Virus record (IMG/VR): IMGVR_UViG_3300028797_000004
Strand: one strand, 5' to 3'
DNA from: a virus
Taxonomy: Duplodnaviria > Caudoviricetes
DNA: 64,000 nucleotides
The translations under genes and the position numbers were made by a program. The notes beneath the pieces are model-generated. The model searched no databases. It was given only the letters and a program-made list of their open reading frames with translations, and had not been told where the DNA came from. This document shows, piece after piece, positions 1 to 64,000 of the stretch. Position 1 is the first letter of the stretch; each line of letters opens with the position of its first letter.

Positions 1-1
1 A

Positions 2-1369
2 ATGACTGATAAGACTATTTATATAAGAGAGTCTAATCTTGAAAAAGGCTCATATGATGAAACTGGTACGAAGATAACAACTAATCAGTATGTTCGCACT
101 GTAAGTAAAGTAAGTAGTGATGTAGCTTTTTTAAGAGGTGAATTGAATTTTCAAGCATTGCGTAATACGTCAATAGTAGGTAGTTTCGATGGCACAACTG
201 GTTGGACGTATAATGCAAAAAGTTGCTCACAACTTGAGGGTTATACAGCTAATGCAAATTATAAGATTGAATATTATTGGGTTTATTCTTATGAAAGCGA
301 TGCCAGTACTGGACAGACTCGTAGATTTTTTGTCGGTTCATTCTTTATTAGGACACCAAAAATAGGTGGCAATAAACAAGATGAACCTCCCTACTTTTCA
401 AGCAGAATGTGTCGGCAAAGTTCAGCATGGGCTGATGCTATTCGTGGTACTTATATTTTTGATATAGATTTAGCTGGGCTAACAATAAGTTATTATAACA
501 GTGGTCAATCCGGTACGATAACAACACTGTCTCTTATAGAATATGTACAACCTTGGTTCGATGCTGATGAAACCGAATATTCTTTTACAATTGAACCACG
601 AGGGGAACGAGATTCTGAGTTCGTAGATACCAAAGTTGCTTTGTTAGGATATTGTAGGTCAATTTTGGTATACAGTAAACGGTGGAAGTATAGTAATGGG
701 ACATACTTGGATTTTCTCCAAGACGCACCGATAGACCACTTTCATATGGTTTTTGAAATTCCTGAAGTTACAAATCCTGCGGTAAATGAAATCATACAAC
801 CAAATATCAGATTAGAGACAGATGCTTGGTATCTGAATAGAGATGATGAACTTGATAATACAGATTTACCAGAATCGACAGGTGATGAAAATTTTGTTGC
901 TCCATATCCTGCTTCAATATGGTATTTAGATGTAGATAATACATTAGAGAATAAGCTACTTCCTGAAAGTACAGCAGCTAAATTTGTATACCCGTATCCT
1001 GCTTCATTATGGTATTTAGATGATAATGATCTGATACTTCTAAATGTATTCTTGCCAGATGAAGTAATAATACCTCCCGAACATGAAGGGGGAGCATTCT
1101 ACAATGCTGAAAATCTTGAATACGTCAAGATACCAAGGACAGTAACATCAATAGGTGTTGAATCTTTCCAAGGTACAAACTTAAAGAAAGTTTGCATATC
1201 CAGAAATTGTAAATATTACAAAACATCATTTCCAGATGATTGTGAAGTCATATTCTATGAAGATATGTATGATGAAAACTACAGGATAGTAGTATCTGGA
1301 AAACATTCATATAGATACACAGAAACAGTAACTCATTCAGAGGATTCTGTTTCACAAGAAACTCCATAA
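2..1369 (+). CDS. Putative tail/receptor-binding protein with PYPASxWYLD repeats and a short C-terminal BspA-like LRR (possibly 5'-partial)
   Basis: Duplicated 'LPEST..FV.PYPAS.WYLD' units; 'GAFYNAENLEYVKIPRTVTSIGVESFQGTNLKKV' is LRR_5-like; lies directly upstream of the tail/head module. Confidence 0.5.
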   Translation: MTDKTIYIRESNLEKGSYDETGTKITTNQYVRTVSKVSSDVAFLRGELNFQALRNTSIVGSFDGTTGWTYNAKSCSQLEGYTANANYKIEYYWVYSYESDASTGQTRRFFVGSFFIRTPKIGGNKQDEPPYFSSRMCRQSSAWADAIRGTYIFDIDLAGLTISYYNSGQSGTITTLSLIEYVQPWFDADETEYSFTIEPRGERDSEFVDTKVALLGYCRSILVYSKRWKYSNGTYLDFLQDAPIDHFHMVFEIPEVTNPAVNEIIQPNIRLETDAWYLNRDDELDNTDLPESTGDENFVAPYPASIWYLDVDNTLENKLLPESTAAKFVYPYPASLWYLDDNDLILLNVFLPDEVIIPPEHEGGAFYNAENLEYVKIPRTVTSIGVESFQGTNLKKVCISRNCKYYKTSFPDDCEVIFYEDMYDENYRIVVSGKHSYRYTETVTHSEDSVSQETP

Positions 1370-1375
1370 AGGTAG

Positions 1376-3481
1376 GTGATACATTTGAATATACAATGTG
1401 ATGAAGACAATAGAGTATATCAGAATGTTACCTTCCGAGTAATTGACAAAGGTACAGGTAAGTGTGTACAAGAGGTAGTCGGGCATAATCAAGCTACCAA
1501 TACAATGCTTACTGGTATTGCTTATTATCTCGCAGGTAACGGTGTACTAAATCAAGGTGAAGCAATGCTTGCTGATTATGTGCCTAGATACATTTCTTTA
1601 GGTACTATGGGCCTTGTTAATCAAGACGAAGACTCTCAAGGTCTTCCTGCTGGTCTTCCTGAGAATGCTCAAGATTACATGAATCAAACACCTGGTTATG
1701 GTGCTGACGGATACAAAGTATCTGAAGGTACATATAATAATGGTCGTGAGTATCTAGGCCTTGGTCCGCAGTTCGCAGATAGGCCTGATGCTGAGAAAAC
1801 AATCAATTGCGAGCTCATTTCTCCTTCAGCTCCTCGTGTAGCTATTCAGTACAGGTCTGTTACTAACGAAGATGATGCAGAAGTGCCGAAGACTCTTGAT
1901 GTAGTATTCTCAGCGATGATTTCTACAGGAGCTCTTGCTCAGTTCAGAGAGCCAGGTAAAGATTATATCTTCATAACAGAAGCAGGTCTATGGAGCCAGA
2001 AAACTTGGTCTGGTTCAGACAGTAACGGCTTACTTGCTGGCTATAGAATAGTTCCACCTAACTCTAAGAATTGGGATATGACTGATCCAGCTAACGTGGA
2101 CATCCTCAAGCATCAGATACTTCGTGTCGGTGTTAACCAGGTCGTACAAGTAGTCTGGAAAATACAGCTTGGCGCACTCAAGCAGCTTACATCTATAAGT
2201 ACAGATGGTACAATTGTAACCAAGGATACAAAGGTGACACTAGATAAACAGCAAGCCCTTGCATACCCGTCAGCTTTACTACCACTTACAGCTACTGTAA
2301 TCCCTCCAGAAGATGCACCGCCCGGTGAGCAGATACTCCTTACTTGGGCTACATCTGATCCTAATGTAGCTACAGTAGAAGCTGATGATGCTACCACCCT
2401 TACAGCTACTGTAAGTTTTCATGGTGCTGGATCCGCAGCAATTACAGCAACAGCCAATGATGGTAGCGAAGCTTCAGCTGTATGTAATGTTATCAGTGAG
2501 ATAAATATTGTCGATGCATTTCACCCAGATCCGCTAAGTTCTGCAGGTGTGAATGTCAGCAATAATGTTTATCAAGCTGCTCAAAGCTTTATCAAAGCTA
2601 ATGCAGTTCATATCGGCAACAGTTGGGATCTAGCTACTAGCCCTTCGTCAAGCACAACAAGATTTGAGAAAACTGGTACAGACCCAGAGATCAATGTTTA
2701 CTGCCTTGCAGATCAACTTGCTATTAAAATGCATGGGTACGGATACATAGATGCGGGAGCTATCAATCTCAAGGGTTCAGTTAGTACTCAAGTAGATCTA
2801 ACAGATACAGATCACCTTACAGATACTAGCGAGGGTACAATTTCTGCAGAGGCTGAGTATCCTGCACCTATTGCAATCTCTTATGATTACGGCACTAATG
2901 ATGTAGGTAGTGTACCAGATGCGACAATCATTATATCTAAAACAGAGGTGCTTGTCATTACAGCTGATGATCCGCTAGGGACAAGTCATCCTTACACAAC
3001 AACATTACCAAATGGTGTTACAGTTTCTGGTTACATTCAATATAGAGCTGCTTCAGCTTCAACCGCATATGGTAAATATGGTGTACTGAATATAAATGCA
3101 ATGAGCAGCGAATCTGTAAAATGCTATATCTATCAAGGTACATATGCTTTCAAAGCAATACAGCTTCGCGGTGATAATGTAGAGTTTGTATTCATGCAAG
3201 CAACACCTACAAACCGAACAGTATTCTGCTGCGCTTCGTCATTCCGTCTTCCTGCTGCTGCTAAGATCAAATGTGATGCAGCAACTTCTGCATACAACTT
3301 CAGCGTAATATTCCATACGGACGATTGCTACGACTCATTAGGTGGTCAGACACAGCCGATGTATATCCATGCGCCTAATGGTGAAGTATACATAGATAAT
3401 TCCGGAACTAATACAGAAGCTTCGCATGTATTCTGTAGAGATCTACGGTTAGCTGCCAGTGCAACCTTCTGGCCGACATAA
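1376..3481 (+). CDS. Tail fibre/baseplate-type structural protein with an Ig-like (Big_2) domain
   Basis: N-terminal 'ITEAGLWS' tail-fibre-attachment-like motif; Big_2 pattern 'VTLDK...LTATVIP....LTWATSDPNVATV...GAGSAAITATANDG'. Confidence 0.6.
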   Translation: MIHLNIQCDEDNRVYQNVTFRVIDKGTGKCVQEVVGHNQATNTMLTGIAYYLAGNGVLNQGEAMLADYVPRYISLGTMGLVNQDEDSQGLPAGLPENAQDYMNQTPGYGADGYKVSEGTYNNGREYLGLGPQFADRPDAEKTINCELISPSAPRVAIQYRSVTNEDDAEVPKTLDVVFSAMISTGALAQFREPGKDYIFITEAGLWSQKTWSGSDSNGLLAGYRIVPPNSKNWDMTDPANVDILKHQILRVGVNQVVQVVWKIQLGALKQLTSISTDGTIVTKDTKVTLDKQQALAYPSALLPLTATVIPPEDAPPGEQILLTWATSDPNVATVEADDATTLTATVSFHGAGSAAITATANDGSEASAVCNVISEINIVDAFHPDPLSSAGVNVSNNVYQAAQSFIKANAVHIGNSWDLATSPSSSTTRFEKTGTDPEINVYCLADQLAIKMHGYGYIDAGAINLKGSVSTQVDLTDTDHLTDTSEGTISAEAEYPAPIAISYDYGTNDVGSVPDATIIISKTEVLVITADDPLGTSHPYTTTLPNGVTVSGYIQYRAASASTAYGKYGVLNINAMSSESVKCYIYQGTYAFKAIQLRGDNVEFVFMQATPTNRTVFCCASSFRLPAAAKIKCDAATSAYNFSVIFHTDDCYDSLGGQTQPMYIHAPNGEVYIDNSGTNTEASHVFCRDLRLAASATFWPT

Positions 3482-3496
3482 GAGAGGTGATAACTT

Positions 3497-3850
3497 ATGA
3501 AAAGTGGAATTCTTCTTACATCAGCAGCATTATTAGATTTTCTGTCGCAGATAGATGAGCTCAGCGAGCAAGAAATATCTGTTTCAGAATCTGATAGCAA
3601 TATTTCAGTGCAAATAGGTCAATCCTTATATAATATTGACGGTACTGTAGAAGAGGTTACAGCTCCAGATTATGTTGTATCTGATGTCGAAGACATATGC
3701 GATGATGCATACAGCAATCTGATAGATGCTGGGGCTGCTGAGGACATTGAGTCTTCAACTACAGTCACTGGCGGTATCGTCAAAGAATTAGCAAAAACAC
3801 TACTTGTGGGCGGACTTGTTCGCTTCACATCAAAATTACTAAGGAAGTGA
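3497..3850 (+). CDS. Hypothetical acidic protein with a basic amphipathic C-terminal helix (candidate head protein)
   Basis: RBS GAGGTG; directly upstream of the prohead protease; carries the IESSTTVTGG motif. Confidence 0.6.
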   Translation: MKSGILLTSAALLDFLSQIDELSEQEISVSESDSNISVQIGQSLYNIDGTVEEVTAPDYVVSDVEDICDDAYSNLIDAGAAEDIESSTTVTGGIVKELAKTLLVGGLVRFTSKLLRK

Positions 3851-3857
3851 AAGTAAT

Positions 3858-5258
3858 ATGGCAAATGTAGAAAAGGTCAAGAAATCTGTAAATGCACTTG
3901 CTATGCCAGTATTGGGCACATTTGAAGGTGAATGCCTCAACCCGAAGATAACTAACAATAATGGTATGGACATTACTGATGAGGTAATGACTGGTGTGCT
4001 CAATTCAGATGACTACGCAAGAGGCATTGAATACGGCTGGTTTATCGGCTTCTTAGGTCACCCAGAAGACCCTAACTGTATGGATTTCAGAAACGGCTGT
4101 ATTGTGATGCGCGAAATGCACTATGGTGACGATGGCAAGATGTACGGTACTTGGGATCTACTTGATACTCCTGTAGGCCAAGTAGTTAAAACTTACATTG
4201 ATGCAGGTGTTAAATTTGGTATTTCAATCAGAGGCGCAGGAGACCTCATTGGCTCCGAAGTGCAAGCAGACACATTTGTATTCAGAGGATTTGATCTTGT
4301 ATCCTTCCCTGCATACAATGATTCAATTCCTGAATTCACAGCTATTGCAGCTTCAACAGATCTAGCTACTCAGAAAAAATACAAAGCAATCTGCGCAGCT
4401 ATTCGCTCTAATCTGCAAGCTATTACAAGTGCAACAACACTTGCAGCTTTGAAGGATCAGCTTCCTGCACAAGCTGAAGAGCGCAAGTTGATTGAAGCTC
4501 GTATTGCTGAGATTCAAGGTGAATCTGTTACTGCCGCAACAGATATCTCTGAACAGAGGGTTGTAGCTATGACAGACCTTTATCTCAACACATTAGCTGA
4601 TAATTCAAAGCTTGCATCAGATCTTGATGCTACAAAATTGAAGCTCACAAAAGTAGAGAGCGCATCTAGAAGAAAACTCGATGCAGTTAAGCGCATAGTA
4701 GCTGCACAGCAGAGAGATATTAATACATATATTAAATCTTCTACAGCAACTACTGAGAAGCTTGAAAAGCAATGCAGAAATCTTAGACAGCAGTATGTCA
4801 CAGCTTCTACAGAAGTGAAAAATCTGGAAAAGTCAAACCTTATATATCAACAAGACCTCGAAGCAGCCAATGCAAAGAATGCACGCAGCGAGAAACTCAT
4901 TTCCAGTCTCAGGGCTAGGAACCAGAAAACCGTTCTGGCAAGTAGTCAGCTTGAGAAGAAAGCATCAAACCTTGATGAAGACAGATCAAAATTGAGAAAA
5001 GAAAAAGAGCTTGCTGAAGCACGTCTTGCTGAATTCCAGAATGCATATGCATCATTATATGCATCTATGATGGGTTCAGAAGGTCAAGTTGCAATTACTG
5101 CTAGTATGTCAGTTTCAGACGTACGCAACGCTGTTGCAGGTGCTACAAATACATCTTCAATAGCTGCATATCCTGATACCGATTTCGAGGAAGACGTCGA
5201 CTACACTGATGAATTTGCATCAGATTTTGACGACACAGAATCTTTTACAACTCTATAA
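3858..5258 (+). CDS. Prohead (maturation) serine protease fused to a coiled-coil scaffold
   Basis: Triad motifs LGHP / GISIRGAG / FDLVSFPA and 'LLDTPVG' as in T4 gp21-type proteases; long heptad-rich C-terminal half; immediately upstream of the MCP. Confidence 0.85.
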   Translation: MANVEKVKKSVNALAMPVLGTFEGECLNPKITNNNGMDITDEVMTGVLNSDDYARGIEYGWFIGFLGHPEDPNCMDFRNGCIVMREMHYGDDGKMYGTWDLLDTPVGQVVKTYIDAGVKFGISIRGAGDLIGSEVQADTFVFRGFDLVSFPAYNDSIPEFTAIAASTDLATQKKYKAICAAIRSNLQAITSATTLAALKDQLPAQAEERKLIEARIAEIQGESVTAATDISEQRVVAMTDLYLNTLADNSKLASDLDATKLKLTKVESASRRKLDAVKRIVAAQQRDINTYIKSSTATTEKLEKQCRNLRQQYVTASTEVKNLEKSNLIYQQDLEAANAKNARSEKLISSLRARNQKTVLASSQLEKKASNLDEDRSKLRKEKELAEARLAEFQNAYASLYASMMGSEGQVAITASMSVSDVRNAVAGATNTSSIAAYPDTDFEEDVDYTDEFASDFDDTESFTTL

Positions 5259-5274
5259 TGAAGGAGAGATATAC

Positions 5275-6723
5275 ATGATTAAGCGCACATCACGCAGACC
5301 TGCTCAGACTGCTGCTCCTGCACGTCAGTCAATCACAGCTGGTACTTCTATCACAGCTGCTGCAAAGAAGAGAGCTCAGAATAAGCCTGCTATTCTTGCT
5401 AACACACGCATGAAGGGTCTTACTCCTGCTCAGCAGCAGTTTGCTCGTCAGCTTCAGATAAACGGTAGAAAGCATTCAAAGATCATGGGTGCAACCAATA
5501 CAACAAATATTGCTGCACGTCCTGACTTCCTTGAGCTGCTTCCTCTGTTCGTTCAGAAGCTCATCATCACTGATCTTTATGGTTCAGTTGCAATGAACTC
5601 CAGAACTCAGATGGTTCCTTACTTCAAGGTAACAACTGAGAATACAAAGGGTGAGACAGAGAAGAATACAATCCTCTCTAGCCCATTTGTAAATCGTCAG
5701 GGTATTGACCCTAACTACGCAACAAAGTACATCAAGAACGAGCTTGTTGCTTCAACCGGCACAGTTACTTCTGGTACTCTTGTTTATGTTCCTGTACTTC
5801 CTAACAGCGTTACAGTTACTGCTACAGTATCTGGCGTTGCTACAAAGTATGTTGATAACGGCGCTGGCGCACTTGTTAACGCAGGTGGCAGCTCAGTAGG
5901 TACTATCGACTACGCAACAGGTGCAATCACATTCCCAAGCACATCACTCAGCACAAATGACACTGTTACAGCTACTTACGAGTACGACAATGAGACAGTT
6001 GGTCCTGACACAAACGGCGAGTATGGTGCAAGAATGGGCAAGCTGATCCTTCAGCTTGATGAGTTCAACCTCGTTGCTGAGGCATTCGAGCTTGCAAGCT
6101 ACTGGTCTGTATACAGCGCATTTGCTGCACAGCAGGAGTGGGGCAGCTCTATCGCTGATATGGCTAAGGAAGCTGCATTCGGCGAGCTTACAGCTGAAAT
6201 CAACTCTGCTGGCTTCAAGAAGCTCAAGCAGGCTGCAACATACAACACAGCTTACAACTTCAATGTAGCTCCTGTACTTCAGGGCTCAGTAGTTCCTTCT
6301 GATTACCTCAATATGTTCAAGCTTAAGCTTCAGCAAGCAGCTGCTGGTGTTTACCAGGCAACACGTCTTGCAAGACCTAACAGACTTTCAGTTGGTACAA
6401 ATGTTGCAACATACATCGGCATGATCAACAGCTTCAAGGCTGCATCAGTTGAGGATACAGTTGGACCATACAAGGTAGGTACACTTGACCAGTTCGAGAT
6501 CTACTGCGATCCTAACTATGATCCTAATGAGTGGGTAATGTCCTGCAAGAGCAACGACATCAGAAAGAACTCTGCTCTCTTCGGCGAGTATATGCCTTTC
6601 ACTTCCACACAGGCTGTTGGTCTGGCAAATATGTCAGTACAGGAAGGCTACTGCTCAATGCTTGCAATGAACGTAGTAAACCCACAGACAGTCGTAGGCG
6701 GCAAGATCGTCGGCACATTCTAA
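5275..6723 (+). CDS. Major capsid protein, T4 gp23-like, with basic N-terminal propeptide and a beta-rich insertion domain
   Basis: Start corrected to ATG 5275 (RBS AAGGAG); gp23-like segments 'DLYGSVAM', 'ELTAEIN', 'VGTLDQFEIYCDP', 'FGEYMP'; strong high-expression codon bias. Confidence 0.85.
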   Translation: MIKRTSRRPAQTAAPARQSITAGTSITAAAKKRAQNKPAILANTRMKGLTPAQQQFARQLQINGRKHSKIMGATNTTNIAARPDFLELLPLFVQKLIITDLYGSVAMNSRTQMVPYFKVTTENTKGETEKNTILSSPFVNRQGIDPNYATKYIKNELVASTGTVTSGTLVYVPVLPNSVTVTATVSGVATKYVDNGAGALVNAGGSSVGTIDYATGAITFPSTSLSTNDTVTATYEYDNETVGPDTNGEYGARMGKLILQLDEFNLVAEAFELASYWSVYSAFAAQQEWGSSIADMAKEAAFGELTAEINSAGFKKLKQAATYNTAYNFNVAPVLQGSVVPSDYLNMFKLKLQQAAAGVYQATRLARPNRLSVGTNVATYIGMINSFKAASVEDTVGPYKVGTLDQFEIYCDPNYDPNEWVMSCKSNDIRKNSALFGEYMPFTSTQAVGLANMSVQEGYCSMLAMNVVNPQTVVGGKIVGTF

Positions 6724-6773
6724 TCCGAATTTCGGATAACTTAATTTCGCAATTAACTGCATAGAAATCACAC

Positions 6774-6802
6774 AGCCCTTACCGTCAGGTGAGGGCTTTC
6801 TC
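6774..6802 (+). terminator. Intrinsic terminator-like hairpin after the MCP
   Basis: AGCCCTTACC-GTCA-GGTGAGGGCT followed by TTCTC. Confidence 0.6.
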
Positions 6803-6984
6803 ATTGTATGAATCGTCATACATTGTGAAAGGAACAGAGATCGCAGAAGTAAACCTATAATATAGATGTGATAGGTAGGACGTGAGAAACCCTGCCAATG
6901 CAGTTCTTTTGCATATATGAACGCTTCGGCAGCAGAGCTGTATGAAGCAACTAACAAGAAATCTACACATAGGAGGGACAATGT

Positions 6985-7344
6985 ATGTCATACAGTGTTA
7001 CTATTGTTTACAACGGACCTAAGGTAGACACACTGCCTGTAGTAAATCCGATTTGTCGTGTATTCACACCTCAGAATTGCTACGCTGATACAGCTGCATA
7101 CGCAGGTACAGTATACGACACAAACGTAGACGGTTTCGGCACAATTGATCTCATGGAGCCTTATGCTACTACAAGCTTCCCATTCCCTGTACCGCTTGCT
7201 CAGTTCAAGTGTGCACTTATTGCTGACGACAATACAGCTGAGTTCACAGTTGATACTTACATGGAAGCATTCTACTATACAGAGGCTGGCAAGGCACTCG
7301 CAGATCAAGGCTTCACTGTTACAGTTGACGAGAACGAGGGCTAA
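6985..7344 (+). CDS. Hypothetical virion protein (possible head decoration)
   Basis: RBS AGGAGG, MCP-like codon bias, position after the MCP. Confidence 0.5.
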   Translation: MSYSVTIVYNGPKVDTLPVVNPICRVFTPQNCYADTAAYAGTVYDTNVDGFGTIDLMEPYATTSFPFPVPLAQFKCALIADDNTAEFTVDTYMEAFYYTEAGKALADQGFTVTVDENEG

Positions 7345-7392
7345 TAACTAGCCGTCGGCAAATGATATCAAGGCAAGGGAGTTGAGTACTTT

Positions 7393-8103
7393 ATGACAAT
7401 GGCAGAATATGTTCAGCAAGTGTCCTTCATACTCGGACTCCCTGCTTCTGATAATGTAGAAGGCATCGATATTCAGCAGGGTGTTACACTTGCATTTCAA
7501 GAGCTGAAAGCATACATGAAGACACCTGTTGATAAAACAGTTCCATATCAATCAAGAATAGATCTTGTTGCTAATGACATACACACGAAACGAGTGTTGT
7601 ATGTATTTGCAGCGAAGCCTAGACTTGGTCTTACAATGAGCTCTATTGAAAGTGGTAATGTTTTTCAAATCGCAGCAGCTGTTAACACATACAGCCCATA
7701 CGGTCAAGCAAACATTATCAATATAGATCCGATAATGAGAGAGCTCGCACTGTCACAAGTACGAAATACTCTTGGCACAGATCTCCAATGGGTTCATGAT
7801 ACTCAGAATCAAGTAGTTTACGTTGCTAACAAAGATCCGGTACCCGTATTTGTAACAATTCGTTACTACCCATTATACAACGATGTATCTGAAATAGTTA
7901 GTGACGTATGGATAGACTACTTAAGACGGCTTTCTGTTGCATACTGCAAATTAGCTCTCGGGCGTGTTCGCAGTAAGTATAAAGTAAGCGACTCAAACAT
8001 GGAACTAGATGGCGAAATTCTACTCAATGAAGCAAATCAAGAGTTCGCAGATATTCGTGCTGAACTTAAGATAAAGAAAAGCAAACTTGTGGTGGTTCAG
8101 TAA
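7393..8103 (+). CDS. Putative neck/head-tail adaptor (T4 gp13-like)
   Basis: 'WIDYLRRLSVAYCKLALGRVRSKY....LDGEILLNEANQE' resembles the gp13-family C-terminus; synteny. Confidence 0.55.
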   Translation: MTMAEYVQQVSFILGLPASDNVEGIDIQQGVTLAFQELKAYMKTPVDKTVPYQSRIDLVANDIHTKRVLYVFAAKPRLGLTMSSIESGNVFQIAAAVNTYSPYGQANIINIDPIMRELALSQVRNTLGTDLQWVHDTQNQVVYVANKDPVPVFVTIRYYPLYNDVSEIVSDVWIDYLRRLSVAYCKLALGRVRSKYKVSDSNMELDGEILLNEANQEFADIRAELKIKKSKLVVVQ

Positions 8104-8138
8104 CTATCACAAAATTCTATATAAGGAGGAACACGCTG

Positions 8139-8525
8139 ATGAAAATCCAGACTAGAAGAACTACAAAGGCTATCAAGGCTGATGACGAGATCGATGAGAT
8201 CGTTGACGATGTTGATACTGCTGTAGAGGAAGAGGCTGATCTTCTTTTCGAGAGCGAAGATGTTGCTGAGCTGCTTGCAGAGGTAACAGGCGAAGCTGTT
8301 GATATGGAAGTTACAGACGACGCAGTTGTCTTCACAGTTGGCGATGAAGAGTTTGAGATTACACCTGAGGGCGACGAGGAGAGCCTCGAAGCTTGCACAA
8401 AGACAAGCAAGAAGCCAGTTCAGGCTGCTACAAAGACAAGATCAGCTCGTACACGTAGAGGTGCTGTAAAGGCTTCTACACAGACAGCTGGTAAGGTTAT
8501 CAGAAAGCTGCCTCGCACAAAGTAA
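8139..8525 (+). CDS. Acidic-core, basic-ended hypothetical protein (candidate internal head/core protein)
   Basis: RBS AAGGAGG; AIKAD, VQAA and VKAS motifs. Confidence 0.6.
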   Translation: MKIQTRRTTKAIKADDEIDEIVDDVDTAVEEEADLLFESEDVAELLAEVTGEAVDMEVTDDAVVFTVGDEEFEITPEGDEESLEACTKTSKKPVQAATKTRSARTRRGAVKASTQTAGKVIRKLPRTK

Positions 8526-8554
8526 GGTTGTTACTTTCAAGTTTCCTTTAATAA

Positions 8555-8586
8555 GGTGACCCTGGCGAAAGTCGGGGTCATCTCTG
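8555..8586 (+). terminator. GAAA-tetraloop hairpin (terminator-like)
   Basis: GGTGACCCTGGC-GAAA-GTCGGGGTCATC; the U-tract is weak. Confidence 0.45.
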
Positions 8587-8603
8587 TATATGGAGGTGTT
8601 AAA

Positions 8604-9581
8604 ATGGAAAAGATAGAAGCTGGTGCAGTCACTACTGTAGTGAATCTTATTAAGAAGCTTTCTAGCGCGTTTCTCAAAGTGCTGAATAGTTTCATTGATG
8701 CAGGCGTTGAGATTGTGTCGCAAGATGTAACAAAGGATGGCGGAGCTCATGTGGTCATGAAATATAATAATCAGAAAGCTGAAGTTACGCTCACTCCTGT
8801 AGAGGGTAAGAAAGGTGTTTTTAATCTGCTTATCATTGCTCCTGATGGACAAGATCTCAATGTCGAAAATGTCAAAGAAGCTGATATTGAAAAAACAGTT
8901 AAGCGAAATCTTGACAGCTACTTCAAGCTCAAACAGAAACTTGGCGGAAGTAAGCAGTTATTAGCAACGCTTCAGAAGATCGAAACCGCTTCGGGCTATG
9001 ATATTCGACTTAGAAAGATAGTTGCAAATTATGACCCAGAAGCAGTGCTCAAAGTACTTGACGAGTGCATCGCTGATGACGGTCTCTGCAATGCAATCAC
9101 ACAAGAGCCGATGACTCTGCTTATTGCAGAAGACGGAGACGATTATACAATAGATGATGTGACTACTTCTGCAGCAGAGTGGAGCATGAATCCTTACACA
9201 GAGTTAGTTGCATATGCTCAGCGAGTACTGAATGTGATTGCAATGGCGTCAGTTAGATGTAACTGTGCTTCTTGTGACCCAATATTGGCTGCTCTGCAAT
9301 CTTGCAGATACGGTGTAGAAGCACTTCGTGATATGCTTATGAAACAGTCTCTCAAAGAGTTCAATGAAGTTCCTACATTGTTTGTAACAGAGACTGTGGA
9401 TTACACACAGATGTCAACAGGAGATCCGCTACAAGACTTGCAGCTTGTTTACACAACAATGCTTCAAAGATTTGTTGAAACTTGTAAGACATATGCTTCA
9501 GGATTTGATGATGGTGCATTCATTGTAGCATTTTTTGAGGAGCTTTATCGCTTAGAGTCAACACTAGATTTCGCTAAGTGA
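8604..9581 (+). CDS. Hypothetical protein
   Basis: Start corrected to ATG 8604 after GGAGGTG; begins MEKIEAG. Confidence 0.6.
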   Translation: MEKIEAGAVTTVVNLIKKLSSAFLKVLNSFIDAGVEIVSQDVTKDGGAHVVMKYNNQKAEVTLTPVEGKKGVFNLLIIAPDGQDLNVENVKEADIEKTVKRNLDSYFKLKQKLGGSKQLLATLQKIETASGYDIRLRKIVANYDPEAVLKVLDECIADDGLCNAITQEPMTLLIAEDGDDYTIDDVTTSAAEWSMNPYTELVAYAQRVLNVIAMASVRCNCASCDPILAALQSCRYGVEALRDMLMKQSLKEFNEVPTLFVTETVDYTQMSTGDPLQDLQLVYTTMLQRFVETCKTYASGFDDGAFIVAFFEELYRLESTLDFAK

Positions 9582-9627
9582 TTCGTTATAGAACGTGATC
9601 AACTCGAATCTTCAGGAGGTGCGTTCT

Positions 9628-10068
9628 ATGAAATATGAGCTTAGTCCTGGTAAAAAGCTTGCAGAATATTTACTTGGTGGTCATGCAATTGTGACCCTAG
9701 AATCTACTGCGATGTCTGAAAAAAGTCGGTACATTTCTTATGTTTTTGATAAACTTGAACATGAGAAATCCATACAGGTGTCGCTCACAGGCGCTGCGGG
9801 CGGCGCAGCTATATGCAAGGTCTATGGTAGGGCTATTATGCCAATATCACCATACACTTCAAATACACCCGAAATTCGTGGCGTTGCATATATACTTCAA
9901 GCTGTATTTCTTGGTAGAGTAGATTCTCGCATACACATTTACCATACAGGTACATGTAGCGTGTGCGGTCGGCAACTACATACACCTAAAGCTTTACTGC
10001 GGGGCATGGGACCTAAATGCGCTGCAAAAGCGACTTTCATAGCTTCGCAGTTGATGACACATGTTTGA
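9628..10068 (+). CDS. DUF6011-like Zn-finger protein
   Basis: C-terminal 'HTGTCSVCGRQLHTPKALLRGMGPKC'. Confidence 0.65.
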   Translation: MKYELSPGKKLAEYLLGGHAIVTLESTAMSEKSRYISYVFDKLEHEKSIQVSLTGAAGGAAICKVYGRAIMPISPYTSNTPEIRGVAYILQAVFLGRVDSRIHIYHTGTCSVCGRQLHTPKALLRGMGPKCAAKATFIASQLMTHV

Positions 10069-10447
10069 AGTAGATAAGCTTGTGCTCAAACATCTCGAGC
10101 ACAGCCCTAATCGATATGCAGAAGTGAAAGCTATTGCAAACAAAGCGAAACAAATTGCAGATATGTATGACGGACAGATGTTTCATTCAGAAGCTATCAC
10201 ATGTGCTATGACTGAACACTTACCGAAGTATGATTACAAACAACTTGATTCCAAATTAGATCTACTAATTAAAGATATGTTCTGCGAAACTGAAGATTCA
10301 GATGTAAAATTTGCTGTATATGATTCATTGATGCTAAGCAGAAAGAAGCACTACCTAATATATGTTTATAACAACATAGAAGAATCAGGTCGTCAAGCTC
10401 GTGTTCGAGTCTTGACAAATCTTCTGTGGTACAAAGCTTCTGAGTGA
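10061..10447 (+). CDS. Hypothetical protein with RNAP omega (RpoZ)-like N-terminus
   Basis: 'NRYAEVKAIANKAKQI...AITCAMTE' versus the omega pattern NR[YF]xLVxxxAxRARQ...xxxALxE. Confidence 0.35.
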   Translation: MFEVDKLVLKHLEHSPNRYAEVKAIANKAKQIADMYDGQMFHSEAITCAMTEHLPKYDYKQLDSKLDLLIKDMFCETEDSDVKFAVYDSLMLSRKKHYLIYVYNNIEESGRQARVRVLTNLLWYKASE

Positions 10448-10458
10448 GGTGTCAATTT

Positions 10459-10767
10459 ATGAGCACAGTAGTCTTTGAGGAGACAATCATCATCAATCAC
10501 TCATCATTGATGAAATCACCTGAGTTACATGCTGGTGATTATATTGCATTGGTAAATGCTAAGCTATTCAATGATGCGCTGACACGAAAGCACAAGAAAT
10601 ATCTTACAGGTATGTTCTGCGTTTTCAGCTCAAAGAAGCTGGGCTCTAGAATAAAAGTAACTGACTCACCTACAGGTATTTATGATGTTAATCGACTACT
10701 TGGTTGGGTGGATATATCTTCTATCAAAGGAGTGAAAACAAATGGCAGAAATCAAAATTTCAGCTGA
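10459..10767 (+). CDS. Hypothetical protein, SH3-like 'GWVD' ending
   Basis: 'RIKVT.....LLGWVD' resembles cell-wall-binding SH3-like modules; next to the endolysin. Confidence 0.4.
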   Translation: MSTVVFEETIIINHSSLMKSPELHAGDYIALVNAKLFNDALTRKHKKYLTGMFCVFSSKKLGSRIKVTDSPTGIYDVNRLLGWVDISSIKGVKTNGRNQNFS

Positions 10768-10921
10768 AGATAAGAAGGAAGTAATCAAAGCAAAAGCTTT
10801 CGGGTATACTGTAGAGCAGATAATGACTGTAACAGGATATTCAAAAGATGATATTGCTGATATCCTCAAAGATGCAGACGAAGCTGTCGCTGCAGTAAAG
10901 GAGAGATACGAAAATGGCTAA
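10742..10921 (+). CDS. Small 59-aa protein (MAEIKISAEDKKEVIKAKAFGYTVEQIM...), possible HTH
   Basis: RBS AAGGAG; overlaps the endolysin start; not in the supplied ORF track. Confidence 0.55.
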   Translation: MAEIKISAEDKKEVIKAKAFGYTVEQIMTVTGYSKDDIADILKDADEAVAAVKERYENG

Positions 10922-12023
10922 GACATTCAAAGGTATTGACGTCAGTCAATGGCAGGGAATCATTGACTGGTCAAAAGTTGCTAAGCAAGTTGACTATGCT
11001 ATTCTGAGAATCGGCTATGGTCGCTCTGCTTCACAAGTTGATAAACAGTTCACACGTAACTACACCGAAGCAACAAAGAATAAGATTCCAGTAGGCGGCT
11101 ACTGGTACAACTATGCAGAAACCGTTGATGATGCTAAGAACGAAGCTGCAGCTTGCATAAAGGTTCTTGAGAGCAGAAAGTTCGACTATCCAATCTTCTA
11201 TGATATAGAGGAATCTGCTGTACTGAAGCTTGGAAAGACGAAAGTTTCGGCAATAGCTGAGGCATTCTTGTCTGCTCTTGAGAGTGCAGGTTACAAAGTT
11301 GGCATATATTCTATGGCGTCTGCGCTTAACAACAGCATCGGTGTAGCTACACTCAATAAATATGATGTGTGGGTTGCTCATGTAGGTGTAAATGCACCCG
11401 CATTCAGCAAGCCTTATACAATGTGGCAGAATACATGGACAGCAAAGATTGACGGTATCGGCGGTAATGTTGATGCAGACATTTGCTACAAAGAGTATGT
11501 AACCGCTAAGGAAGATTCAAAGCCTACAGAAAAACCTGCAGCACCTGCAAAGACGGATGCAGATTATAACAAAGCTGCTGAGGATACAATCGCTGGTGTT
11601 TACGGCAACGGTGCTGAGAGAACCAAGAAGCTTGAAGCTGCTGGCTTTGATGCAAAGAAGGTGCAAGAACTTGTAAACAAGAAGCTTGCCGAAGTAAAAC
11701 CTGTAACACCTACACAGCCTGCAGAGACACTTGCTTCTGTAGCGTTAGATGTAATTGCTGGTAAGTACGGCAACGGTGTTGCTAGAATTCAAGCACTTAC
11801 AGCTAAGGGTTACAATGCTACAAACGTACAGCAAGCTGTTAATGCAATACTTTCAGGTAGATCTGTACCGTGGCTGCCGCTCAAAGGTAAATCCATTGAC
11901 GAGTTAGCTAAAGAAGTAATCGCAGGTAAATGGGGCAATGGTGACGCTCGCAAACGTGCGCTTGAAGCAGCTGGCTACAACTACGCTCAAGTACAAGCCA
12001 GAGTAAACGCTTTACTGAAGTAA
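10914..12023 (+). CDS. Endolysin: GH25 muramidase with three CW_7 (Cpl-7) cell-wall-binding repeats
   Basis: 'GIDVSQWQG', 'PIFYDIE', 'GNVDAD'; three 'A.(E/D).IAG.(Y/W)GNG..R...L.A.G(Y/F)....VQ..VN' repeats. Confidence 0.92.
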   Translation: MAKTFKGIDVSQWQGIIDWSKVAKQVDYAILRIGYGRSASQVDKQFTRNYTEATKNKIPVGGYWYNYAETVDDAKNEAAACIKVLESRKFDYPIFYDIEESAVLKLGKTKVSAIAEAFLSALESAGYKVGIYSMASALNNSIGVATLNKYDVWVAHVGVNAPAFSKPYTMWQNTWTAKIDGIGGNVDADICYKEYVTAKEDSKPTEKPAAPAKTDADYNKAAEDTIAGVYGNGAERTKKLEAAGFDAKKVQELVNKKLAEVKPVTPTQPAETLASVALDVIAGKYGNGVARIQALTAKGYNATNVQQAVNAILSGRSVPWLPLKGKSIDELAKEVIAGKWGNGDARKRALEAAGYNYAQVQARVNALLK

Positions 12024-12064
12024 GACATAGTCTTTTCCTTTGTGAATTCATTAATATACTCCGT

Positions 12065-12097
12065 CGGAATAGCGTCGCAACAGCGGCGCTATTTCCG
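12065..12097 (+). terminator. Hairpin after the endolysin
   Basis: CGGAATAGCGTCGC-AACA-GCGGCGCTATTTCCG. Confidence 0.55.
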
Positions 12098-12177
12098 TGT
12101 ATGCCTATGAATCGTTATTATCTTTGAAACATACATCAAAATAAAATTATTTTGTATTTTCAAGGAGTTGATATCAA

Positions 12178-12360
12178 ATGAAATTCGAGGTCACAGACGT
12201 AAAAGGTAACATACTTTTTGTTACTGAATACAAAGAATGCTTACCTACTGACGATGAACTCAAGAGTATGCGTACCGTGAACTATCGCTATCGTGTAGAT
12301 GGTAAGTTTGTAGATAAGGAGAAGATACTGAAGATAGTAAAGGAGCTGAGAGAATCATGA
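12178..12360 (+). CDS. Small hypothetical protein
   Basis: RBS AAGGAG; overlaps the helicase start. Confidence 0.55.
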   Translation: MKFEVTDVKGNILFVTEYKECLPTDDELKSMRTVNYRYRVDGKFVDKEKILKIVKELRES

Positions 12361-14168
12361 ATATTAATGTAATCCAGAACAATAATGTTTACAACATCTA
12401 TTTTCAGTATGATCCAAGTATTGTTGCTCTGATGCATAACATACCTGGTGCCGCATTTGATAGAGATTCTAAATCTTGGGTGATTGGCAAAGAGCAGCTT
12501 GGCTGGTTTATCAATGAATTCAAAGGTACAAGATTTGAGCCCTGGGTGCATATCTACTCTGATGAAGAGCTCGGACGCAATGAAACCTTTGACGACGTGG
12601 CTACTATACCTGATATTGATATCTCAGATATAGATATTCGGGTTGAAAACGGCAGCAAGCTTTATGCACACCAAATTGATTTTTTGAAGTATGCAAAAGA
12701 CAAGGGCACAAATGGCTATTTACTGGCAGACGAGCCTGGACTTGGAAAGACCTTAGAAATTATCAACATAGCGCTTTACAACAGAAAACGCTATAGTTTC
12801 AAGCATTGTTTAGTTATTACTTGTGTGAACTCTGCTAAATTCAACTGGAAAGCAGATATAGAGAAGCACACCAATGGTCAAGAGGTCGGTTACTTGCTAG
12901 GTACTACATTATACAAGAGAAAAGGCAAAGGTGAGAAGTATGACCTTACTCCTGAAAACAAGTGTTTGGATCTCATTAATCTGAGAAAATACAAGGGTCA
13001 AGGCGATCCGCTACCTTACTTTATCATACTCAATGTTGAGGGGCTCAGGTACAAAGCTGGTGGTATGTATGCTATTGCTGCTCGCATTGCAGATCTGATC
13101 AACGAGGGCGAGATAAATATGGTGGTACTCGACGAATGCCATAAAGGTATCAGCCCTACCTCACAGCAGGGTAAGCTCATACTTGAAATAAAGAAAGCTA
13201 CACAAAAGAAAGCTCAATGGATTCCAATGACTGGTACACCAATTGTGAATAGACCTACTGACTTATTCACACCTCTGAGACTCATTGATGCACACAGTAC
13301 TAGAAGCTATTATGAATGGTGTAAGCATTTCGCTGTATATGGCGGTCATGACGATAAAGAGGTGCTGGTGTATAAGAATATCAGTCAGCTGAAGAAACTT
13401 CTACATGGGCACATGATTCGCAGGCTTGCCGATCAGGTACTTGACTTACCTCCTATCATTCGTATACCTATCTATGTTGAAAATACAGCATATCAGAAGC
13501 GATTGTATACTAAGATTGCTAAGGAGCTTGAAGCTAGAGCTGGTGAAATTACAGAGCAGAAAACTAACCCGCTTGTTGAGATGCTTAAACTGAGACAAGT
13601 AAATGATGCACCTGAACTTGTAGATCCTGAACTCAAGATAGATAAGTCATACCTCAGTAAAAATGCAAAGCTTGCAGAAATAATTTCATACATTGACGAA
13701 TTCGTTGCTTCTGGAGAAAAGGTAGTAGTCTTCGCCAAGTATCTGGAACCGTTGAAAACCTTGTATAAATTCATCGCAACAAAGTATAAAACCGCTTGTT
13801 TCACTGGCTCAATGTCAGATGCTAAACGTGAGCAGCATAAGAAAGTATTCATGAACGACCCTGAATGCAAGGTACTTATCGGCACGATAGACGCAATGGG
13901 CACGTCTCACACTTTCACAGCAGCTCGTGTAGGCATCTTCTTTGAAGAAAGTTGGACAGCGGCAGACCAAGAGCAAGCTGAAAAGCGGCTTCATCGTATC
14001 AGTACTAACGGCACTGTAAGGTTCTACACATTCCTTGCAGCTAATACAGTAGATGATAGGGTGCATCGAATTATCTATGAGAAGAAAGCAACATCTGACT
14101 ACATTGTAGATAACATAGATGTACGGCACAACCCTGAAGCGTTCTTACAGTTGCTTGGAAACTACTAA
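12357..14168 (+). CDS. SNF2-family helicase/translocase with HARP-like N-terminal domain
   Basis: 'LLADEPGLGKT', DECH box, 'MTGTPIVN', 'QAEKRLHRI'; N-terminal 'FQYDP..VA....IPGA.FD...KSW'. Confidence 0.9.
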   Translation: MNINVIQNNNVYNIYFQYDPSIVALMHNIPGAAFDRDSKSWVIGKEQLGWFINEFKGTRFEPWVHIYSDEELGRNETFDDVATIPDIDISDIDIRVENGSKLYAHQIDFLKYAKDKGTNGYLLADEPGLGKTLEIINIALYNRKRYSFKHCLVITCVNSAKFNWKADIEKHTNGQEVGYLLGTTLYKRKGKGEKYDLTPENKCLDLINLRKYKGQGDPLPYFIILNVEGLRYKAGGMYAIAARIADLINEGEINMVVLDECHKGISPTSQQGKLILEIKKATQKKAQWIPMTGTPIVNRPTDLFTPLRLIDAHSTRSYYEWCKHFAVYGGHDDKEVLVYKNISQLKKLLHGHMIRRLADQVLDLPPIIRIPIYVENTAYQKRLYTKIAKELEARAGEITEQKTNPLVEMLKLRQVNDAPELVDPELKIDKSYLSKNAKLAEIISYIDEFVASGEKVVVFAKYLEPLKTLYKFIATKYKTACFTGSMSDAKREQHKKVFMNDPECKVLIGTIDAMGTSHTFTAARVGIFFEESWTAADQEQAEKRLHRISTNGTVRFYTFLAANTVDDRVHRIIYEKKATSDYIVDNIDVRHNPEAFLQLLGNY

Positions 14169-14187
14169 TATATGAAGGAGTGATTCC

Positions 14188-14445
14188 ATGAAGCGATATA
14201 TCAAGCACAGAGCTGTTACAGCTGCAACTATTCAAGCTGCTGAAGCTGATGACAACGGCGTAGACGATATGATTGATAATATCAGTGAAGATTTCGACTA
14301 TATTATCAGTGGTATTGAAACACTCAACCGCCGTGGCGGTGACGATTCTAAGCTGGCTATGTCCATTGCTTCAGAGTTCCGTGTTACTCTCAGTGAGTAC
14401 ATAGATCGTGTATGCAATTCCGTATCCGGAGGTGGCAGAGAATGA
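14188..14445 (+). CDS. Candidate internal head protein
   Basis: Basic N-terminus MKRYIKHRAVTAATIQAAE followed by an acidic body. Confidence 0.55.
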   Translation: MKRYIKHRAVTAATIQAAEADDNGVDDMIDNISEDFDYIISGIETLNRRGGDDSKLAMSIASEFRVTLSEYIDRVCNSVSGGGRE

Positions 14446-15632
14446 AAATAACAAGACGTTCAGTTCCTGTTAAAGCAGCTATCAATAAGTTACCTGCTGG
14501 TGTCAAGCCTGCCGATACACCTGTAAAAGACTACGCAGAGCAACTTGCATCTGCTGTATGTAAGTCTCTTACAGATAATGGCTACATCTGTGAATACAAA
14601 TTAAACACAAAATCAATTGTGTTTACAGTAGCTGTTGATACTAATGCAGATATCGACATTAATTTTACACTTCCGCTTTCAGCGATTGTTCCTGAAGCAA
14701 CAGTATCTGCTGATATGGCTACAGTGGTTGATAAGATCATGAATCTTGCACCACTTACATCTCCTGGTACTGATGTGGATCTTACAGCTGAGGTAACGTC
14801 CTCTACTCAGATTCAAGCTTCTGATTATCGTCAGTACGAAGATCCAGAATTACTTGAAAGACAGATCCAAGATATCACTGCTGAGTATGAATCCAGAAAA
14901 GCTGCTGGTGAGCTTGACGTAGACGAAGCTTGGTCGTATGAGCAAGAGATTCAGGAGCTTGAAGATCGACTTCGTTTCGCTTATGCAGATGAAGAGTATG
15001 ACGGTGCTGATATAACAAGCACATCAGTAATGTGTGCAAGCGATTCTGAGCTTAGAAAATATGGTCGTCGTTTCGGCGATGCTCTCATTGAAGACCTCTG
15101 GGACGACTACGATATCACAGCTGAGTATAAGCTTACAGACGATTCAATTATCGTTTACGTTTACGCAGATAGATACAAGTCTGCACTACTCACAACAGTA
15201 ACAAGAGAGCTTCAGGAACTTCTTGATGATTCTGTAGATCTTGGCACTGATGTAGCTAATCTTGCCGCAGAAATCGACATCAAGTGCTTCGGCGAATACA
15301 GTGTAGTTGACAGCGCTACTGGTGTTGAAGCCATTGATGACAAAGAACCTGTACTCGGCAGTTACAAAGATGACGAAGCTTATAAGAAGCTTCTTGAGTA
15401 TGATTACATACTTGATACTTCTGATGACGGTTGTGTGATTAAATTCTCGGATGGCGATCCATATGCTACATTCCGATTCGTGCCAGCTTCTGAAGAAGAT
15501 GCTGCTGCAGGTCTTGATGAGTGGCTGATATACGCTGACGGAGATTTGATCAACGAACGTCTTGACTACTACCCAACAAACTATGACGAAGCTGTAAAAA
15601 CAGCTATCAGATATTTCTGGTCACACTATTAA
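14442..15632 (+). CDS. Acidic multi-module protein (candidate internal head polyprotein)
   Basis: Start at ATG 14442 (RBS GGAGGTGG); modules separated by [VI]x[ASG][ASG] motifs. Confidence 0.55.
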   Translation: MKITRRSVPVKAAINKLPAGVKPADTPVKDYAEQLASAVCKSLTDNGYICEYKLNTKSIVFTVAVDTNADIDINFTLPLSAIVPEATVSADMATVVDKIMNLAPLTSPGTDVDLTAEVTSSTQIQASDYRQYEDPELLERQIQDITAEYESRKAAGELDVDEAWSYEQEIQELEDRLRFAYADEEYDGADITSTSVMCASDSELRKYGRRFGDALIEDLWDDYDITAEYKLTDDSIIVYVYADRYKSALLTTVTRELQELLDDSVDLGTDVANLAAEIDIKCFGEYSVVDSATGVEAIDDKEPVLGSYKDDEAYKKLLEYDYILDTSDDGCVIKFSDGDPYATFRFVPASEEDAAAGLDEWLIYADGDLINERLDYYPTNYDEAVKTAIRYFWSHY

Positions 15633-15652
15633 TTAAGTGAGGTGTATGATAT

Positions 15653-16669
15653 ATGAATATTAAAAGAAGAAAGAAAGCAGTAACTGCTTCAACACGCAGA
15701 CCTGCAAGACGTAAGGTAATGGCTGCTGATAGTGATTATATCAAGATCGGCAGTAGAATTCTTCCAAGAAACACAGCAGGTATGCGTGACGAAGCAAGCT
15801 ATGCTGAAGTTTCACGTGAGGGTAAGCGTAGATATGATGCTGAGCAGGAAGAGAAGCGTCTTGCTGCTGAGAAAGCAGCTAAGCTTGAACGAGGCAGAGC
15901 TGGCGCTACCGCATTTAACAGAATCCTTGAGGAGCACAAAGGCGAGCCAGATAGATATGGACTCTGGGGTGATCTTTTTGACGAGTTTGTACCTGGTGAA
16001 GGTGCTGCTGATACAATGGGCGGTGAAATTATTCGTGCGATAAACCGTGTTATCTACAGATGGGAGAACGACGGTGATAAGTTCAATCAAGGCTATGGCT
16101 TAGAAACCTGTGCTTCTGATGCTGCTTTCCTTGCAGAGAATACAGATAGTAAGATTGAGAAGATCATTGCGGGCGCAGCTGAATTGGATCCTGGCGCTCC
16201 TGATGAGCTTTATTCTGCTGCTATGGAGAAGCTTGAAGAAGCTGTTATTGAATTCTTAGCTAACAACCCAGAGGTATTTGGCGAGGATTCAATTGATTCT
16301 CGTGAATTCGATTCATACCTTATAGATGAGTGGAACGAAATGTCACATTCTCTTGAGTATGAGCCGGATACATCTGGCGAGTATCTTGACAGACTCATAG
16401 AGGCTGACTGTGTCAACTACGACGATGTTGATCAGCTACTTTGTGATTGGGCTGAGTATGATATGGGCGGCGAAGTAAATCGTTGGGCACAAGATGCTTG
16501 GACAATTACTAACTTGGATATAGACCAGTTTAACGACTGGAACGACAACTTCGAGCGTTGGTGGAACCAGACTCTTGACGAGTGGATGAATGAGTATGAG
16601 GATCAGCTTATCGCTTACGAAGAGGGCGAAGAAGACGAAGATGAGTATGACGAGGACGAGGAGGAGTAA
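15653..16669 (+). CDS. Acidic protein with basic N-terminal leader (candidate internal head protein)
   Basis: MNIKRRKKAVTASTRRPARRKVMAAD; internal segment 'LFDEFVPGEGAADTMGGEIIRAINRVIYRWENDGD'. Confidence 0.6.
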   Translation: MNIKRRKKAVTASTRRPARRKVMAADSDYIKIGSRILPRNTAGMRDEASYAEVSREGKRRYDAEQEEKRLAAEKAAKLERGRAGATAFNRILEEHKGEPDRYGLWGDLFDEFVPGEGAADTMGGEIIRAINRVIYRWENDGDKFNQGYGLETCASDAAFLAENTDSKIEKIIAGAAELDPGAPDELYSAAMEKLEEAVIEFLANNPEVFGEDSIDSREFDSYLIDEWNEMSHSLEYEPDTSGEYLDRLIEADCVNYDDVDQLLCDWAEYDMGGEVNRWAQDAWTITNLDIDQFNDWNDNFERWWNQTLDEWMNEYEDQLIAYEEGEEDEDEYDEDEEE

Positions 16670-16671
16670 GT

Positions 16672-17478
16672 ATGAAGCTCTATAAGAAATCTATGTCAAT
16701 ATCTGCTAGTTGCGGAACCAAGAAAAAGGCTGTAACTGGCGAAGACGAGGTTTATGACATTGTAATGGAAGAAGATTACGGTCCTACTACTGGTCAGCGT
16801 ACTCTGCATAAAGGGCTAGATCGTGCTTCGGCACGATCTGCAGTCCGTCATTATAACAAGCGCGCTATGCCTAATCAGAGATTCTATGAAGAAACTGAAG
16901 AAGAGCGTCTCGGCAGACGTCCAGTTCGTTCTTCTACAAGAGTTACAGCTGCTCAAAGAGACAGCTCTGCAGTAGTTAATAAAGCTCGTGACATATATGC
17001 ATCCTTGTGTGATTTATATTTTGATATGACACAAGGTGCAAACGCTCCATTTTCTGCAGAAGGCGCACCTGCATATTATCTAGATAAAGCAATCAGCGCA
17101 ATAGATGACATCTATGCCTTCGGTCTCAGTGAAGAAGATAGAGAAGCAATGTCTGTTGATGGTGCTACTTGCGTCTCCGGCTCAGATTATTTTGATGAAG
17201 ATGATGAGGAGTACGAAGATGAAAATGAAGGTGCCGCATCTATTGAGATAGACGGCGATGTAGCTCGTGATTTCGGCGCATCTTTACTTCAAGAGCTTGT
17301 AGAAGCAAGAGTTGACTGCATCAGCATCTATGATGTAGAAATCGGCAGAAACCTTACAACTTTCTACTATGAGATAGACGATGTCAATAATGACTATACA
17401 ACGGACGAAGTCAACGACATGATTGAAATTGCTGTTGCAGAAATTATTGGTGATGCCGAAGAAGGTCAGTTTGACTGA
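16672..17478 (+). CDS. Acidic multi-module protein (candidate internal head polyprotein)
   Basis: MKLYKKSMSISAS leader; internal VRSSTRVTAA and VDGATCVSGS motifs. Confidence 0.55.
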   Translation: MKLYKKSMSISASCGTKKKAVTGEDEVYDIVMEEDYGPTTGQRTLHKGLDRASARSAVRHYNKRAMPNQRFYEETEEERLGRRPVRSSTRVTAAQRDSSAVVNKARDIYASLCDLYFDMTQGANAPFSAEGAPAYYLDKAISAIDDIYAFGLSEEDREAMSVDGATCVSGSDYFDEDDEEYEDENEGAASIEIDGDVARDFGASLLQELVEARVDCISIYDVEIGRNLTTFYYEIDDVNNDYTTDEVNDMIEIAVAEIIGDAEEGQFD

Positions 17479-17490
17479 TAATTAACAATT

Positions 17491-17982
17491 ATGAAGGGAT
17501 TCAGTACACGTGATCCGCTCATCGGCAAGAAAGCAGAAAAAGTCATAGAAGCTTGGCTGGATCAGCCAGACAGAGGTTGGGACTTCAACAGAATACCAGA
17601 CCAGATGACCGGTTTCTACGGCAGTAAAAACATATGTGATTTCGACTTATTCATTTCACCAGAACACGTCTACATTGAGAGTAAGGCAACTTATGAAGAC
17701 AGATTTGAATTCAGTATGCTCACAGCTACTCAATACAACGGTCTTTTGAAGAAGTCTCGAATACCTCATGTGCATGGAATTGTAATAGTAACTTTCGTCA
17801 CATATAGACGTGTTTTTGCAATACCTATTCAAGAAATTGACAAAGTATTACAATCTGGTAAGAAATCTCTCAATATCAAGAAACTTGAGTCTTGGGGTAT
17901 TACTTATCAAGAGCTTGAAACTTTGCCTAGCCGAAAAGAGCTATCAGACCTCACCGGTGAGCTTGATCTAAACCTTATCTAA
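17491..17982 (+). CDS. recU: RecU-like Holliday junction resolvase
   Basis: 'GKKAEKVI...RIPD...KNICDF.......YIESKAT..DRF.F......Q' PD-(D/E)xK RecU pattern. Confidence 0.75.
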   Translation: MKGFSTRDPLIGKKAEKVIEAWLDQPDRGWDFNRIPDQMTGFYGSKNICDFDLFISPEHVYIESKATYEDRFEFSMLTATQYNGLLKKSRIPHVHGIVIVTFVTYRRVFAIPIQEIDKVLQSGKKSLNIKKLESWGITYQELETLPSRKELSDLTGELDLNLI

Positions 17983-17983
17983 T

Positions 17984-18021
17984 AAAGAGCCTGGAGAATA
18001 TACAGTCTCCAGGCTCTTTTT
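17984..18021 (+). terminator. Intrinsic terminator
   Basis: AAAGAGCCTGGAGA-loop-TCTCCAGGCTCTTTTT. Confidence 0.8.
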
Positions 18022-18056
18022 ACTATACTAACACACAAGAGAGGTGTAAAAAGATC

Positions 18057-18458
18057 ATGCTTACAGTAAGTTCAGTAATACACAAAGAATGGCTTGAAGA
18101 CAAGGTATCTCTTGATTACTATGAGTTCTTCGCTGATGAAGATAGTGATCTTCCTACAGGTGGTGAATACACACCTGATGAACCTACAGATATTACATAC
18201 AAGATAGCTCAAGGATCAATGGGCTATGTTATTTCTACAAGTACCATGTATCTTCTCAGTTCCGAAGGTTTCTGGGTTGAGCAAGACTCCTCTGGTGGTG
18301 GAGGAGGTGGCTTCACCCCTACAACTGAGCAGCTTGCCGCAATGAACAGCGGTATTACTGCCGAAGATGTTACACAGATCGAAACAAATAAAAACAATAT
18401 CACATCATTACAGGAACAAGTTGGATATGCTATCTCAGAACTTGAGGGGGTGCTGTAA
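18057..18458 (+). CDS. Hypothetical virion/tail-associated protein with poly-Gly linker
   Basis: RBS GAGGTG; 'SSGGGGGGFTPTTEQLAAMNSGIT'. Confidence 0.55.
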   Translation: MLTVSSVIHKEWLEDKVSLDYYEFFADEDSDLPTGGEYTPDEPTDITYKIAQGSMGYVISTSTMYLLSSEGFWVEQDSSGGGGGGFTPTTEQLAAMNSGITAEDVTQIETNKNNITSLQEQVGYAISELEGVL

Positions 18459-19715
18459 TTGCCTGATACATTAAAACAAGTTGTTGACCGTGTTAAAGCA
18501 GCTAAAACAGCTATCGGTAGCGCTATCACAGCTAAAGGTGGTACTGTTGGAGCCAATGACGGACTTGAAGAATTTGCTGCGGACATTGCTACAATTCCGA
18601 GTGGCGGTAGTTCATCAGGTAATGATGTTATATTCTACGACTATGATGGTTCTGTTGTAGCTTCTTATTCAGCAACCGATTTTGCTAATCTGTCTGCTAT
18701 GCCTGCAAATCCTACACATGAAGGACTTACAGCACAGGGCTGGAACTGGTCTTTGAGTGATGCTAAGGCTTATGTTGCAGCTAATGGTAAACTCAATATC
18801 GGTCAGATGTATATAACTTCTGATGGAAAGACGAGATTCTATTTTGTAATTCCTAAATATAATCTTACTCTTAATTTATATCTTTATCTCGATTCTGATA
18901 CAGAGTTAGATGTTGATTGGGGTGATAATTCCGAGCACACTACTTGGACAAGTAATGATGGTGCTGAATATAAGGAACATGAATATTCGGATGGTGGCAG
19001 ATATGTGGTAGCTATCACAGTACTTCGTGGAGGATTCTATTCTTATAGTCCTGATGGTTACTATTTGGGTATTCTTAAAAGAGCTGAATATGGTAATGGT
19101 GTTACAAGTATTGAAAGTAAAACTTTCTACGATTGCTCTGCATTATCATCAGTAACAATTCCAAATAGTGTAGAAAGTATTGGAGAGAATGCTTTCTACC
19201 AATGCAAAGCATTATCATCAATAACTATTCCAAATGGTGTAACAAGTATTGGAGAGAATGCTTTCGCCTATTGTTATGCATTATCATCAGTAACTATTCC
19301 AAATAGTGTAGAAAGTATTAGCGGTAGTGCTTTCTACGATTGTTATGCATTGTCATCAATAACTATTTCAAGTAGTGTTACAAGTATTGGAGAGAACGTG
19401 TTCGAGCAATGCGGTTTAACATCAATAACTATTCCTAATGGTGTTACAAGTATTGGAAGTCAAGCTTTTTACTATTGCTCTGCATTGTCATCAATAACTA
19501 TTCCAAATAGTGTAACAAGTATTGGAGGGTATGCTTTCTACGATTGTTATGCATTATCATCAATAACCTTTGAATCCACAACCCCACCTGACTTATATGG
19601 AGAATTAGGAATAGATAAAACTTGTACTATCAGAGTACCACAAGGTTCATTATCAGCATACACATCAGCAGAAAACTACCCTGATCCATCAGAATATATT
19701 TACGAAGAATATTAA
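18459..19715 (+). CDS. BspA-type leucine-rich-repeat (LRR_5) protein, candidate adhesin/receptor-binding protein
   Basis: About seven 23-aa repeats 'LSSITIPNSVTSIGxxAFYxCxA'; PKD-like 'VDWGD' before them. Confidence 0.85.
   Translation: MPDTLKQVVDRVKAAKTAIGSAITAKGGTVGANDGLEEFAADIATIPSGGSSSGNDVIFYDYDGSVVASYSATDFANLSAMPANPTHEGLTAQGWNWSLSDAKAYVAANGKLNIGQMYITSDGKTRFYFVIPKYNLTLNLYLYLDSDTELDVDWGDNSEHTTWTSNDGAEYKEHEYSDGGRYVVAITVLRGGFYSYSPDGYYLGILKRAEYGNGVTSIESKTFYDCSALSSVTIPNSVESIGENAFYQCKALSSITIPNGVTSIGENAFAYCYALSSVTIPNSVESISGSAFYDCYALSSITISSSVTSIGENVFEQCGLTSITIPNGVTSIGSQAFYYCSALSSITIPNSVTSIGGYAFYDCYALSSITFESTTPPDLYGELGIDKTCTIRVPQGSLSAYTSAENYPDPSEYIYEEY
19101..19575 (+). repeat. Tandem ~69-bp coding repeats (LRR units)
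   Basis: Recurring 'gt(a/t)acaagtattgga...gctttctac...tg...gcattatcatca(a/g)taactattccaaat(a/g)gt'. Confidence 0.85.
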
Positions 19716-19888
19716 TCGAATAAACGGTAAATTGAAAGAGTAAAAAGCGGAACGTCGGAAAACCGTGTGGGGGATAACAACCAATATGAAAGAACGGTTG
19801 ACTTACGCCGAATAAAGAGTAAGTACAGACACCATTACTCTTTCATAATTATAAGGTAAATTTTATCACAGCCGTAAAGGAGCAATAT

Positions 19889-20026
19889 ATGATAGGATAT
19901 GTACAGATGTATATCAATAAATATCGTAAAGTTAAATATCGTTGCTCGGAATGTCGTAAAGACGTGAATGAAACAACTATCAGATGTCCGTATTGTGGAA
20001 TCTTGTTAATTGGTGACGGCGATTAA
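19889..20026 (+). CDS. Small zinc-ribbon protein (45 aa)
   Basis: MIGYVQMYINKYRKVKYRCSECRKDVNETTIRCPYCGILLIGDGD; RBS AAGGAG; not in the ORF track. Confidence 0.6.
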   Translation: MIGYVQMYINKYRKVKYRCSECRKDVNETTIRCPYCGILLIGDGD

Positions 20027-20186
20027 TCAATAGAAATGTGATTTCAAAGGTTCAAAGAAACCTAAAATACACATGTATCATCGCAGTAGCGAGCAGCAGT
20101 TGGGTTGCGACCTAGCTGCTGTGTGACCTCTCTTTTTAACATATTTGCCCAACTGCAGTTAACTTTGTCCTGCAGAGAAGAAACTA

Positions 20187-20284
20187 CCTTGAGGTAGCGG
20201 AGAATGGTTCTGACGCCACCTAGTGCTGATTGCAAGGGCTTGCAGCACTGAAAGACATTTGTTCTTTCTACACAAATCCCAAGG
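20187..20284 (+). ncRNA. Candidate structured non-coding RNA (multi-stem junction)
   Basis: Closing stem CCTTG/CAAGG enclosing AGGTAGCG/CGCCACCT, AGTGCTG/CAGCACT and ATTTGT/ACAAAT stems; followed by a terminator. Confidence 0.35.
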
Positions 20285-20288
20285 TGAG

Positions 20289-20323
20289 ACAGCTTTCGCT
20301 ACCCTTCAGGCGGAAGCTGTTTT
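20289..20323 (+). terminator. Intrinsic terminator
   Basis: ACAGCTTTCGC-loop-GCGGAAGCTGT-TTT. Confidence 0.65.
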
Positions 20324-20395
20324 GCGTTCACGAACCTTCTATATATGTAAGGACAATACTCTGAAAATTTGAAAAGATAGGAGTGAAGATAGATT

Positions 20396-22660
20396 ATGTC
20401 TAAGTCATTATGGTCAGAAGGTAGAGTTGTAGGCTTGAGCGCATATGAACTGTACGCTAGATATGTATTAGCTAACAACGATACACCTTCAGATGAGAAG
20501 TCATGGCTTGCCTCTACTTTATCATATGGTTCATCTATGCTTCTGTGGGTTGAGCCTGATAACTCTGTAGGCCCACATTATAGAGATTTTGAGTTCCCTA
20601 CAACCTCTAATCTCGGTGCATGCAACACAATTGTAGCTGCATTCTTCTCAGGCAGTGGTGTTGTAGATAGCGGCAGCCCATGGGCAGTTAAAGTTGAAAG
20701 CTACGGCCCGCTTATCGAAAACGATTCTGTAGCAAGTCCAGATGGTATAGTAACAGATATTTCATCTGGTGTACCTGTAAAAAACAATGGTGCACTAGAT
20801 CAGCTTACCACAGATCAAATTCAAGATTTCGCTAAAATTACAGATGCAGTGGTGGTGCAACCAGGTACTTGGTCTGCAAACTCTAGCGGATCTGGCCCTG
20901 CTAAGAAGCTCAACCCCGATCTTACTAAAGCGCCTACGCTTCGCATTGCGTTTGCTAATCGTGTAACTAATGGTTTCTGGCTGCTGCTCACAGGATTTAT
21001 CGACAGAAACATCTCGTTAGGTATGACAAAACAAGGAGACGCTACAGCTCCTACTGCACCTCAGAACGGAGATTTCTTAGGTCCAGCTATATTTCCTTGG
21101 GCTACAAAAGTTGTAATATCAATACCACCAGCAATGATGGCATATATGAGATCTGTAAGCATATCAACTCAAGATATTGCAGCTATTCAGCTATACAATA
21201 CTCGCTATATCTGGCTCTACTGCACACACCCTGATTCTAGTGCTCCCACACAAGACGATCTCAAAGATGCTAAACAGATATATCAGCTCATCGGTGTTAC
21301 AGGTTATGTATCATCACAATTTATCACAGATTTTTGTGTAGATCTAGCAACTATGCAGAAAGCTTGTAGACAAGGTCATATTTCTGACGTTGCATCTAAT
21401 CCTGCACAAGATGCATTTGCGAGACAGCTAATCACCAGATATGGTGGTGACGCAGCCGCAGAAGCAGCTGTTGCAGCTAAATATAAATTTTTCTTCTGGA
21501 CAGAGTGGCCTGCAGTTAATGCTCCAGGCAGCCAAGGTATGTTCTTTCCAATAGATCTAGAAACTAATTCCTTCGCGTTTACGGTAACAGAAGATAGATA
21601 CAGAATGAACGTACCGCATGGTATCAATTTCACTACATCAGAAATAACAGTAGATTCTAATCCAGAACCGCCTACATCTGTAGATTTATTAGGTGCTCTT
21701 TACGATGCGTCTGCTGATTACACAGTGCAAACTGGTGATTTCTACGATGCTGATCATACTCTGGTCTATTCAAATCACCCTACACTCTGGACGGCAATCA
21801 AAGAATTTTCGTTGTTTACAAGAGCTACAGTACCTGTACCGAAGGCTCCCGCTACCTATGACAACAACTTCACAGAATGGTTCAAGTCTATGCGTGTAGC
21901 AGAAGCATTAGGGTTAGGTAATGCGGATCCCGCTCAATCTGGTCAAGCTATTCTTACAGCTATGGGTGTACATTCCGATTATTCTAATCTGGATTTCCAA
22001 TCCTTCTTGCAGTACGCAGCAACAGGTCGTGATTTATCTCAAGCAATTGATTCGGAAGCGACAAGCGTAACTAGACGGTACGATCACTATATGTATTCTG
22101 CAGCTACTATCACAGCTATCAGTCAGGACGATTTTTCTTGGGACGATGGTGCTAATTATCAAGATTGCGCTGCAAAATTCAGTGCTGCAACTTCCTCCGC
22201 CGCATTCTACAAGCCTTGCAATGTGCAGATCTTAGCTCGTGATCCATCATCTACGCATACATCATTTGTACCAGGTGCGGATCTAACTGAAACATATACA
22301 AGCACAGCCTATCGCAGATGGGCAGCTGTTACAGAGAACGACGATACAAGCATCACAGCTCTTTCGCTTGTAGATGGATTTGGTTCATACTTATCTACTG
22401 TTGGTGTATCAGGAACTATTCATGCTGACGTACTTCGTTGGTCAGATTTGCTTGACGGTTTGAATCTAGACAAAGCTATAGATCTGCTTGGCGGCCTTAT
22501 TAATATGAAGAATAGCGGTACAAATTATATTCAGCTTGGTACGCTTCGCTTGTATGTATCTTCAACAGAACCAACTGGAACTATTCCAGAAGGATCAATC
22601 GGCATAGGCTGGGGCGGAGTTAAAGTTTACACTTCTGGTGCTTGGGTTGCATCAACATAA
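20396..22660 (+). CDS. Putative tail/structural protein
   Basis: N-terminal 'GRVVGLSAYE' and C-terminal 'LRLYVSSTEPTGTIPEGSIGIGW..VKVYTSGAW' resemble tail-fibre modules. Confidence 0.55.
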   Translation: MSKSLWSEGRVVGLSAYELYARYVLANNDTPSDEKSWLASTLSYGSSMLLWVEPDNSVGPHYRDFEFPTTSNLGACNTIVAAFFSGSGVVDSGSPWAVKVESYGPLIENDSVASPDGIVTDISSGVPVKNNGALDQLTTDQIQDFAKITDAVVVQPGTWSANSSGSGPAKKLNPDLTKAPTLRIAFANRVTNGFWLLLTGFIDRNISLGMTKQGDATAPTAPQNGDFLGPAIFPWATKVVISIPPAMMAYMRSVSISTQDIAAIQLYNTRYIWLYCTHPDSSAPTQDDLKDAKQIYQLIGVTGYVSSQFITDFCVDLATMQKACRQGHISDVASNPAQDAFARQLITRYGGDAAAEAAVAAKYKFFFWTEWPAVNAPGSQGMFFPIDLETNSFAFTVTEDRYRMNVPHGINFTTSEITVDSNPEPPTSVDLLGALYDASADYTVQTGDFYDADHTLVYSNHPTLWTAIKEFSLFTRATVPVPKAPATYDNNFTEWFKSMRVAEALGLGNADPAQSGQAILTAMGVHSDYSNLDFQSFLQYAATGRDLSQAIDSEATSVTRRYDHYMYSAATITAISQDDFSWDDGANYQDCAAKFSAATSSAAFYKPCNVQILARDPSSTHTSFVPGADLTETYTSTAYRRWAAVTENDDTSITALSLVDGFGSYLSTVGVSGTIHADVLRWSDLLDGLNLDKAIDLLGGLINMKNSGTNYIQLGTLRLYVSSTEPTGTIPEGSIGIGWGGVKVYTSGAWVAST

Positions 22661-22675
22661 GGTAGGTGAACTCAT

Positions 22676-23086
22676 GTGAAATTATACATTCGCGCAGCAC
22701 AGCTACCGACACCAGCTTCACAGCTAGTGAATCGCATAGGCAAATATCTATATGCGCACATCGACGGCGCTTACAAGTTCAAGAAAGACAGAAACACTTA
22801 TGATCTCTACATGGATTTATATTATCAAGCTTTGCATGACTGGACACCTAACGGATGGATGGATTCTCCGCCCGTAAATGAAATGAAAATCAACATCTCC
22901 ATTACTACCTACCAGAATAAGATCCGTGTCAATACAATTGAGGTAACGCCTGAAGCACGAACTCTAGGCTATGATCTATTCAAACCTGAACAGCTTGAAG
23001 ATCTCGCAGAGGCGCAGCAGCTGATACTCAGTAAAGTAAAGCGCAGAATTGAAGCTGCGTACTCGAATTGTATCATCTCAATCTGA
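22676..23086 (+). CDS. Hypothetical protein with MKLYIRA N-terminal tag
   Basis: RBS AGGTG; first 7 aa identical to those of 52497..52958. Confidence 0.6.
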   Translation: MKLYIRAAQLPTPASQLVNRIGKYLYAHIDGAYKFKKDRNTYDLYMDLYYQALHDWTPNGWMDSPPVNEMKINISITTYQNKIRVNTIEVTPEARTLGYDLFKPEQLEDLAEAQQLILSKVKRRIEAAYSNCIISI

Positions 23087-23119
23087 TAACTTCTCTTCTT
23101 TATCCTTTCTTTTGATATA

Positions 23120-23149
23120 GCCCCTGTATGCTTCACAGTATACAGGGGC
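23120..23149. terminator. Hairpin at the end of the structural region
   Basis: GCCCCTGTATGC-TTCACA-GTATACAGGGGC; no clear U-tract. Confidence 0.5.
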
Positions 23150-23248
23150 ATCAGTGTGAATCGTTATTGTAATTGTAAAAATCGACTGTTAAATGATTAA
23201 TAGTTGATTAATGAATCGTAAATAATTGATTAATTTTCATGAAACTTA

Positions 23249-23277
23249 TTGATTTAGCTCGTACAAGATGCTATAAT
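23249..23277 (+). promoter_or_regulatory. Sigma70/sigma-A-type early promoter
   Basis: TTGATT-17 bp-TATAAT with TG extended -10; phased GATTAAT repeats upstream. Confidence 0.8.
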
Positions 23278-23356
23278 ATAAGTGATATCACATATACTGC
23301 GGACAAGCAGTAGGGTGAAACACGAAAATCAACCGTCTGCCGAAAGGAGAAGTATC

Positions 23357-23629
23357 ATGAACGATACGAGAAGAAAGGCGCTCAACAAGATAACTGAGCG
23401 TATTGAAGCACTCTTAAGCGAAATTGAGACAATCAAAGACGACCTCACTCAGCTTCAAGACGAAGAGCAGGAGTACATGGACAATATGCCAGAAAATCTT
23501 CAGTCATCTGACAGGTATTATGCTGCAGAAGAAGCTGTTAGTGAGCTGGAAGAAGCTGTCTCAGCTCTTGATGATGCTGCTGACAATCTTACAACCGCTA
23601 CAGATTCTATTTCATCAGCTATAGGTTAA
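23357..23629 (+). CDS. Small coiled-coil hypothetical protein
   Basis: Start corrected to ATG 23357 (RBS AAGGAG); 'MNDTRRKAL...DEEQEYMDNMPENLQSSDRY'. Confidence 0.65.
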   Translation: MNDTRRKALNKITERIEALLSEIETIKDDLTQLQDEEQEYMDNMPENLQSSDRYYAAEEAVSELEEAVSALDDAADNLTTATDSISSAIG

Positions 23630-24059
23630 GGAGGTAACACTATGGATGTAGATAAAGAACTAAGTGGACTACTTGCTGAATATCAGTGGGAAGAAGCTTA
23701 TTATGAAGATATGTATGTTCAGCTGACTGATTATATTGTGTCAATGCGTCTTCCTCAAAAGTTTGAAGCTCGTCTGTTATCTGCTGTTGCAGACGTGTTT
23801 GGATATTAAATTTTGTTAAGGAGGGTCATTATGGACAATACAACTCGCAAATACATAGCTGATATGCTTTATCTCGAAAAGGAGCTTACAACTAGAATTC
23901 ATCAGCACATCGATGCGTACCTCAGAGGTTACGACAAGCCTGGAGATGTATACAGAGTGCTTGAGGGTGTCATCAGTGAAGCTCGTCGTCTTGATGCTAG
24001 ACCACCAAGAGCTTCTGGTGAGGACATCTATGGATAAACAGTGTAGAAGGAGGTTCAAT

Positions 24060-24596
24060 ATGGACAGAGATATCTTACAACGTATGTCTGAACTCGTCAA
24101 TGAGTTCAAATCACTCATTGACGAAGTCAAGACTGATACGCAGAAAGAAACTACAATCAAACCTGAAGAGCTTATAGCTCATGTACTTAACGCATATGTT
24201 AGCTGCCATGATCGCACAGATGTATACTGGTTGGATCAATTCGGATGCACTTGCATTGGGGCACCTAAAACTTTTAAGCGAAGCTTACAAGAAGACTACA
24301 ATCCATATCATGTCTATCCCACAGAGTACTACGCTGACTATGCAGCATTCATGAAGAAGGTTAATGACATACAGCTTGCTTACAAGTGGTGCTATGAGCG
24401 AGACTTTGTGCAACCCTGGAGTTCTAAATTTGTCAAAAGTTACATTGTATATGACGCTACTGTAGATCTATTTAGGGTGCAAACAAGTTGTCACTCACCC
24501 GCTACTGTAGTCTTCAGCTCTAAGGAAGTGGCTGGAGGCTGCGCAAATCTTCTGAATGATATGCTTGATAGAAAGGAGTTAAAATTCAATGACTGA
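24060..24596 (+). CDS. Hypothetical protein, 'AFKWCYD' paralog 1
   Basis: Start at ATG 24060 (RBS AGGAGG); AYKWCYERD...VVFSSKEVAGGCANLLN. Confidence 0.65.
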   Translation: MDRDILQRMSELVNEFKSLIDEVKTDTQKETTIKPEELIAHVLNAYVSCHDRTDVYWLDQFGCTCIGAPKTFKRSLQEDYNPYHVYPTEYYADYAAFMKKVNDIQLAYKWCYERDFVQPWSSKFVKSYIVYDATVDLFRVQTSCHSPATVVFSSKEVAGGCANLLNDMLDRKELKFND

Positions 24597-25152
24597 TAAT
24601 GAAATGTTAGATAAGCTCAACGATTACTTATCTCAGATAAACAAGATCGCAGAGAAAGCAAATAAGCTTGCAGAAGAATACAACCACTCGGAGCAGGTTG
24701 AAGTTGTAGGTCATGAGCAGTATACTTTAGAGCTTCTGAAAGATTATGTAGATTCTTTCAGTTATGCAAAAGATCCCGACCACCCTACAGATATGTATTG
24801 GGTAGAGTGCAATTCAGTATGTCATGGCTTTGTCAGTGGTGATACTGAAACAGTTATGGCTTTCGAGGATTTTCCCACAAAAGAATATGCTGAGAAGCTT
24901 CGCAAGCTGAATAGGCTTAACGGCATGATGTTAGCTTTCAAATGGTGCTACGATAGAGACTATGAGCCTGATTGGGAAGATAATAATTCATGTAAATATA
25001 CTGTAGATTATGATGTAACTACTAACAAGTTCGAGCATACATGGTTTGGTACGTTAAAGTTAAATCATGTATATTTCAGTAGTGTTGATATCGCTAAGAA
25101 GTGTGCTGAATGGCTCAATAAGATTGACTCGAAAGGGGAGCTGATTTCATGA
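24589..25152 (+). CDS. Hypothetical protein, 'AFKWCYD' paralog 2
   Basis: AFKWCYDRDYEPDW...VYFSSVDIAKKCAEWLN. Confidence 0.65.
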   Translation: MTDNEMLDKLNDYLSQINKIAEKANKLAEEYNHSEQVEVVGHEQYTLELLKDYVDSFSYAKDPDHPTDMYWVECNSVCHGFVSGDTETVMAFEDFPTKEYAEKLRKLNRLNGMMLAFKWCYDRDYEPDWEDNNSCKYTVDYDVTTNKFEHTWFGTLKLNHVYFSSVDIAKKCAEWLNKIDSKGELIS

Positions 25153-27691
25153 AATTGATGACCATAGTTGATGTTTTACTTGGTGTTGAAGGTCCGATTC
25201 GCCCTGTAGCTGAAGAGCACATAGATCAGCCACGTAGGCGAAACATCGAGAACTGGTGCGAAGCAAGTGACTGCATCATAGACGAGCTTATCAAGTGCGC
25301 TAACACAGATCTTAGATCCTATGCTTCTGCGAAGAGTATCAGTGATTACGCTCGTCAGCATCTGAAAGAACTGCAGGAGTGTCTAACAGAAAATATACAG
25401 CGATGGGAGGAAGAAGACAATGCATGTGTTTGACGAATTAGACCAGGTTGTAACTTGCAAGTATTGCAACCAACTCACAATCTACGGTGAAATGATATGG
25501 CTCAACGGAAAATGTATGTGCCCCAGATGCTACATGCAGGAAAGAGCTAAGGAAGACGCTAAGCGAAAGGAGCAACAGTAATGGACGCTTCAGATTACTG
25601 CAAATTTGATATAGATATCACACTACGTCAGCTTCAAGCTGCTTCTGGGCCAGTATCATCACATAAGCTGCTAGATAATAAGTCTCGTGAGCTAAAAGAG
25701 ATGCACAAATCATGTATGAGGGTGACAGAAGTAGATACACAAGAATTCTTCAATGGTGAGATTGAACACTTCAAACCTGTAAGCACTGCACTGCTTAAGA
25801 AAGAGAGTGATACTGATGAGTGATACAATCGAAGCTACTGACGGTTTAACTTTCATGTTTCTTCCGGAAGACGATATTGCGGACAAGCAGTTTCGCCCTG
25901 CAGTAGAAGCGATGAGAGATTACATCTGTCAACCACCATTGAATCAGTTTGCACGACAATTATCAATCTACGCAGGCAAATTTGGTTCCGTGCACATACG
26001 ATTTACAGATACTACTACACACAATTTTGCTGTAGGGGGTATAGGGTTTAAACTTTTAGAACCTGAAGACCAAATGGTTCAAGACGCTCTGAATACATTC
26101 GCACAAGAAGTTTACAGGGTTGTTCAAGAATTACTAGCTCTGAATAGGAGGTCATGGTGTGAAAATATTTGACGGAGATATATTTCGGCAGTACTTGCTA
26201 AATCGCAAATCAGAGATTCGCCAGAAGTTTGATGCAGACCCAATTTCTGACGAGTCATACATAGATTCTGTATCAACTGTTACCACAAAGCGAGCTCTTC
26301 TTGCAGCTGCTGATGAAATCAATGCAGCTTTGAAGCAGTTAGATCGTGCTGAGGTTGAAGTTCACCAGGTACCAAAAGACGGTGCGGTGCTCTTGCGTAT
26401 CAATAACAATTACAATATGACTGAGTTCTGCGAATACTGGGACACTATCAAAGATTCATTCATTTCTGCGGATGTTCAAGCTGTAGCAATCAGTGATGCT
26501 GCTTACAAAATAGATACTTACTCAAACCTTGATGATATGATTACAGATATTGAGAATTTACTTAAGTATCTCAAAGATGCAAAGGAGGCTAAAGATGCGA
26601 CCAAGAAATGAACGATTCATGCGTAACAGCTATAATTATGACGGTGACGTCATAGGTCGTGAGATAGATGTCAGCGCAATCGGTGATTACGCTGACACAA
26701 CAGATCATGAATTACATGATCTTACAGTATACACACATAAAGAGCTGCAGACTCTATCTAACAGATGTGAGCAGCTTGAAATTCAGCTGCACAATGTAAC
26801 AGAAGGGTACAAGCAAATGTGTGATACTGCCAAAAAATTAGCTGAATGCCTTCGGCAATTAACACAGATATGCTCCAGCCATGATGATATTGAGCTTGAT
26901 TTGCTCGATCAGGTTGTAGAGCTGAAAGAACAAGTCAAGAAATTGGAAGGTGATTCTGATGAAGCAGATACCACTGAGTAGCGGATATACACTTATATTG
27001 CCTGACTTGCCAATCACTGCTGAAATGCTTCAAGAAGCTAAGGACGCAGCGGCTGACGCAATTCGTGAGCAGGAGATGCTCAAGAGACAATTCTTTGAAA
27101 ATATTTGTGTAAGAAAGGAAGATCTAAACCATGAGGAAGCCACATCGTACATTCTCAGAAAACGATACCGCCACCCATAAGTTACCTAGGTTTGTAGGTA
27201 TGTTTCAAACACCTGGTGCAAATGTACCAGCATACACTCGAGTAAGCATATCAAATGAGATGAAAGAGTGGGTAGAAGCTGTAAATACAAAGCTTGAACA
27301 CCTGTATCAGCAGATTAATCTTCTGCAGGAGCAGGTACAGAAAGTAAGCTTAGGCTTTACAGTATCTGTACCCAATATTAAAGACCTCGGGGATATAAAG
27401 ATAGATTCTATTACTAAGGATGTTTCTCATGATATAGTTATCAATCCTAATCCTCCGAAGCTTTATGAAGAAGTTGCACCACCAGATTTAAATTCTGTAG
27501 ATATAAATACCTTAGTTGAACTTCTTTCAACTTGTAGTCAAATGGTCTGTGCTGTAGAATCCTTATACCCATATCCTGATTTACAAGCCAGAAGTGGCAT
27601 ATCCGCTATTGATTTACGTAAGAAAATAGCAGATATGATTCATGCGCTCACGTACCAATGGAAACCATATACACAGCGTGATGATAAATAA
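25149..27691 (+). other. Run of short overlapping hypothetical genes (25149-25433, 25581-25823, 25816-26172, 26159-26611, 26595-26981, 26950-27180, 27131-27691)
   Basis: Tightly packed ORFs with GGAGG-type RBSs and start/stop overlaps; no recognisable domains. Confidence 0.55.
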
Positions 27692-27723
27692 CCGTTATTG
27701 ATACCAAGAAAGGTGGAGGTCAT

Positions 27724-28287
27724 ATGACTGTACAAGACAAGATTGAAGCTCTGAAGCAAGAATTTCTTGAAAAGCTTTCAGAACTTGAAAAAGAAGCTTC
27801 GAAAGAGCAAGCAACATGTTACGATGTATTAGATAAATACATCAAATACCTTGATGGTGCCCACAGGTGCTATCATCTGGATGACGAATCTGATATTTGC
27901 GCAGGTTCTAGCGCTTACGATTTTGTAGACGATGCTCGCAACCCATATCAATTATACCCTACAGCTGACCTCGCGCGTCTCGCCTATGCTCATAAGCGAT
28001 ACAACGATATGCTGTTAGCATTCAAATACTGTTATGACTGCGATTACTGCCCAGATTGGGAAGGCTTTGATAACATGTACTCAGTAGGATTTAATCACAA
28101 GAAGGGCAAGTATGACGTAATAACGCTACTGCATGATACTTCAGCTTCTGTTATATTCAGTACAGAAGAAATTGCGCAGAAGTGTGCAGATTGGCTGAAT
28201 GCATATCCAGAATTTGCACCTAAGCGGTTGTACCACGAGTGTGATAGCTTGATACCTGATGGAGATAAGGAGGCGGAGCTGACATGA
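27724..28287 (+). CDS. Hypothetical protein, 'AFKWCYD' paralog 3
   Basis: AFKYCYDCDYCPDW...VIFSTEEIAQKCADWLN. Confidence 0.65.
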   Translation: MTVQDKIEALKQEFLEKLSELEKEASKEQATCYDVLDKYIKYLDGAHRCYHLDDESDICAGSSAYDFVDDARNPYQLYPTADLARLAYAHKRYNDMLLAFKYCYDCDYCPDWEGFDNMYSVGFNHKKGKYDVITLLHDTSASVIFSTEEIAQKCADWLNAYPEFAPKRLYHECDSLIPDGDKEAELT

Positions 28288-28799
28288 ATGAAGAGATCAA
28301 AGCTTTACTGGCTGAGTTCATAGCAAAACTTAACGAACTCGAAGCTGAATCTACAGCAGATGACGCAGCTATTGGTGCAGCTGTTTCACCAGTAGCTGCG
28401 TATGTAACAAAACTTCATGAAGACCTAGAAGCTTATTACCTTAATGCCGATTCAGAAGTTACAGATCATGTACTTTGTGACGCAGATATTAATGAATGCA
28501 GTAATAAGTATCAGTATTATCTGTCTGAGTATTATGCAAAACAAGCTTGTCGGATGAAGCTTATAAATGACATGATGCTAGCCTTCAAATGGTGTCACGA
28601 TGTAGATAACCAATGGGTAACTGGCGGAACGAATTATACAGTTGTTTATGATTGCCAGCTTGGTAAATTTATAGCTAAACAGCATAAACAGCAGCGTATG
28701 TTCAATACAGTATACTTCAGTAATCTTGAGACAGCACAGCAATGCGCAGAATGGCTAGGTCTTGAACTTGCTGAGATGTGCCCTGAAACCTGGAGGTGA
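28284..28799 (+). CDS. Hypothetical protein, 'AFKWCYD' paralog 4
   Basis: AFKWCHDVD...VYFSNLETAQQCAEWLG. Confidence 0.65.
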   Translation: MNEEIKALLAEFIAKLNELEAESTADDAAIGAAVSPVAAYVTKLHEDLEAYYLNADSEVTDHVLCDADINECSNKYQYYLSEYYAKQACRMKLINDMMLAFKWCHDVDNQWVTGGTNYTVVYDCQLGKFIAKQHKQQRMFNTVYFSNLETAQQCAEWLGLELAEMCPETWR

Positions 28800-29261
28800 T
28801 TCCGATGGAACTCAAAGATATAGTTTATTTGATTCTTTTTATCCTGTCTTGTATCTGTGCAGTTATATTTTCAGGAATTGCGTTCAAGCAAAAATTTCTA
28901 TCTGCAGAACGCTATGTAGACGAATCTATATCAGCAGCTATGATATCTTCGTATATTGCAGTTGTCACAGGTATATTTGTTATTTTCGTATTGAATTAAC
29001 TATGTGAAAGGTAGGTGAATTTATCATGTCGAGAAATTATTTTGATGCTAATGACAGCCGTAACTTCTGTAGCTTAGTAAAGGAAGCAAAGAAGTATAGT
29101 AAGAATGATGCGAACGCTCTCAGAGATCATTATGAGACTAAGGGCGTTCTGCTTGGATATGCAAGCATAGCTTTAGGTATAGCTCTTCCGAAAGTAGTGG
29201 AGTTTGCTTCGTATGCGTTTGCTACGCCTAAATATGAGAAGATAGTTAGAGGTGATGTTTA

Positions 29262-29690
29262 ATGAGCTTATATAACATGGTCTATGGCTTCAACCCGGCT
29301 TGTTTACTATTCATGCCGATGTTAGGTAGAAAACAAGACGAATACCCGAGATTCAGAGATTGCTTCTTATCAGATGATGGAAAGCATATAGACATCTATA
29401 CAAGAGTGGGCGGCGGAAACCGTGGCTGCGGATATGGTGAAGAAGAACTCTATAAGGACGAGAACTTTGTAGAGACATTCGATGATGACTATGATAATAC
29501 TTTTGCTACATATCGTTTTAAAGTTCCGGAGAAATGGCAGGCTGACTTCAATCTTATCCTTGATGGTAAGTTAAAAGCTGTGTCTGACGATTATGTAGCT
29601 TGCGTTAAGAATATTTTCCCTAAGCTTGCGGAGCAGGGAGTTATAGATAATATATTCAGAGGTGAGAATAATGCAGGAAGCGACAATTAG
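29262..29690 (+). CDS. Hypothetical phage protein
   Basis: 'YPRFRDCF...IYTRVGGGNR...DDDYDNTFATYRF'. Confidence 0.6.
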   Translation: MSLYNMVYGFNPACLLFMPMLGRKQDEYPRFRDCFLSDDGKHIDIYTRVGGGNRGCGYGEEELYKDENFVETFDDDYDNTFATYRFKVPEKWQADFNLILDGKLKAVSDDYVACVKNIFPKLAEQGVIDNIFRGENNAGSDN

Positions 29691-30346
29691 AGAGATAGCA
29701 CAAGCTCTTACAAACTTCTGTGAGCAGTTTCCAGACCTTGCAGATAATAAGCTATGTGTTTGCTCTGAAAGTGGATATACTGGTGGCGTACCTGTACTGC
29801 CTTTGCGTCTTTACAGGAAAAGTCCTACAGGTGCTGATGATGCTGACACTGTGCTGTTTCTATATTCAGACGACGACAAAGATTTTGATTGGCTTGAAAG
29901 CCGAAATGATATAGAAATCTTCGAGTTAGGAGGTCGTGAATCTGATGCCTGAAAACATAGACGGATATGTGACTAAAGACGATTTGTATAGAACGATATC
30001 TCGCTTCCGTGGAAGCTCCAAGATAGATACAGAGCAAGCACAAGCGCTCTGCAAAGCTATCAAGGATATACCTAATCGTCTCCCTACTGACCGAACCGGT
30101 AGAATCATACCTGAAGTAGTAGAAATCAAAGGCAAGCGTGTTCTAGCTGGCGCATTTATTCAGGAACAAGATAAGCTGCTGGATATGATGTCCGAGCTGC
30201 TCATGCGACTGACCGAGTTCTTCAGTATACCTGATGTATTGACTCGACTGAACTGGCCTGACTGCTTATATAGAGATACTATACAGAGTATGGTTGATAC
30301 ATCTGATACTCTACTAAATGCTTATAGAGAAAAGAGGTTATGATGC

Positions 30347-30676
30347 ATGAATGATGTACTACGCGTTCTGTGTGAGCATTCAGTAGACATCTGGAATGGA
30401 GGTATTCCGATATCTTCTACAGTTATATCTCAGTGCCTAGGACTCTCTATAGGCAAAGTGAAGTATCGTTTGAAAAAATTGAAACAGCAAGGCTTCATAG
30501 TTGCTGATAGCTATGGCAACTCTACAGAAGAGGGTGTACCATTCTGTATACATGGATACACTATTACAGAGAAAGCAAAGCATACTGAAGAATATAAGCA
30601 GGCTTGGGCTAGAGAGCGACAACATTGTAAAGATACACTAGATATAGATATTGGGGAGGTAGAAATCTATGATTGA
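30347..30676 (+). CDS. Winged-HTH DNA-binding protein
   Basis: 'STVISQCLGLSIGKVKYRLKKLKQQGFI...GYTITEK'. Confidence 0.6.
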   Translation: MNDVLRVLCEHSVDIWNGGIPISSTVISQCLGLSIGKVKYRLKKLKQQGFIVADSYGNSTEEGVPFCIHGYTITEKAKHTEEYKQAWARERQHCKDTLDIDIGEVEIYD

Positions 30677-32598
30677 AATCTGGGAAGAATTCATCTGTGA
30701 CAAGTGTGGCAAGCGATTCAGAAGTCGCACAGATGATTTAACTACAAACAACGGCTGGCTGACGATATATGAGTTTGAATCATTCGGCGACGGTGTAACT
30801 AAACACTACTCATTCTGTAGCTCAGAGTGCTGCCATGCTCACATTGATGCAGTTGAATCTATTGTATCCGAATTCAAAGTTCGTAAACATAGTAAGGCTA
30901 TCTATGTATCAGAGATATATGACCCTCAATATCCTGCAGAGGAGGACGAGGCATGAATGTAGATAAAAGCTTACGCTTAATTGGGTTTCACAAAATGTAT
31001 GAAAATCTAACAGGTTGTAGATATGAACGTGACGACAAGAAATACAACTATACACAGGTTGTAGATATTTCACAGCGAGCTGTCTGGAAAGAGTTCAAGA
31101 TTCAGAGCTATGATAAGGATTTGTTTGACGAAAAGCGTATAGGTAATACTTGTGTTGCACTATCGTTATATGAATTGAAACTATTCTATAAGAAGATGAA
31201 ACATATGAAGCGCAAACATAAGTTTCACAACTTCGGTGAACGCTTGAAATTCTGGGAAGAGTGTTGAGTTATGAAAGGGACAGTTAAGTATATCACCATT
31301 GTAATTCTGTGTTTGCTATGCGCATTGATTTCTACACATTATCTAGAAGCTATCTCATTTCAAGATGCATTCATACTACTTTTAGCTCTATCGGCATTGT
31401 TCAGAACATGTAAAGATGACACAGATAAATGAGCGCAGCTTAGTTGTTGCTATCCGGAGGAGGTCTAAAATATGTCATGGAGTTATTTCTTGCAAGAACT
31501 CAAACATAACTTACTACATCTAGTGAAAGTAGGCAGTACCTTATTGATCATTGCTATGATCTTGACTGCTTTTGTGCTTGGCGGAGCTATACTAAAATTA
31601 CTTAGCGGTTTACTCGCAGTTATAACCTATGTAGTAGTTGCTACACTAGATGATTGTGGATTCTATGAATAGTACAGAAAGAGGTGCTTGTATGATAACA
31701 GCTGTAGATCTCATATCAGAAATGGAAAAGTCTATATATTTTGTACCGCATTACAAATACAGACGTATACGTGTAGTGATGTACATAGTTGCACGTAATA
31801 TGATACTAGGAGAGATATAGATGAGCTTAGAGGTATGCAAAAATTGTAGCCATTTTGATCCTGCTGCAGCGACACCAAAATCAGGTGTAGCGGTAGCGAT
31901 ATGGCGGTATCTAGACCGAATCAAAGGCAACAGAATCATAGGTGTATGTGATACTTTAGGACGTCCGCAGTTAGACACAAATACTTGCCCAAGATGTAAG
32001 TTGAAAGAGGAGGAATCTATATGAGCATTCAACAGCTTATTAATCACATACGAGCACAAGTAGCTGAGAAATATCACTTAGTTACTGATAAAGAGATCGA
32101 TGCATTCTTTCTCGGTATGCAAGAGGCAGCTGAAGATAATAGAGAAGCTTTAGAAAAGCGTGACAAAATGCTGAGAGACATGGTGTCGGATATAGTAGAT
32201 GTCGAAGCTTTGGTAAAATCTGCAGGAAAAGTACTTGATACGTTCATACCTTGTGACGACGATCTCTGCAGTGAGTGCCTGCACAAGGGGGTGTGCTCTG
32301 CTGTAGATTTTGATCGACACTTTGAGTGGAAACATAAGCATTCAGAAGTGTATAATAAGTTTACTGATCAATCAAGCAATAGCAGAAAACCGTTGCCTGA
32401 ACCACTTGATGATTGGCTTGAAAAGGAAGTTAAAAATACAGAACTAAATATGTCATTAGAAGATGCATACAGACACATCAAAAGCAGCTATATACATCAT
32501 AGGCATGAAGGAAACGCCGTGTTTTTGCCAAAAGCAGAACTTGTGGCCTTAATATGCATTAAAAAGGCAATAGCTGAAAGCGAGGAGGATAAAAAATA

Positions 32599-32973
32599 AT
32601 GGACGAATATGTAAGTAAATCAGCAGTACAACAGATGCTGCATGAAGCGTATGCTGATGATGCATTGTCTACAAAAGATGGTTGTAAAGCTTTATACAAG
32701 CGACTTGATGATATGCCAGTCACAGACGTACAGCCTGTTGATAGGTGGATAGATGCTCAAAAGAATCCACCACCTATAGTAGATAGAAGAAGTATGACAT
32801 CTGAATCAGTTCTTATTTTGAGAGACAACGGAGAGTGCGAAGCAGCATATCTTGTATATGATAATGACGACGGCTTTTATTAGTATACACAAGATGAAAG
32901 AGCCGCATTTGAATTTGAGGAAGTAACACACTGGATGCCTTTACCAGAACCACCAAAGGACGGTGATATATGA
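32599..32973 (+). pseudogene. DUF551-domain gene with a premature TAG at 32881-32883
   Basis: The frame continues past the TAG as YTQDERAAFEFEEVTHWMPLPEPPKDGDI*, supplying the DUF551 C-terminal signature VTHWMPLPEPP. Confidence 0.75.
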
Positions 32974-32994
32974 TGACAGAGTACATCTCCGTGA

Positions 32995-33023
32995 AAGAGC
33001 TGCCGATTTGGTAGCTCTTTTTT
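32995..33023 (+). terminator. Intrinsic terminator
   Basis: AAAGAGCTGCC-GATTT-GGTAGCTCTTTTTT. Confidence 0.75.
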
Positions 33024-33140
33024 AGAATCGTTAATATACTGAAGAAAGGTAAAATAGAGTGGTTATCTTTATCGTTGCTTGAAGTACGGTAAAGTTAAGG
33101 ACTCGCACAGAATATTGCAGGTAATGAAGGAGATTAAGCT

Positions 33141-33587
33141 ATGTGGGAGAATCAAGAAGAGCATAGGCAGTTAGCTGATCAGCTGGTAGAGAAGATAAGA
33201 CACGATTATGAAGCGCATAAAGAACGATTCCTACGCCATGCAACAGAATATAATCAACCTGAATACAACGATATTCAGGAGGAAGAAATCATAGCCACAT
33301 TCGCTTTAGAATCAGCTATTCTAAATTGGGTATGGCATGCTATAGTATCTCACAAGTCCTCATATTTATTCAATTCTGCCATCAGAATGAACGGCGATCA
33401 AGCTATTTATTACTGTACTAAAATCGATATAGGTATATTCATGAAGGATGATTTTGTTATTCGGCTTTTTGCGTATGTCAATTCTACCAGTAGGTTAGGA
33501 TTATTATACACAATATCTGATGAAAACATATGCCACAGGTTGATATCAATACTTGATAGAGCGAAAAACGATATAGATGAGCTATGA
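33141..33587 (+). CDS. Hypothetical protein
   Basis: RBS AAGGAG; downstream of a GAATCGTTA motif. Confidence 0.55.
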   Translation: MWENQEEHRQLADQLVEKIRHDYEAHKERFLRHATEYNQPEYNDIQEEEIIATFALESAILNWVWHAIVSHKSSYLFNSAIRMNGDQAIYYCTKIDIGIFMKDDFVIRLFAYVNSTSRLGLLYTISDENICHRLISILDRAKNDIDEL

Positions 33588-34166
33588 CTTCGTTGCTGCA
33601 GTGTAAGACTGGTGGTGATACAAAATGAAGCTGGTTAAGAAGTTAGTAGATTGGTTTGAAGCTTCACTATGGGCACAAGCTATCAAAGATGTATTCGAAA
33701 ACCCTGAATATTTTATGTTTATGGAGGAGAAGGAGGAAGAGAAATGACAATTTATGATTGGATATTGATACGCCGAGGGAGTTGTATGGGAAGATTTATT
33801 TAAGAAGGAGGAAGAGTAAATGAACATAATTAAAATAGGCGACGAATATGTCAATCTTGATCAGATTACGAGCATTTCAGTTCGTTGTCCAAATGAGGTT
33901 TGTGTAAGGATTGGAGATTTTCATTATTATATTAAGACTCGTAATCTTAATAAGATAAGCGAGATTTTATCCAATATGTCCAAAAACACAATAGAGAAAT
34001 GGGGGAAGGAAGTAAATGAAAATCATTGATGTTCCAAGATTTGTTATGGGCTGCATCAACATTATGCTTGCAGCATTGTCGTTGGTTTTAACTCAACGAG
34101 GCAAGAAGTCCCCTATCGCTAAGGTGACGGGATGAATTGCCTTATCAACTACAAAATTACCTATAT

Positions 34167-34195
34167 TTGACTTTATGATTTATTTATGGTATTAT
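34167..34195 (+). promoter_or_regulatory. Sigma70-type promoter of tnpB
   Basis: TTGACT-17 bp-TATTAT. Confidence 0.6.
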
Positions 34196-34215
34196 CGCTA
34201 TAGAGGTGAGAGACA

Positions 34216-35313
34216 ATGAATAAAGCCTATAAATTCAGGATATATCCAAATGAAGAGCAAAAAATTTTGTTTGCCAAAACCTTTGGATGTGTAAGGTTCA
34301 TATATAACAAGATGTTAAGCGATAAAATAGAATATTATCATAAGACTCAGAAAAAACTGAACAATACTCCTGCACAGTATAAAACTGAGTTTGAGTGGCT
34401 GAAAGAAGTTGACAGTCTCGCACTTGCTAACGCACAGCTTAATTTACAAAAAGCGTATAATAACTTTTTCAGAGATACCAAGGTTGGCTTTCCAAAATTC
34501 AAAAGTAAAAAGCATAATCGTTATTCCTATACAACAAACAATCAACACGGAACTATATATCTATGTGATGGGTATATCAAACTCCCGAAGATAGGACTTG
34601 TTAAAATTAAACAGCACAGGAATATACCGTCTGAATACATCCTTAAATCAGTAACGGTAAGTCAGACACCGAGCGGTAAATATTATGTGAGTATTCTCTT
34701 TGAATATGAAAATCAAATATCAAAAGTCGATATCCATAACAGCCTCGGTCTTGACTATTCTATGCACGAGCTGTATGTTGACAGTGAGGGCGGTGAACCT
34801 GAATATCCCAGATACTATCGCAGAGTTGAAAAAAGGCTTCAAACAGAGCAGAGAAAACTATCCCTTATGACTAAAGGTTCTAAAAACCGTAACAAACAAA
34901 GGTTAAAGGTCGCTAAATTATGTGAGAGAATCTCCAATCAACGCAAGGATTTCCTACATAAAAAGTCAAGACAGATAGCCAATGCCTATGATCTTGTATC
35001 TGTAGAAGACCTTGATATGAAAGGACTATCTCAATCTCTGAATTTTGGAAAATCCGTATCTGATAATGGATGGGGTATGTTCATATCATTCCTTAAATAC
35101 AAACTCGAAGAGCAAGGAAAGCAACTCATAAAGGTCAGCAGATTTTTTCCAAGTTCTCAGTTATGCTCTGTATGTGGGTGTAAACACTCTATTACTAAAG
35201 ACCTTTCTGTGAGAAAATGGACCTGTCCTGACTGCGGAACGCATCACAACAGGGATGTGAATGCAGCTATAAATATAAGAAACGAAGGCTTGCGCATTGC
35301 TTTGTCAATGTAA
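34216..35313 (+). CDS. tnpB: TnpB RNA-guided endonuclease
   Basis: HTH 'KAYKFRIYPNEEQ..LFAKTFGCVRFIYN'; RuvC 'LGLDY', 'VSVEDL', 'RDVNAAINI'; Zn ribbon CSVC/CPDC. Confidence 0.95.
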   Translation: MNKAYKFRIYPNEEQKILFAKTFGCVRFIYNKMLSDKIEYYHKTQKKLNNTPAQYKTEFEWLKEVDSLALANAQLNLQKAYNNFFRDTKVGFPKFKSKKHNRYSYTTNNQHGTIYLCDGYIKLPKIGLVKIKQHRNIPSEYILKSVTVSQTPSGKYYVSILFEYENQISKVDIHNSLGLDYSMHELYVDSEGGEPEYPRYYRRVEKRLQTEQRKLSLMTKGSKNRNKQRLKVAKLCERISNQRKDFLHKKSRQIANAYDLVSVEDLDMKGLSQSLNFGKSVSDNGWGMFISFLKYKLEEQGKQLIKVSRFFPSSQLCSVCGCKHSITKDLSVRKWTCPDCGTHHNRDVNAAINIRNEGLRIALSM

Positions 35314-35441
35314 TATCTTAAAGATAAAAAACCGTGGGACACACGGGGTTAGCTCGCTTATGCTTAGTACATTGGTACTATCGAACGAGAAGCCCCCGCT
35401 TCTTTAAGCGGCGGGAGTATGTCACTTTGTAGTGGACGAAG
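35270..35441 (+). ncRNA. Predicted TnpB omegaRNA (scaffold at the right end plus flanking guide)
   Basis: Right-end sequence 'ACCGTGGGACACACGGGG...GAAGCCCCCGCTTCTTTAAGCGGCGGGAGTATGTCAC'; 5' boundary approximate. Confidence 0.6.
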
Positions 35442-35647
35442 CCATGCTTGGTTCGCGTTTATACTTTGTGCTCTTACTGGAGTTGGTGCTCTTGTAGACA
35501 GCATCGAGACTGAAAAACAAAGACAGCGAAAGATAGCGGAGCTGAAAGAAAAAGCTAGATTATACGGCTGGGATAAAGAGGGCTGAAAATATAGACAAAT
35601 ACATAAGCAAAAGAAGCTGTAGAAATAATAATTCGGAGGTGTAAGAA

Positions 35648-36606
35648 ATGAACGAAAATTTCTGGTGCAACAACAAGAAGTTACATGATAGTTGTATAGG
35701 CTGCTCTGATTTATTTATTAAGCAAACTCGCTATAATGTTATCTATTATCGATGCAATAAGCTAAGAATAGGTTTTATGCATACTATAACACCTAATGAC
35801 TTTAGTGAATACATGGATTATCTGAGTAGGAGGAGAAAAGTAAATGGCGAAAATAATTAAATATGGCAGAAGACTTCTGACCACAGATAAAAGAGAAAAG
35901 TTGTTTATCTGCACTTGCTGCGACTGCAGGTGGATTGCAGAGCCTAGTGAGTATGTGACGATACGCACACCGATGAAGCCTAATACATATTCTTGGTGCC
36001 CGCATTGCGGTACTCAGACTTGGGAGCAGGAGGAATGAAAAAATGAGAGATAAGTGGTTCACTGACGAAAATCCACCATCTGAAAAGGAAGATTATATGA
36101 TAACAGATGAATGTGGCGATATTCAGATAGCAAGTTGGACTAACAGTAGCATATTCGGAGGGGTAACTGACTGGCATTGGGTTGGATTGGTACAATTTAC
36201 GCACGTAAAAGCATGGCGGCCATTGCCCGAACCGTACAAGCAATAAAATTCACTCTTATGAGGAGGACTGAAAATGAATAAACTCACATTGGACGAAGCT
36301 ATAAAGCGTTGTGAAGAAGCGGCAGAACTGCAAGAAGCCACCAGTCTTATAGACCGTTGGGGTGGTGATTATGAATATAGCGAAAGCGTAAAGGAGAATT
36401 GCCGTCAGTGTGCTGCTGACCACAGACAGCTTGCTGAGTGGCTGAAGGGGCTGAAAGAAGCAAAAAGTATCATTAGAGTATGCAGCCGAGTGTTAGGATT
36501 TCTGCTTGAATGTGAAATTGAAAACACATCAACACGTCACAAAGTAGAAATCTTACTGAAAAACATAGCAGAATACTTGTCAGGAGGTGATGAAAATGAC
36601 ACTTGA
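35648..36606 (+). other. Small hypothetical genes: Cys-rich 35648-35860, Zn-finger 35844-36038, DUF551-like 36043-36246, 'TLDEAI..HRQLAEWL' protein 36274-36606
   Basis: CxxC pairs; 'VKAWRPLPEPY'; RBSs present. Confidence 0.6.
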
Positions 36607-37105
36607 TGAAGCTATTGAATATCACATCAATGTGGCAACCCGACGTGCAGTAGCTGATGAAGGCATTGGTGGGAATGCTAAATGGGAAGAGACTAACTCT
36701 ATGACCAAGGAAGAAAGTGAGCAAATAATTGCGCATAATCGTCAGCTCGCAGAGTGGCTGACACAGTTGAAAGAGATTAAAGAAAAGATAGAAAGCGGTG
36801 ATTTATCGGACGGCTATCATACTTTCAATCAACTCTATCATCAAAGAGCTATGCTATTTGCAACTATTGTTAAACAGAATAAAGATAAAGCTTGGAAAAC
36901 GCACAAGCATGAAGACGGTAAGCTCTGTTTCGGTGGTGGTTGGTTCTTAGTAACTATTGACACACCTGAAGGCGCCTATGGCTATCATTATGAAGATAAG
37001 TATTGGGACTTATTTGACTGCCAAGAACTTGATGTAGCAAAGCACTGGGATGGCTACACAGAAGCAGACGTTAGTAGGTTTTTAAGTTTGGGAGCAAGTA
37101 GATGA
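36587..37105 (+). CDS. Phage protein with a 'SDGYHTFNQLYHQR...WDGY' domain fused to a TLDEAI/RQLAEWL N-terminus
   Basis: Motif seen in many phage hypothetical proteins; N-terminus paralogous to the preceding gene. Confidence 0.6.
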   Translation: MMKMTLDEAIEYHINVATRRAVADEGIGGNAKWEETNSMTKEESEQIIAHNRQLAEWLTQLKEIKEKIESGDLSDGYHTFNQLYHQRAMLFATIVKQNKDKAWKTHKHEDGKLCFGGGWFLVTIDTPEGAYGYHYEDKYWDLFDCQELDVAKHWDGYTEADVSRFLSLGASR

Positions 37106-37957
37106 ATGACGAAAAAGAAGAACTGATACCTGTATTGCAAGTATTAGATGATTGGTATGCAGATAAAGGCATTGTATCATGGGCAGCAAGAGATTATTAC
37201 TACTTGCATTATGCCGATGATAACGAAAGACAACACATGGACAAAGAGGAGAGACTGCAAACTATAATTGCTGCTATTATTGTTGGCGGTACTTTGTTAC
37301 TTGGTACTATTGCAATAATGATGCAATTGTTAGGTGGTGAGTAGAATGATGCTGGATGATAAAGAGCTAGTGGTGAAAGACATGTTTAATAATTTTATCA
37401 ACTTTGCAAGAGCTATATATGAAAGTCAATACGGTGAGAGTATAGGAACGGACGGTGAAGCAACAGTGAGCGCAGAACTGCCTGACAGCGCAAGAAAAAT
37501 CCATATCAGCATAACTATGGAAGATTTAACGTGAACCGATTAGACGTGCCTTTTATGTGAGGTGGTGAATTTTGTGATTCCTAAAAATTGTTGTAAAACT
37601 TGCAAAAATTTCGCTATAGATTTTAAATTGGATAGCTTTTGCTACAAGTACGAAGATTATAATATCGAATGTGATATGTATAAAAGCGATACTTCAATAA
37701 TAACAGAAGGCAAATGGATAAATGACGGAGACTGTATGATAACTTCGTGTTGTAACAAAGCATATGATATAAATAAGTTTGCTGAAACAAGAAATGGTAT
37801 ATGGCTACCAAAGATTTGTCCAAATTGTGGGGCAAAAATGAAAAAATAAAAACGAGAAATTGGCTATTCTACGTAGGTAAAAATCCAATAAAACGGTTCT
37901 TTCATTACGTCAGCGAATCGTTATATATGGTATCAGAATAACTGAAGGAGGTCTACC

Positions 37958-38122
37958 ATGAGCGATACTATTTCTAAGTGGGTTGAAGATGTCTACACAG
38001 ACAATTTTAAATGTCCATACTGTGGTATGATGGTTCCGGAAAATGGATATGGCGGTTGTGATTATCCACACTGCCCATACTGCGCTAAAACTGTACAGCC
38101 TGTTACAGAAAGAACGAAATGA
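37958..38122 (+). CDS. Small Zn-finger protein (54 aa)
   Basis: MSDTISKWVEDVYTDNFKCPYCG...CPYCAK; RBS AGGAGG; not in the ORF track. Confidence 0.6.
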   Translation: MSDTISKWVEDVYTDNFKCPYCGMMVPENGYGGCDYPHCPYCAKTVQPVTERTK

Positions 38123-38270
38123 GGTGACTATAGATGATTTTCGACTGCGTAAACATTGTGAACATAGACGAATGCTGTTTATATCACTGCGAGTGCAACG
38201 GTTGCATGGAATGTCAGGACTATGAACCAGTTCCTTCTTATGAAGAGATGCGCAACCAAGGAGGTAATGA

Positions 38271-39682
38271 GTGATGCAAGACTTGAATCTGACACAGAAT
38301 AGCGAGACGCTTCGTAAGCTTATCGCAGAGAATCCAGATTTACCAATTTGTGTGCTATGCCATCAGGACCTATGCTCTGATGAATACGCTTTTACATATG
38401 CTACAGACATAGCTGTTGAGATATGTGAGATCCTTGATTGCGAAACTCCCACAGGTAATGGAATAGTGTACACAGATCCAGATGATCTTAGAGACGATCT
38501 CAGAGACTATTACTGTGATGACTATCCTGACGAAACTGATGCAGAATATGATGCAATCATTGAGGAAAAGCTTGCAGAGTATGAACCTTACTGGAAGAAG
38601 TGCATATCTATCCAGTGTTACAATTGAGTGAGGTGTTATTATGCGCTATATAGCAATAGATCATTTTGACGACACAACTGTTGTTGAGAGTGATGACTTC
38701 GGTGAAGTATACGATGCTGTACGCAAGTATTCGTATGAGTGCACAGAATATGGGTATGGCGCAATGCACATTCCTAAAATTCATATCTACGATACAGCCT
38801 CTGAAGCAGATAGAATTCTGCTGAAGTCAAAATGTTCAGAAAGGAGCTCTACGCACATGGCAATTAAATCTATTGAAGCTTCACGTAAACTCATTGAGTC
38901 TGGTCTGAACGATATGGACGCAGCAATTGCTGAGCTGAAAGATGACTACGAGTATGTCATCAATAAACAGCGAGATCTGCTGAATCGTTGTGCGACGTTA
39001 CTCACTGCTGCGAAAATTCATATTGGCTCACTTCAAGGTACACCTTGGTTCTTTGCAGAAGAAACTGAAACATTAGTGAAGGAGATCAACTCATGAAGGC
39101 AAACTACAAACGAAATGCTGGCAAGATCCAGCCTCGAACTAGAGTCTTCACAGAAAGCGAACTCATGGACTTTGTAAATACAGAATGGGACAAGCATAAA
39201 GACGAAGTCTACCAGATAGCTGTAAGAGATGTGTCCGCTCAGATACTTGCTGTAATGTTCAGCACGCTTTATAAACCGCCGTATAACTGGCGTGAAAAAA
39301 GACTCAAAGACCTTAAGAGTCGGTTTGAATTCACATTTGAGAACATGGCTCATACAGTGCTAGGTAAAGACTTCAGCACTATTGACTGCATGGAGTTTCT
39401 TAAATCTGAATTCGGCATTGACTTTGACAAAAATAACATATATGACAAACGCAGCAACGTGGAGGTGAGGAGATGAGCAACTCGCTCAATACAATTCTAG
39501 GCTTGAGAAGCAATGTAGCAATACTTGTTTACGAGGATTACAACGGTATGCGGATCTGCGTAGGCGGTGGTTACGTAGCTTCTGATAAGTACATCATCGA
39601 CTTAGACGGCCGTCCGCTGAAGCTTACAGACGAGTTCAAGGAATTTCACTGGAAGCAGAACAATCTCGAACTTGTGAGATAA
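38271..39682 (+). other. Four hypothetical genes (38271-38627, 38641-39096, 39093-39476, 39473-39682)
   Basis: Coupled ORFs with RBSs. Confidence 0.55.
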
Positions 39683-39724
39683 TGAATCAACCTTCAATAT
39701 CTACATGATATTGGAGGTGATCTA

Positions 39725-40549
39725 ATGAAGTTCGCACCTAAGCGAGAGCATGGGGGCATCATATATTGTTCCGACGATGCACCGAATTTGTCGCTTGTAA
39801 AACATTCAGATCAATGTTATCACGTTCGTGTAAAAGCTGGTGATAGCTGGTGTCATCCTACCTGGGGTAGAGAGTTCGACACTATTGAAGCTGCAGAAAA
39901 ATGGCTCAACTGGCACGATTATGCTAATGCTACAGCCGATATGATCTGCTTACCTGCTCAGAATCGAGAAAATGACGCTGAGCTCATTGAAGCTGCAACT
40001 TTTCTTGGTTTTGAATCCGGACCTGATGCTTACATATGGTCTAATTCTAAGATTCAAATAGAAGCAGCTATCAGTGCAGGACAGGCTGAGCTTACCTACA
40101 TAGATGCAACTACTGGAAAGCGATTCAAACACTATACAACAATTGATGCAGCTTCACTGATTCGGCATGTAGAGAAAACATTGCGAAAGCATGGTCACAC
40201 TTTATTTAACACATTCAAGACTACAATCAGCGCAGCTATCAATACTCGAGAGCTTACATCAGATATCATCAGATGCAAGTCATCTAATGTGTGGGGCTAT
40301 AAATTCAATGTGCGTAAGCAGGGTGACCAAACCGGTGATTTAATTATGCAATTCAAAGGCAAGAACGGTGGTCCAGGCGGAGGAATTTACATCTACTTCG
40401 ATGTCCCAGTTCGAACCTACCGACGTCTAATTGCCGGTCCATCAATAGGTCACAATTTCTGGGTATACATCAGAAATAACTTTAAGTACTCTAAACTTGA
40501 CGGAAATAAACGTGGCGTATTACCTAACGCAGTAAACAATTACAACTGA
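39725..40549 (+). CDS. Protein with a C-terminal KTSC domain
   Basis: 'KSSNVWGY.F.....LIMQFK.....YIYFDVP...YRRLI.GPSIGHNFW.YIRNNFKY'. Confidence 0.7.
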   Translation: MKFAPKREHGGIIYCSDDAPNLSLVKHSDQCYHVRVKAGDSWCHPTWGREFDTIEAAEKWLNWHDYANATADMICLPAQNRENDAELIEAATFLGFESGPDAYIWSNSKIQIEAAISAGQAELTYIDATTGKRFKHYTTIDAASLIRHVEKTLRKHGHTLFNTFKTTISAAINTRELTSDIIRCKSSNVWGYKFNVRKQGDQTGDLIMQFKGKNGGPGGGIYIYFDVPVRTYRRLIAGPSIGHNFWVYIRNNFKYSKLDGNKRGVLPNAVNNYN

Positions 40550-40563
40550 AAGAGGTGCTCAAT

Positions 40564-41097
40564 ATGAAATTTATGAAAAGATCTAGTGAATCTTTTCCGA
40601 AGTCACATATATCTCATCGCAGTATTGAAGCAGCAGAAGGTATAGTAGAACCAGGTAAGACTCGCTTCTATAAACTCACACTTGATGAACTATTAGATAT
40701 TCTACGAGAGAATGACTGTAATATCATTACAATCTGGCAGCTTGAGGAGCAAGGCTTCAGCGCACTTGATTTCAAGCATAGTTTATGGGGCTGCGGTGTA
40801 GTAGACGATTTTCTTTACATCTGTGATACAGACGGTAAAGATATTTTAATCAATGGTAAGCAAGTTGATCCTGAAGAAGTAGTGGAGCTTCTTGCCGATG
40901 GTGACATTGATGAAGCAGCTTTCATCGATTATATTGTCGAGCCTGATGAAAAATATATTCGCCGTTGGGTAGATCCTGATGCTATGATACAACCGGATTT
41001 TGAAGAAGCTGCTCTTGCGCTGCTTCAACAGCCCTACAAGTATACCTTGCAGCAGATAGCAAAGGCGGCTGATGACTACGAAACATTTGAACTGTAA
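40564..41097 (+). CDS. Acidic hypothetical protein with basic leader ending IEAA
   Basis: MKFMKRSSESFPKSHISHRSIEAAEG. Confidence 0.55.
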   Translation: MKFMKRSSESFPKSHISHRSIEAAEGIVEPGKTRFYKLTLDELLDILRENDCNIITIWQLEEQGFSALDFKHSLWGCGVVDDFLYICDTDGKDILINGKQVDPEEVVELLADGDIDEAAFIDYIVEPDEKYIRRWVDPDAMIQPDFEEAALALLQQPYKYTLQQIAKAADDYETFEL

Positions 41098-41419
41098 TCC
41101 GAAACCTCTTAAATCTGATGAAGACATATGTGTATTCTACACTCCGGTAGAAGGGCAACCAGAGAAACTTGTAGAGTGCAATATTCTTCGAGACGAATTC
41201 TGCAACGGCAAGCAGCACGCTTGTAGATTCTTCAAAACATTCGCAGACTATGTATCAGAACAAGATGCAGCGATACTTGCTAACAGAGAAGCAAACAGAT
41301 GTGTGGGTTGCAAATATGTGCGCACACCATGTCTTCTTTCTAGTGAAGACGCGTACAATGACGAGAATGGCTGATAACCCGGTTCACCTACTGCCCCATA
41401 TCTTATATATCTAGATACC

Positions 41420-41459
41420 AAACACCGTCATGCGCATTAGCGCAGGCGGTGTTTTCTTT
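41420..41459 (+). terminator. Intrinsic terminator
   Basis: AAACACCGTCATGCGC-ATTA-GCGCAGGCGGTGTTTTCTTT. Confidence 0.7.
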
Positions 41460-41569
41460 ATGCTTGAACATATTTGCAATACAAAAATCTGATTCAATTT
41501 CTGAAAATGCTCAAAGATTAATGAATGATTAACGAATCGTAAATAATTGATTAATTTTCTGAAAAACTA

Positions 41570-41598
41570 TTGATTTCCGGTACAAAAGATGCTATTAT
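41570..41598 (+). promoter_or_regulatory. Sigma70-type early promoter
   Basis: TTGATT-17 bp-TATTAT with TG extension; upstream block nearly identical to that at 23.2 kb. Confidence 0.75.
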
Positions 41599-41647
41599 AT
41601 AATCACACCAAACAACCACCTTACACATCTAAGAGGAGGAAGTATAT

Positions 41648-42073
41648 ATGATGAACATAGCTATTCTTTACACGCTGACAACAGCACAGGGCACACCTCA
41701 CAAGAAAGCGATAGTCGTTCGCACAGAGGAAGAGGTTGCTAACATTCTCGAGATCGCATCAAAGTCTGCTGACATCGAGATTGAAGAAGTCATCAAGCCG
41801 GACGGAGGCAACATGCACTACGCAAAATTCTACTGCTGGACTGGTGAAGGGCCTGTAGTCCCTCGCGTTCTTGAGTATGCACGTCTCGTGTACCCAAATC
41901 TTGCACCACTTTCAGACAAAGAGATTGAAGAGAAATACATGTACTGGGGTTCAGAATACGGATTCCACGCAATGTACAACGGAGACACCTGGGTGGTATT
42001 TGACAATATCAACAATCTGCCGCAGGATATGCGTCTTGACGCATACAACAATACTAAGCAGGAGGTCATCTAA
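41648..42073 (+). CDS. Early hypothetical protein
   Basis: First gene after the early promoter; RBS GAGGAGG. Confidence 0.6.
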   Translation: MMNIAILYTLTTAQGTPHKKAIVVRTEEEVANILEIASKSADIEIEEVIKPDGGNMHYAKFYCWTGEGPVVPRVLEYARLVYPNLAPLSDKEIEEKYMYWGSEYGFHAMYNGDTWVVFDNINNLPQDMRLDAYNNTKQEVI

Positions 42074-42075
42074 TC

Positions 42076-42408
42076 ATGAAAGTATTCAGAATTTATCAGC
42101 TGAAGCAGTCACCTAAGCTCCGCTATCACAGATTCACAAACTTAGCCCTCTTGCACAAGGAAGGCAACACAGTTGACAAGGACAATTACAATCTAGTTTA
42201 CACAGCGATTCGTCCTGAAGGCACAACTTACGACATGATTTTCGAAGAGTTCAACCTCTTCCGCCCTTCAGACTTCGAAGGGCATTCACTTTCAGTCAGT
42301 GACGTCATCGTTGACTACACAGATCGTGAAGACCCAAAAGCTGTCTACGTCGACAGCTTCGGATTCAAAGATGTACCTGAGTTCTTCGGCGAGGAGGTGA
42401 ACGCATGA
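42076..42408 (+). CDS. YodL-domain protein
   Basis: 'IYQLK...YNLVY...IFEEFN..RPSDFEGHSLSVSDVIV.......YVDSFGF'. Confidence 0.85.
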   Translation: MKVFRIYQLKQSPKLRYHRFTNLALLHKEGNTVDKDNYNLVYTAIRPEGTTYDMIFEEFNLFRPSDFEGHSLSVSDVIVDYTDREDPKAVYVDSFGFKDVPEFFGEEVNA

Positions 42409-43418
42409 AAGTTAAAGAGCTCAAGGCGTTGATTGCGTCTATTCCAGATCAGTATGATGAGCTTGAAGTCATTACAACTAATCCGAAATACGAATCGATA
42501 CCAGCTTCTACAAATGCTGTAGAGGTTACAGATGCGGAAGCTGGTTTCGCATTCTTTCCTTACTATCGCATAGATCTTGTGAAAGCACCGATCGGTGCTT
42601 CCTTGCACGAAACCTACACAGACATACCGGACCATAACAGGCCGCTTGAATATGAATCAGAGGAGGGCTGAACATGACCAAAGCTGAATTCACTAAGCAG
42701 ATTCTCATAGATGCAGCAGCAGTACGTCGTCAGATACTTGCGATACTGCTCGATTTCGAGAATATGATCAACACAGGGACAGCCGCTTCAGTAGGCAATC
42801 TCCCTATCAGCACAAATGCTGCTACTCGTGCTGGTTTCTTAAACTTTCTTAAGCGCCAGTGCATCGAGCTGTCAGACATATATCACTCACTCGGTGTAGC
42901 TTGTTACAACAAACAACCAAATATGATCTGGACAATCCTTACAACGCTACCGCCAAACCACCACCCACTTGTTGCTAATATACTTGAGAAATACCCACCA
43001 GAGGAACTTCCGAGAGGGGTGAAGTAATGGGCTTCATTCAGAAAACACATGTACCTACACCACTTACACCTGAGCAGCAGGTTCAGATGTCTTGGCCAGG
43101 TACTTACAGCATTGACGTATGGGCGTCGGATTGGCTTGAAGCAAAGCCAACTGCTCAGTATCACACAGCTGGGCTGTCAGCGTCCGACTGCGCTGTAAAA
43201 GCAATGCAGTTTATCTTCAATTACTGCAAAGGTAAGCAGCTGGAGATCTCAGATGTAGATCAAGACGAGCTGCTTGACGAATTTATCAACTTCGGAACAG
43301 CTGCTCTTGTAGCTGATAACATAGTGTTTCACATTGAACTGAATCGTTAGTAGCTGTATACTAACTTAGGTGTATCTAAGTTATTTATAAAATTTTAATT
43401 AAAAAGGAGAAATGAATC

Positions 43419-44387
43419 ATGAGCGCAAATATTGACACAATGGTTCACGTAGGTAAGCTTCCTTGGCACGGCTTATCTATAGAGCTCGAAGAAGTACCTA
43501 CAGATCCGCAGCAGATTGTTGCAGCTGCGCAGCTGGACTGGACAGTTGCTGCAACACGCATGTACACAGAGCTTCACGACAGCGTGAAGAATTACAAAGC
43601 AATCTATAGAGAGGACAACAACGATGTCCTCGGCGTAGCAAACATTGCAAATCCTCATTTCGCACAGAACACAGATATGTTCAACGCTTTTGGCGACATC
43701 TTGAACAAGGAAGTAGCATTCGAGACTGCTGCCAGCCTCGGTATCGGCGAAAAGGTATTCGGCTGCTTCAAGATCAATGATAGTTACAAGATCTTTGACG
43801 ACCAGATTGATCACTACCTTGTAGTAGTGAATGACCATCTCAAACCAGATGGTAAAATTACCATCATCAACACACCTGTAAGAGTTGTATGTCAGAATAC
43901 ACTTACAGAAGCTCTCAGCACTGCAGTTCTGAAGTATAGAATCAAATGCTCCCAGGACCTCAATCTCAACGCAACCCTTGCAAATCACATGATTTCAGCA
44001 TACGCAGACACACAGCAGATCCTTACTGCTCAAGCTGAAGCAATGTACAAGCAGAAAGTATCTCGTGAACAGATTGATAAGTTCTTAGATGAGCTGTTCC
44101 CTCTTATTCAAGCAGACGAAAGTTCTGAGCACCAGAAAGCTAATGAGCGTGTACTCATGCTCAGGGAGCAGTTCATCACACAGTGTGTCAACGCAGACAA
44201 CCTTCAGAACTTCAAAGGTACACAGTATCAGCTGTTCAATGCAGTTACTGACTGGGATCTGCATTACTTCAAGAATTCAGATGACGGGCTTGACCTTGAT
44301 CAGCGCATGAAGCGCCTGCCAGGTATTGCTGGTGAGGGTACAATCACTAAGAAAGCACTCAAGGTCCTGAAAGCATTAGCAGCATAA
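43419..44387 (+). CDS. DUF932 / phage-plasmid TIGR03299-like protein
   Basis: 'M.HVGKLPWHGL', 'AQLDWTV', 'FETAASL..GEKVF', 'TPVRVVCQNTL', 'GT.YQLFNAVTDW'. Confidence 0.85.
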   Translation: MSANIDTMVHVGKLPWHGLSIELEEVPTDPQQIVAAAQLDWTVAATRMYTELHDSVKNYKAIYREDNNDVLGVANIANPHFAQNTDMFNAFGDILNKEVAFETAASLGIGEKVFGCFKINDSYKIFDDQIDHYLVVVNDHLKPDGKITIINTPVRVVCQNTLTEALSTAVLKYRIKCSQDLNLNATLANHMISAYADTQQILTAQAEAMYKQKVSREQIDKFLDELFPLIQADESSEHQKANERVLMLREQFITQCVNADNLQNFKGTQYQLFNAVTDWDLHYFKNSDDGLDLDQRMKRLPGIAGEGTITKKALKVLKALAA

Positions 44388-44499
44388 CCTCTCAGGTAGC
44401 TGCGCAATTGATCATGAAAGTTTATAAGTTTAGTAGATATTTGTTACCTGCTATGCTTAAACTTTCGTCTCGTTAAGTCTCGCATTAGCTCAAAGGTAA

Positions 44500-44530
44500 A
44501 GGCGTACCACCAGGTACGCCTCTTCTTTTT
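44500..44530. terminator. Terminator between convergent genes
   Basis: AGGCGTACC-ACCA-GGTACGCCT followed by CTTCTTTTT. Confidence 0.7.
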
Positions 44531-45294
44531 CAATCTTCGTACATGCCTTCTCCGGACTTCAATCTCTTGTAGAGTTCATTCATCGCATGAGGTAGTGTCT
44601 TTTTAAGCTCTGCGAAGCTAACGCCGTATAAATCGGCAATCTGATATAGGTCTACATCTGTTAGTCGAGCTTCTCTGGACACCATCTCTTGAATCAGCAA
44701 CCCTTCAAGGTCGTCATACTCATCTGTGAGATACTTAGATATATCGGTTCGTCCTTCGTCTGGGGCTGGCATATATAGCTCATGTTCGGACAAGTCCGCC
44801 CAGTAGATGGATCCGAATATCGCTTTCAAGCTTGTCATTTCGTCCGCTGGTAGATCAACTTTCGACAAGTCCTCATATCTGACTTGCCCCCAATGCTTGC
44901 CGAGTTGAGCACCAGCTTTCATGCATAAGGTTCGCCGCAATGAATACTTCACCTCATTCAACTCTCGTTCAATCATCTCAGCAACTCTAAGCTTAAAGAA
45001 CGATGTAAACGATACATCTTTGCGATACCCCTTATGATTTTCATCGCCTTCCCACCTGTACCACCACCAGCATTCACAAAAGTGAACTAATGCTGACTGA
45101 AACTTATCTAGATATTCAACAGACGTGTTGTTGATAAACGTGTCCTTCGCAATAAATCCGAAGAACGTATAATTCAACTTGATAATCTGATCTCTCACGT
45201 CTATGCGGGCCATTCTAGCATTCTTCTCTTGTGGTAGTGAGTCATACAATCTCAGTGTTTCCTCTTTTACACTGTTGTATGCTTCATTTTTCAT
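44530..45294 (-). CDS. Divergent sigma70-family factor (phage sigma)
   Basis: 'VRDQIIKLNYTFFGFIAK....VEYLDKFQSALVHF.......DVSFTSFFKLRVAEMIEREL' follows sigma region 2; C-terminal HTH 'LYQIADLYGVS'; the only clear minus-strand gene. Confidence 0.6.
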   Translation of the reverse strand: MKNEAYNSVKEETLRLYDSLPQEKNARMARIDVRDQIIKLNYTFFGFIAKDTFINNTSVEYLDKFQSALVHFCECWWWYRWEGDENHKGYRKDVSFTSFFKLRVAEMIERELNEVKYSLRRTLCMKAGAQLGKHWGQVRYEDLSKVDLPADEMTSLKAIFGSIYWADLSEHELYMPAPDEGRTDISKYLTDEYDDLEGLLIQEMVSREARLTDVDLYQIADLYGVSFAELKKTLPHAMNELYKRLKSGEGMYED

Positions 45295-45327
45295 CTCATA
45301 TCACACTCCCTTCCAGGTGATATAATA

Positions 45328-45356
45328 ATTATATGGTGGTTTGATTCAGAAGTCAA
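45328..45356 (-). promoter_or_regulatory. Sigma70-type promoter for the minus-strand sigma-like gene
   Basis: On the minus strand TTGACT-17 bp-TATAAT. Confidence 0.75.
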
Positions 45357-45459
45357 GATGATTTGAAAAATCTCCGAAGGTAAAAACCTAACGAAATTTA
45401 GCAGAAATTTTCGTATAGAATTAACGAAATCGGCTAAAATCGTCAGATCGTGCAGAAGG

Positions 45460-45615
45460 GGTTGCGCTCGCGCATTAGTACGCACATGCGCGCGTGCGCA
45501 TTAGTACGCATACGCGCATTAAATCATGACATGTTTGAAAAGATACAGATAAATACATACAATAAAAACAAGAGAATACAATCAATCATGACATGTATAT
45601 TAAATTAAATTTTTG
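45460..45615. repeat. Candidate replication origin: GC-rich direct repeats plus AT-rich tract
   Basis: GCGCATTAGTACGCA x2 plus a partial third; AATCATGACATGT x2; A-rich spacer; lies between divergent promoters upstream of the replication genes. Confidence 0.45.
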
Positions 45616-45819
45616 TGTAGATCTGAGATGCGTTCTGTACAGATCTAGAATCTGAACCCTGAACTACTTCACGTGACGATGTGAAGCATGGATAAGATAT
45701 CCTGCGGCGAATTAAACTTTTTAATTATTTGATTTGGAAGCAATTTGTTGAATTATTGGTAGAATCTAGTAAAATTATTAATAGATGATTAAAATTTCGT
45801 AAATCTTTTTCAAAACTTA

Positions 45820-45848
45820 TTGACTTCTCATAGGCGAGGGCTTATAAT
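45820..45848 (+). promoter_or_regulatory. Sigma70-type promoter of the replication operon
   Basis: TTGACT-17 bp-TATAAT. Confidence 0.75.
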
Positions 45849-45890
45849 ATTTACATGACGTGAAAGAAAAATGTTGGACACACATCATCC

Positions 45891-46005
45891 AGAAGTGGTG
45901 TAAGTTCAGCTGCATAGTCCTAGCGAAGAGGACTTCTGGTATTTCTGCATGCGTGCAGATCTACCTCTCGCTGGCACATGTGCAGTTGAGCTTACACCAC
46001 TTTTT
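45891..46005 (+). ncRNA. Long (~115 nt) leader hairpin
   Basis: AAGTGGTGTAAGTTCAGCTGCATA pairs with TGTGCAGTTGAGCTTACACCACTT (24 bp including G-U); inner CTAGCGA/TCGCTGG and GAGG/CCTC stems; U-tract after. Confidence 0.6.
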
Positions 46006-46030
46006 GTTTGTACGAAATGAGGTGATCGTT

Positions 46031-46864
46031 ATGAATGATAAACCAGTCAACTTTGCTACGGCATTGAATTCTTCGGTTCGAGTACTCAAGTACAGTCGAG
46101 CTCAGTTTGAGCTCAAAGGCGATCTGAAGTTAACTGATAATCTGCACATGCGGGAGATGCTGAATAATCTATTAGACTCTGCTGCATATCTGTGCAGTAC
46201 TCTTGGCGAGTCTGATATGCTTATAGCATTGCAGTCTATGAAGCCTATCCCAGAACTGCTTCAGCCATATTTGCTTCCTGCTCAAGCTCGACCTACTGCT
46301 GAAAGTTCAGAACCTCAGATATCTTGGAAGAAAATTATGTTTAAGTATCATACAGCAATTGATACATTGATTACGCCTGCAGGCGCTTCTCAAGTTACTG
46401 CACACAGTATACATCTGCTCAAGCAATGGTTTCATGCTAGGTTCCAAGTTACTTCGTGTAAGTGTGATGTGAATTCTATGCCGAATTACTTCTTATGTTT
46501 CATTCTTGCGCTGAGTGCAGCAATTGAAGCTGGTCAATTCAGTGCTTTTCAATCTGAATTGAATCATTGGTGTGAGCAAGTGTTATGCGGCGAAGCTACA
46601 TATGTTTTTCCTCAGTGCTGCGTACCAGCTTGGGAGGCGATGAAGTCCGCACAACTTGTAGTTCCGTATGTAACTCGTACAAGCGTTATCATATGGGGTG
46701 AGTTGTATCGTACGTCTTTACGAGATCTATTCAATTGGGAATACAGACCTGCTGCTCTAGATCGTGACGCTGTATTTGACTTAGTTGACGCAGCTACACG
46801 AAGAAAGCTTAAACAGCTGATTGCTGCAGAGTCTAAGTCTGTAGTGAAAGGGGAAGCTAAATGA
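46031..46864 (+). CDS. Hypothetical protein (replication operon)
   Basis: Start corrected to ATG 46031 (RBS GAGGTG). Confidence 0.6.
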   Translation: MNDKPVNFATALNSSVRVLKYSRAQFELKGDLKLTDNLHMREMLNNLLDSAAYLCSTLGESDMLIALQSMKPIPELLQPYLLPAQARPTAESSEPQISWKKIMFKYHTAIDTLITPAGASQVTAHSIHLLKQWFHARFQVTSCKCDVNSMPNYFLCFILALSAAIEAGQFSAFQSELNHWCEQVLCGEATYVFPQCCVPAWEAMKSAQLVVPYVTRTSVIIWGELYRTSLRDLFNWEYRPAALDRDAVFDLVDAATRRKLKQLIAAESKSVVKGEAK

Positions 46865-48135
46865 AAAATTTAATTTTTACTCAGCTTACAGAACAGCTGC
46901 CTTATCCTCCGCAAGTAAAAGGAAAACTGTCCTCGCTTCATAGTTCTGTCATTGCTGCAGCAATTGATAAATTTCAAGATACTCGAAGTTTTAAAACAGA
47001 CGTGATTGACGTGCTGAACTGCTTGTCTTATTGTATACTGACTAATACGGCTGTACATACAGTATGGAGTATCAATGACCCCCTCATCTTGACTAACTGT
47101 GATGATCTACTTGATAGCCCTGAACTGCTTCCTACATTAGGTGAGCTGTTTATTTCTTATTCGGACGTATCCTGGGACGTTGAAGAGTCCGAAGTACCTG
47201 TAACTATTGGTAATGTAAATCAGGCCTTGCAAGAGTTTGAATCTGCACAACGTGAAGCTAATTTTTCTATATCTAATGATTCTGGGCTCACAGATGCTCT
47301 ATTTGCGAAACCTGAAATTGTTGATCTTAACTCTCGACGTGAAGAGCAGCTTGCAGCGGAAGAAGCTAATCAGCCAACACCTAAGTTTCATCTGCTATTA
47401 GGTCATTCACCGTTTCCTCAGTTTGATTATAATTCTATCTGGTTTCACCAGATCATCAACAGTACAGAGTACACTATGTATCGCACTCTGCCTGAGATCC
47501 CGACTAACCAGTCAGAGATAACTATTACTACTGATCCAGGTAAGCTTACAGCTAAAGACCGAGCTAAGCTGTTCCCAAACAGAGTTATTCATGTGCGACC
47601 TCAGGAGATGCACATACCTGTTACTGGTCTGCCATTTGATGAAACTCTAGGTACAATTATTCCTATATCTGGATTCTCAGAAGAGCAGGTGCGAAGAAAT
47701 ATCATTGAGTATCCTCACTTCCATATGCTGATGAAGCATGCAGATGCTCCTGATTCTGAGAATTTTGGTATCAGATCGTTTGGCGCATCTATTGAAATTG
47801 ATGGTGAGCTTCTAGATCTGACTCAAGAGGAGTCTTGGGAGCAGGTGCCAGATCTGAATAAGCTGCCTAGGACAGCTAAATTCAGAAATGAATATGTAAT
47901 TCGCAGATACCTTCTTGAGCGTGACATCATAGGTATTGAACATAAGTACTCGATGTATGGTGCGCTTCAGAAGTTTCTTACATTGTTCATGCCCGCAGAG
48001 CAGTACTTGGCTCTCGGTTATGATCCTGATAAGATTGCAGAACAGTGTGTAAAGTCTCGTGTTAACTTCTACTTGACCCGCAACCCTATACTTCGTATGG
48101 CGTACGGTGATAAGGTATTTCAGCTAATGCGATAA
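46861..48135 (+). CDS. Hypothetical protein (replication operon)
   Basis: 424-aa ORF coupled to the upstream gene, just before the helicase loader. Confidence 0.6.
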   Translation: MKNLIFTQLTEQLPYPPQVKGKLSSLHSSVIAAAIDKFQDTRSFKTDVIDVLNCLSYCILTNTAVHTVWSINDPLILTNCDDLLDSPELLPTLGELFISYSDVSWDVEESEVPVTIGNVNQALQEFESAQREANFSISNDSGLTDALFAKPEIVDLNSRREEQLAAEEANQPTPKFHLLLGHSPFPQFDYNSIWFHQIINSTEYTMYRTLPEIPTNQSEITITTDPGKLTAKDRAKLFPNRVIHVRPQEMHIPVTGLPFDETLGTIIPISGFSEEQVRRNIIEYPHFHMLMKHADAPDSENFGIRSFGASIEIDGELLDLTQEESWEQVPDLNKLPRTAKFRNEYVIRRYLLERDIIGIEHKYSMYGALQKFLTLFMPAEQYLALGYDPDKIAEQCVKSRVNFYLTRNPILRMAYGDKVFQLMR

Positions 48136-48151
48136 GTTAGGGGGTGACAGT

Positions 48152-48769
48152 TTGAAGAAATCATGTATCCTCTTCGGCAAATGTGTGAAGCCTAGATGTG
48201 ATTTCTCTTGTCCGGAATACGCAGAGACAGACTATCTTCTGTCTCGCAATAACATTTCTTTAGCAAACAAAGTGTTTCATGCTAACAAACGACAGATTCG
48301 ACACTACAGTGACCTGATGGATTGTTATCCTGACAAGTTAACAACAGTGTTTGTTCGTAACACAGCTGATACGTCAACTATCGACACAGCTCAGCTACTG
48401 ACATACATTGCTGTTTGTAAGAAATGGAAAGGTAATACGCTGCACTGTAGCGTGTACCATCTACATTTTTCATCGTATCTAGACGATATGCAGAGGAGTT
48501 GGGGGACTCCTTCTGAAGCGTTTGAGTATCAAAAGATTTGGATAAAATCTGCAAAAATTTTGATTATATCTAGTATAGACTACGTTCAGTTTAAGGACTT
48601 CCCGTCTCAAGCATTGTTAAATATCATTCAAGGTCGTAAGATTGACGGCCTTTGCACAATAGTTGTTTCTCCACCAACTAATGAACTCCTTGGAGATAGA
48701 AATTCTATGTTTTTCAGTAAGCTGAAGGACATGCTTAATTCTTCCGAGGAAGGTAGGGGACAGAGATGA
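48152..48769 (+). CDS. Degenerate DnaC/DnaI-like helicase loader
   Basis: Cys-rich N-terminus; 'AKILIISSID', 'LLNIIQGRKIDGLCTIVVS' DnaC-like C-terminus; Walker A not recognisable; directly before DnaB. Confidence 0.55.
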   Translation: MKKSCILFGKCVKPRCDFSCPEYAETDYLLSRNNISLANKVFHANKRQIRHYSDLMDCYPDKLTTVFVRNTADTSTIDTAQLLTYIAVCKKWKGNTLHCSVYHLHFSSYLDDMQRSWGTPSEAFEYQKIWIKSAKILIISSIDYVQFKDFPSQALLNIIQGRKIDGLCTIVVSPPTNELLGDRNSMFFSKLKDMLNSSEEGRGQR

Positions 48770-50148
48770 GTGTAGCAGGTTCAATTGAACTGCAAATGAT
48801 TTCCAAAATTTTAACATCACAAGATCCTGCACAGGTAGAAATCTTATGTGGGTTTGGTCCAGAATACTATGACATTCTGCAACCGCATATAAAGTTTATC
48901 TTGCAGCATAAAGAAACTTACGGGAATGTGCCTGATGTGTTTACATTTCAGGCAGAATTCAATGATATAAATTTAGTTGCTGTATCAGAGGATACAGAAT
49001 ATCTTTGCCAAGGTATTATCAAGAATCGAGAGCGTATCCTGCTACTTCAAACATTCAACAAAGTAAAGATGCTTGGTGTAGACGACGCAACTGCGGCATG
49101 GGAATATATTCACCAACAGTATCTGGAGTTTGAAGGTCTTGGTACTAATCTGCCTGAGGACATTGTTCACAATGCGAAAGAGCGTAGTCGAAAGATTGTA
49201 GAGATGAGCAAACAAGCTCGTATCCCTACAGGTTTCGATGAGATAGACGAAGTCATGTATGGTGGTCTGTCTACTGTTGAGGAACTGTTCATAATCATTG
49301 CTCGAACCAATTCTGGTAAGAGCTGGGTAGGTGCGCAGATGGCTGAAGCTGCTCAGAAGCACGGGTTCAATGTCTTGTATTATTCTCCTGAGATGCAGAG
49401 CGCGTATCTTGCTACCAGATTCGACACTTGGCGTGGTCACTTTGAAAACAGCAAACTTTACTGCGGTGATTATGACGAGAACTATTACAAATACTTGGAG
49501 GATCTAGAATCTCAAGATTCAGCTATCTACGTCTTGGAGGACAAAGATGCCCCTGGCGGTGTAGTAGATGTACCGTACCTTGATAAATTAGTCTCTAAGC
49601 TACACATAGGTGAAGTCATCATTGACGGTATCTCCTATGTCCAAGATGCGAAGAAAGCTACATATACGCATGATCAGTTTAAGAACATCGCTGGCGACTT
49701 GTTTCAGATGAGCAAGAAACGTCATTGTGCGGTGTGTGTAATGATGCAAGCTAACAGAGAGACTCAGAATTGTAAAGATGAAAAAGGTGAGATTTTCCCT
49801 ACCATATTTCAAGCTGAGGGTTCTGATCAGCCTGCAAGAATTGCAACTACAGTGTTCACTATGCGTCAGATATTTGATCGTCACGTGCTGGATCTTCGCT
49901 TAGAGAAGGCAAGATCCGCTAAGAATCAGAAACAAACATTCAGCTATGCTTGGGACATTAACACAGGTACAAAGGATTATATGCCAGGAGATTCTGCAGA
50001 CGGTTCTATTGCCCCTCAGGGTGTAGCTCCTGCGTCACCTAATGTCCATGTAGACCTCCCGAACATATCTGTTCCAACTTTATCTCCTTTTGCTGTCCCT
50101 GAGGTAAGCCCAGTAGTCGATTCAGAGGAGGATGTAGATTTTGACTGA
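48766..50148 (+). CDS. dnaB: Replicative DnaB-like helicase
   Basis: 'IPTGFDEID', Walker A 'IARTNSGKS', 'YSPEM', 'IIDGISY', 'QANRE', 'LEKAR'. Confidence 0.9.
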   Translation: MSVAGSIELQMISKILTSQDPAQVEILCGFGPEYYDILQPHIKFILQHKETYGNVPDVFTFQAEFNDINLVAVSEDTEYLCQGIIKNRERILLLQTFNKVKMLGVDDATAAWEYIHQQYLEFEGLGTNLPEDIVHNAKERSRKIVEMSKQARIPTGFDEIDEVMYGGLSTVEELFIIIARTNSGKSWVGAQMAEAAQKHGFNVLYYSPEMQSAYLATRFDTWRGHFENSKLYCGDYDENYYKYLEDLESQDSAIYVLEDKDAPGGVVDVPYLDKLVSKLHIGEVIIDGISYVQDAKKATYTHDQFKNIAGDLFQMSKKRHCAVCVMMQANRETQNCKDEKGEIFPTIFQAEGSDQPARIATTVFTMRQIFDRHVLDLRLEKARSAKNQKQTFSYAWDINTGTKDYMPGDSADGSIAPQGVAPASPNVHVDLPNISVPTLSPFAVPEVSPVVDSEEDVDFD

Positions 50149-51139
50149 TATTGCAACAATTGTTGAGCAGCTTGATGCGTTCGGACTGATACGCAAAGCA
50201 CAAGTACGAGGTCAGTGGTATTCTATTTATTGCCCATATCACAGTGATGGTCAAGAGAAGAAGCCTTCCTGCGGCATATCGCTTGTAGACGAATATCGTG
50301 CAGGGCGTCACTACCGTTCTGGTACACTTCATTGCTTCGCTTGTGGTGCAGTAAAGTCTCTTCCTGAATTAGTCGATGATATGATAAAAATTCATAACAT
50401 TGATCAAGCAAGTAGGGATTGGCTTACTGAAAATATAGCTGGCTATGACGCAGATAATTCTGATTTTGAAAAGCTGATCCCCGATGAGCTTTCTGAGTCT
50501 GTAGAAAACAGATTTGCGCTTCAGAGCATTCTTACGGCTTCTTTCTATCAGCGTAAAGCATTTGTTTCTGAAGAAGAATTAGCTTCTTACAGATATACTG
50601 TACCATACATGTATGAGCGTAAGCTTACAGACGAACTCATAGAGAAATTTGATATTGGTGTAGATATGAATTTTGTCCCGCCTGGGAGAAAGCAAGCTCT
50701 GCCGTGTATTACATTTCCTGTGCGGGATATTCAAGGCAGGACGCTGTTCTTATGTCGACGTTCTATTGAAGGTAAATTCTTCAACTACCCTCAAGGTATC
50801 ACCAAACCTGTGTATGGTATCTATGAATTACCTAAGGACTGCAAACGTGTATACATCTGTGAAAGCTGTTTCAACGCACTGACGTGTTGGCGATATGGTG
50901 AATACGCTGTAGCTCTGCTAGGCACTGGTAACGCTACACAAATACAGCAGCTCAAGCAATTAGGTGTTACTGAATTTGTCATTGCTCTTGACCCTGATGA
51001 AGCTGGCCGCAAAGGCACTCAGAAACTGATGAAAGCTCTTAGCTCTGTAGCTATCGTCTGGGCACTTACAGGTGTACCTGAAGGTAAAGATATCAATGAT
51101 TTAACAGAAGAAGAATTTAGAGCATTAGAATTGGAGTGA
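50141..51139 (+). CDS. dnaG: DNA primase (Zn-finger + TOPRIM)
   Basis: 'CPYH...KKPSC...HCFACG'; 'ICESCFNAL', 'ALDPDEAG', 'KDINDL'. Confidence 0.9.
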   Translation: MTDIATIVEQLDAFGLIRKAQVRGQWYSIYCPYHSDGQEKKPSCGISLVDEYRAGRHYRSGTLHCFACGAVKSLPELVDDMIKIHNIDQASRDWLTENIAGYDADNSDFEKLIPDELSESVENRFALQSILTASFYQRKAFVSEEELASYRYTVPYMYERKLTDELIEKFDIGVDMNFVPPGRKQALPCITFPVRDIQGRTLFLCRRSIEGKFFNYPQGITKPVYGIYELPKDCKRVYICESCFNALTCWRYGEYAVALLGTGNATQIQQLKQLGVTEFVIALDPDEAGRKGTQKLMKALSSVAIVWALTGVPEGKDINDLTEEEFRALELE

Positions 51140-51489
51140 TAAAATGACAATAAATTCACAAAAGCCGCAGAAGCTTCGTGCAGCTATCCTCAAAGAATAC
51201 GAGGACATTGTTGTTGATGCAGTGGTTGACTACATAGAAACTCAAGGATTTCATTCAGGAAAAGACGGGTTCAAGCTCTTAATATTTCTCATGGCTCCTA
51301 CTAGTCCTTTACTGAACGGGCTTCAAATTACACTGGAGTACAACCACATAATTTCAGATATAGACTTGCGCAGAATGATTCGTGATGTTAAACGAAATAT
51401 TCAAGCGTATCTTACAGAAAATCATTGACATCAACGATTAATAAATTATTAATAATTGATTAATAGACTATAAATTTTTATCGTACATA

Positions 51490-51518
51490 TTGACTTCTTT
51501 ACCAAAAGATGCTATAAT
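51490..51518 (+). promoter_or_regulatory. Sigma70-type early promoter
   Basis: TTGACT-17 bp-TATAAT with TG extension; phased GATTAAT repeats upstream. Confidence 0.8.
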
Positions 51519-51588
51519 ACTTGTGTAGGTACACATCGACGCCTACTCTTCATTTCAATTTATTTCAGATAGAACAGGAGAGAAGTAT

Positions 51589-52500
51589 ATGAACATCAAC
51601 AACACTACTACAGACAGATATGACCCTTTGCAGTTTGCGTCGCCTCTGTATGAGACATTCGCAAGTTGCGCAAATTTCTTACAGTACACCAAGCCGCTGA
51701 CTTATGACGAATGGTTTGTTCTTGACCAGGATCATAAGGCTGCGGCTCTTTATGTGCAGTTTTTCTCGCAGATAACACTTGCTTGGTACAAGTGTAAGCA
51801 GATATATGCATCTTTCTATGCTTCGGAAGAAGACGCAGTATCAACTATGTTTCAGTATATTCTCAAGAACATTCCGCTGATAGAAGCAGACGGCAAGAAG
51901 TTTACAGAGGCCTACATGTATAAGGTAGCTTACAACTGCTTGTACTGCATCTGCCACGATATCAAGCGTGACAAGGACAGATATGAACTTGAGATGTCAA
52001 ACTGTATCTGCGACGATTGCGGTGAAGTGATGATAGACCTTTTCGATACAGTAGCTGAGCTTGACTCACTTAATACAGAGATGCTCCGAGATCATCTTTG
52101 GTCAACTGTTGACAAGCTGCCAGCTAAATATCAGCAAGTAGTTGCTTGGCTGTTAGGCGAGCCGCTTGGTGCTGGTGTAGGTCCTGTTTTGAAGCGCCAA
52201 ATTCTTAAGGATCTTAAATTCTACTTAGCTCCATACACATCGCTGTATGAGCCAAAATCCTATGAATTCAAGACCTTCGGTGACCTCATGGAGCACATAG
52301 ATATTATCTCTTCCGCTACAGTGATTCTTTCTGACGGTACTGAGACAGTATTCTTCCCTAGGAACATCAGAGAGTACAAAGACAGAAGAAAGAATACCCG
52401 TAAGGCTGTCTCACTTTTCGGGCCAGATAAAGATTATATTTTCGACACAGAGGCAGCAAGCGACCTTACAGTTACAGACGTGGAGGTGAAACATATATGA
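51589..52500 (+). CDS. Divergent ECF-like sigma factor
   Basis: 'EEDAVSTMFQYILKNI.......FTEAYMYKVAYNCLY' (region 2) and 'LWSTVDKLPAKYQQVV' (start of region 4). Confidence 0.5.
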   Translation: MNINNTTTDRYDPLQFASPLYETFASCANFLQYTKPLTYDEWFVLDQDHKAAALYVQFFSQITLAWYKCKQIYASFYASEEDAVSTMFQYILKNIPLIEADGKKFTEAYMYKVAYNCLYCICHDIKRDKDRYELEMSNCICDDCGEVMIDLFDTVAELDSLNTEMLRDHLWSTVDKLPAKYQQVVAWLLGEPLGAGVGPVLKRQILKDLKFYLAPYTSLYEPKSYEFKTFGDLMEHIDIISSATVILSDGTETVFFPRNIREYKDRRKNTRKAVSLFGPDKDYIFDTEAASDLTVTDVEVKHI

Positions 52501-52958
52501 AATTGTATATAAGAGCTATGTCAGATACTCAAAAAGCTGTTGAATCTGAGCTCAAAGCTAAAGCAGATCTTGTCATTGAGCACATTATCAAAGTAATTGC
52601 AATGCCAGAGCATCAGTCTGTTAAACATTGGAAGAAAGAGATTGTAATGTTCATACATAAAGTAAATAAACTTAAGCGTACAAATAAATGGCCTACAGCT
52701 CAGCAGATATTTAACTGGACATATGGTAAGTGGGCTGACGAATTGCACAGTGACGGCTGGATTCAAGGTGAGTTAGATGCATTATGCTTTGAGTATGACT
52801 TAGAAGTTGAGCTAGATGCGGACAATTACGCCGAAAGTATTCTTGCAGTTTGTGAGGGTTATTTCCATAAACTTGCAGACGAACTATCTGTAAGAGGCTC
52901 AATTTCGCCGCAAGTAATGTATGATACACTTGACGAGCTGTTGAGCTCTCAGATCTGA
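52497..52958 (+). CDS. DUF29-like protein with MKLYIRA tag (paralog A)
   Basis: 'VESEL....LVIEHIIK...PEH...HWKKEI'. Confidence 0.45.
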   Translation: MKLYIRAMSDTQKAVESELKAKADLVIEHIIKVIAMPEHQSVKHWKKEIVMFIHKVNKLKRTNKWPTAQQIFNWTYGKWADELHSDGWIQGELDALCFEYDLEVELDADNYAESILAVCEGYFHKLADELSVRGSISPQVMYDTLDELLSSQI

Positions 52959-52974
52959 CAAGCGGGGTGAAAAC

Positions 52975-53424
52975 ATGAAAATTTATATTACTTCAGCAGC
53001 AAAAGCTATGCGAGACATTGAGTCAGATCTAGTTAATCATGTAGATCAGATTGAGGAAAATTTCATCAAGCTGTTGATTGCCCCTCAAGCTACAACTCGC
53101 AATCATTGGCAAGGTGAAATTGCAAGTCAGATCCATAAGATTCGCAAGTCTAAGGGGGCAAAAACTTTTCCTGATGCATCTAAGATATTCAGATGGCTGT
53201 ATACAGACCAACTGGTTGAACTGCAAGACCTTAAGTATTTTCGCAATACAGTTCTATTTATCTGTGATGTAGAAAATTTTGACATACCTAATGATCTTGT
53301 ATCGTTGAATCATAAGCTCTGTGCAGTTCTGAAAGATTACTACACTTGGCTTGCATCCAAGCTCAGTACTGAGGGTTCTATACCTCGTTCTGAGATACTT
53401 CAGAAGCTTGATGAATTAGTTTGA
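52975..53424 (+). CDS. DUF29-like protein with MKIYITSA tag (paralog B)
   Basis: 'IESDL....QIEENFIK...PQ....HWQGEI'; aligns end-to-end with paralog A. Confidence 0.45.
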   Translation: MKIYITSAAKAMRDIESDLVNHVDQIEENFIKLLIAPQATTRNHWQGEIASQIHKIRKSKGAKTFPDASKIFRWLYTDQLVELQDLKYFRNTVLFICDVENFDIPNDLVSLNHKLCAVLKDYYTWLASKLSTEGSIPRSEILQKLDELV

Positions 53425-53502
53425 ATCGTTAGTATCTATGTAGCTGAACTAAGCGTCTTTGCTTCGCAGAGGCGCTCTAGATATGATTACTTATGAGAAG
53501 GA

Positions 53503-54141
53503 GTGATACACTTGAGTAGTGAATCAAATAAAACACCTGCTATTCTAGCTCAGCGTTTCAGCACAGATGCAGAGCAGAAAGCTGCGCTTGAAAAAGCTAT
53601 GCATGACCTGCTGTATGCTCTCGGCGCTGATCTAGAGTCTGCAGGTGTAAAAGAAACACCTCAGCGAGCTGCTAAGTACTGGTTAGAGCTTACAGAAGGT
53701 ATGCGCTACACCAACCATGACATAGCCGAGAAGTTCAACAAATGTTTTGATGCACCGTCAAATGCTATGGTAGTGGAGCGAGACATCACAGTATTTTCAC
53801 ATTGCGAGCATCATACAGCATTAATCTACAATGCAAAGGTTGCAGTTGCTTACATTCCAGCAGATAAAGTTATCGGCTTGAGCAAGATTGCTCGTATCTG
53901 TGAGATGTGCGCTAAGCGTTTACAGCTCCAGGAACGAATCGTTCAAGATATTTATGAAGTACTTCAAGAGGTACTTGGTACCGATGACATTTATATTCGC
54001 ATGGAAGCTTCACACGGTTGCATGACCGCAAGAGGCGTGAAGTCATATGATTCTACAACAGTATGCCAAGGCATTCATGGTAAATTCATAACAGAGCCTG
54101 ATCTTCGTCAGGAAGCAATAGCTCTAATGGAGAGGAAGTGA
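53503..54141 (+). CDS. folE: GTP cyclohydrolase I
   Basis: 'ETPQRAAK', 'FSHCEHH', 'VIGLSKIAR', 'RLQLQER', 'HGCMTARGV'. Confidence 0.95.
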   Translation: MIHLSSESNKTPAILAQRFSTDAEQKAALEKAMHDLLYALGADLESAGVKETPQRAAKYWLELTEGMRYTNHDIAEKFNKCFDAPSNAMVVERDITVFSHCEHHTALIYNAKVAVAYIPADKVIGLSKIARICEMCAKRLQLQERIVQDIYEVLQEVLGTDDIYIRMEASHGCMTARGVKSYDSTTVCQGIHGKFITEPDLRQEAIALMERK

Positions 54142-54145
54142 TAAT

Positions 54146-54610
54146 GTGAGTAGAAGAGTTACACGTCACATTGAGTTTGAAACAGCTCATCTGCTTGAAG
54201 GTTACAACGGTAAGTGCTCTCGACTTCACGGACATTCTTATGCTCTTGAGATCACAGTATGCGGTGAGCCAACAAAGTCAGATCTTATTGCATATCGCAA
54301 CTCGCAAGCATTCGGCTTCTGTATGGATTTCAAAGCTTTAGATCAGATTCTCAACGATACCGTTCCAGACCATCTGTTTGTTGCTAATGAGCAGAACTTA
54401 GTTCCCGGGAAGCTTGAGAATGATATAGTCGAAGCTCTTAAGAAGCACAACTGCGCATATGAGCTGATGCCTTGTGCACCATCAGCTGAAAACATGGTGG
54501 ACTGGATAGTTCGCAATGTACAAGATAAGCTTCCTGAAGGTCTAGCTGTAGTTGAAGCAAAACTTTGGGAAACATCAGATTCTTATGCATCTTGGCCTGA
54601 AAGGGTTTGA
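54146..54610 (+). CDS. queD: 6-carboxytetrahydropterin synthase
   Basis: 'FETAHLL', 'KCSRLHGHSY', 'MDF', 'PSAENM', 'LWET'. Confidence 0.92.
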   Translation: MSRRVTRHIEFETAHLLEGYNGKCSRLHGHSYALEITVCGEPTKSDLIAYRNSQAFGFCMDFKALDQILNDTVPDHLFVANEQNLVPGKLENDIVEALKKHNCAYELMPCAPSAENMVDWIVRNVQDKLPEGLAVVEAKLWETSDSYASWPERV

Positions 54611-54653
54611 GATAGATCAAATGATATCAAATGATACCAAGGAGGAATGACAC

Positions 54654-55424
54654 ATGGGTTTCAAAACAGTAGACGACTACGTTGAATCCAAAAATTTCGC
54701 TGCTACAGCGGACGGAAATGTCACAGGTTTCTTCACACTGAGAAATCACGGTGACTCGGCTAAGGTAATTTTCTTATACCGTAGCCCGAAGGATGTATTA
54801 GTTGCAGATGTGCACTACATTCTTTCAAACGACATCAAAGGATATGTACACTGTACAGGTCCGAATTGCCCTGCTTGTGCTAAGCGTATTCGTAAGGACG
54901 CAAAGATCTTCACACCTCTGTACAATCTTGAGACAGAGCGTATTGAGTTCTTCGACAGAAATATGAAGTATTGGGAGCCTCAGCTTCATCAGGACGTGTT
55001 CCAGAAGTTCGGAGATGACCCATCACTTGTTATCTTCAACATCACAAGAAACGGTGGTGTAGGTGATCCGAATACTAGATACGTGATTACCGGTGTGAAT
55101 TCAAACAATCTTATCTCCTATGATGAGATCTGTCAAAAGTTCAATGCTAAGTTCCCTGAGTTCTATAATAATATCTGCAGAGAGGTAACAGCTGAGGAGC
55201 TTAGTCTAGCTCTTAACGCTGATAATTCACCAAGCTCTGCGCCTATTGCACCAGCTTCGCTCCCAGACTATACTATTACACCAAGAGGTATGTCGGCTGC
55301 GCCTTCTGCACCAATTGCACCTAGTGCTCTGCCGCCTGCAATGGATACTACACTTCCTGATGCAGTTGCAGATGATGCTGATATACTTGAAGACAATACG
55401 CTTCCTGAGCCTGATTTCGATTGA
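54654..55424 (+). CDS. Single-stranded DNA-binding protein (gp32-like, Zn-binding) with acidic tail
   Basis: 'HY....GYVHCTGPNCPAC', 'ITRNGGVGDPNTRY'; Pro/acidic tail ending PDFD; directly before the polymerase. Confidence 0.65.
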   Translation: MGFKTVDDYVESKNFAATADGNVTGFFTLRNHGDSAKVIFLYRSPKDVLVADVHYILSNDIKGYVHCTGPNCPACAKRIRKDAKIFTPLYNLETERIEFFDRNMKYWEPQLHQDVFQKFGDDPSLVIFNITRNGGVGDPNTRYVITGVNSNNLISYDEICQKFNAKFPEFYNNICREVTAEELSLALNADNSPSSAPIAPASLPDYTITPRGMSAAPSAPIAPSALPPAMDTTLPDAVADDADILEDNTLPEPDFD

Positions 55425-55445
55425 TTTCGGACTCAGGTGTAAATA

Positions 55446-55470
55446 CGAGGGCTGAGACTGTCAGCCCTCG
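55446..55470 (+). terminator. Hairpin between ssb and pol
   Basis: CGAGGGCTGA-GACTG-TCAGCCCTCG. Confidence 0.5.
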
Positions 55471-55496
55471 ACTTATATCTACAGGAGGTGATAGCC

Positions 55497-58400
55497 TTGG
55501 GGCTTTTCTCACAGAATCAGCTATCACAAATTAATGCAATAGCTGAGAAGAGTCGAGCTGTAGCTGAACCTCAAAAGAAAACAGCTTCTAAGAAAAGTGT
55601 AAACGCTGAGCTGCTTAGAATTTCAAATGATGTACTTAAATACTTCAAGGATTCTCCTGCAATACTTATTTCTAGTAAGGCAGAGCTTCATGATTATGTA
55701 GATGAGTGCATCTCAGCGAAGTATGTGGCAATAGATACTGAGACCACAGGACTTGATAGAATCAAGGACACCATAGTTGGTTCTTCACTCTACTATCCTG
55801 GAGGTACAGAGTGCTACATACCCATCAAGCACATGGTGCCGATATTTGAGGTACCATATTCAGGACAGCTTACTTACGAAGAAGTACAAGTTGAGTTTCA
55901 GAGACTTGTAGATGCTCAGATATTTTCTGAGTGGGCAAACGCAGACTTCGACTTAGCAATGATTTTCAAAGATATACATGTAGATTTTCTGCCTACTGTA
56001 TTCTATGATGCACTTCATGCTTGGCGAACAATTAAGGAGAACGAACCGAAAACTGACTTGAAGAATTTGTACAACAAATATGTGCTCAAAGGTAAAGGTC
56101 ACCCTATGCGTTTCAAGGATTTCTTCCCTCCATCATTGTTTCCTTACTGCAAGCCTGAAATTGCAAAATTATATGCTGCTAACGACGCGAAGATTACACA
56201 TGAGCTCTGTTGGTGGCAGATACCTTATGTTACTAAAGACAATCCGAAGTGCCAGAAGCATCACTTTGAGAAGATTGCAGATCTCTTCTGGGGTGTAGAA
56301 AAACCAATGATAGAGGTCTGCCAAAATCTTCATAGACGAGGTATATATGTTGACAAGTATGCAGCAGATATGCTTCAGAAGAAATATGGTCCGTCACTTG
56401 AGGCAGATGCAGCTGACATCAGAAATGACATTCAAACTATATTGGATCATGCAACGACAAATGTGCCTAAACGGCCTTTCGGCAGCATTAAAGAATTCAA
56501 TCCTAATTCTACGCCGCACGTTCAGTGGGTTGTTTACGACTTACTTGGTTTAGGAGCTGGATCAGGAGCTAGGTCTACTGACAAAGGTGTATTATCTACA
56601 TTTAATCACCCATTAGTAGATAAGATCTTGGCTTACCGCAGTTTACGAACACTTGTAGGTACGTTTGTTGATAAGATGCCAAAAATCGTTGCTCCCGACA
56701 GAAGAATTCATGCTCAGTTTAAGAGTCAAGGTGCAGCAACAGGCAGAATGAGTTCTTCCGAGCCTATTGGAACTGAACATTGGGCTCGAAAAATCAAGTT
56801 AATTCAGGGAAGGGCAACAGCTTAACAGCTGCGAGATAACCCTGAGCCAAGACACTCATATATCTACCGTAGGAGGTACATGATATGAAACGAATTCAAT
56901 TCAATGAAGAAACTATTGATGCTATTAGATCTTTTATGACTGAAGGACATTCTGTACCTGAAGCTTGTAATAAGTTCAACATCAAGTATGATACAATGCG
57001 TAGAGTTCTGTACGACAATAATATTGAGTTCCGCAGAGCTCGAAAAGCTATCGGTCATGATCGCCTTACTGTATCACAAGAAGATATAGACCTAGTCTGC
57101 AAGTTATATTCTACTACAGACATTCGTGTTGCAGATCTCTGCAAAGCTGTGAAATTAGAAGATTACAACGTGCAGAAAATCTTAGCTGAGCATTTTTCTG
57201 AAGAATATCGAAATGCTCGTAAGTCCCGAATTTATCGTAAGAGCAAATTAGGCGATAAGAATCCAATGACTGGATTGTCTGGATCGCAGACGCCAAATTG
57301 GAAAGGTGGCGTTATTGACGATGGTAACGGTTACTTGATGGTTAAGAAGCCTGACTGGTATACTGGTCGCAAAGGTTCAGATTATGTGTTTCAACATTCT
57401 GTTGTTATGTGCGAAGCTTTAGGACTCACAGAGATTCCTAAAGGCTTTGTAGTTCATCATATAGATCGAAACAAGCATAATAACAGTATTCATAATTTAT
57501 GCTTACTATCTAGTAATGCACATAGCCAACTTCATTCAATTGAATCCAAGATGTGTAAGGTGCAGAGACTATCCGATATGGAGTAGGCAATTGCCGAAAC
57601 GCTTGACAACAGTTGGTGTAGTGTACACAGCTGTCGAAGATATAGTCCACGAAAATGAATGTTCAGAATATTCCTAGTAAACACAGCGATATCAGACATA
57701 TGTTCAGAGGCCAGCCTGCACATGATATCACACTAAGCTGCAAAGCTGAGAACAACACTGTTACAATCACATTATTCAAATTCTCTAAAGTGAAAAAGCA
57801 GCTTGCGGATTCACAGATAGAGATGACAGAAACATGTGAGTTACAAATCAATGATTCCGTTGTGCTGAAGCACAATGGTCAGGATACAGTTCTTAGCATT
57901 GCAGATATACATCGTCATGAAGATAATCCTGATATGTATACTTTGTCATTTGCTGCTGAATCAGGCAGTAACTGGGCTGTAGATATTGAGACAGCTACCA
58001 GTGTATTAATCTCTAGTGATTACAGTCAGCAAGAACCTAAGCTTACTGCTGTTATTTCAAATGACCCAAATATGATCAAGTCATTCCAGGAGGACAAAGA
58101 TATCTATTCTTTCATTGCTTCGCTTGCGTTCAACACAACATATGAGGCGTGTCTGGAGAACTTACCTACTGGAGAGTATGATGAAGACGGCAATGAGATC
58201 AAGGTGTATCAGCCTGACGGAAAAGCACGAAGATCTTCCGCTAAAACAATTGTATTGGGTAGACTATCAAGTTATGCCCCTTCAGCAGAAACCTTAGTTC
58301 ACAGACTGCTGAATGTAAACCTTGTGAACTGTATGACTCGCAGGTGTGCAGCACGCTGTATGCAGTAGTTGTAGGAAATGACAACGTAGTGCTGCGCTAA

Positions 58401-61400
58401 CAGGGGAGCCTTACTATTAAGTTAAAGGTAATCCTGTGCTAAATCCTTATATTTTCAACCTTATATGCTAGATATATTATACATGTAAGGGGTGTTATAC
58501 ATATGCACGAAGCATATATAATCACAAATCTTATAACTGGTGCTCAATATGTAGGTATTACAAGTCGAAATCATGAAGTTAGATTTCGGGAGCATATTCA
58601 GGAAGCTAATCGAGGGTCTCAAGTGAAGCTGCATCAAGCAATTCGCACTTACGGTGCAGAGAACTTCCGAGTAGATGTATTAGCTTCTGACATTCCTGAC
58701 GAAGGTGCTGCTGAAGCTGAACGCTATTTCATCGAGCTGTATGCTACTCATTATGATGCTGGTGGTTATAATATGACCATTGGTGGTCCTGGCACAATTG
58801 GCTATCATTTTACCGAAGAAGCTAAAGCTAAGATCAGCGAAGCAAGCAAGCATCAAGTTATTACTCCGCAGCGAAATGAGAAAATTCGACAAGCTATGCT
58901 AGGCCGAGAGTACAAACCTGAATGGAAGGCTGCACTGAGCCAAAGTCGTTTAGGTCGTTTCACTAAGGAGGAGAATCCATTCTTCAATAAACATCATACT
59001 GAGAGAACTAAAGCAGCTATTCGTGAAAGTAACACAAAGCATCATGTACTTTGTATCGATAAGGATACAGGTTCTGTACTCCATGAGTTCTACAATGCAC
59101 AGGCCGCTGCAGATTGGGTCACAAATCAAATTGGTTCTGGTGTAGCTGCAACTCGTATGGTTAGAATTCATGAAGTGTGCAGATCTCACAACTTAGCTTG
59201 TACAGCTTATGGTTATAGATGGAGATATAAGGAGAAGTCTATCGACTAATTAGTAGGGTGGAAGATGAGTCACCACTCGAAGCGCAAGGTGTGGTTCTAA
59301 GGTACCACAATGATATAGTCAGTACCACAAGAAATTGTGGAGAATATGATACTTTATGGCCGTTCTATCCCTTCAATTGCCGATCAGCTTTATAGTAAAG
59401 AAGACTGGGACGACAAGAAGAAGATATCTCAAGCGCAGCATGTATATGATTCCGTACTTCAAGCGTTTCCTGCGCTTAAGAATTTCATGGAATACGCACA
59501 GCATCATGCACATGTATACGGCTATGTAGAGACAATACTCGGTCGTCGTAGGCACATACCTGATATGATGCTGAATGACTATGAATTTGAGCCATTACCT
59601 GGTTACGTCAACCCTGACGTAGATCCGCTGAATATTTCAACTCTTGAAGGTGCTGAAGGTGTACCAAAGCATATCCAGCAGCAACTGTATAAGGAGCTGA
59701 AATCTTACAAGTACAATGGTCAACGATTCAAACGTATTCGTCAGCTTGCAGAGACTGAGCATATCAAAGTTATTGATAACACTTATAAGATTTCAGAAGC
59801 ATCTAGACAGTGCGTAAACTGCGTTGACGCAGAAACAGAAATCTTAACTTTGAGCGGGTGGAAGCGTTATGATCAGATACATACCGGTGACAGCATCTTA
59901 GCTTTTGATTTAGATCAAAATTCGATTGTTGTGGACAGCATTGAACAAGTTCATGTATATCCTGGAACACATGAAGTAATAGAATTTGATACACCAACAT
60001 TTAATGCTGTGTCTACTAGAGATCACAGATGGGTAGTTTGCGAGAGTAATGAAGCACCAAGATTTAAAACTACAGAAAACATATTCAAGAACCGTTGGCC
60101 AGATTATCCTATTCTTCGTGTAGAAGACAATAAGCTACCCGCATCAAACACTTATAGCGATGCTGAGCTAAAGCTCATAGGCTGGTTCTTAACAGACGGA
60201 TATGCTTCACAGAAGCAATATAGTGTAGAATTGTATCAATCTACTCGTCGAGAGAAGAATGCAATGGTGTACCAAGATATGATTCGCACACTAGATCAAC
60301 TTGGGCTGAAGTATCGAGATTCTTGCGATGAAAATGAATATCACACCATTTATATCAATAAGTGTGATACAACTCTGCGTCTATTAGCAGAATTCCCCAA
60401 TAGAGAGCTTACATTTTCTTTTATCGCAACATTATCTCAGCAACAGGCTCAGATTGTACTTTGGTCTATGCTTGACGGTGATGGTACAATCAGCGGCGGT
60501 AGTGCTAGGTTGTGCTGCAGCTCTGTAGCTTCTGCAGATGCTATTCAATATCTCGCATTCGTTGCAGGGTATGCTACTAATCAATACGTCACTACACCTG
60601 AATATCATAATGCTACACCTAGTGCGAATACGTTATATGACTCTATATCTAATACTGAGCCAATTCATATCACCAAACCTTATTATGAGGTGTCTGTACT
60701 CAAGATCAAGCGAGCTCAGATCTATCCTCACCATAAATCTATTCGAACTGTAGATCTGGTCTGGTGCGTAACAACCAAATCGCATACCTGGGTGGCACGT
60801 CGACATGGAAAAGTATACATAACTGGAAACTCAACAGTCCAGGGCAGTGCTGCAGAACTTACAAAAATGGCCATGATAGAGGTAGAACGAGACCCGCTCT
60901 GGAACGAGCTTCAAGGACAAGTTCTCATACCGGTACATGACGAGCTCATAGGCGAAGTGCCGATTGAGAACGCACTCGCCGCTGGAGAACGATTAAGCGC
61001 AGATATGTGCGCAGCCGCTTCTTTCATGCCATTCCCTATCAAATGTGATGTAACAACTTCATATAGATGGTCTGGTATTGAGTACCCTTGTGCTCACCCT
61101 AGACCTGAGTCATTACAAGGTATGACTGAAGAAGAAATCAAATGGGTGCAGTATCACATATATGACATCGGTTATTATCTGCCGATTTTCAAATTACCAA
61201 ATGGTGATAAACCACGAGGCGAAGAAGCTTTAGGCGTAAACGGACGTGATACAGAAGAATTCCGAGGATTCATAGCGGACTACATGAGTCGTTATAATCT
61301 GCACACGGATCAAGAATTCTTGTGGCACATCGAACACTTTGTTTGCACTGGAGTTCTCCCTAATATCAATGAATACAGAAAGAAACATGGAGGTCAAAAC

Positions 61401-61403
61401 TAA
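55497..61403 (+). CDS. polA: Family A DNA polymerase with 3'-5' exonuclease; join(55497..56765,57658..58260,59349..61403); contains one intein
   Basis: Exo I 'AIDTETTGL'; spliced 'TGRMSSSEP|NVQNIP'; motif A 'SDYSQQE'; motif B 'RSSAKTIVLG|ILYG'; 'N|STVQGSAA'; motif C 'VHDE'. Confidence 0.92.
56766..57657 (+). mobile_element. Group I intron 1 in polA
   Basis: 5' exon ends in U paired to G in P1 (CGAGCCT/GGGCTCG); P10 GAACATT/AATGTTC; core AATTCAGGGAA, AACCCTGAGCCAAG, CAGAGACTA, AAGATATAGTCC; terminal G. Confidence 0.92.
56885..57586 (+). CDS. Intron-encoded HNH homing endonuclease
   Basis: 'VFQHSVV...VVHHIDRNKHNNSIHNLCLL...HSQLH'; N-terminal HTH-like and 'KNPMTG..PNWKGG' modules. Confidence 0.9.
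   Translation: MKRIQFNEETIDAIRSFMTEGHSVPEACNKFNIKYDTMRRVLYDNNIEFRRARKAIGHDRLTVSQEDIDLVCKLYSTTDIRVADLCKAVKLEDYNVQKILAEHFSEEYRNARKSRIYRKSKLGDKNPMTGLSGSQTPNWKGGVIDDGNGYLMVKKPDWYTGRKGSDYVFQHSVVMCEALGLTEIPKGFVVHHIDRNKHNNSIHNLCLLSSNAHSQLHSIESKMCKVQRLSDME
58261..59348 (+). mobile_element. Group I intron 2 in polA
   Basis: Exon ends GGGT paired with GCCC; AACAGGGGA/AATCCTGTG; P7 CGACTA/TAGTC (ATGATATAGTC); terminal G restores VLG|ILYG. Confidence 0.9.
58503..59249 (+). CDS. Intron-encoded GIY-YIG homing endonuclease (NUMOD3/NUMOD1-like tail)
   Basis: 'AYIITN...QYVGIT', 'RFREH', 'ERYFI', 'GYNMT', 'ENPFFNKHHTE', 'AYGYRWRY'. Confidence 0.9.
   Translation: MHEAYIITNLITGAQYVGITSRNHEVRFREHIQEANRGSQVKLHQAIRTYGAENFRVDVLASDIPDEGAAEAERYFIELYATHYDAGGYNMTIGGPGTIGYHFTEEAKAKISEASKHQVITPQRNEKIRQAMLGREYKPEWKAALSQSRLGRFTKEENPFFNKHHTERTKAAIRESNTKHHVLCIDKDTGSVLHEFYNAQAAADWVTNQIGSGVAATRMVRIHEVCRSHNLACTAYGYRWRYKEKSID
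59820..60830 (+). mobile_element. Intein (337 aa) with LAGLIDADG endonuclease in polA
   Basis: Starts CVDAETEILT; block B 'TRDHRW'; 'LIGWFLTDG' and 'MLDGDG'; ends 'VWCVTT..HTWV......ITGN' followed by Ser. Confidence 0.92.
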
Positions 61404-62518
61404 TGAAATTTACAGTTTCAACTAAACCTCTTGTCGAGGGTCTGAACCTCGGCATACTTGACGCCAATGTGTCTAAGTTTTATGAGCGAAGCACAATGGT
61501 GCAGATCAGAGCCAGCAGAGAAGCTGGTCTTATCATCAATATCGAAGCAGCACAGATCAAGTCAAAGCTTGAGTTCAAAGGTGCTTGCGAAGGCGAGGGT
61601 GAAGCAATTGTCTTTGTAGACAGCTTACTCTTTAAGAAGCTTGTGTCTACGTTTGAAGCTTCTACAACTACACTTGAGCTGCTTGAGGACAGCTTGGTTC
61701 TCTATTCAGGTAAGTCAAAGTTTTCACTTCCGAAGGTTGTTGATGCTGATCTGAGACTGCCTGAGCCTGCTTCTGCTGAAGACGGTGCAACAGAAATCAA
61801 GAAAGATGCATGGAGATTTATCAAGGACTATCAGCTTTACGCATTAGGTATGTCGTTTATCGCACCTGTATACACAAAGGTATGGGTTGGTGAGTCTGGC
61901 GACGTACTCGCAGGTGATTTCCAGCTTAATCTTTTCACACACTCAAGTAAAGGTACACTGGGTCGTACTTGTTTGCTTACAGATACTATTATCAATCTGT
62001 TCAATGCGCTTCCTGATGGAGCTAAGCTCTATCCGCTTGAGAAGACATTTGTAATCAAGTATGTAGGTGATAGTTTCTCCTATACAACAGAATTTGAACC
62101 TAAGCATGAGTCGGATCCAGATATGGGCAGTTATCGAACCGATCTTATCATGCCTATGCTGGCTTCTAATGAGTCTGGCTATACTGTAAAAGTTGTAGCT
62201 ATTCAGAAGATACTCAGTCAGGCAGACCTTCTGTCTACAAGCACTGAAGAAACAGTATCTCTCATCTCTGAGAATAATCAGCTCAAGCTGGTTGGTGAGC
62301 ATGTAAACGCAGAGCTTGAAACTACAGGCACATCTGCTGATTATGAGCTTCCATTCAAGATTGTGGACTTGAAGTCTATCATGTCAAATTGTTCAGAAGA
62401 AAGCATTATCATTCGCCCTGCGTATAACATAGATGGTGATGATAAGCGACTCGTCGGCATTAATGTTGATAGTAACGCCCTCAAGGTAGTTATTTCAGCA
62501 GCTGAGGACGAGGAATGA
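61403..62518 (+). CDS. dnaN: DNA sliding clamp (beta-clamp/DnaN-like)
   Basis: 'MKFTVSTKPL..GL', 'EGEAIVFVD..LF.KLV', 'LYSGKSKFSL'; 371 aa; lies between pol and DnaX. Confidence 0.7.
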   Translation: MKFTVSTKPLVEGLNLGILDANVSKFYERSTMVQIRASREAGLIINIEAAQIKSKLEFKGACEGEGEAIVFVDSLLFKKLVSTFEASTTTLELLEDSLVLYSGKSKFSLPKVVDADLRLPEPASAEDGATEIKKDAWRFIKDYQLYALGMSFIAPVYTKVWVGESGDVLAGDFQLNLFTHSSKGTLGRTCLLTDTIINLFNALPDGAKLYPLEKTFVIKYVGDSFSYTTEFEPKHESDPDMGSYRTDLIMPMLASNESGYTVKVVAIQKILSQADLLSTSTEETVSLISENNQLKLVGEHVNAELETTGTSADYELPFKIVDLKSIMSNCSEESIIIRPAYNIDGDDKRLVGINVDSNALKVVISAAEDEE

Positions 62519-63291
62519 GTAGCTTCCGACAAGTTGATTTCAGTAAGTTAGTTAGATTCAACTCTCTTGCAGCAAGCAAGCTGTATTCTCGTTATGAGAC
62601 ATTTGCGAAGGCAAAGGTGATCAAGAAATACGCTGAGCCGAAATCTCAGGTCTTTGTACCTTCAGGTATGCGGTGCAAGCGTAAATCTTGGTTCCGCCTA
62701 CGCGGTGTGCCCTGCGATACGCTTGAGAATCCTGATATGCAGCTAGAATTCACAGCTGAGGTAGGTACAGCGTGCCATCAGGTGTTGCAAGAAAATCTAT
62801 CTGAAATGCTTGGCGCTGACTGGCTGAGCGTTAGCGATTACCTAAGCCTGCATCCAATCCCATATAAGTATACCTTACAAGCAAACGGGTATGAGACTAA
62901 AGTCTCAATAGAATCTCCGCCTATGCATTTCGCATGTGATGGAATCATGAGACTTGATAATGTGATCTACTTACTTGAAATCAAAACATGTGATCATAAA
63001 GTATTTGAAGATCTCACTGATGTGAAGCAGATACACAAGGATCAAGCTAACGCATATGCTACAATGCTTCAGATACCTCGAGTGTTATTCATATATGAAT
63101 CACGCCTTACTGGTGAACGCAAGATATTTGAATACACAGTACCTGAAAGCATACAGCAAACTGTGCTTGATTCCATGACCGAAATACAGTACTACGCAGA
63201 AAATAACCTTGCACCTGAAAAGCTAATCACAGCATATAGTGATTACATGTGCAGGAACTGCGAATACCAAAAAAGATGTAAGGAGTGGTAA
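62515..63291 (+). CDS. Cas4-like PD-(D/E)xK exonuclease
   Basis: 'PSGMRCKRK', 'GTACH', 'CDG', 'EIKT', 'Q...Y', 'CRNCEYQKRC' (four-Cys Fe-S staple). Confidence 0.85.
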   Translation: MSSFRQVDFSKLVRFNSLAASKLYSRYETFAKAKVIKKYAEPKSQVFVPSGMRCKRKSWFRLRGVPCDTLENPDMQLEFTAEVGTACHQVLQENLSEMLGADWLSVSDYLSLHPIPYKYTLQANGYETKVSIESPPMHFACDGIMRLDNVIYLLEIKTCDHKVFEDLTDVKQIHKDQANAYATMLQIPRVLFIYESRLTGERKIFEYTVPESIQQTVLDSMTEIQYYAENNLAPEKLITAYSDYMCRNCEYQKRCKEW

Positions 63292-63292
63292 C

Positions 63293-64000
63293 ATGTCCTT
63301 AGCAACTAAATACAGACCTAAGACTCTGTCTGAAATGGTGGAACAATCTCTAGTTGTTAACATCATTGAGAAGATGTGTGAGTCCGAATTAACCAATAGA
63401 AACTTCCTGTTTATTGGGCCTGCAGGCTGTGGAAAGACGACTATCTGTCGTGCTGTCGGCAATCAGCTTAATAGTAACACCGGTAATATCATTGAAGTAG
63501 ATGCAGCTACTTACAGCGGTGTTGAGAAAATTCGTGAGATCTTATCTCAAGCAAAAACATACCCGATTGGTAGTAAGTACAAGATCTTTATCATAGACGA
63601 GTGTCATGCGCTATCTTCACAATCTTGGCAGGCTATGCTCAAGGTACTAGAGGAGAGCCCTGCTATGTCTGTAATCATGCTGTGTACTACTAACCCTGAG
63701 AAGATTCCTGTTACTATCCTCTCTCGTGTACAGACATTTCAGCTATCTAAGATCAGCCTAGACGGTATCATCAACAGATTGAAGTATGTCATCGACTGTG
63801 AAAATAAGGAAGGTCGTCATATCACTTATACTGATGATGCTATTGCACTGATCGCTAAATTAGCTAATGGTGGTATGCGCGACAGTTTAACTAACCTAGA
63901 TCAGGTGCTTGCTTACAGTGAGGAGATTAATTCTGAATCTGTAGCTGCTGCACTGAACCTTCCGAGCTATGATGATTATTTCGCCATGCTTAGCGCAATC
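63293..64000 (+). CDS. dnaX: Clamp loader, DnaX (gamma/tau)-like AAA+ ATPase, 3'-partial
   Basis: MSLATKYRPKTLSEMV...FIGPAGCGKTT...IEVDAA...IIDECHAL...LKVLEE...TILSR...GGMRDS; runs off the window. Confidence 0.9.
   Translation, partial: MSLATKYRPKTLSEMVEQSLVVNIIEKMCESELTNRNFLFIGPAGCGKTTICRAVGNQLNSNTGNIIEVDAATYSGVEKIREILSQAKTYPIGSKYKIFIIDECHALSSQSWQAMLKVLEESPAMSVIMLCTTNPEKIPVTILSRVQTFQLSKISLDGIINRLKYVIDCENKEGRHITYTDDAIALIAKLANGGMRDSLTNLDQVLAYSEEINSESVAAALNLPSYDDYFAMLSAI

Follow-up and report, generated by a model that had tools for sequence, protein, structure and literature searches.

A T4-type prohead protease fused to its scaffold, and a predicted Ala/Ser cleavage code in the head proteins of an uncultured phage

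The DNA stretch analysed here (the window, 64,000 nucleotides) is from an uncultured phage of Gram-positive bacteria. Its head module contains an ORF (3858-5258) in which a serine protease of the T4 gp21 type and its own scaffold form one polypeptide, and next to it lies the gene of the major capsid protein (MCP). No near-identical DNA was found in the phage collection, and the closest cultured phages share about 25% MCP identity. The four-residue motif [VI]-x-[ASG]-[ASG] recurs in the scaffold half, in the MCP N-terminus and in several further proteins. All coordinates are summarized in Table 1.

Table 1. Genes and motif sites of the head module and of the leader-bearing proteins; an arrow marks a predicted cut.
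Feature	Position	Strand	Remarks
Small head-module protein	3497..3850	+	directly 5' of protease; conserved
Prohead protease domain	3858..4343	+	residues 1-162; T4 gp21 / herpes assemblin fold
Protease/scaffold joint I-A-A-S	4344..4355	+	residues 163-166; pLDDT below 50
Scaffold half	4356..5258	+	long helices, 10 further motif matches, acidic C-terminal tail
V-A-G-A	5133..5144	+	residues 426-429, followed by T-N-T-S-S-I-A-A
Gp23-family MCP	5275..6723	+	true start is Met23 of ORF 5209-6723
MCP propeptide	5275..5493	+	residues 1-73, with basic leader
Tandem I-T-A-G-T-S-I-T-A-A	5332-5361	+	MCP residues 20-29
Last propeptide site I-M-G-A	5482-5493	+	MCP residues 70-73
Acidic core protein	8139..8525	+	basic N- and C-terminal extensions with motif copies
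85-aa acidic protein	14188..14445	+	leader M-K-R-Y-I-K...
Acidic protein	14442..15632	+	alternative start; basic leader ends V-K-A↓A, residues 10-13
Acidic protein	15653..16669	+	24-residue basic leader, sites V-T-A↓S and V-M-A↓A
Acidic protein	16672..17478	+	leader M-K-L-Y-K-K-S-M-S-I-S-A↓S
M-K-L-Y-I-R-A-A protein	22676..23086	+	generic leader; beyond range of original prediction
Two paralogous proteins, PHROG 31822	52497..53424	+	starts M-K-L-Y-I-R-A-M and M-K-I-Y-I-T-S-A; beyond range of original prediction

The protease matched PHROG 207 'head maturation protease' (2e-18) and Pfam S77 (PF03420) at 3.9e-4 and 20.4 bits, the latter under the 27-bit cut-off; a precomputed PF03420 match is present in many of its close homologs. 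With an AF2 model of the domain (pLDDT about 90), the top Foldseek matches were the three chains of 5JBL, T4 gp21 (E 1e-5, TM 0.66-0.68), on which it superposes with an rmsd of 2.1 Å over 138 columns. The fold search reached T4 gp21 and gp23, unlike the sequence-profile and single-sequence PDB searches, which reached neither and returned coiled-coil noise only. Herpesvirus proteases ranked behind 5JBL (E no better than 2e-3, TM about 0.4), and membership in the herpesvirus assemblins (MEROPS S21) was rejected on these weak fold matches. The protease is assemblin-like in architecture and predicted rule, yet not a member of that family. His68 (in G-H-P) and Ser123 (in G-I-S-I-R-G) are invariant in 68 homologs. 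In alignments, the serine context is matched by G-I-S-S-R-G in Bacillus phage HSE3 gp062 and by G-V-S-S-R-G in T4 gp21 (first Ser: residue 140). The position after the nucleophile is Ile here and Ser in T4 and the Glu-type relatives. Two motif matches, IDAG and IRGA, are probably not substrate sites, as both sit in the folded catalytic domain and IRGA includes residues flanking the nucleophile.

The original prediction had read the motif as the signature of an Ala/Ser-specific capsid maturation and cargo system. Every occurrence it had listed was located in the sequence, including the ten named matches in the scaffold half, where ICAA is an additional one, and the five tandem 10-mers (ITAGTSITAA, IESSTTVTGG, VTSSTQIQAS, VRSSTRVTAA and VDGATCVSGS); the listed starts 8604, 14442 and 40564 are alternative starts within ORFs 8556, 14412 and 40555. 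The recurrence of the motif is real and far beyond chance. In the protease-scaffold ORF, 13 matches were observed against 3.24 expected from whole-protein shuffles, a number that not one of the 200,000 composition-preserving shuffles attained. The scaffold half alone held 11 matches vs 1.9-2.6 expected (p <= 2e-4), with a null that included local block shuffles of 15-50 residues besides whole-sequence shuffles. Orientation mattered as well: forward and reversed motifs were found 11 and 0 times in the scaffold half and 633 and 114 times in 68 non-redundant homolog scaffolds, but 87 and 90 times, with no directional excess, in the rest of the proteome. Motif pairs in tandem, separated by a gap of 2 residues, numbered 6 vs 0.59 expected (p about 0.001). 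The ORF set of the original prediction, which was chosen post hoc, had 59 matches vs 19.8 expected (z 9), and all other ORFs had 87 vs 82.9, which is no excess; the proposed comparison with the rest of the proteome and shuffled controls hence gave enrichment in the protease-scaffold and a flat remainder. After correction for multiple testing over 108 ORFs, the protease-scaffold alone remained significant individually; the remaining listed ORFs had single p-values of 0.0015-0.17, none of which survived correction.

As a positive control, T4's known rule [LI]xE was counted in T4 gp22, where it occurs 16 times vs 5.75 expected (z 5). The same pattern showed no excess in the scaffold analysed here (6 vs 3.5 expected), where the Ala/Ser motif is enriched instead, and Glu does not occur in MCP residues 1-85. 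Judged by this sequence proxy only, the protease does not appear to cleave after Glu in L/I-x-E. An N-terminal motif excess across all proteome ORFs was looked for and not found. M-K-[RLI]-Y opens 5 of the 108 ORFs, with 0.3 expected.

Each of the 120 protease-scaffold homologs (38-98% identity) is enriched as well; on average they hold 8.5 matches vs 1.8 expected. V/I-x-A-S is the sole multi-copy enriched gapped pattern, and the site columns (residues 178, 189, 280, 334, 347, 359, 413 and 426) are conserved while the remaining scaffold varies. At the joint between protease and scaffold, a motif begins in 99% of the 68 non-redundant homologs, and Glu-type relatives carry V-V-E-S or L-T-E-S in the joint region. 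By analogy with the herpes R-site, the I-A-A-S joint is a candidate self-release site. Likewise, V-A-G-A is a candidate M-site-like cut that would release the acidic tail: it is kept in 78% of homologs, lies at the end of the last helix with disorder beyond it in the AF2 model, and its region duplicates the MCP sequence around the predicted MCP maturation site. The model places helix breaks or low pLDDT at six scaffold sites, and sites 266, 280, 292 and 314 within a single long predicted helix.

The MCP start was set by the N-termini of its homologs. A Pfam Gp23 match (PF07068, 2e-16, above cut-off) and the Foldseek matches of its AF2 model to phage P1, Staphylococcus phage S6 and T4 gp23* (E 1e-17 to 1e-8) place it in the Gp23 family, with its HK97-type fold and T4-type insertion domain. 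Motif matches start at residues 20, 26 and 70, and several more lie in the MCP body. The propeptide is disordered in the model, with an ordered fold from Pro83. Motif sites are conserved in 120 capsid homologs, as they are in 120 protease homologs, and all propeptide sites are conserved in 87 non-redundant MCP homologs; some homologs carry 3-4 copies of an R-R-P-V-T-A-S unit.

The original prediction had extended the motif to a series of smaller ORFs, which turned out to be of several kinds. In the protein encoded directly upstream of the protease, which has an acidic middle, a conserved C-terminal amphipathic helix and no Pfam or PHROG family match, only the second half of the claimed tandem held: [VI]-x-[SG]-G at residues 90-93 is kept in 6 of 6 relatives, but IESS is not conserved. 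The acidic core protein has a leader that ends in I-K-A↓D (residues 12-15) and further sites V-Q-A-A at 94 and V-K-A-S at 110, and the motif copy number differs among its relatives. In the 85-aa protein, V-T-A↓A and I-Q-A↓A precede a conserved body, and its relatives carry different leaders of the same type. The conserved body of the protein at 15653 (A-D-S-D-Y-I-K-I-G...) likewise comes after the leader. Internal tandem sites occur in the protein starting at 14442 (residues 118-127, or 128-137 in the numbering of ORF 14412) and twice in the one starting at 16672 (residues 85-94 and 162-171), there between acidic modules; the positional counterpart of the latter in L001 carries the same leader. 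The acidic ORFs from 14188 to 17478 are flanked by an SNF2 helicase and RecU, not by head genes. In relatives, M-K-[RLI]-Y again opens numerous unrelated ORFs. Short, shared N-terminal leaders ending in the protease motif, among them the generic form M-K-x-Y-I-K/R-A/S-A/S, are found on otherwise unrelated proteins. ORFs 39725 and 40564 did not hold up as motif carriers of this system: they are leaderless, and their I-E-A-A repeats lie in helix-like stretches that are conserved and precede a KTSC domain. In two relatives of ORF 39725, conservation is confined to the C-terminal KTSC part. This ORF was set aside because its motif lies in conserved segments without leaders, and both ORFs are probably unrelated to the motif system.

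The motif type was further compared across the protease family by grouping 129 representatives according to their nucleophile context. Among those with S-[IV]-R-G, the Ala/Ser motif reached z>2 in 70 of 79 and [LIVM]xE in 4 of 79, whereas among those with the T4 context S-S-R-G the corresponding numbers were 1 of 50 and 45 of 50. Since the two groups are essentially two clades, this split may go back to one or two events instead of many independent ones. A representative with G-V-S-E-R-G may be a second independent switch. A second covariation came from the leaders. A blastp search of the six closest loci was negative for ORFs 14412, 15653 and 16672, and a large protein search was needed for ORF 15653. 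Its family has one conserved body with interchangeable leaders ending in V/I-x-A or, in other phages, in L/I-x-E; some homologs have L/I-x-E↓A at the same leader/body joint. Leader type agreed with protease type in 5 of 5 phage records. Bacillus phage HSE3 was unusable for this test because no recurrent leader family was seen in its first 50 kb. When the two leader types are aligned, the predicted cut falls behind motif position 3 and ahead of position 4, V/I-x-A/S↓A/S/D. The V/I-x-Ala/Ser rule of the original prediction, with its protease that does not cut after Glu, is thus backed by site conservation and two covariations, but its scissile bond would fall after position 3 and not after position 4.

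With regards to these data, the motif is best read as the code by which the phage's own prohead protease recognizes its substrates, a reading to which we assign a probability of about 0.72. The core of this reading, namely a T4-type head, a protease off the Glu rule and motif-ended leaders on other proteins, is strongly supported by the sequence comparisons. We infer the cut itself and its scissile bond from the same patterns, and the loading of tagged proteins into the head by analogy with T4, to which the agreement of leader and protease types lends indirect support. After prohead assembly, the protease would first set itself free by cutting at I-A-A↓S, where the two domains meet, next cut up the scaffold at about ten sites and then remove the acidic C-terminal tail at V-A-G↓A. 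The basic MCP propeptide would be removed as well, with a last cut at I-M-G↓A about ten residues ahead of the fold. The predicted rule has Val/Ile at P3, any residue at P2 with Thr preferred, Ala/Ser/Gly at P1 and Ala/Ser/Thr/Asp at P1'. It would correspond to the T4 rule L/I-x-Glu with an altered P1, converging on the assemblin rule V/L/I-x-Ala↓Ser. The basic leaders, like the T4 capsid-targeting sequences, would dock a protein to the scaffold core and then be clipped off.

Other explanations were weighed against cleavage by the phage protease. That post hoc selection of ORFs and an Ala/Ser/Thr-rich composition created the pattern has a negligible chance of being right. The ORFs were indeed picked for containing the motif and the single-ORF p-values are mostly modest, but full shuffles, local block shuffles and the reversed motif all fall short of the observed scaffold count, and the enrichment is present in every protease-scaffold homolog. 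For the scaffold and the MCP propeptide, such an artefact was rejected by this testing. It is also very improbable that a host protease, signal-peptidase-like or of the Prp type, cuts the sites. Signal peptidase I recognizes small residues at -3/-1, with which V-x-A is compatible, and host Prp is borrowed by some Firmicutes phages, among them Staphylococcus phage 80alpha, for capsid and scaffold processing. However, the leaders lack a hydrophobic core and are too short for signal peptides, the phage-encoded protease is intact with its invariant His and Ser, and the motif type covaries with the phage protease context among the representatives and in all five records.

More weight, though still unlikely, has the view that the motif is an uncut structural or assembly element, be it small-residue packing in coiled coils or a beta-strand docking motif that stays attached. 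The four sites within one long helix, the matches inside folded domains (IRGA and IDAG of the protease as well as several in the body of the MCP) and the helix-like I-E-A-A segments of ORF 39725 speak for it, and the tandem layout could fit a dimeric binding partner. Yet the motif is found at domain joints and leader ends of unrelated proteins, the corresponding joints of Glu-type relatives are occupied by the T4-type cut motif, which is known from experiment, and motif type follows the active-site context of the protease; heptad packing leaves the strict orientation and the need for a small residue at position 3 unexplained. In the docking version, disordered basic tails would bind scaffold, portal or DNA. 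Docking and cutting are compatible, because the T4 targeting sequence does both.

To our knowledge, all T4-type prohead proteases characterised to date cut after glutamate, and no report of an Ala-specific S77 protease was found in a non-exhaustive literature search. Cleavage after Glu and the use of such propeptides are documented for the proteases of T4, phiKZ, 201phi2-1 and SPN3US (PMC9026906, PMC5694885). The T4 system used for comparison comprises gp21 (MEROPS S77, PDB 5JBL), the gp22/gp67/gp68 core, the gp23 propeptide, and the targeting sequences of IPI-III and Alt. Shared with it are the protease fold, a Gp23-type MCP with an N-terminal propeptide, the order of genes from the small core protein through protease and scaffold to the MCP, a cut motif (predicted here) of three positions that has an aliphatic P3 and recurs throughout the scaffold, and M-K-x-Y leaders of about ten residues with the cut motif at their end on unrelated proteins (PMC9026906). 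In contrast to T4, P1 is predicted to be Ala/Ser/Gly instead of Glu and P3 Val/Ile instead of Leu/Ile, the residue after the nucleophile is Ile/Val instead of Ser, protease and scaffold form a single polypeptide, and the host is Gram-positive. Herpesvirus assemblin/UL26 has a related fold, an N-terminal fusion of protease to scaffold, a site where the two parts join and another close to the C-terminus before the tail, and V/L/I-x-Ala followed by Ser/Thr, a rule similar to the one predicted here (PMC4498786); in pseudorabies virus, the R-site is Y-L-Q-A↓T and the M-site V-Q-A↓S (PMC4498786). However, the fold similarity to assemblin is much weaker (TM about 0.4 vs 0.66 to T4 gp21), and the many internal scaffold sites and the leaders on other proteins are T4-style. 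The herpes-like rule would most simply have arisen by convergence, in a clade that has Glu-type neighbours.

The giant phages (phiKZ gp175, 201phi2-1, SPN3US gp245) also have T4-related head proteases, which cleave a large number of head and ejection proteins at redundant sites within propeptides (PMC5694885, PMC10052503), but all of these cut after Glu (S/A/G-x-E), so that Ala/Ser stands at P3 there and, as predicted, at P1 here. Phage P1 has the head protein that the MCP resembles best in structure. This phage loads cargo into the head by the N-terminal signal of DarB, and 120 residues are removed from its MCP (PMC9024508); a shared leader family or a defined cut motif is not reported for P1.

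For the gut-phage clade as a whole, we lean towards a broader reading, with somewhat less confidence than for the substrate code. Here, a P1 switch from Glu to Ala/Ser would be tied to the change from S-S-R-G to S-I/V-R-G and would recreate the herpesvirus rule and fused layout; the clip-off tags would have co-evolved, and some cargo would be tag-separated polyproteins. Under this reading, the same cargo body is tagged Glu-type in Glu-type phages and Ala-type here. If true, the Ala/Ser clade and its Glu-type sister clades would make the basis of specificity directly testable in a fold common to a herpesvirus drug target, with the residue adjoining the nucleophile as the single candidate determinant. 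For hundreds of uncultured gut phages, the sequence rule would also predict the mature capsid proteins as well as those proteins that are packaged and probably injected, and foreign proteins could be brought into such capsids with the short tag, in the way the T4 tag is used. As a minor observation on the capsid side, T4 gp23 retains A-T-N-I-A-A 11 residues past its known cut.

The window comes from a large uncultured phage, to which no deposited phage is nearly identical. Its endolysin and RecU resolvase point to a Gram-positive host. The protease-scaffold ORF matched PHROG 207 'head maturation protease' with residues 23-159 (2e-18) and, weakly, Pfam S77 (20.4 bits; cut-off 27 bits). In an AlphaFold model based on an alignment of 68 homologs (mean pLDDT 80), a compact domain at residues 18-162 is followed by long helices. 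With this domain, Foldseek ranked T4 gp21 (5JBL) first (E 1e-5, TM 0.66, rmsd 2.1 Å) and herpesvirus proteases next. The ORF directly after it encodes a Gp23-family major capsid protein (MCP; Pfam, 2e-16), which starts at Met23 of a long ORF (position 5275) according to homolog comparison, and its model matched the capsid proteins of phage P1, Staphylococcus phage S6, and T4 in a fold search. Because of these domain matches and structural results, the T4-type head with a protease-scaffold fusion, as originally predicted, is correct.

All previously listed occurrences of the motif [VI]-x-[ASG]-[ASG] were present. The protease-scaffold contains 13 matches against 3.24 expected from composition, a number reached by none of 200,000 shuffles. 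Two of them, IDAG and IRGA, fall within the folded catalytic domain, IRGA directly after the nucleophile Ser123. The scaffold half alone holds 11 matches vs 1.9-2.6 expected, including local controls in which residues were shuffled only inside blocks of 15 to 50. The reversed motif is absent there; in the homolog scaffolds (68 non-redundant), 633 forward vs 114 reversed copies were counted, and in the remaining proteome of the window 87 vs 90. The ORFs named in the original prediction, a set picked after the fact, showed an excess (59 matches vs 19.8 expected), whereas all other ORFs stayed near expectation (87 vs 82.9). Tandem pairs with a two-residue gap occurred 6 times vs 0.59 expected. 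After correction for 108 ORFs, the protease-scaffold was the only ORF to pass individually. In the site logo, I/V is followed by a T-rich position, A>S>G, S/A/G, and finally T/S.

This enrichment is conserved. It was found in the scaffold halves of all 120 protease-scaffold homologs (38-98% identity), where [VI]x[AS][AS] averaged 8.5 copies vs 1.8 expected. Among 68 non-redundant sequences, motif starts recur in fixed alignment columns (window residue numbering) at residues 163 (99%), 178 (81%), 359 (79%), 426 (78%), 280 and 334 (69% each), 413 (54%), 189 (53%), and 347 (51%), at a mean column identity of only 40%. When all a-x-b-c patterns were scanned, V-x-A-S and I-x-A-S were the only enriched gapped patterns with several copies per protein. 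In the AlphaFold model, six window sites (residues 163, 189, 224, 359, 413, and 426) lie at helix breaks or at pLDDT <50, and four (residues 266, 280, 292, and 314) within one long helix. At the protease N-terminus, 62% of the 68 homologs carry a short leader ending in I-T-A-S/A at around residue 7-10 (alignment column 20), much as T4 gp21 has an L-I-E motif close to its N-terminus; the window protease has V-K-K-S at this position, without a proper site. The tail after the last site (residues 426-466) repeats G-A-T-N-T-x-x-I-A-A-x-P-D, found in the MCP (residues 70-85) around its predicted maturation cut, before becoming strongly acidic. By mimicking the MCP N-arm, this tail may tether the scaffold to the shell, similar to the herpes scaffold, whose tail binds its capsid protein.

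The T4 scaffold gp22 served as a positive control and showed 16 copies of [LI]xE, the established T4 cut motif, vs 5.75 expected (z 5), with no excess of the Ala/Ser motif. When the protease domain was used in an all-against-all search, 150 representatives (50% clustering) were obtained. According to the residue that follows the nucleophile Ser, they split into groups of 79 (G-[IV]-S-[IV]-R-G) and 50 (G-[IV]-S-S-R-G); since these are largely two clades, the split represents one or a few events in evolution and not 129. In the former, the Ala/Ser motif averaged 6.3 observed vs 1.6 expected (z>2 in 70) and [LIVM]xE 7.5 vs 6.3 (z>2 in 4). In the latter, the respective values were 0.7 vs 1.1 (z>2 in 1) and 20.2 vs 11.0 (z>2 in 45). 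T4 gp21 has the context G-V-S-S-R-G, the first Ser being Ser140. Bacillus phage HSE3 gp062/gp063 and the Streptococcus phage GXN1 MCP, from cultured distant relatives, behave as Glu-type. An outlier representative with G-V-S-E-R-G belongs with the Ala/Ser type.

The family of ORF 15653 offers a second comparison: its 21 homologs share the body start A-D/E-S-D-Y-I-K-I-G behind differing leaders. The window protein has a basic leader of 24 residues with two sites, other homologs carry M-K-R-Y-I-K-A or M-N-I-K-R-R-K-I-T-A, and some hold an extra folded module between two leader copies in a polyprotein-like arrangement. In further homologs, the same body follows M-K-I-R-I-N-E, M-I-K-L-K-E, or ...G-L-R-E, that is, the T4-type rule. 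Five phage records with such a homolog were each searched for their own protease. The three with Ala-type leaders encode G-I-S-[IV]-R-G-A-G-D proteases and Ala/Ser-type scaffolds (z 4.2-6.2), and the two with Glu-type leaders encode G-V-S-S-R-G proteases and L-x-E-type scaffolds (z 4.4 and 6.0). The ORF 15653 core, L-V-P..G.A.T..G-E..R-A..R..Y-R..N-D-G-D.F..G-Y-G.E-T, is a widespread phage domain (loci L012-L091) without a Pfam or PHROG family, found standalone (140-190 aa) or within 500-1300 aa proteins on many unrelated viral contigs, often adjoining head genes.

With regard to the original prediction of a T4-type protease cutting after Ala/Ser, the family split and the concordance of leader and protease uphold its core, while details had to be corrected. 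In the aligned leaders, Glu, the P1 residue of all relatives studied, falls on motif position 3; from this, a cut at V/I-x-A/S/G↓A/S/T/D is predicted, one residue earlier than if the cut followed the whole four-residue motif. The herpesvirus cut rule is the same, as in the pseudorabies virus sites Y-L-Q-A↓T and V-Q-A↓S (PMC4498786). Cleavage after Glu is the rule for the proteases of T4, phiKZ, 201phi2-1, and SPN3US alike (PMC9026906, PMC5694885, PMC10052503), and our incomplete coverage of the literature revealed no Ala-specific member of the T4-type prohead protease family. Taken as a prediction, an Ala/Ser-type head protease system is well supported by comparison.

In 87 non-redundant homologs, the MCP propeptide is basic and variable overall, with three kept elements: the tandem site, a V/I-M/T-A-S/N site, and the final I/V-M/T-G/A-A-T-N-T site. 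In some homologs, an R-R-P-V-T-A-S unit is present three or four times. The MCP model is disordered at residues 1-45 and 66-82, and the fold begins at Pro83. In T4 gp23, A-T-N-I-A-A lies eleven residues past the known cut; by this analogy, the T-N-I-A-A stretch of the window MCP probably stays on the mature protein as a piece of its N-arm, and maturation likely takes place at I-M-G-A (residues 70-73).

Leaders also mark candidate cargo. Of the 108 ORFs, 5 (14188, 16672, 22676, 52497, and 52975) begin with M-K-[RLI]-Y vs 0.3 expected (binomial tail 1e-5). In relatives, M-K-R-Y-I-K/R-A/S-A/S is the leader of many ORFs around the head genes that are unrelated to each other, including leucine-rich-repeat-variant proteins. 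ORFs 14188, 14442, 15653, 16672, and 8139 and the MCP share a basic start, a site at around residue 10-25, and a strongly acidic continuation. The ORF 8139 family carries motif copies in both basic ends, in numbers differing among relatives. In the related locus L001, the ORFs at the positions of 14188 and 16672 keep the leaders, but their bodies are too diverged for blastp to detect. The T4 capsid targeting sequence has the same form: around ten residues with an M-K-T-Y start and a gp21 motif end, found on polymorphic internal proteins and removed after loading (PMC9026906). We infer that the leader-bearing proteins would likewise be loaded into the head, although the acidic ORFs from 14188 to 17478 are located between an SNF2 helicase and RecU. 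ORFs 39725 (7 matches vs 1.6 expected) and 40564, previously counted as members, were left out as tagged proteins, as both lack a leader and the I-E-A-A repeats of 39725 lie within segments conserved in relatives, ahead of the KTSC domain; only this C-terminal part is widely conserved. For the ORF 3497 tandem, the [VI]-x-[SG]-G half is conserved but the other half is not, and for ORF 8604 nothing beyond its match at residue 4 speaks for membership.

Coordinates of head genes and neighbouring features in the window
Feature	Coordinates	Remarks
Protease-scaffold	3858-5258	
MCP	5275-6723	
DUF6011 protein	9595-10068	PF19474, 3e-11; late region; conserved in related locus L002
Endolysin	10914-12023	GH25 + CW_7
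RecU resolvase	17491-17982	
BspA-type leucine-rich-repeat proteins (LRR_5) and Big_2-bearing protein	2-3481 and 18459-19715	flank the head module
TnpB / IS605 OrfB-type RNA-guided nuclease	34216-35313	intact; HTH_OrfB_IS605, OrfB_IS605, Cas12f1-like TNB domains
Family A DNA polymerase, in pieces	55488-61403	
Polymerase piece	55488-56825	3'-5' exonuclease + start of polymerase domain
ORF between pieces	57655-58368	polymerase-like N-x-Q-N-I-P stretch at start
ORF between pieces	58503-59249	N-terminus GIY-YIG endonuclease-like
Polymerase piece	59337-61403	end of polymerase domain + LAGLIDADG-like domain

Among the neighbouring genes, the polymerase gene looks as if split by mobile endonucleases or inteins, and no transposase was seen adjoining the TnpB gene. 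The LRR_5 and Big_2 proteins probably serve as exchangeable receptor-binding or fibre proteins; in one ORF (1376-3481), the first 280 residues are of a type that two or three paralogs share in relatives, while the C-terminal parts differ.
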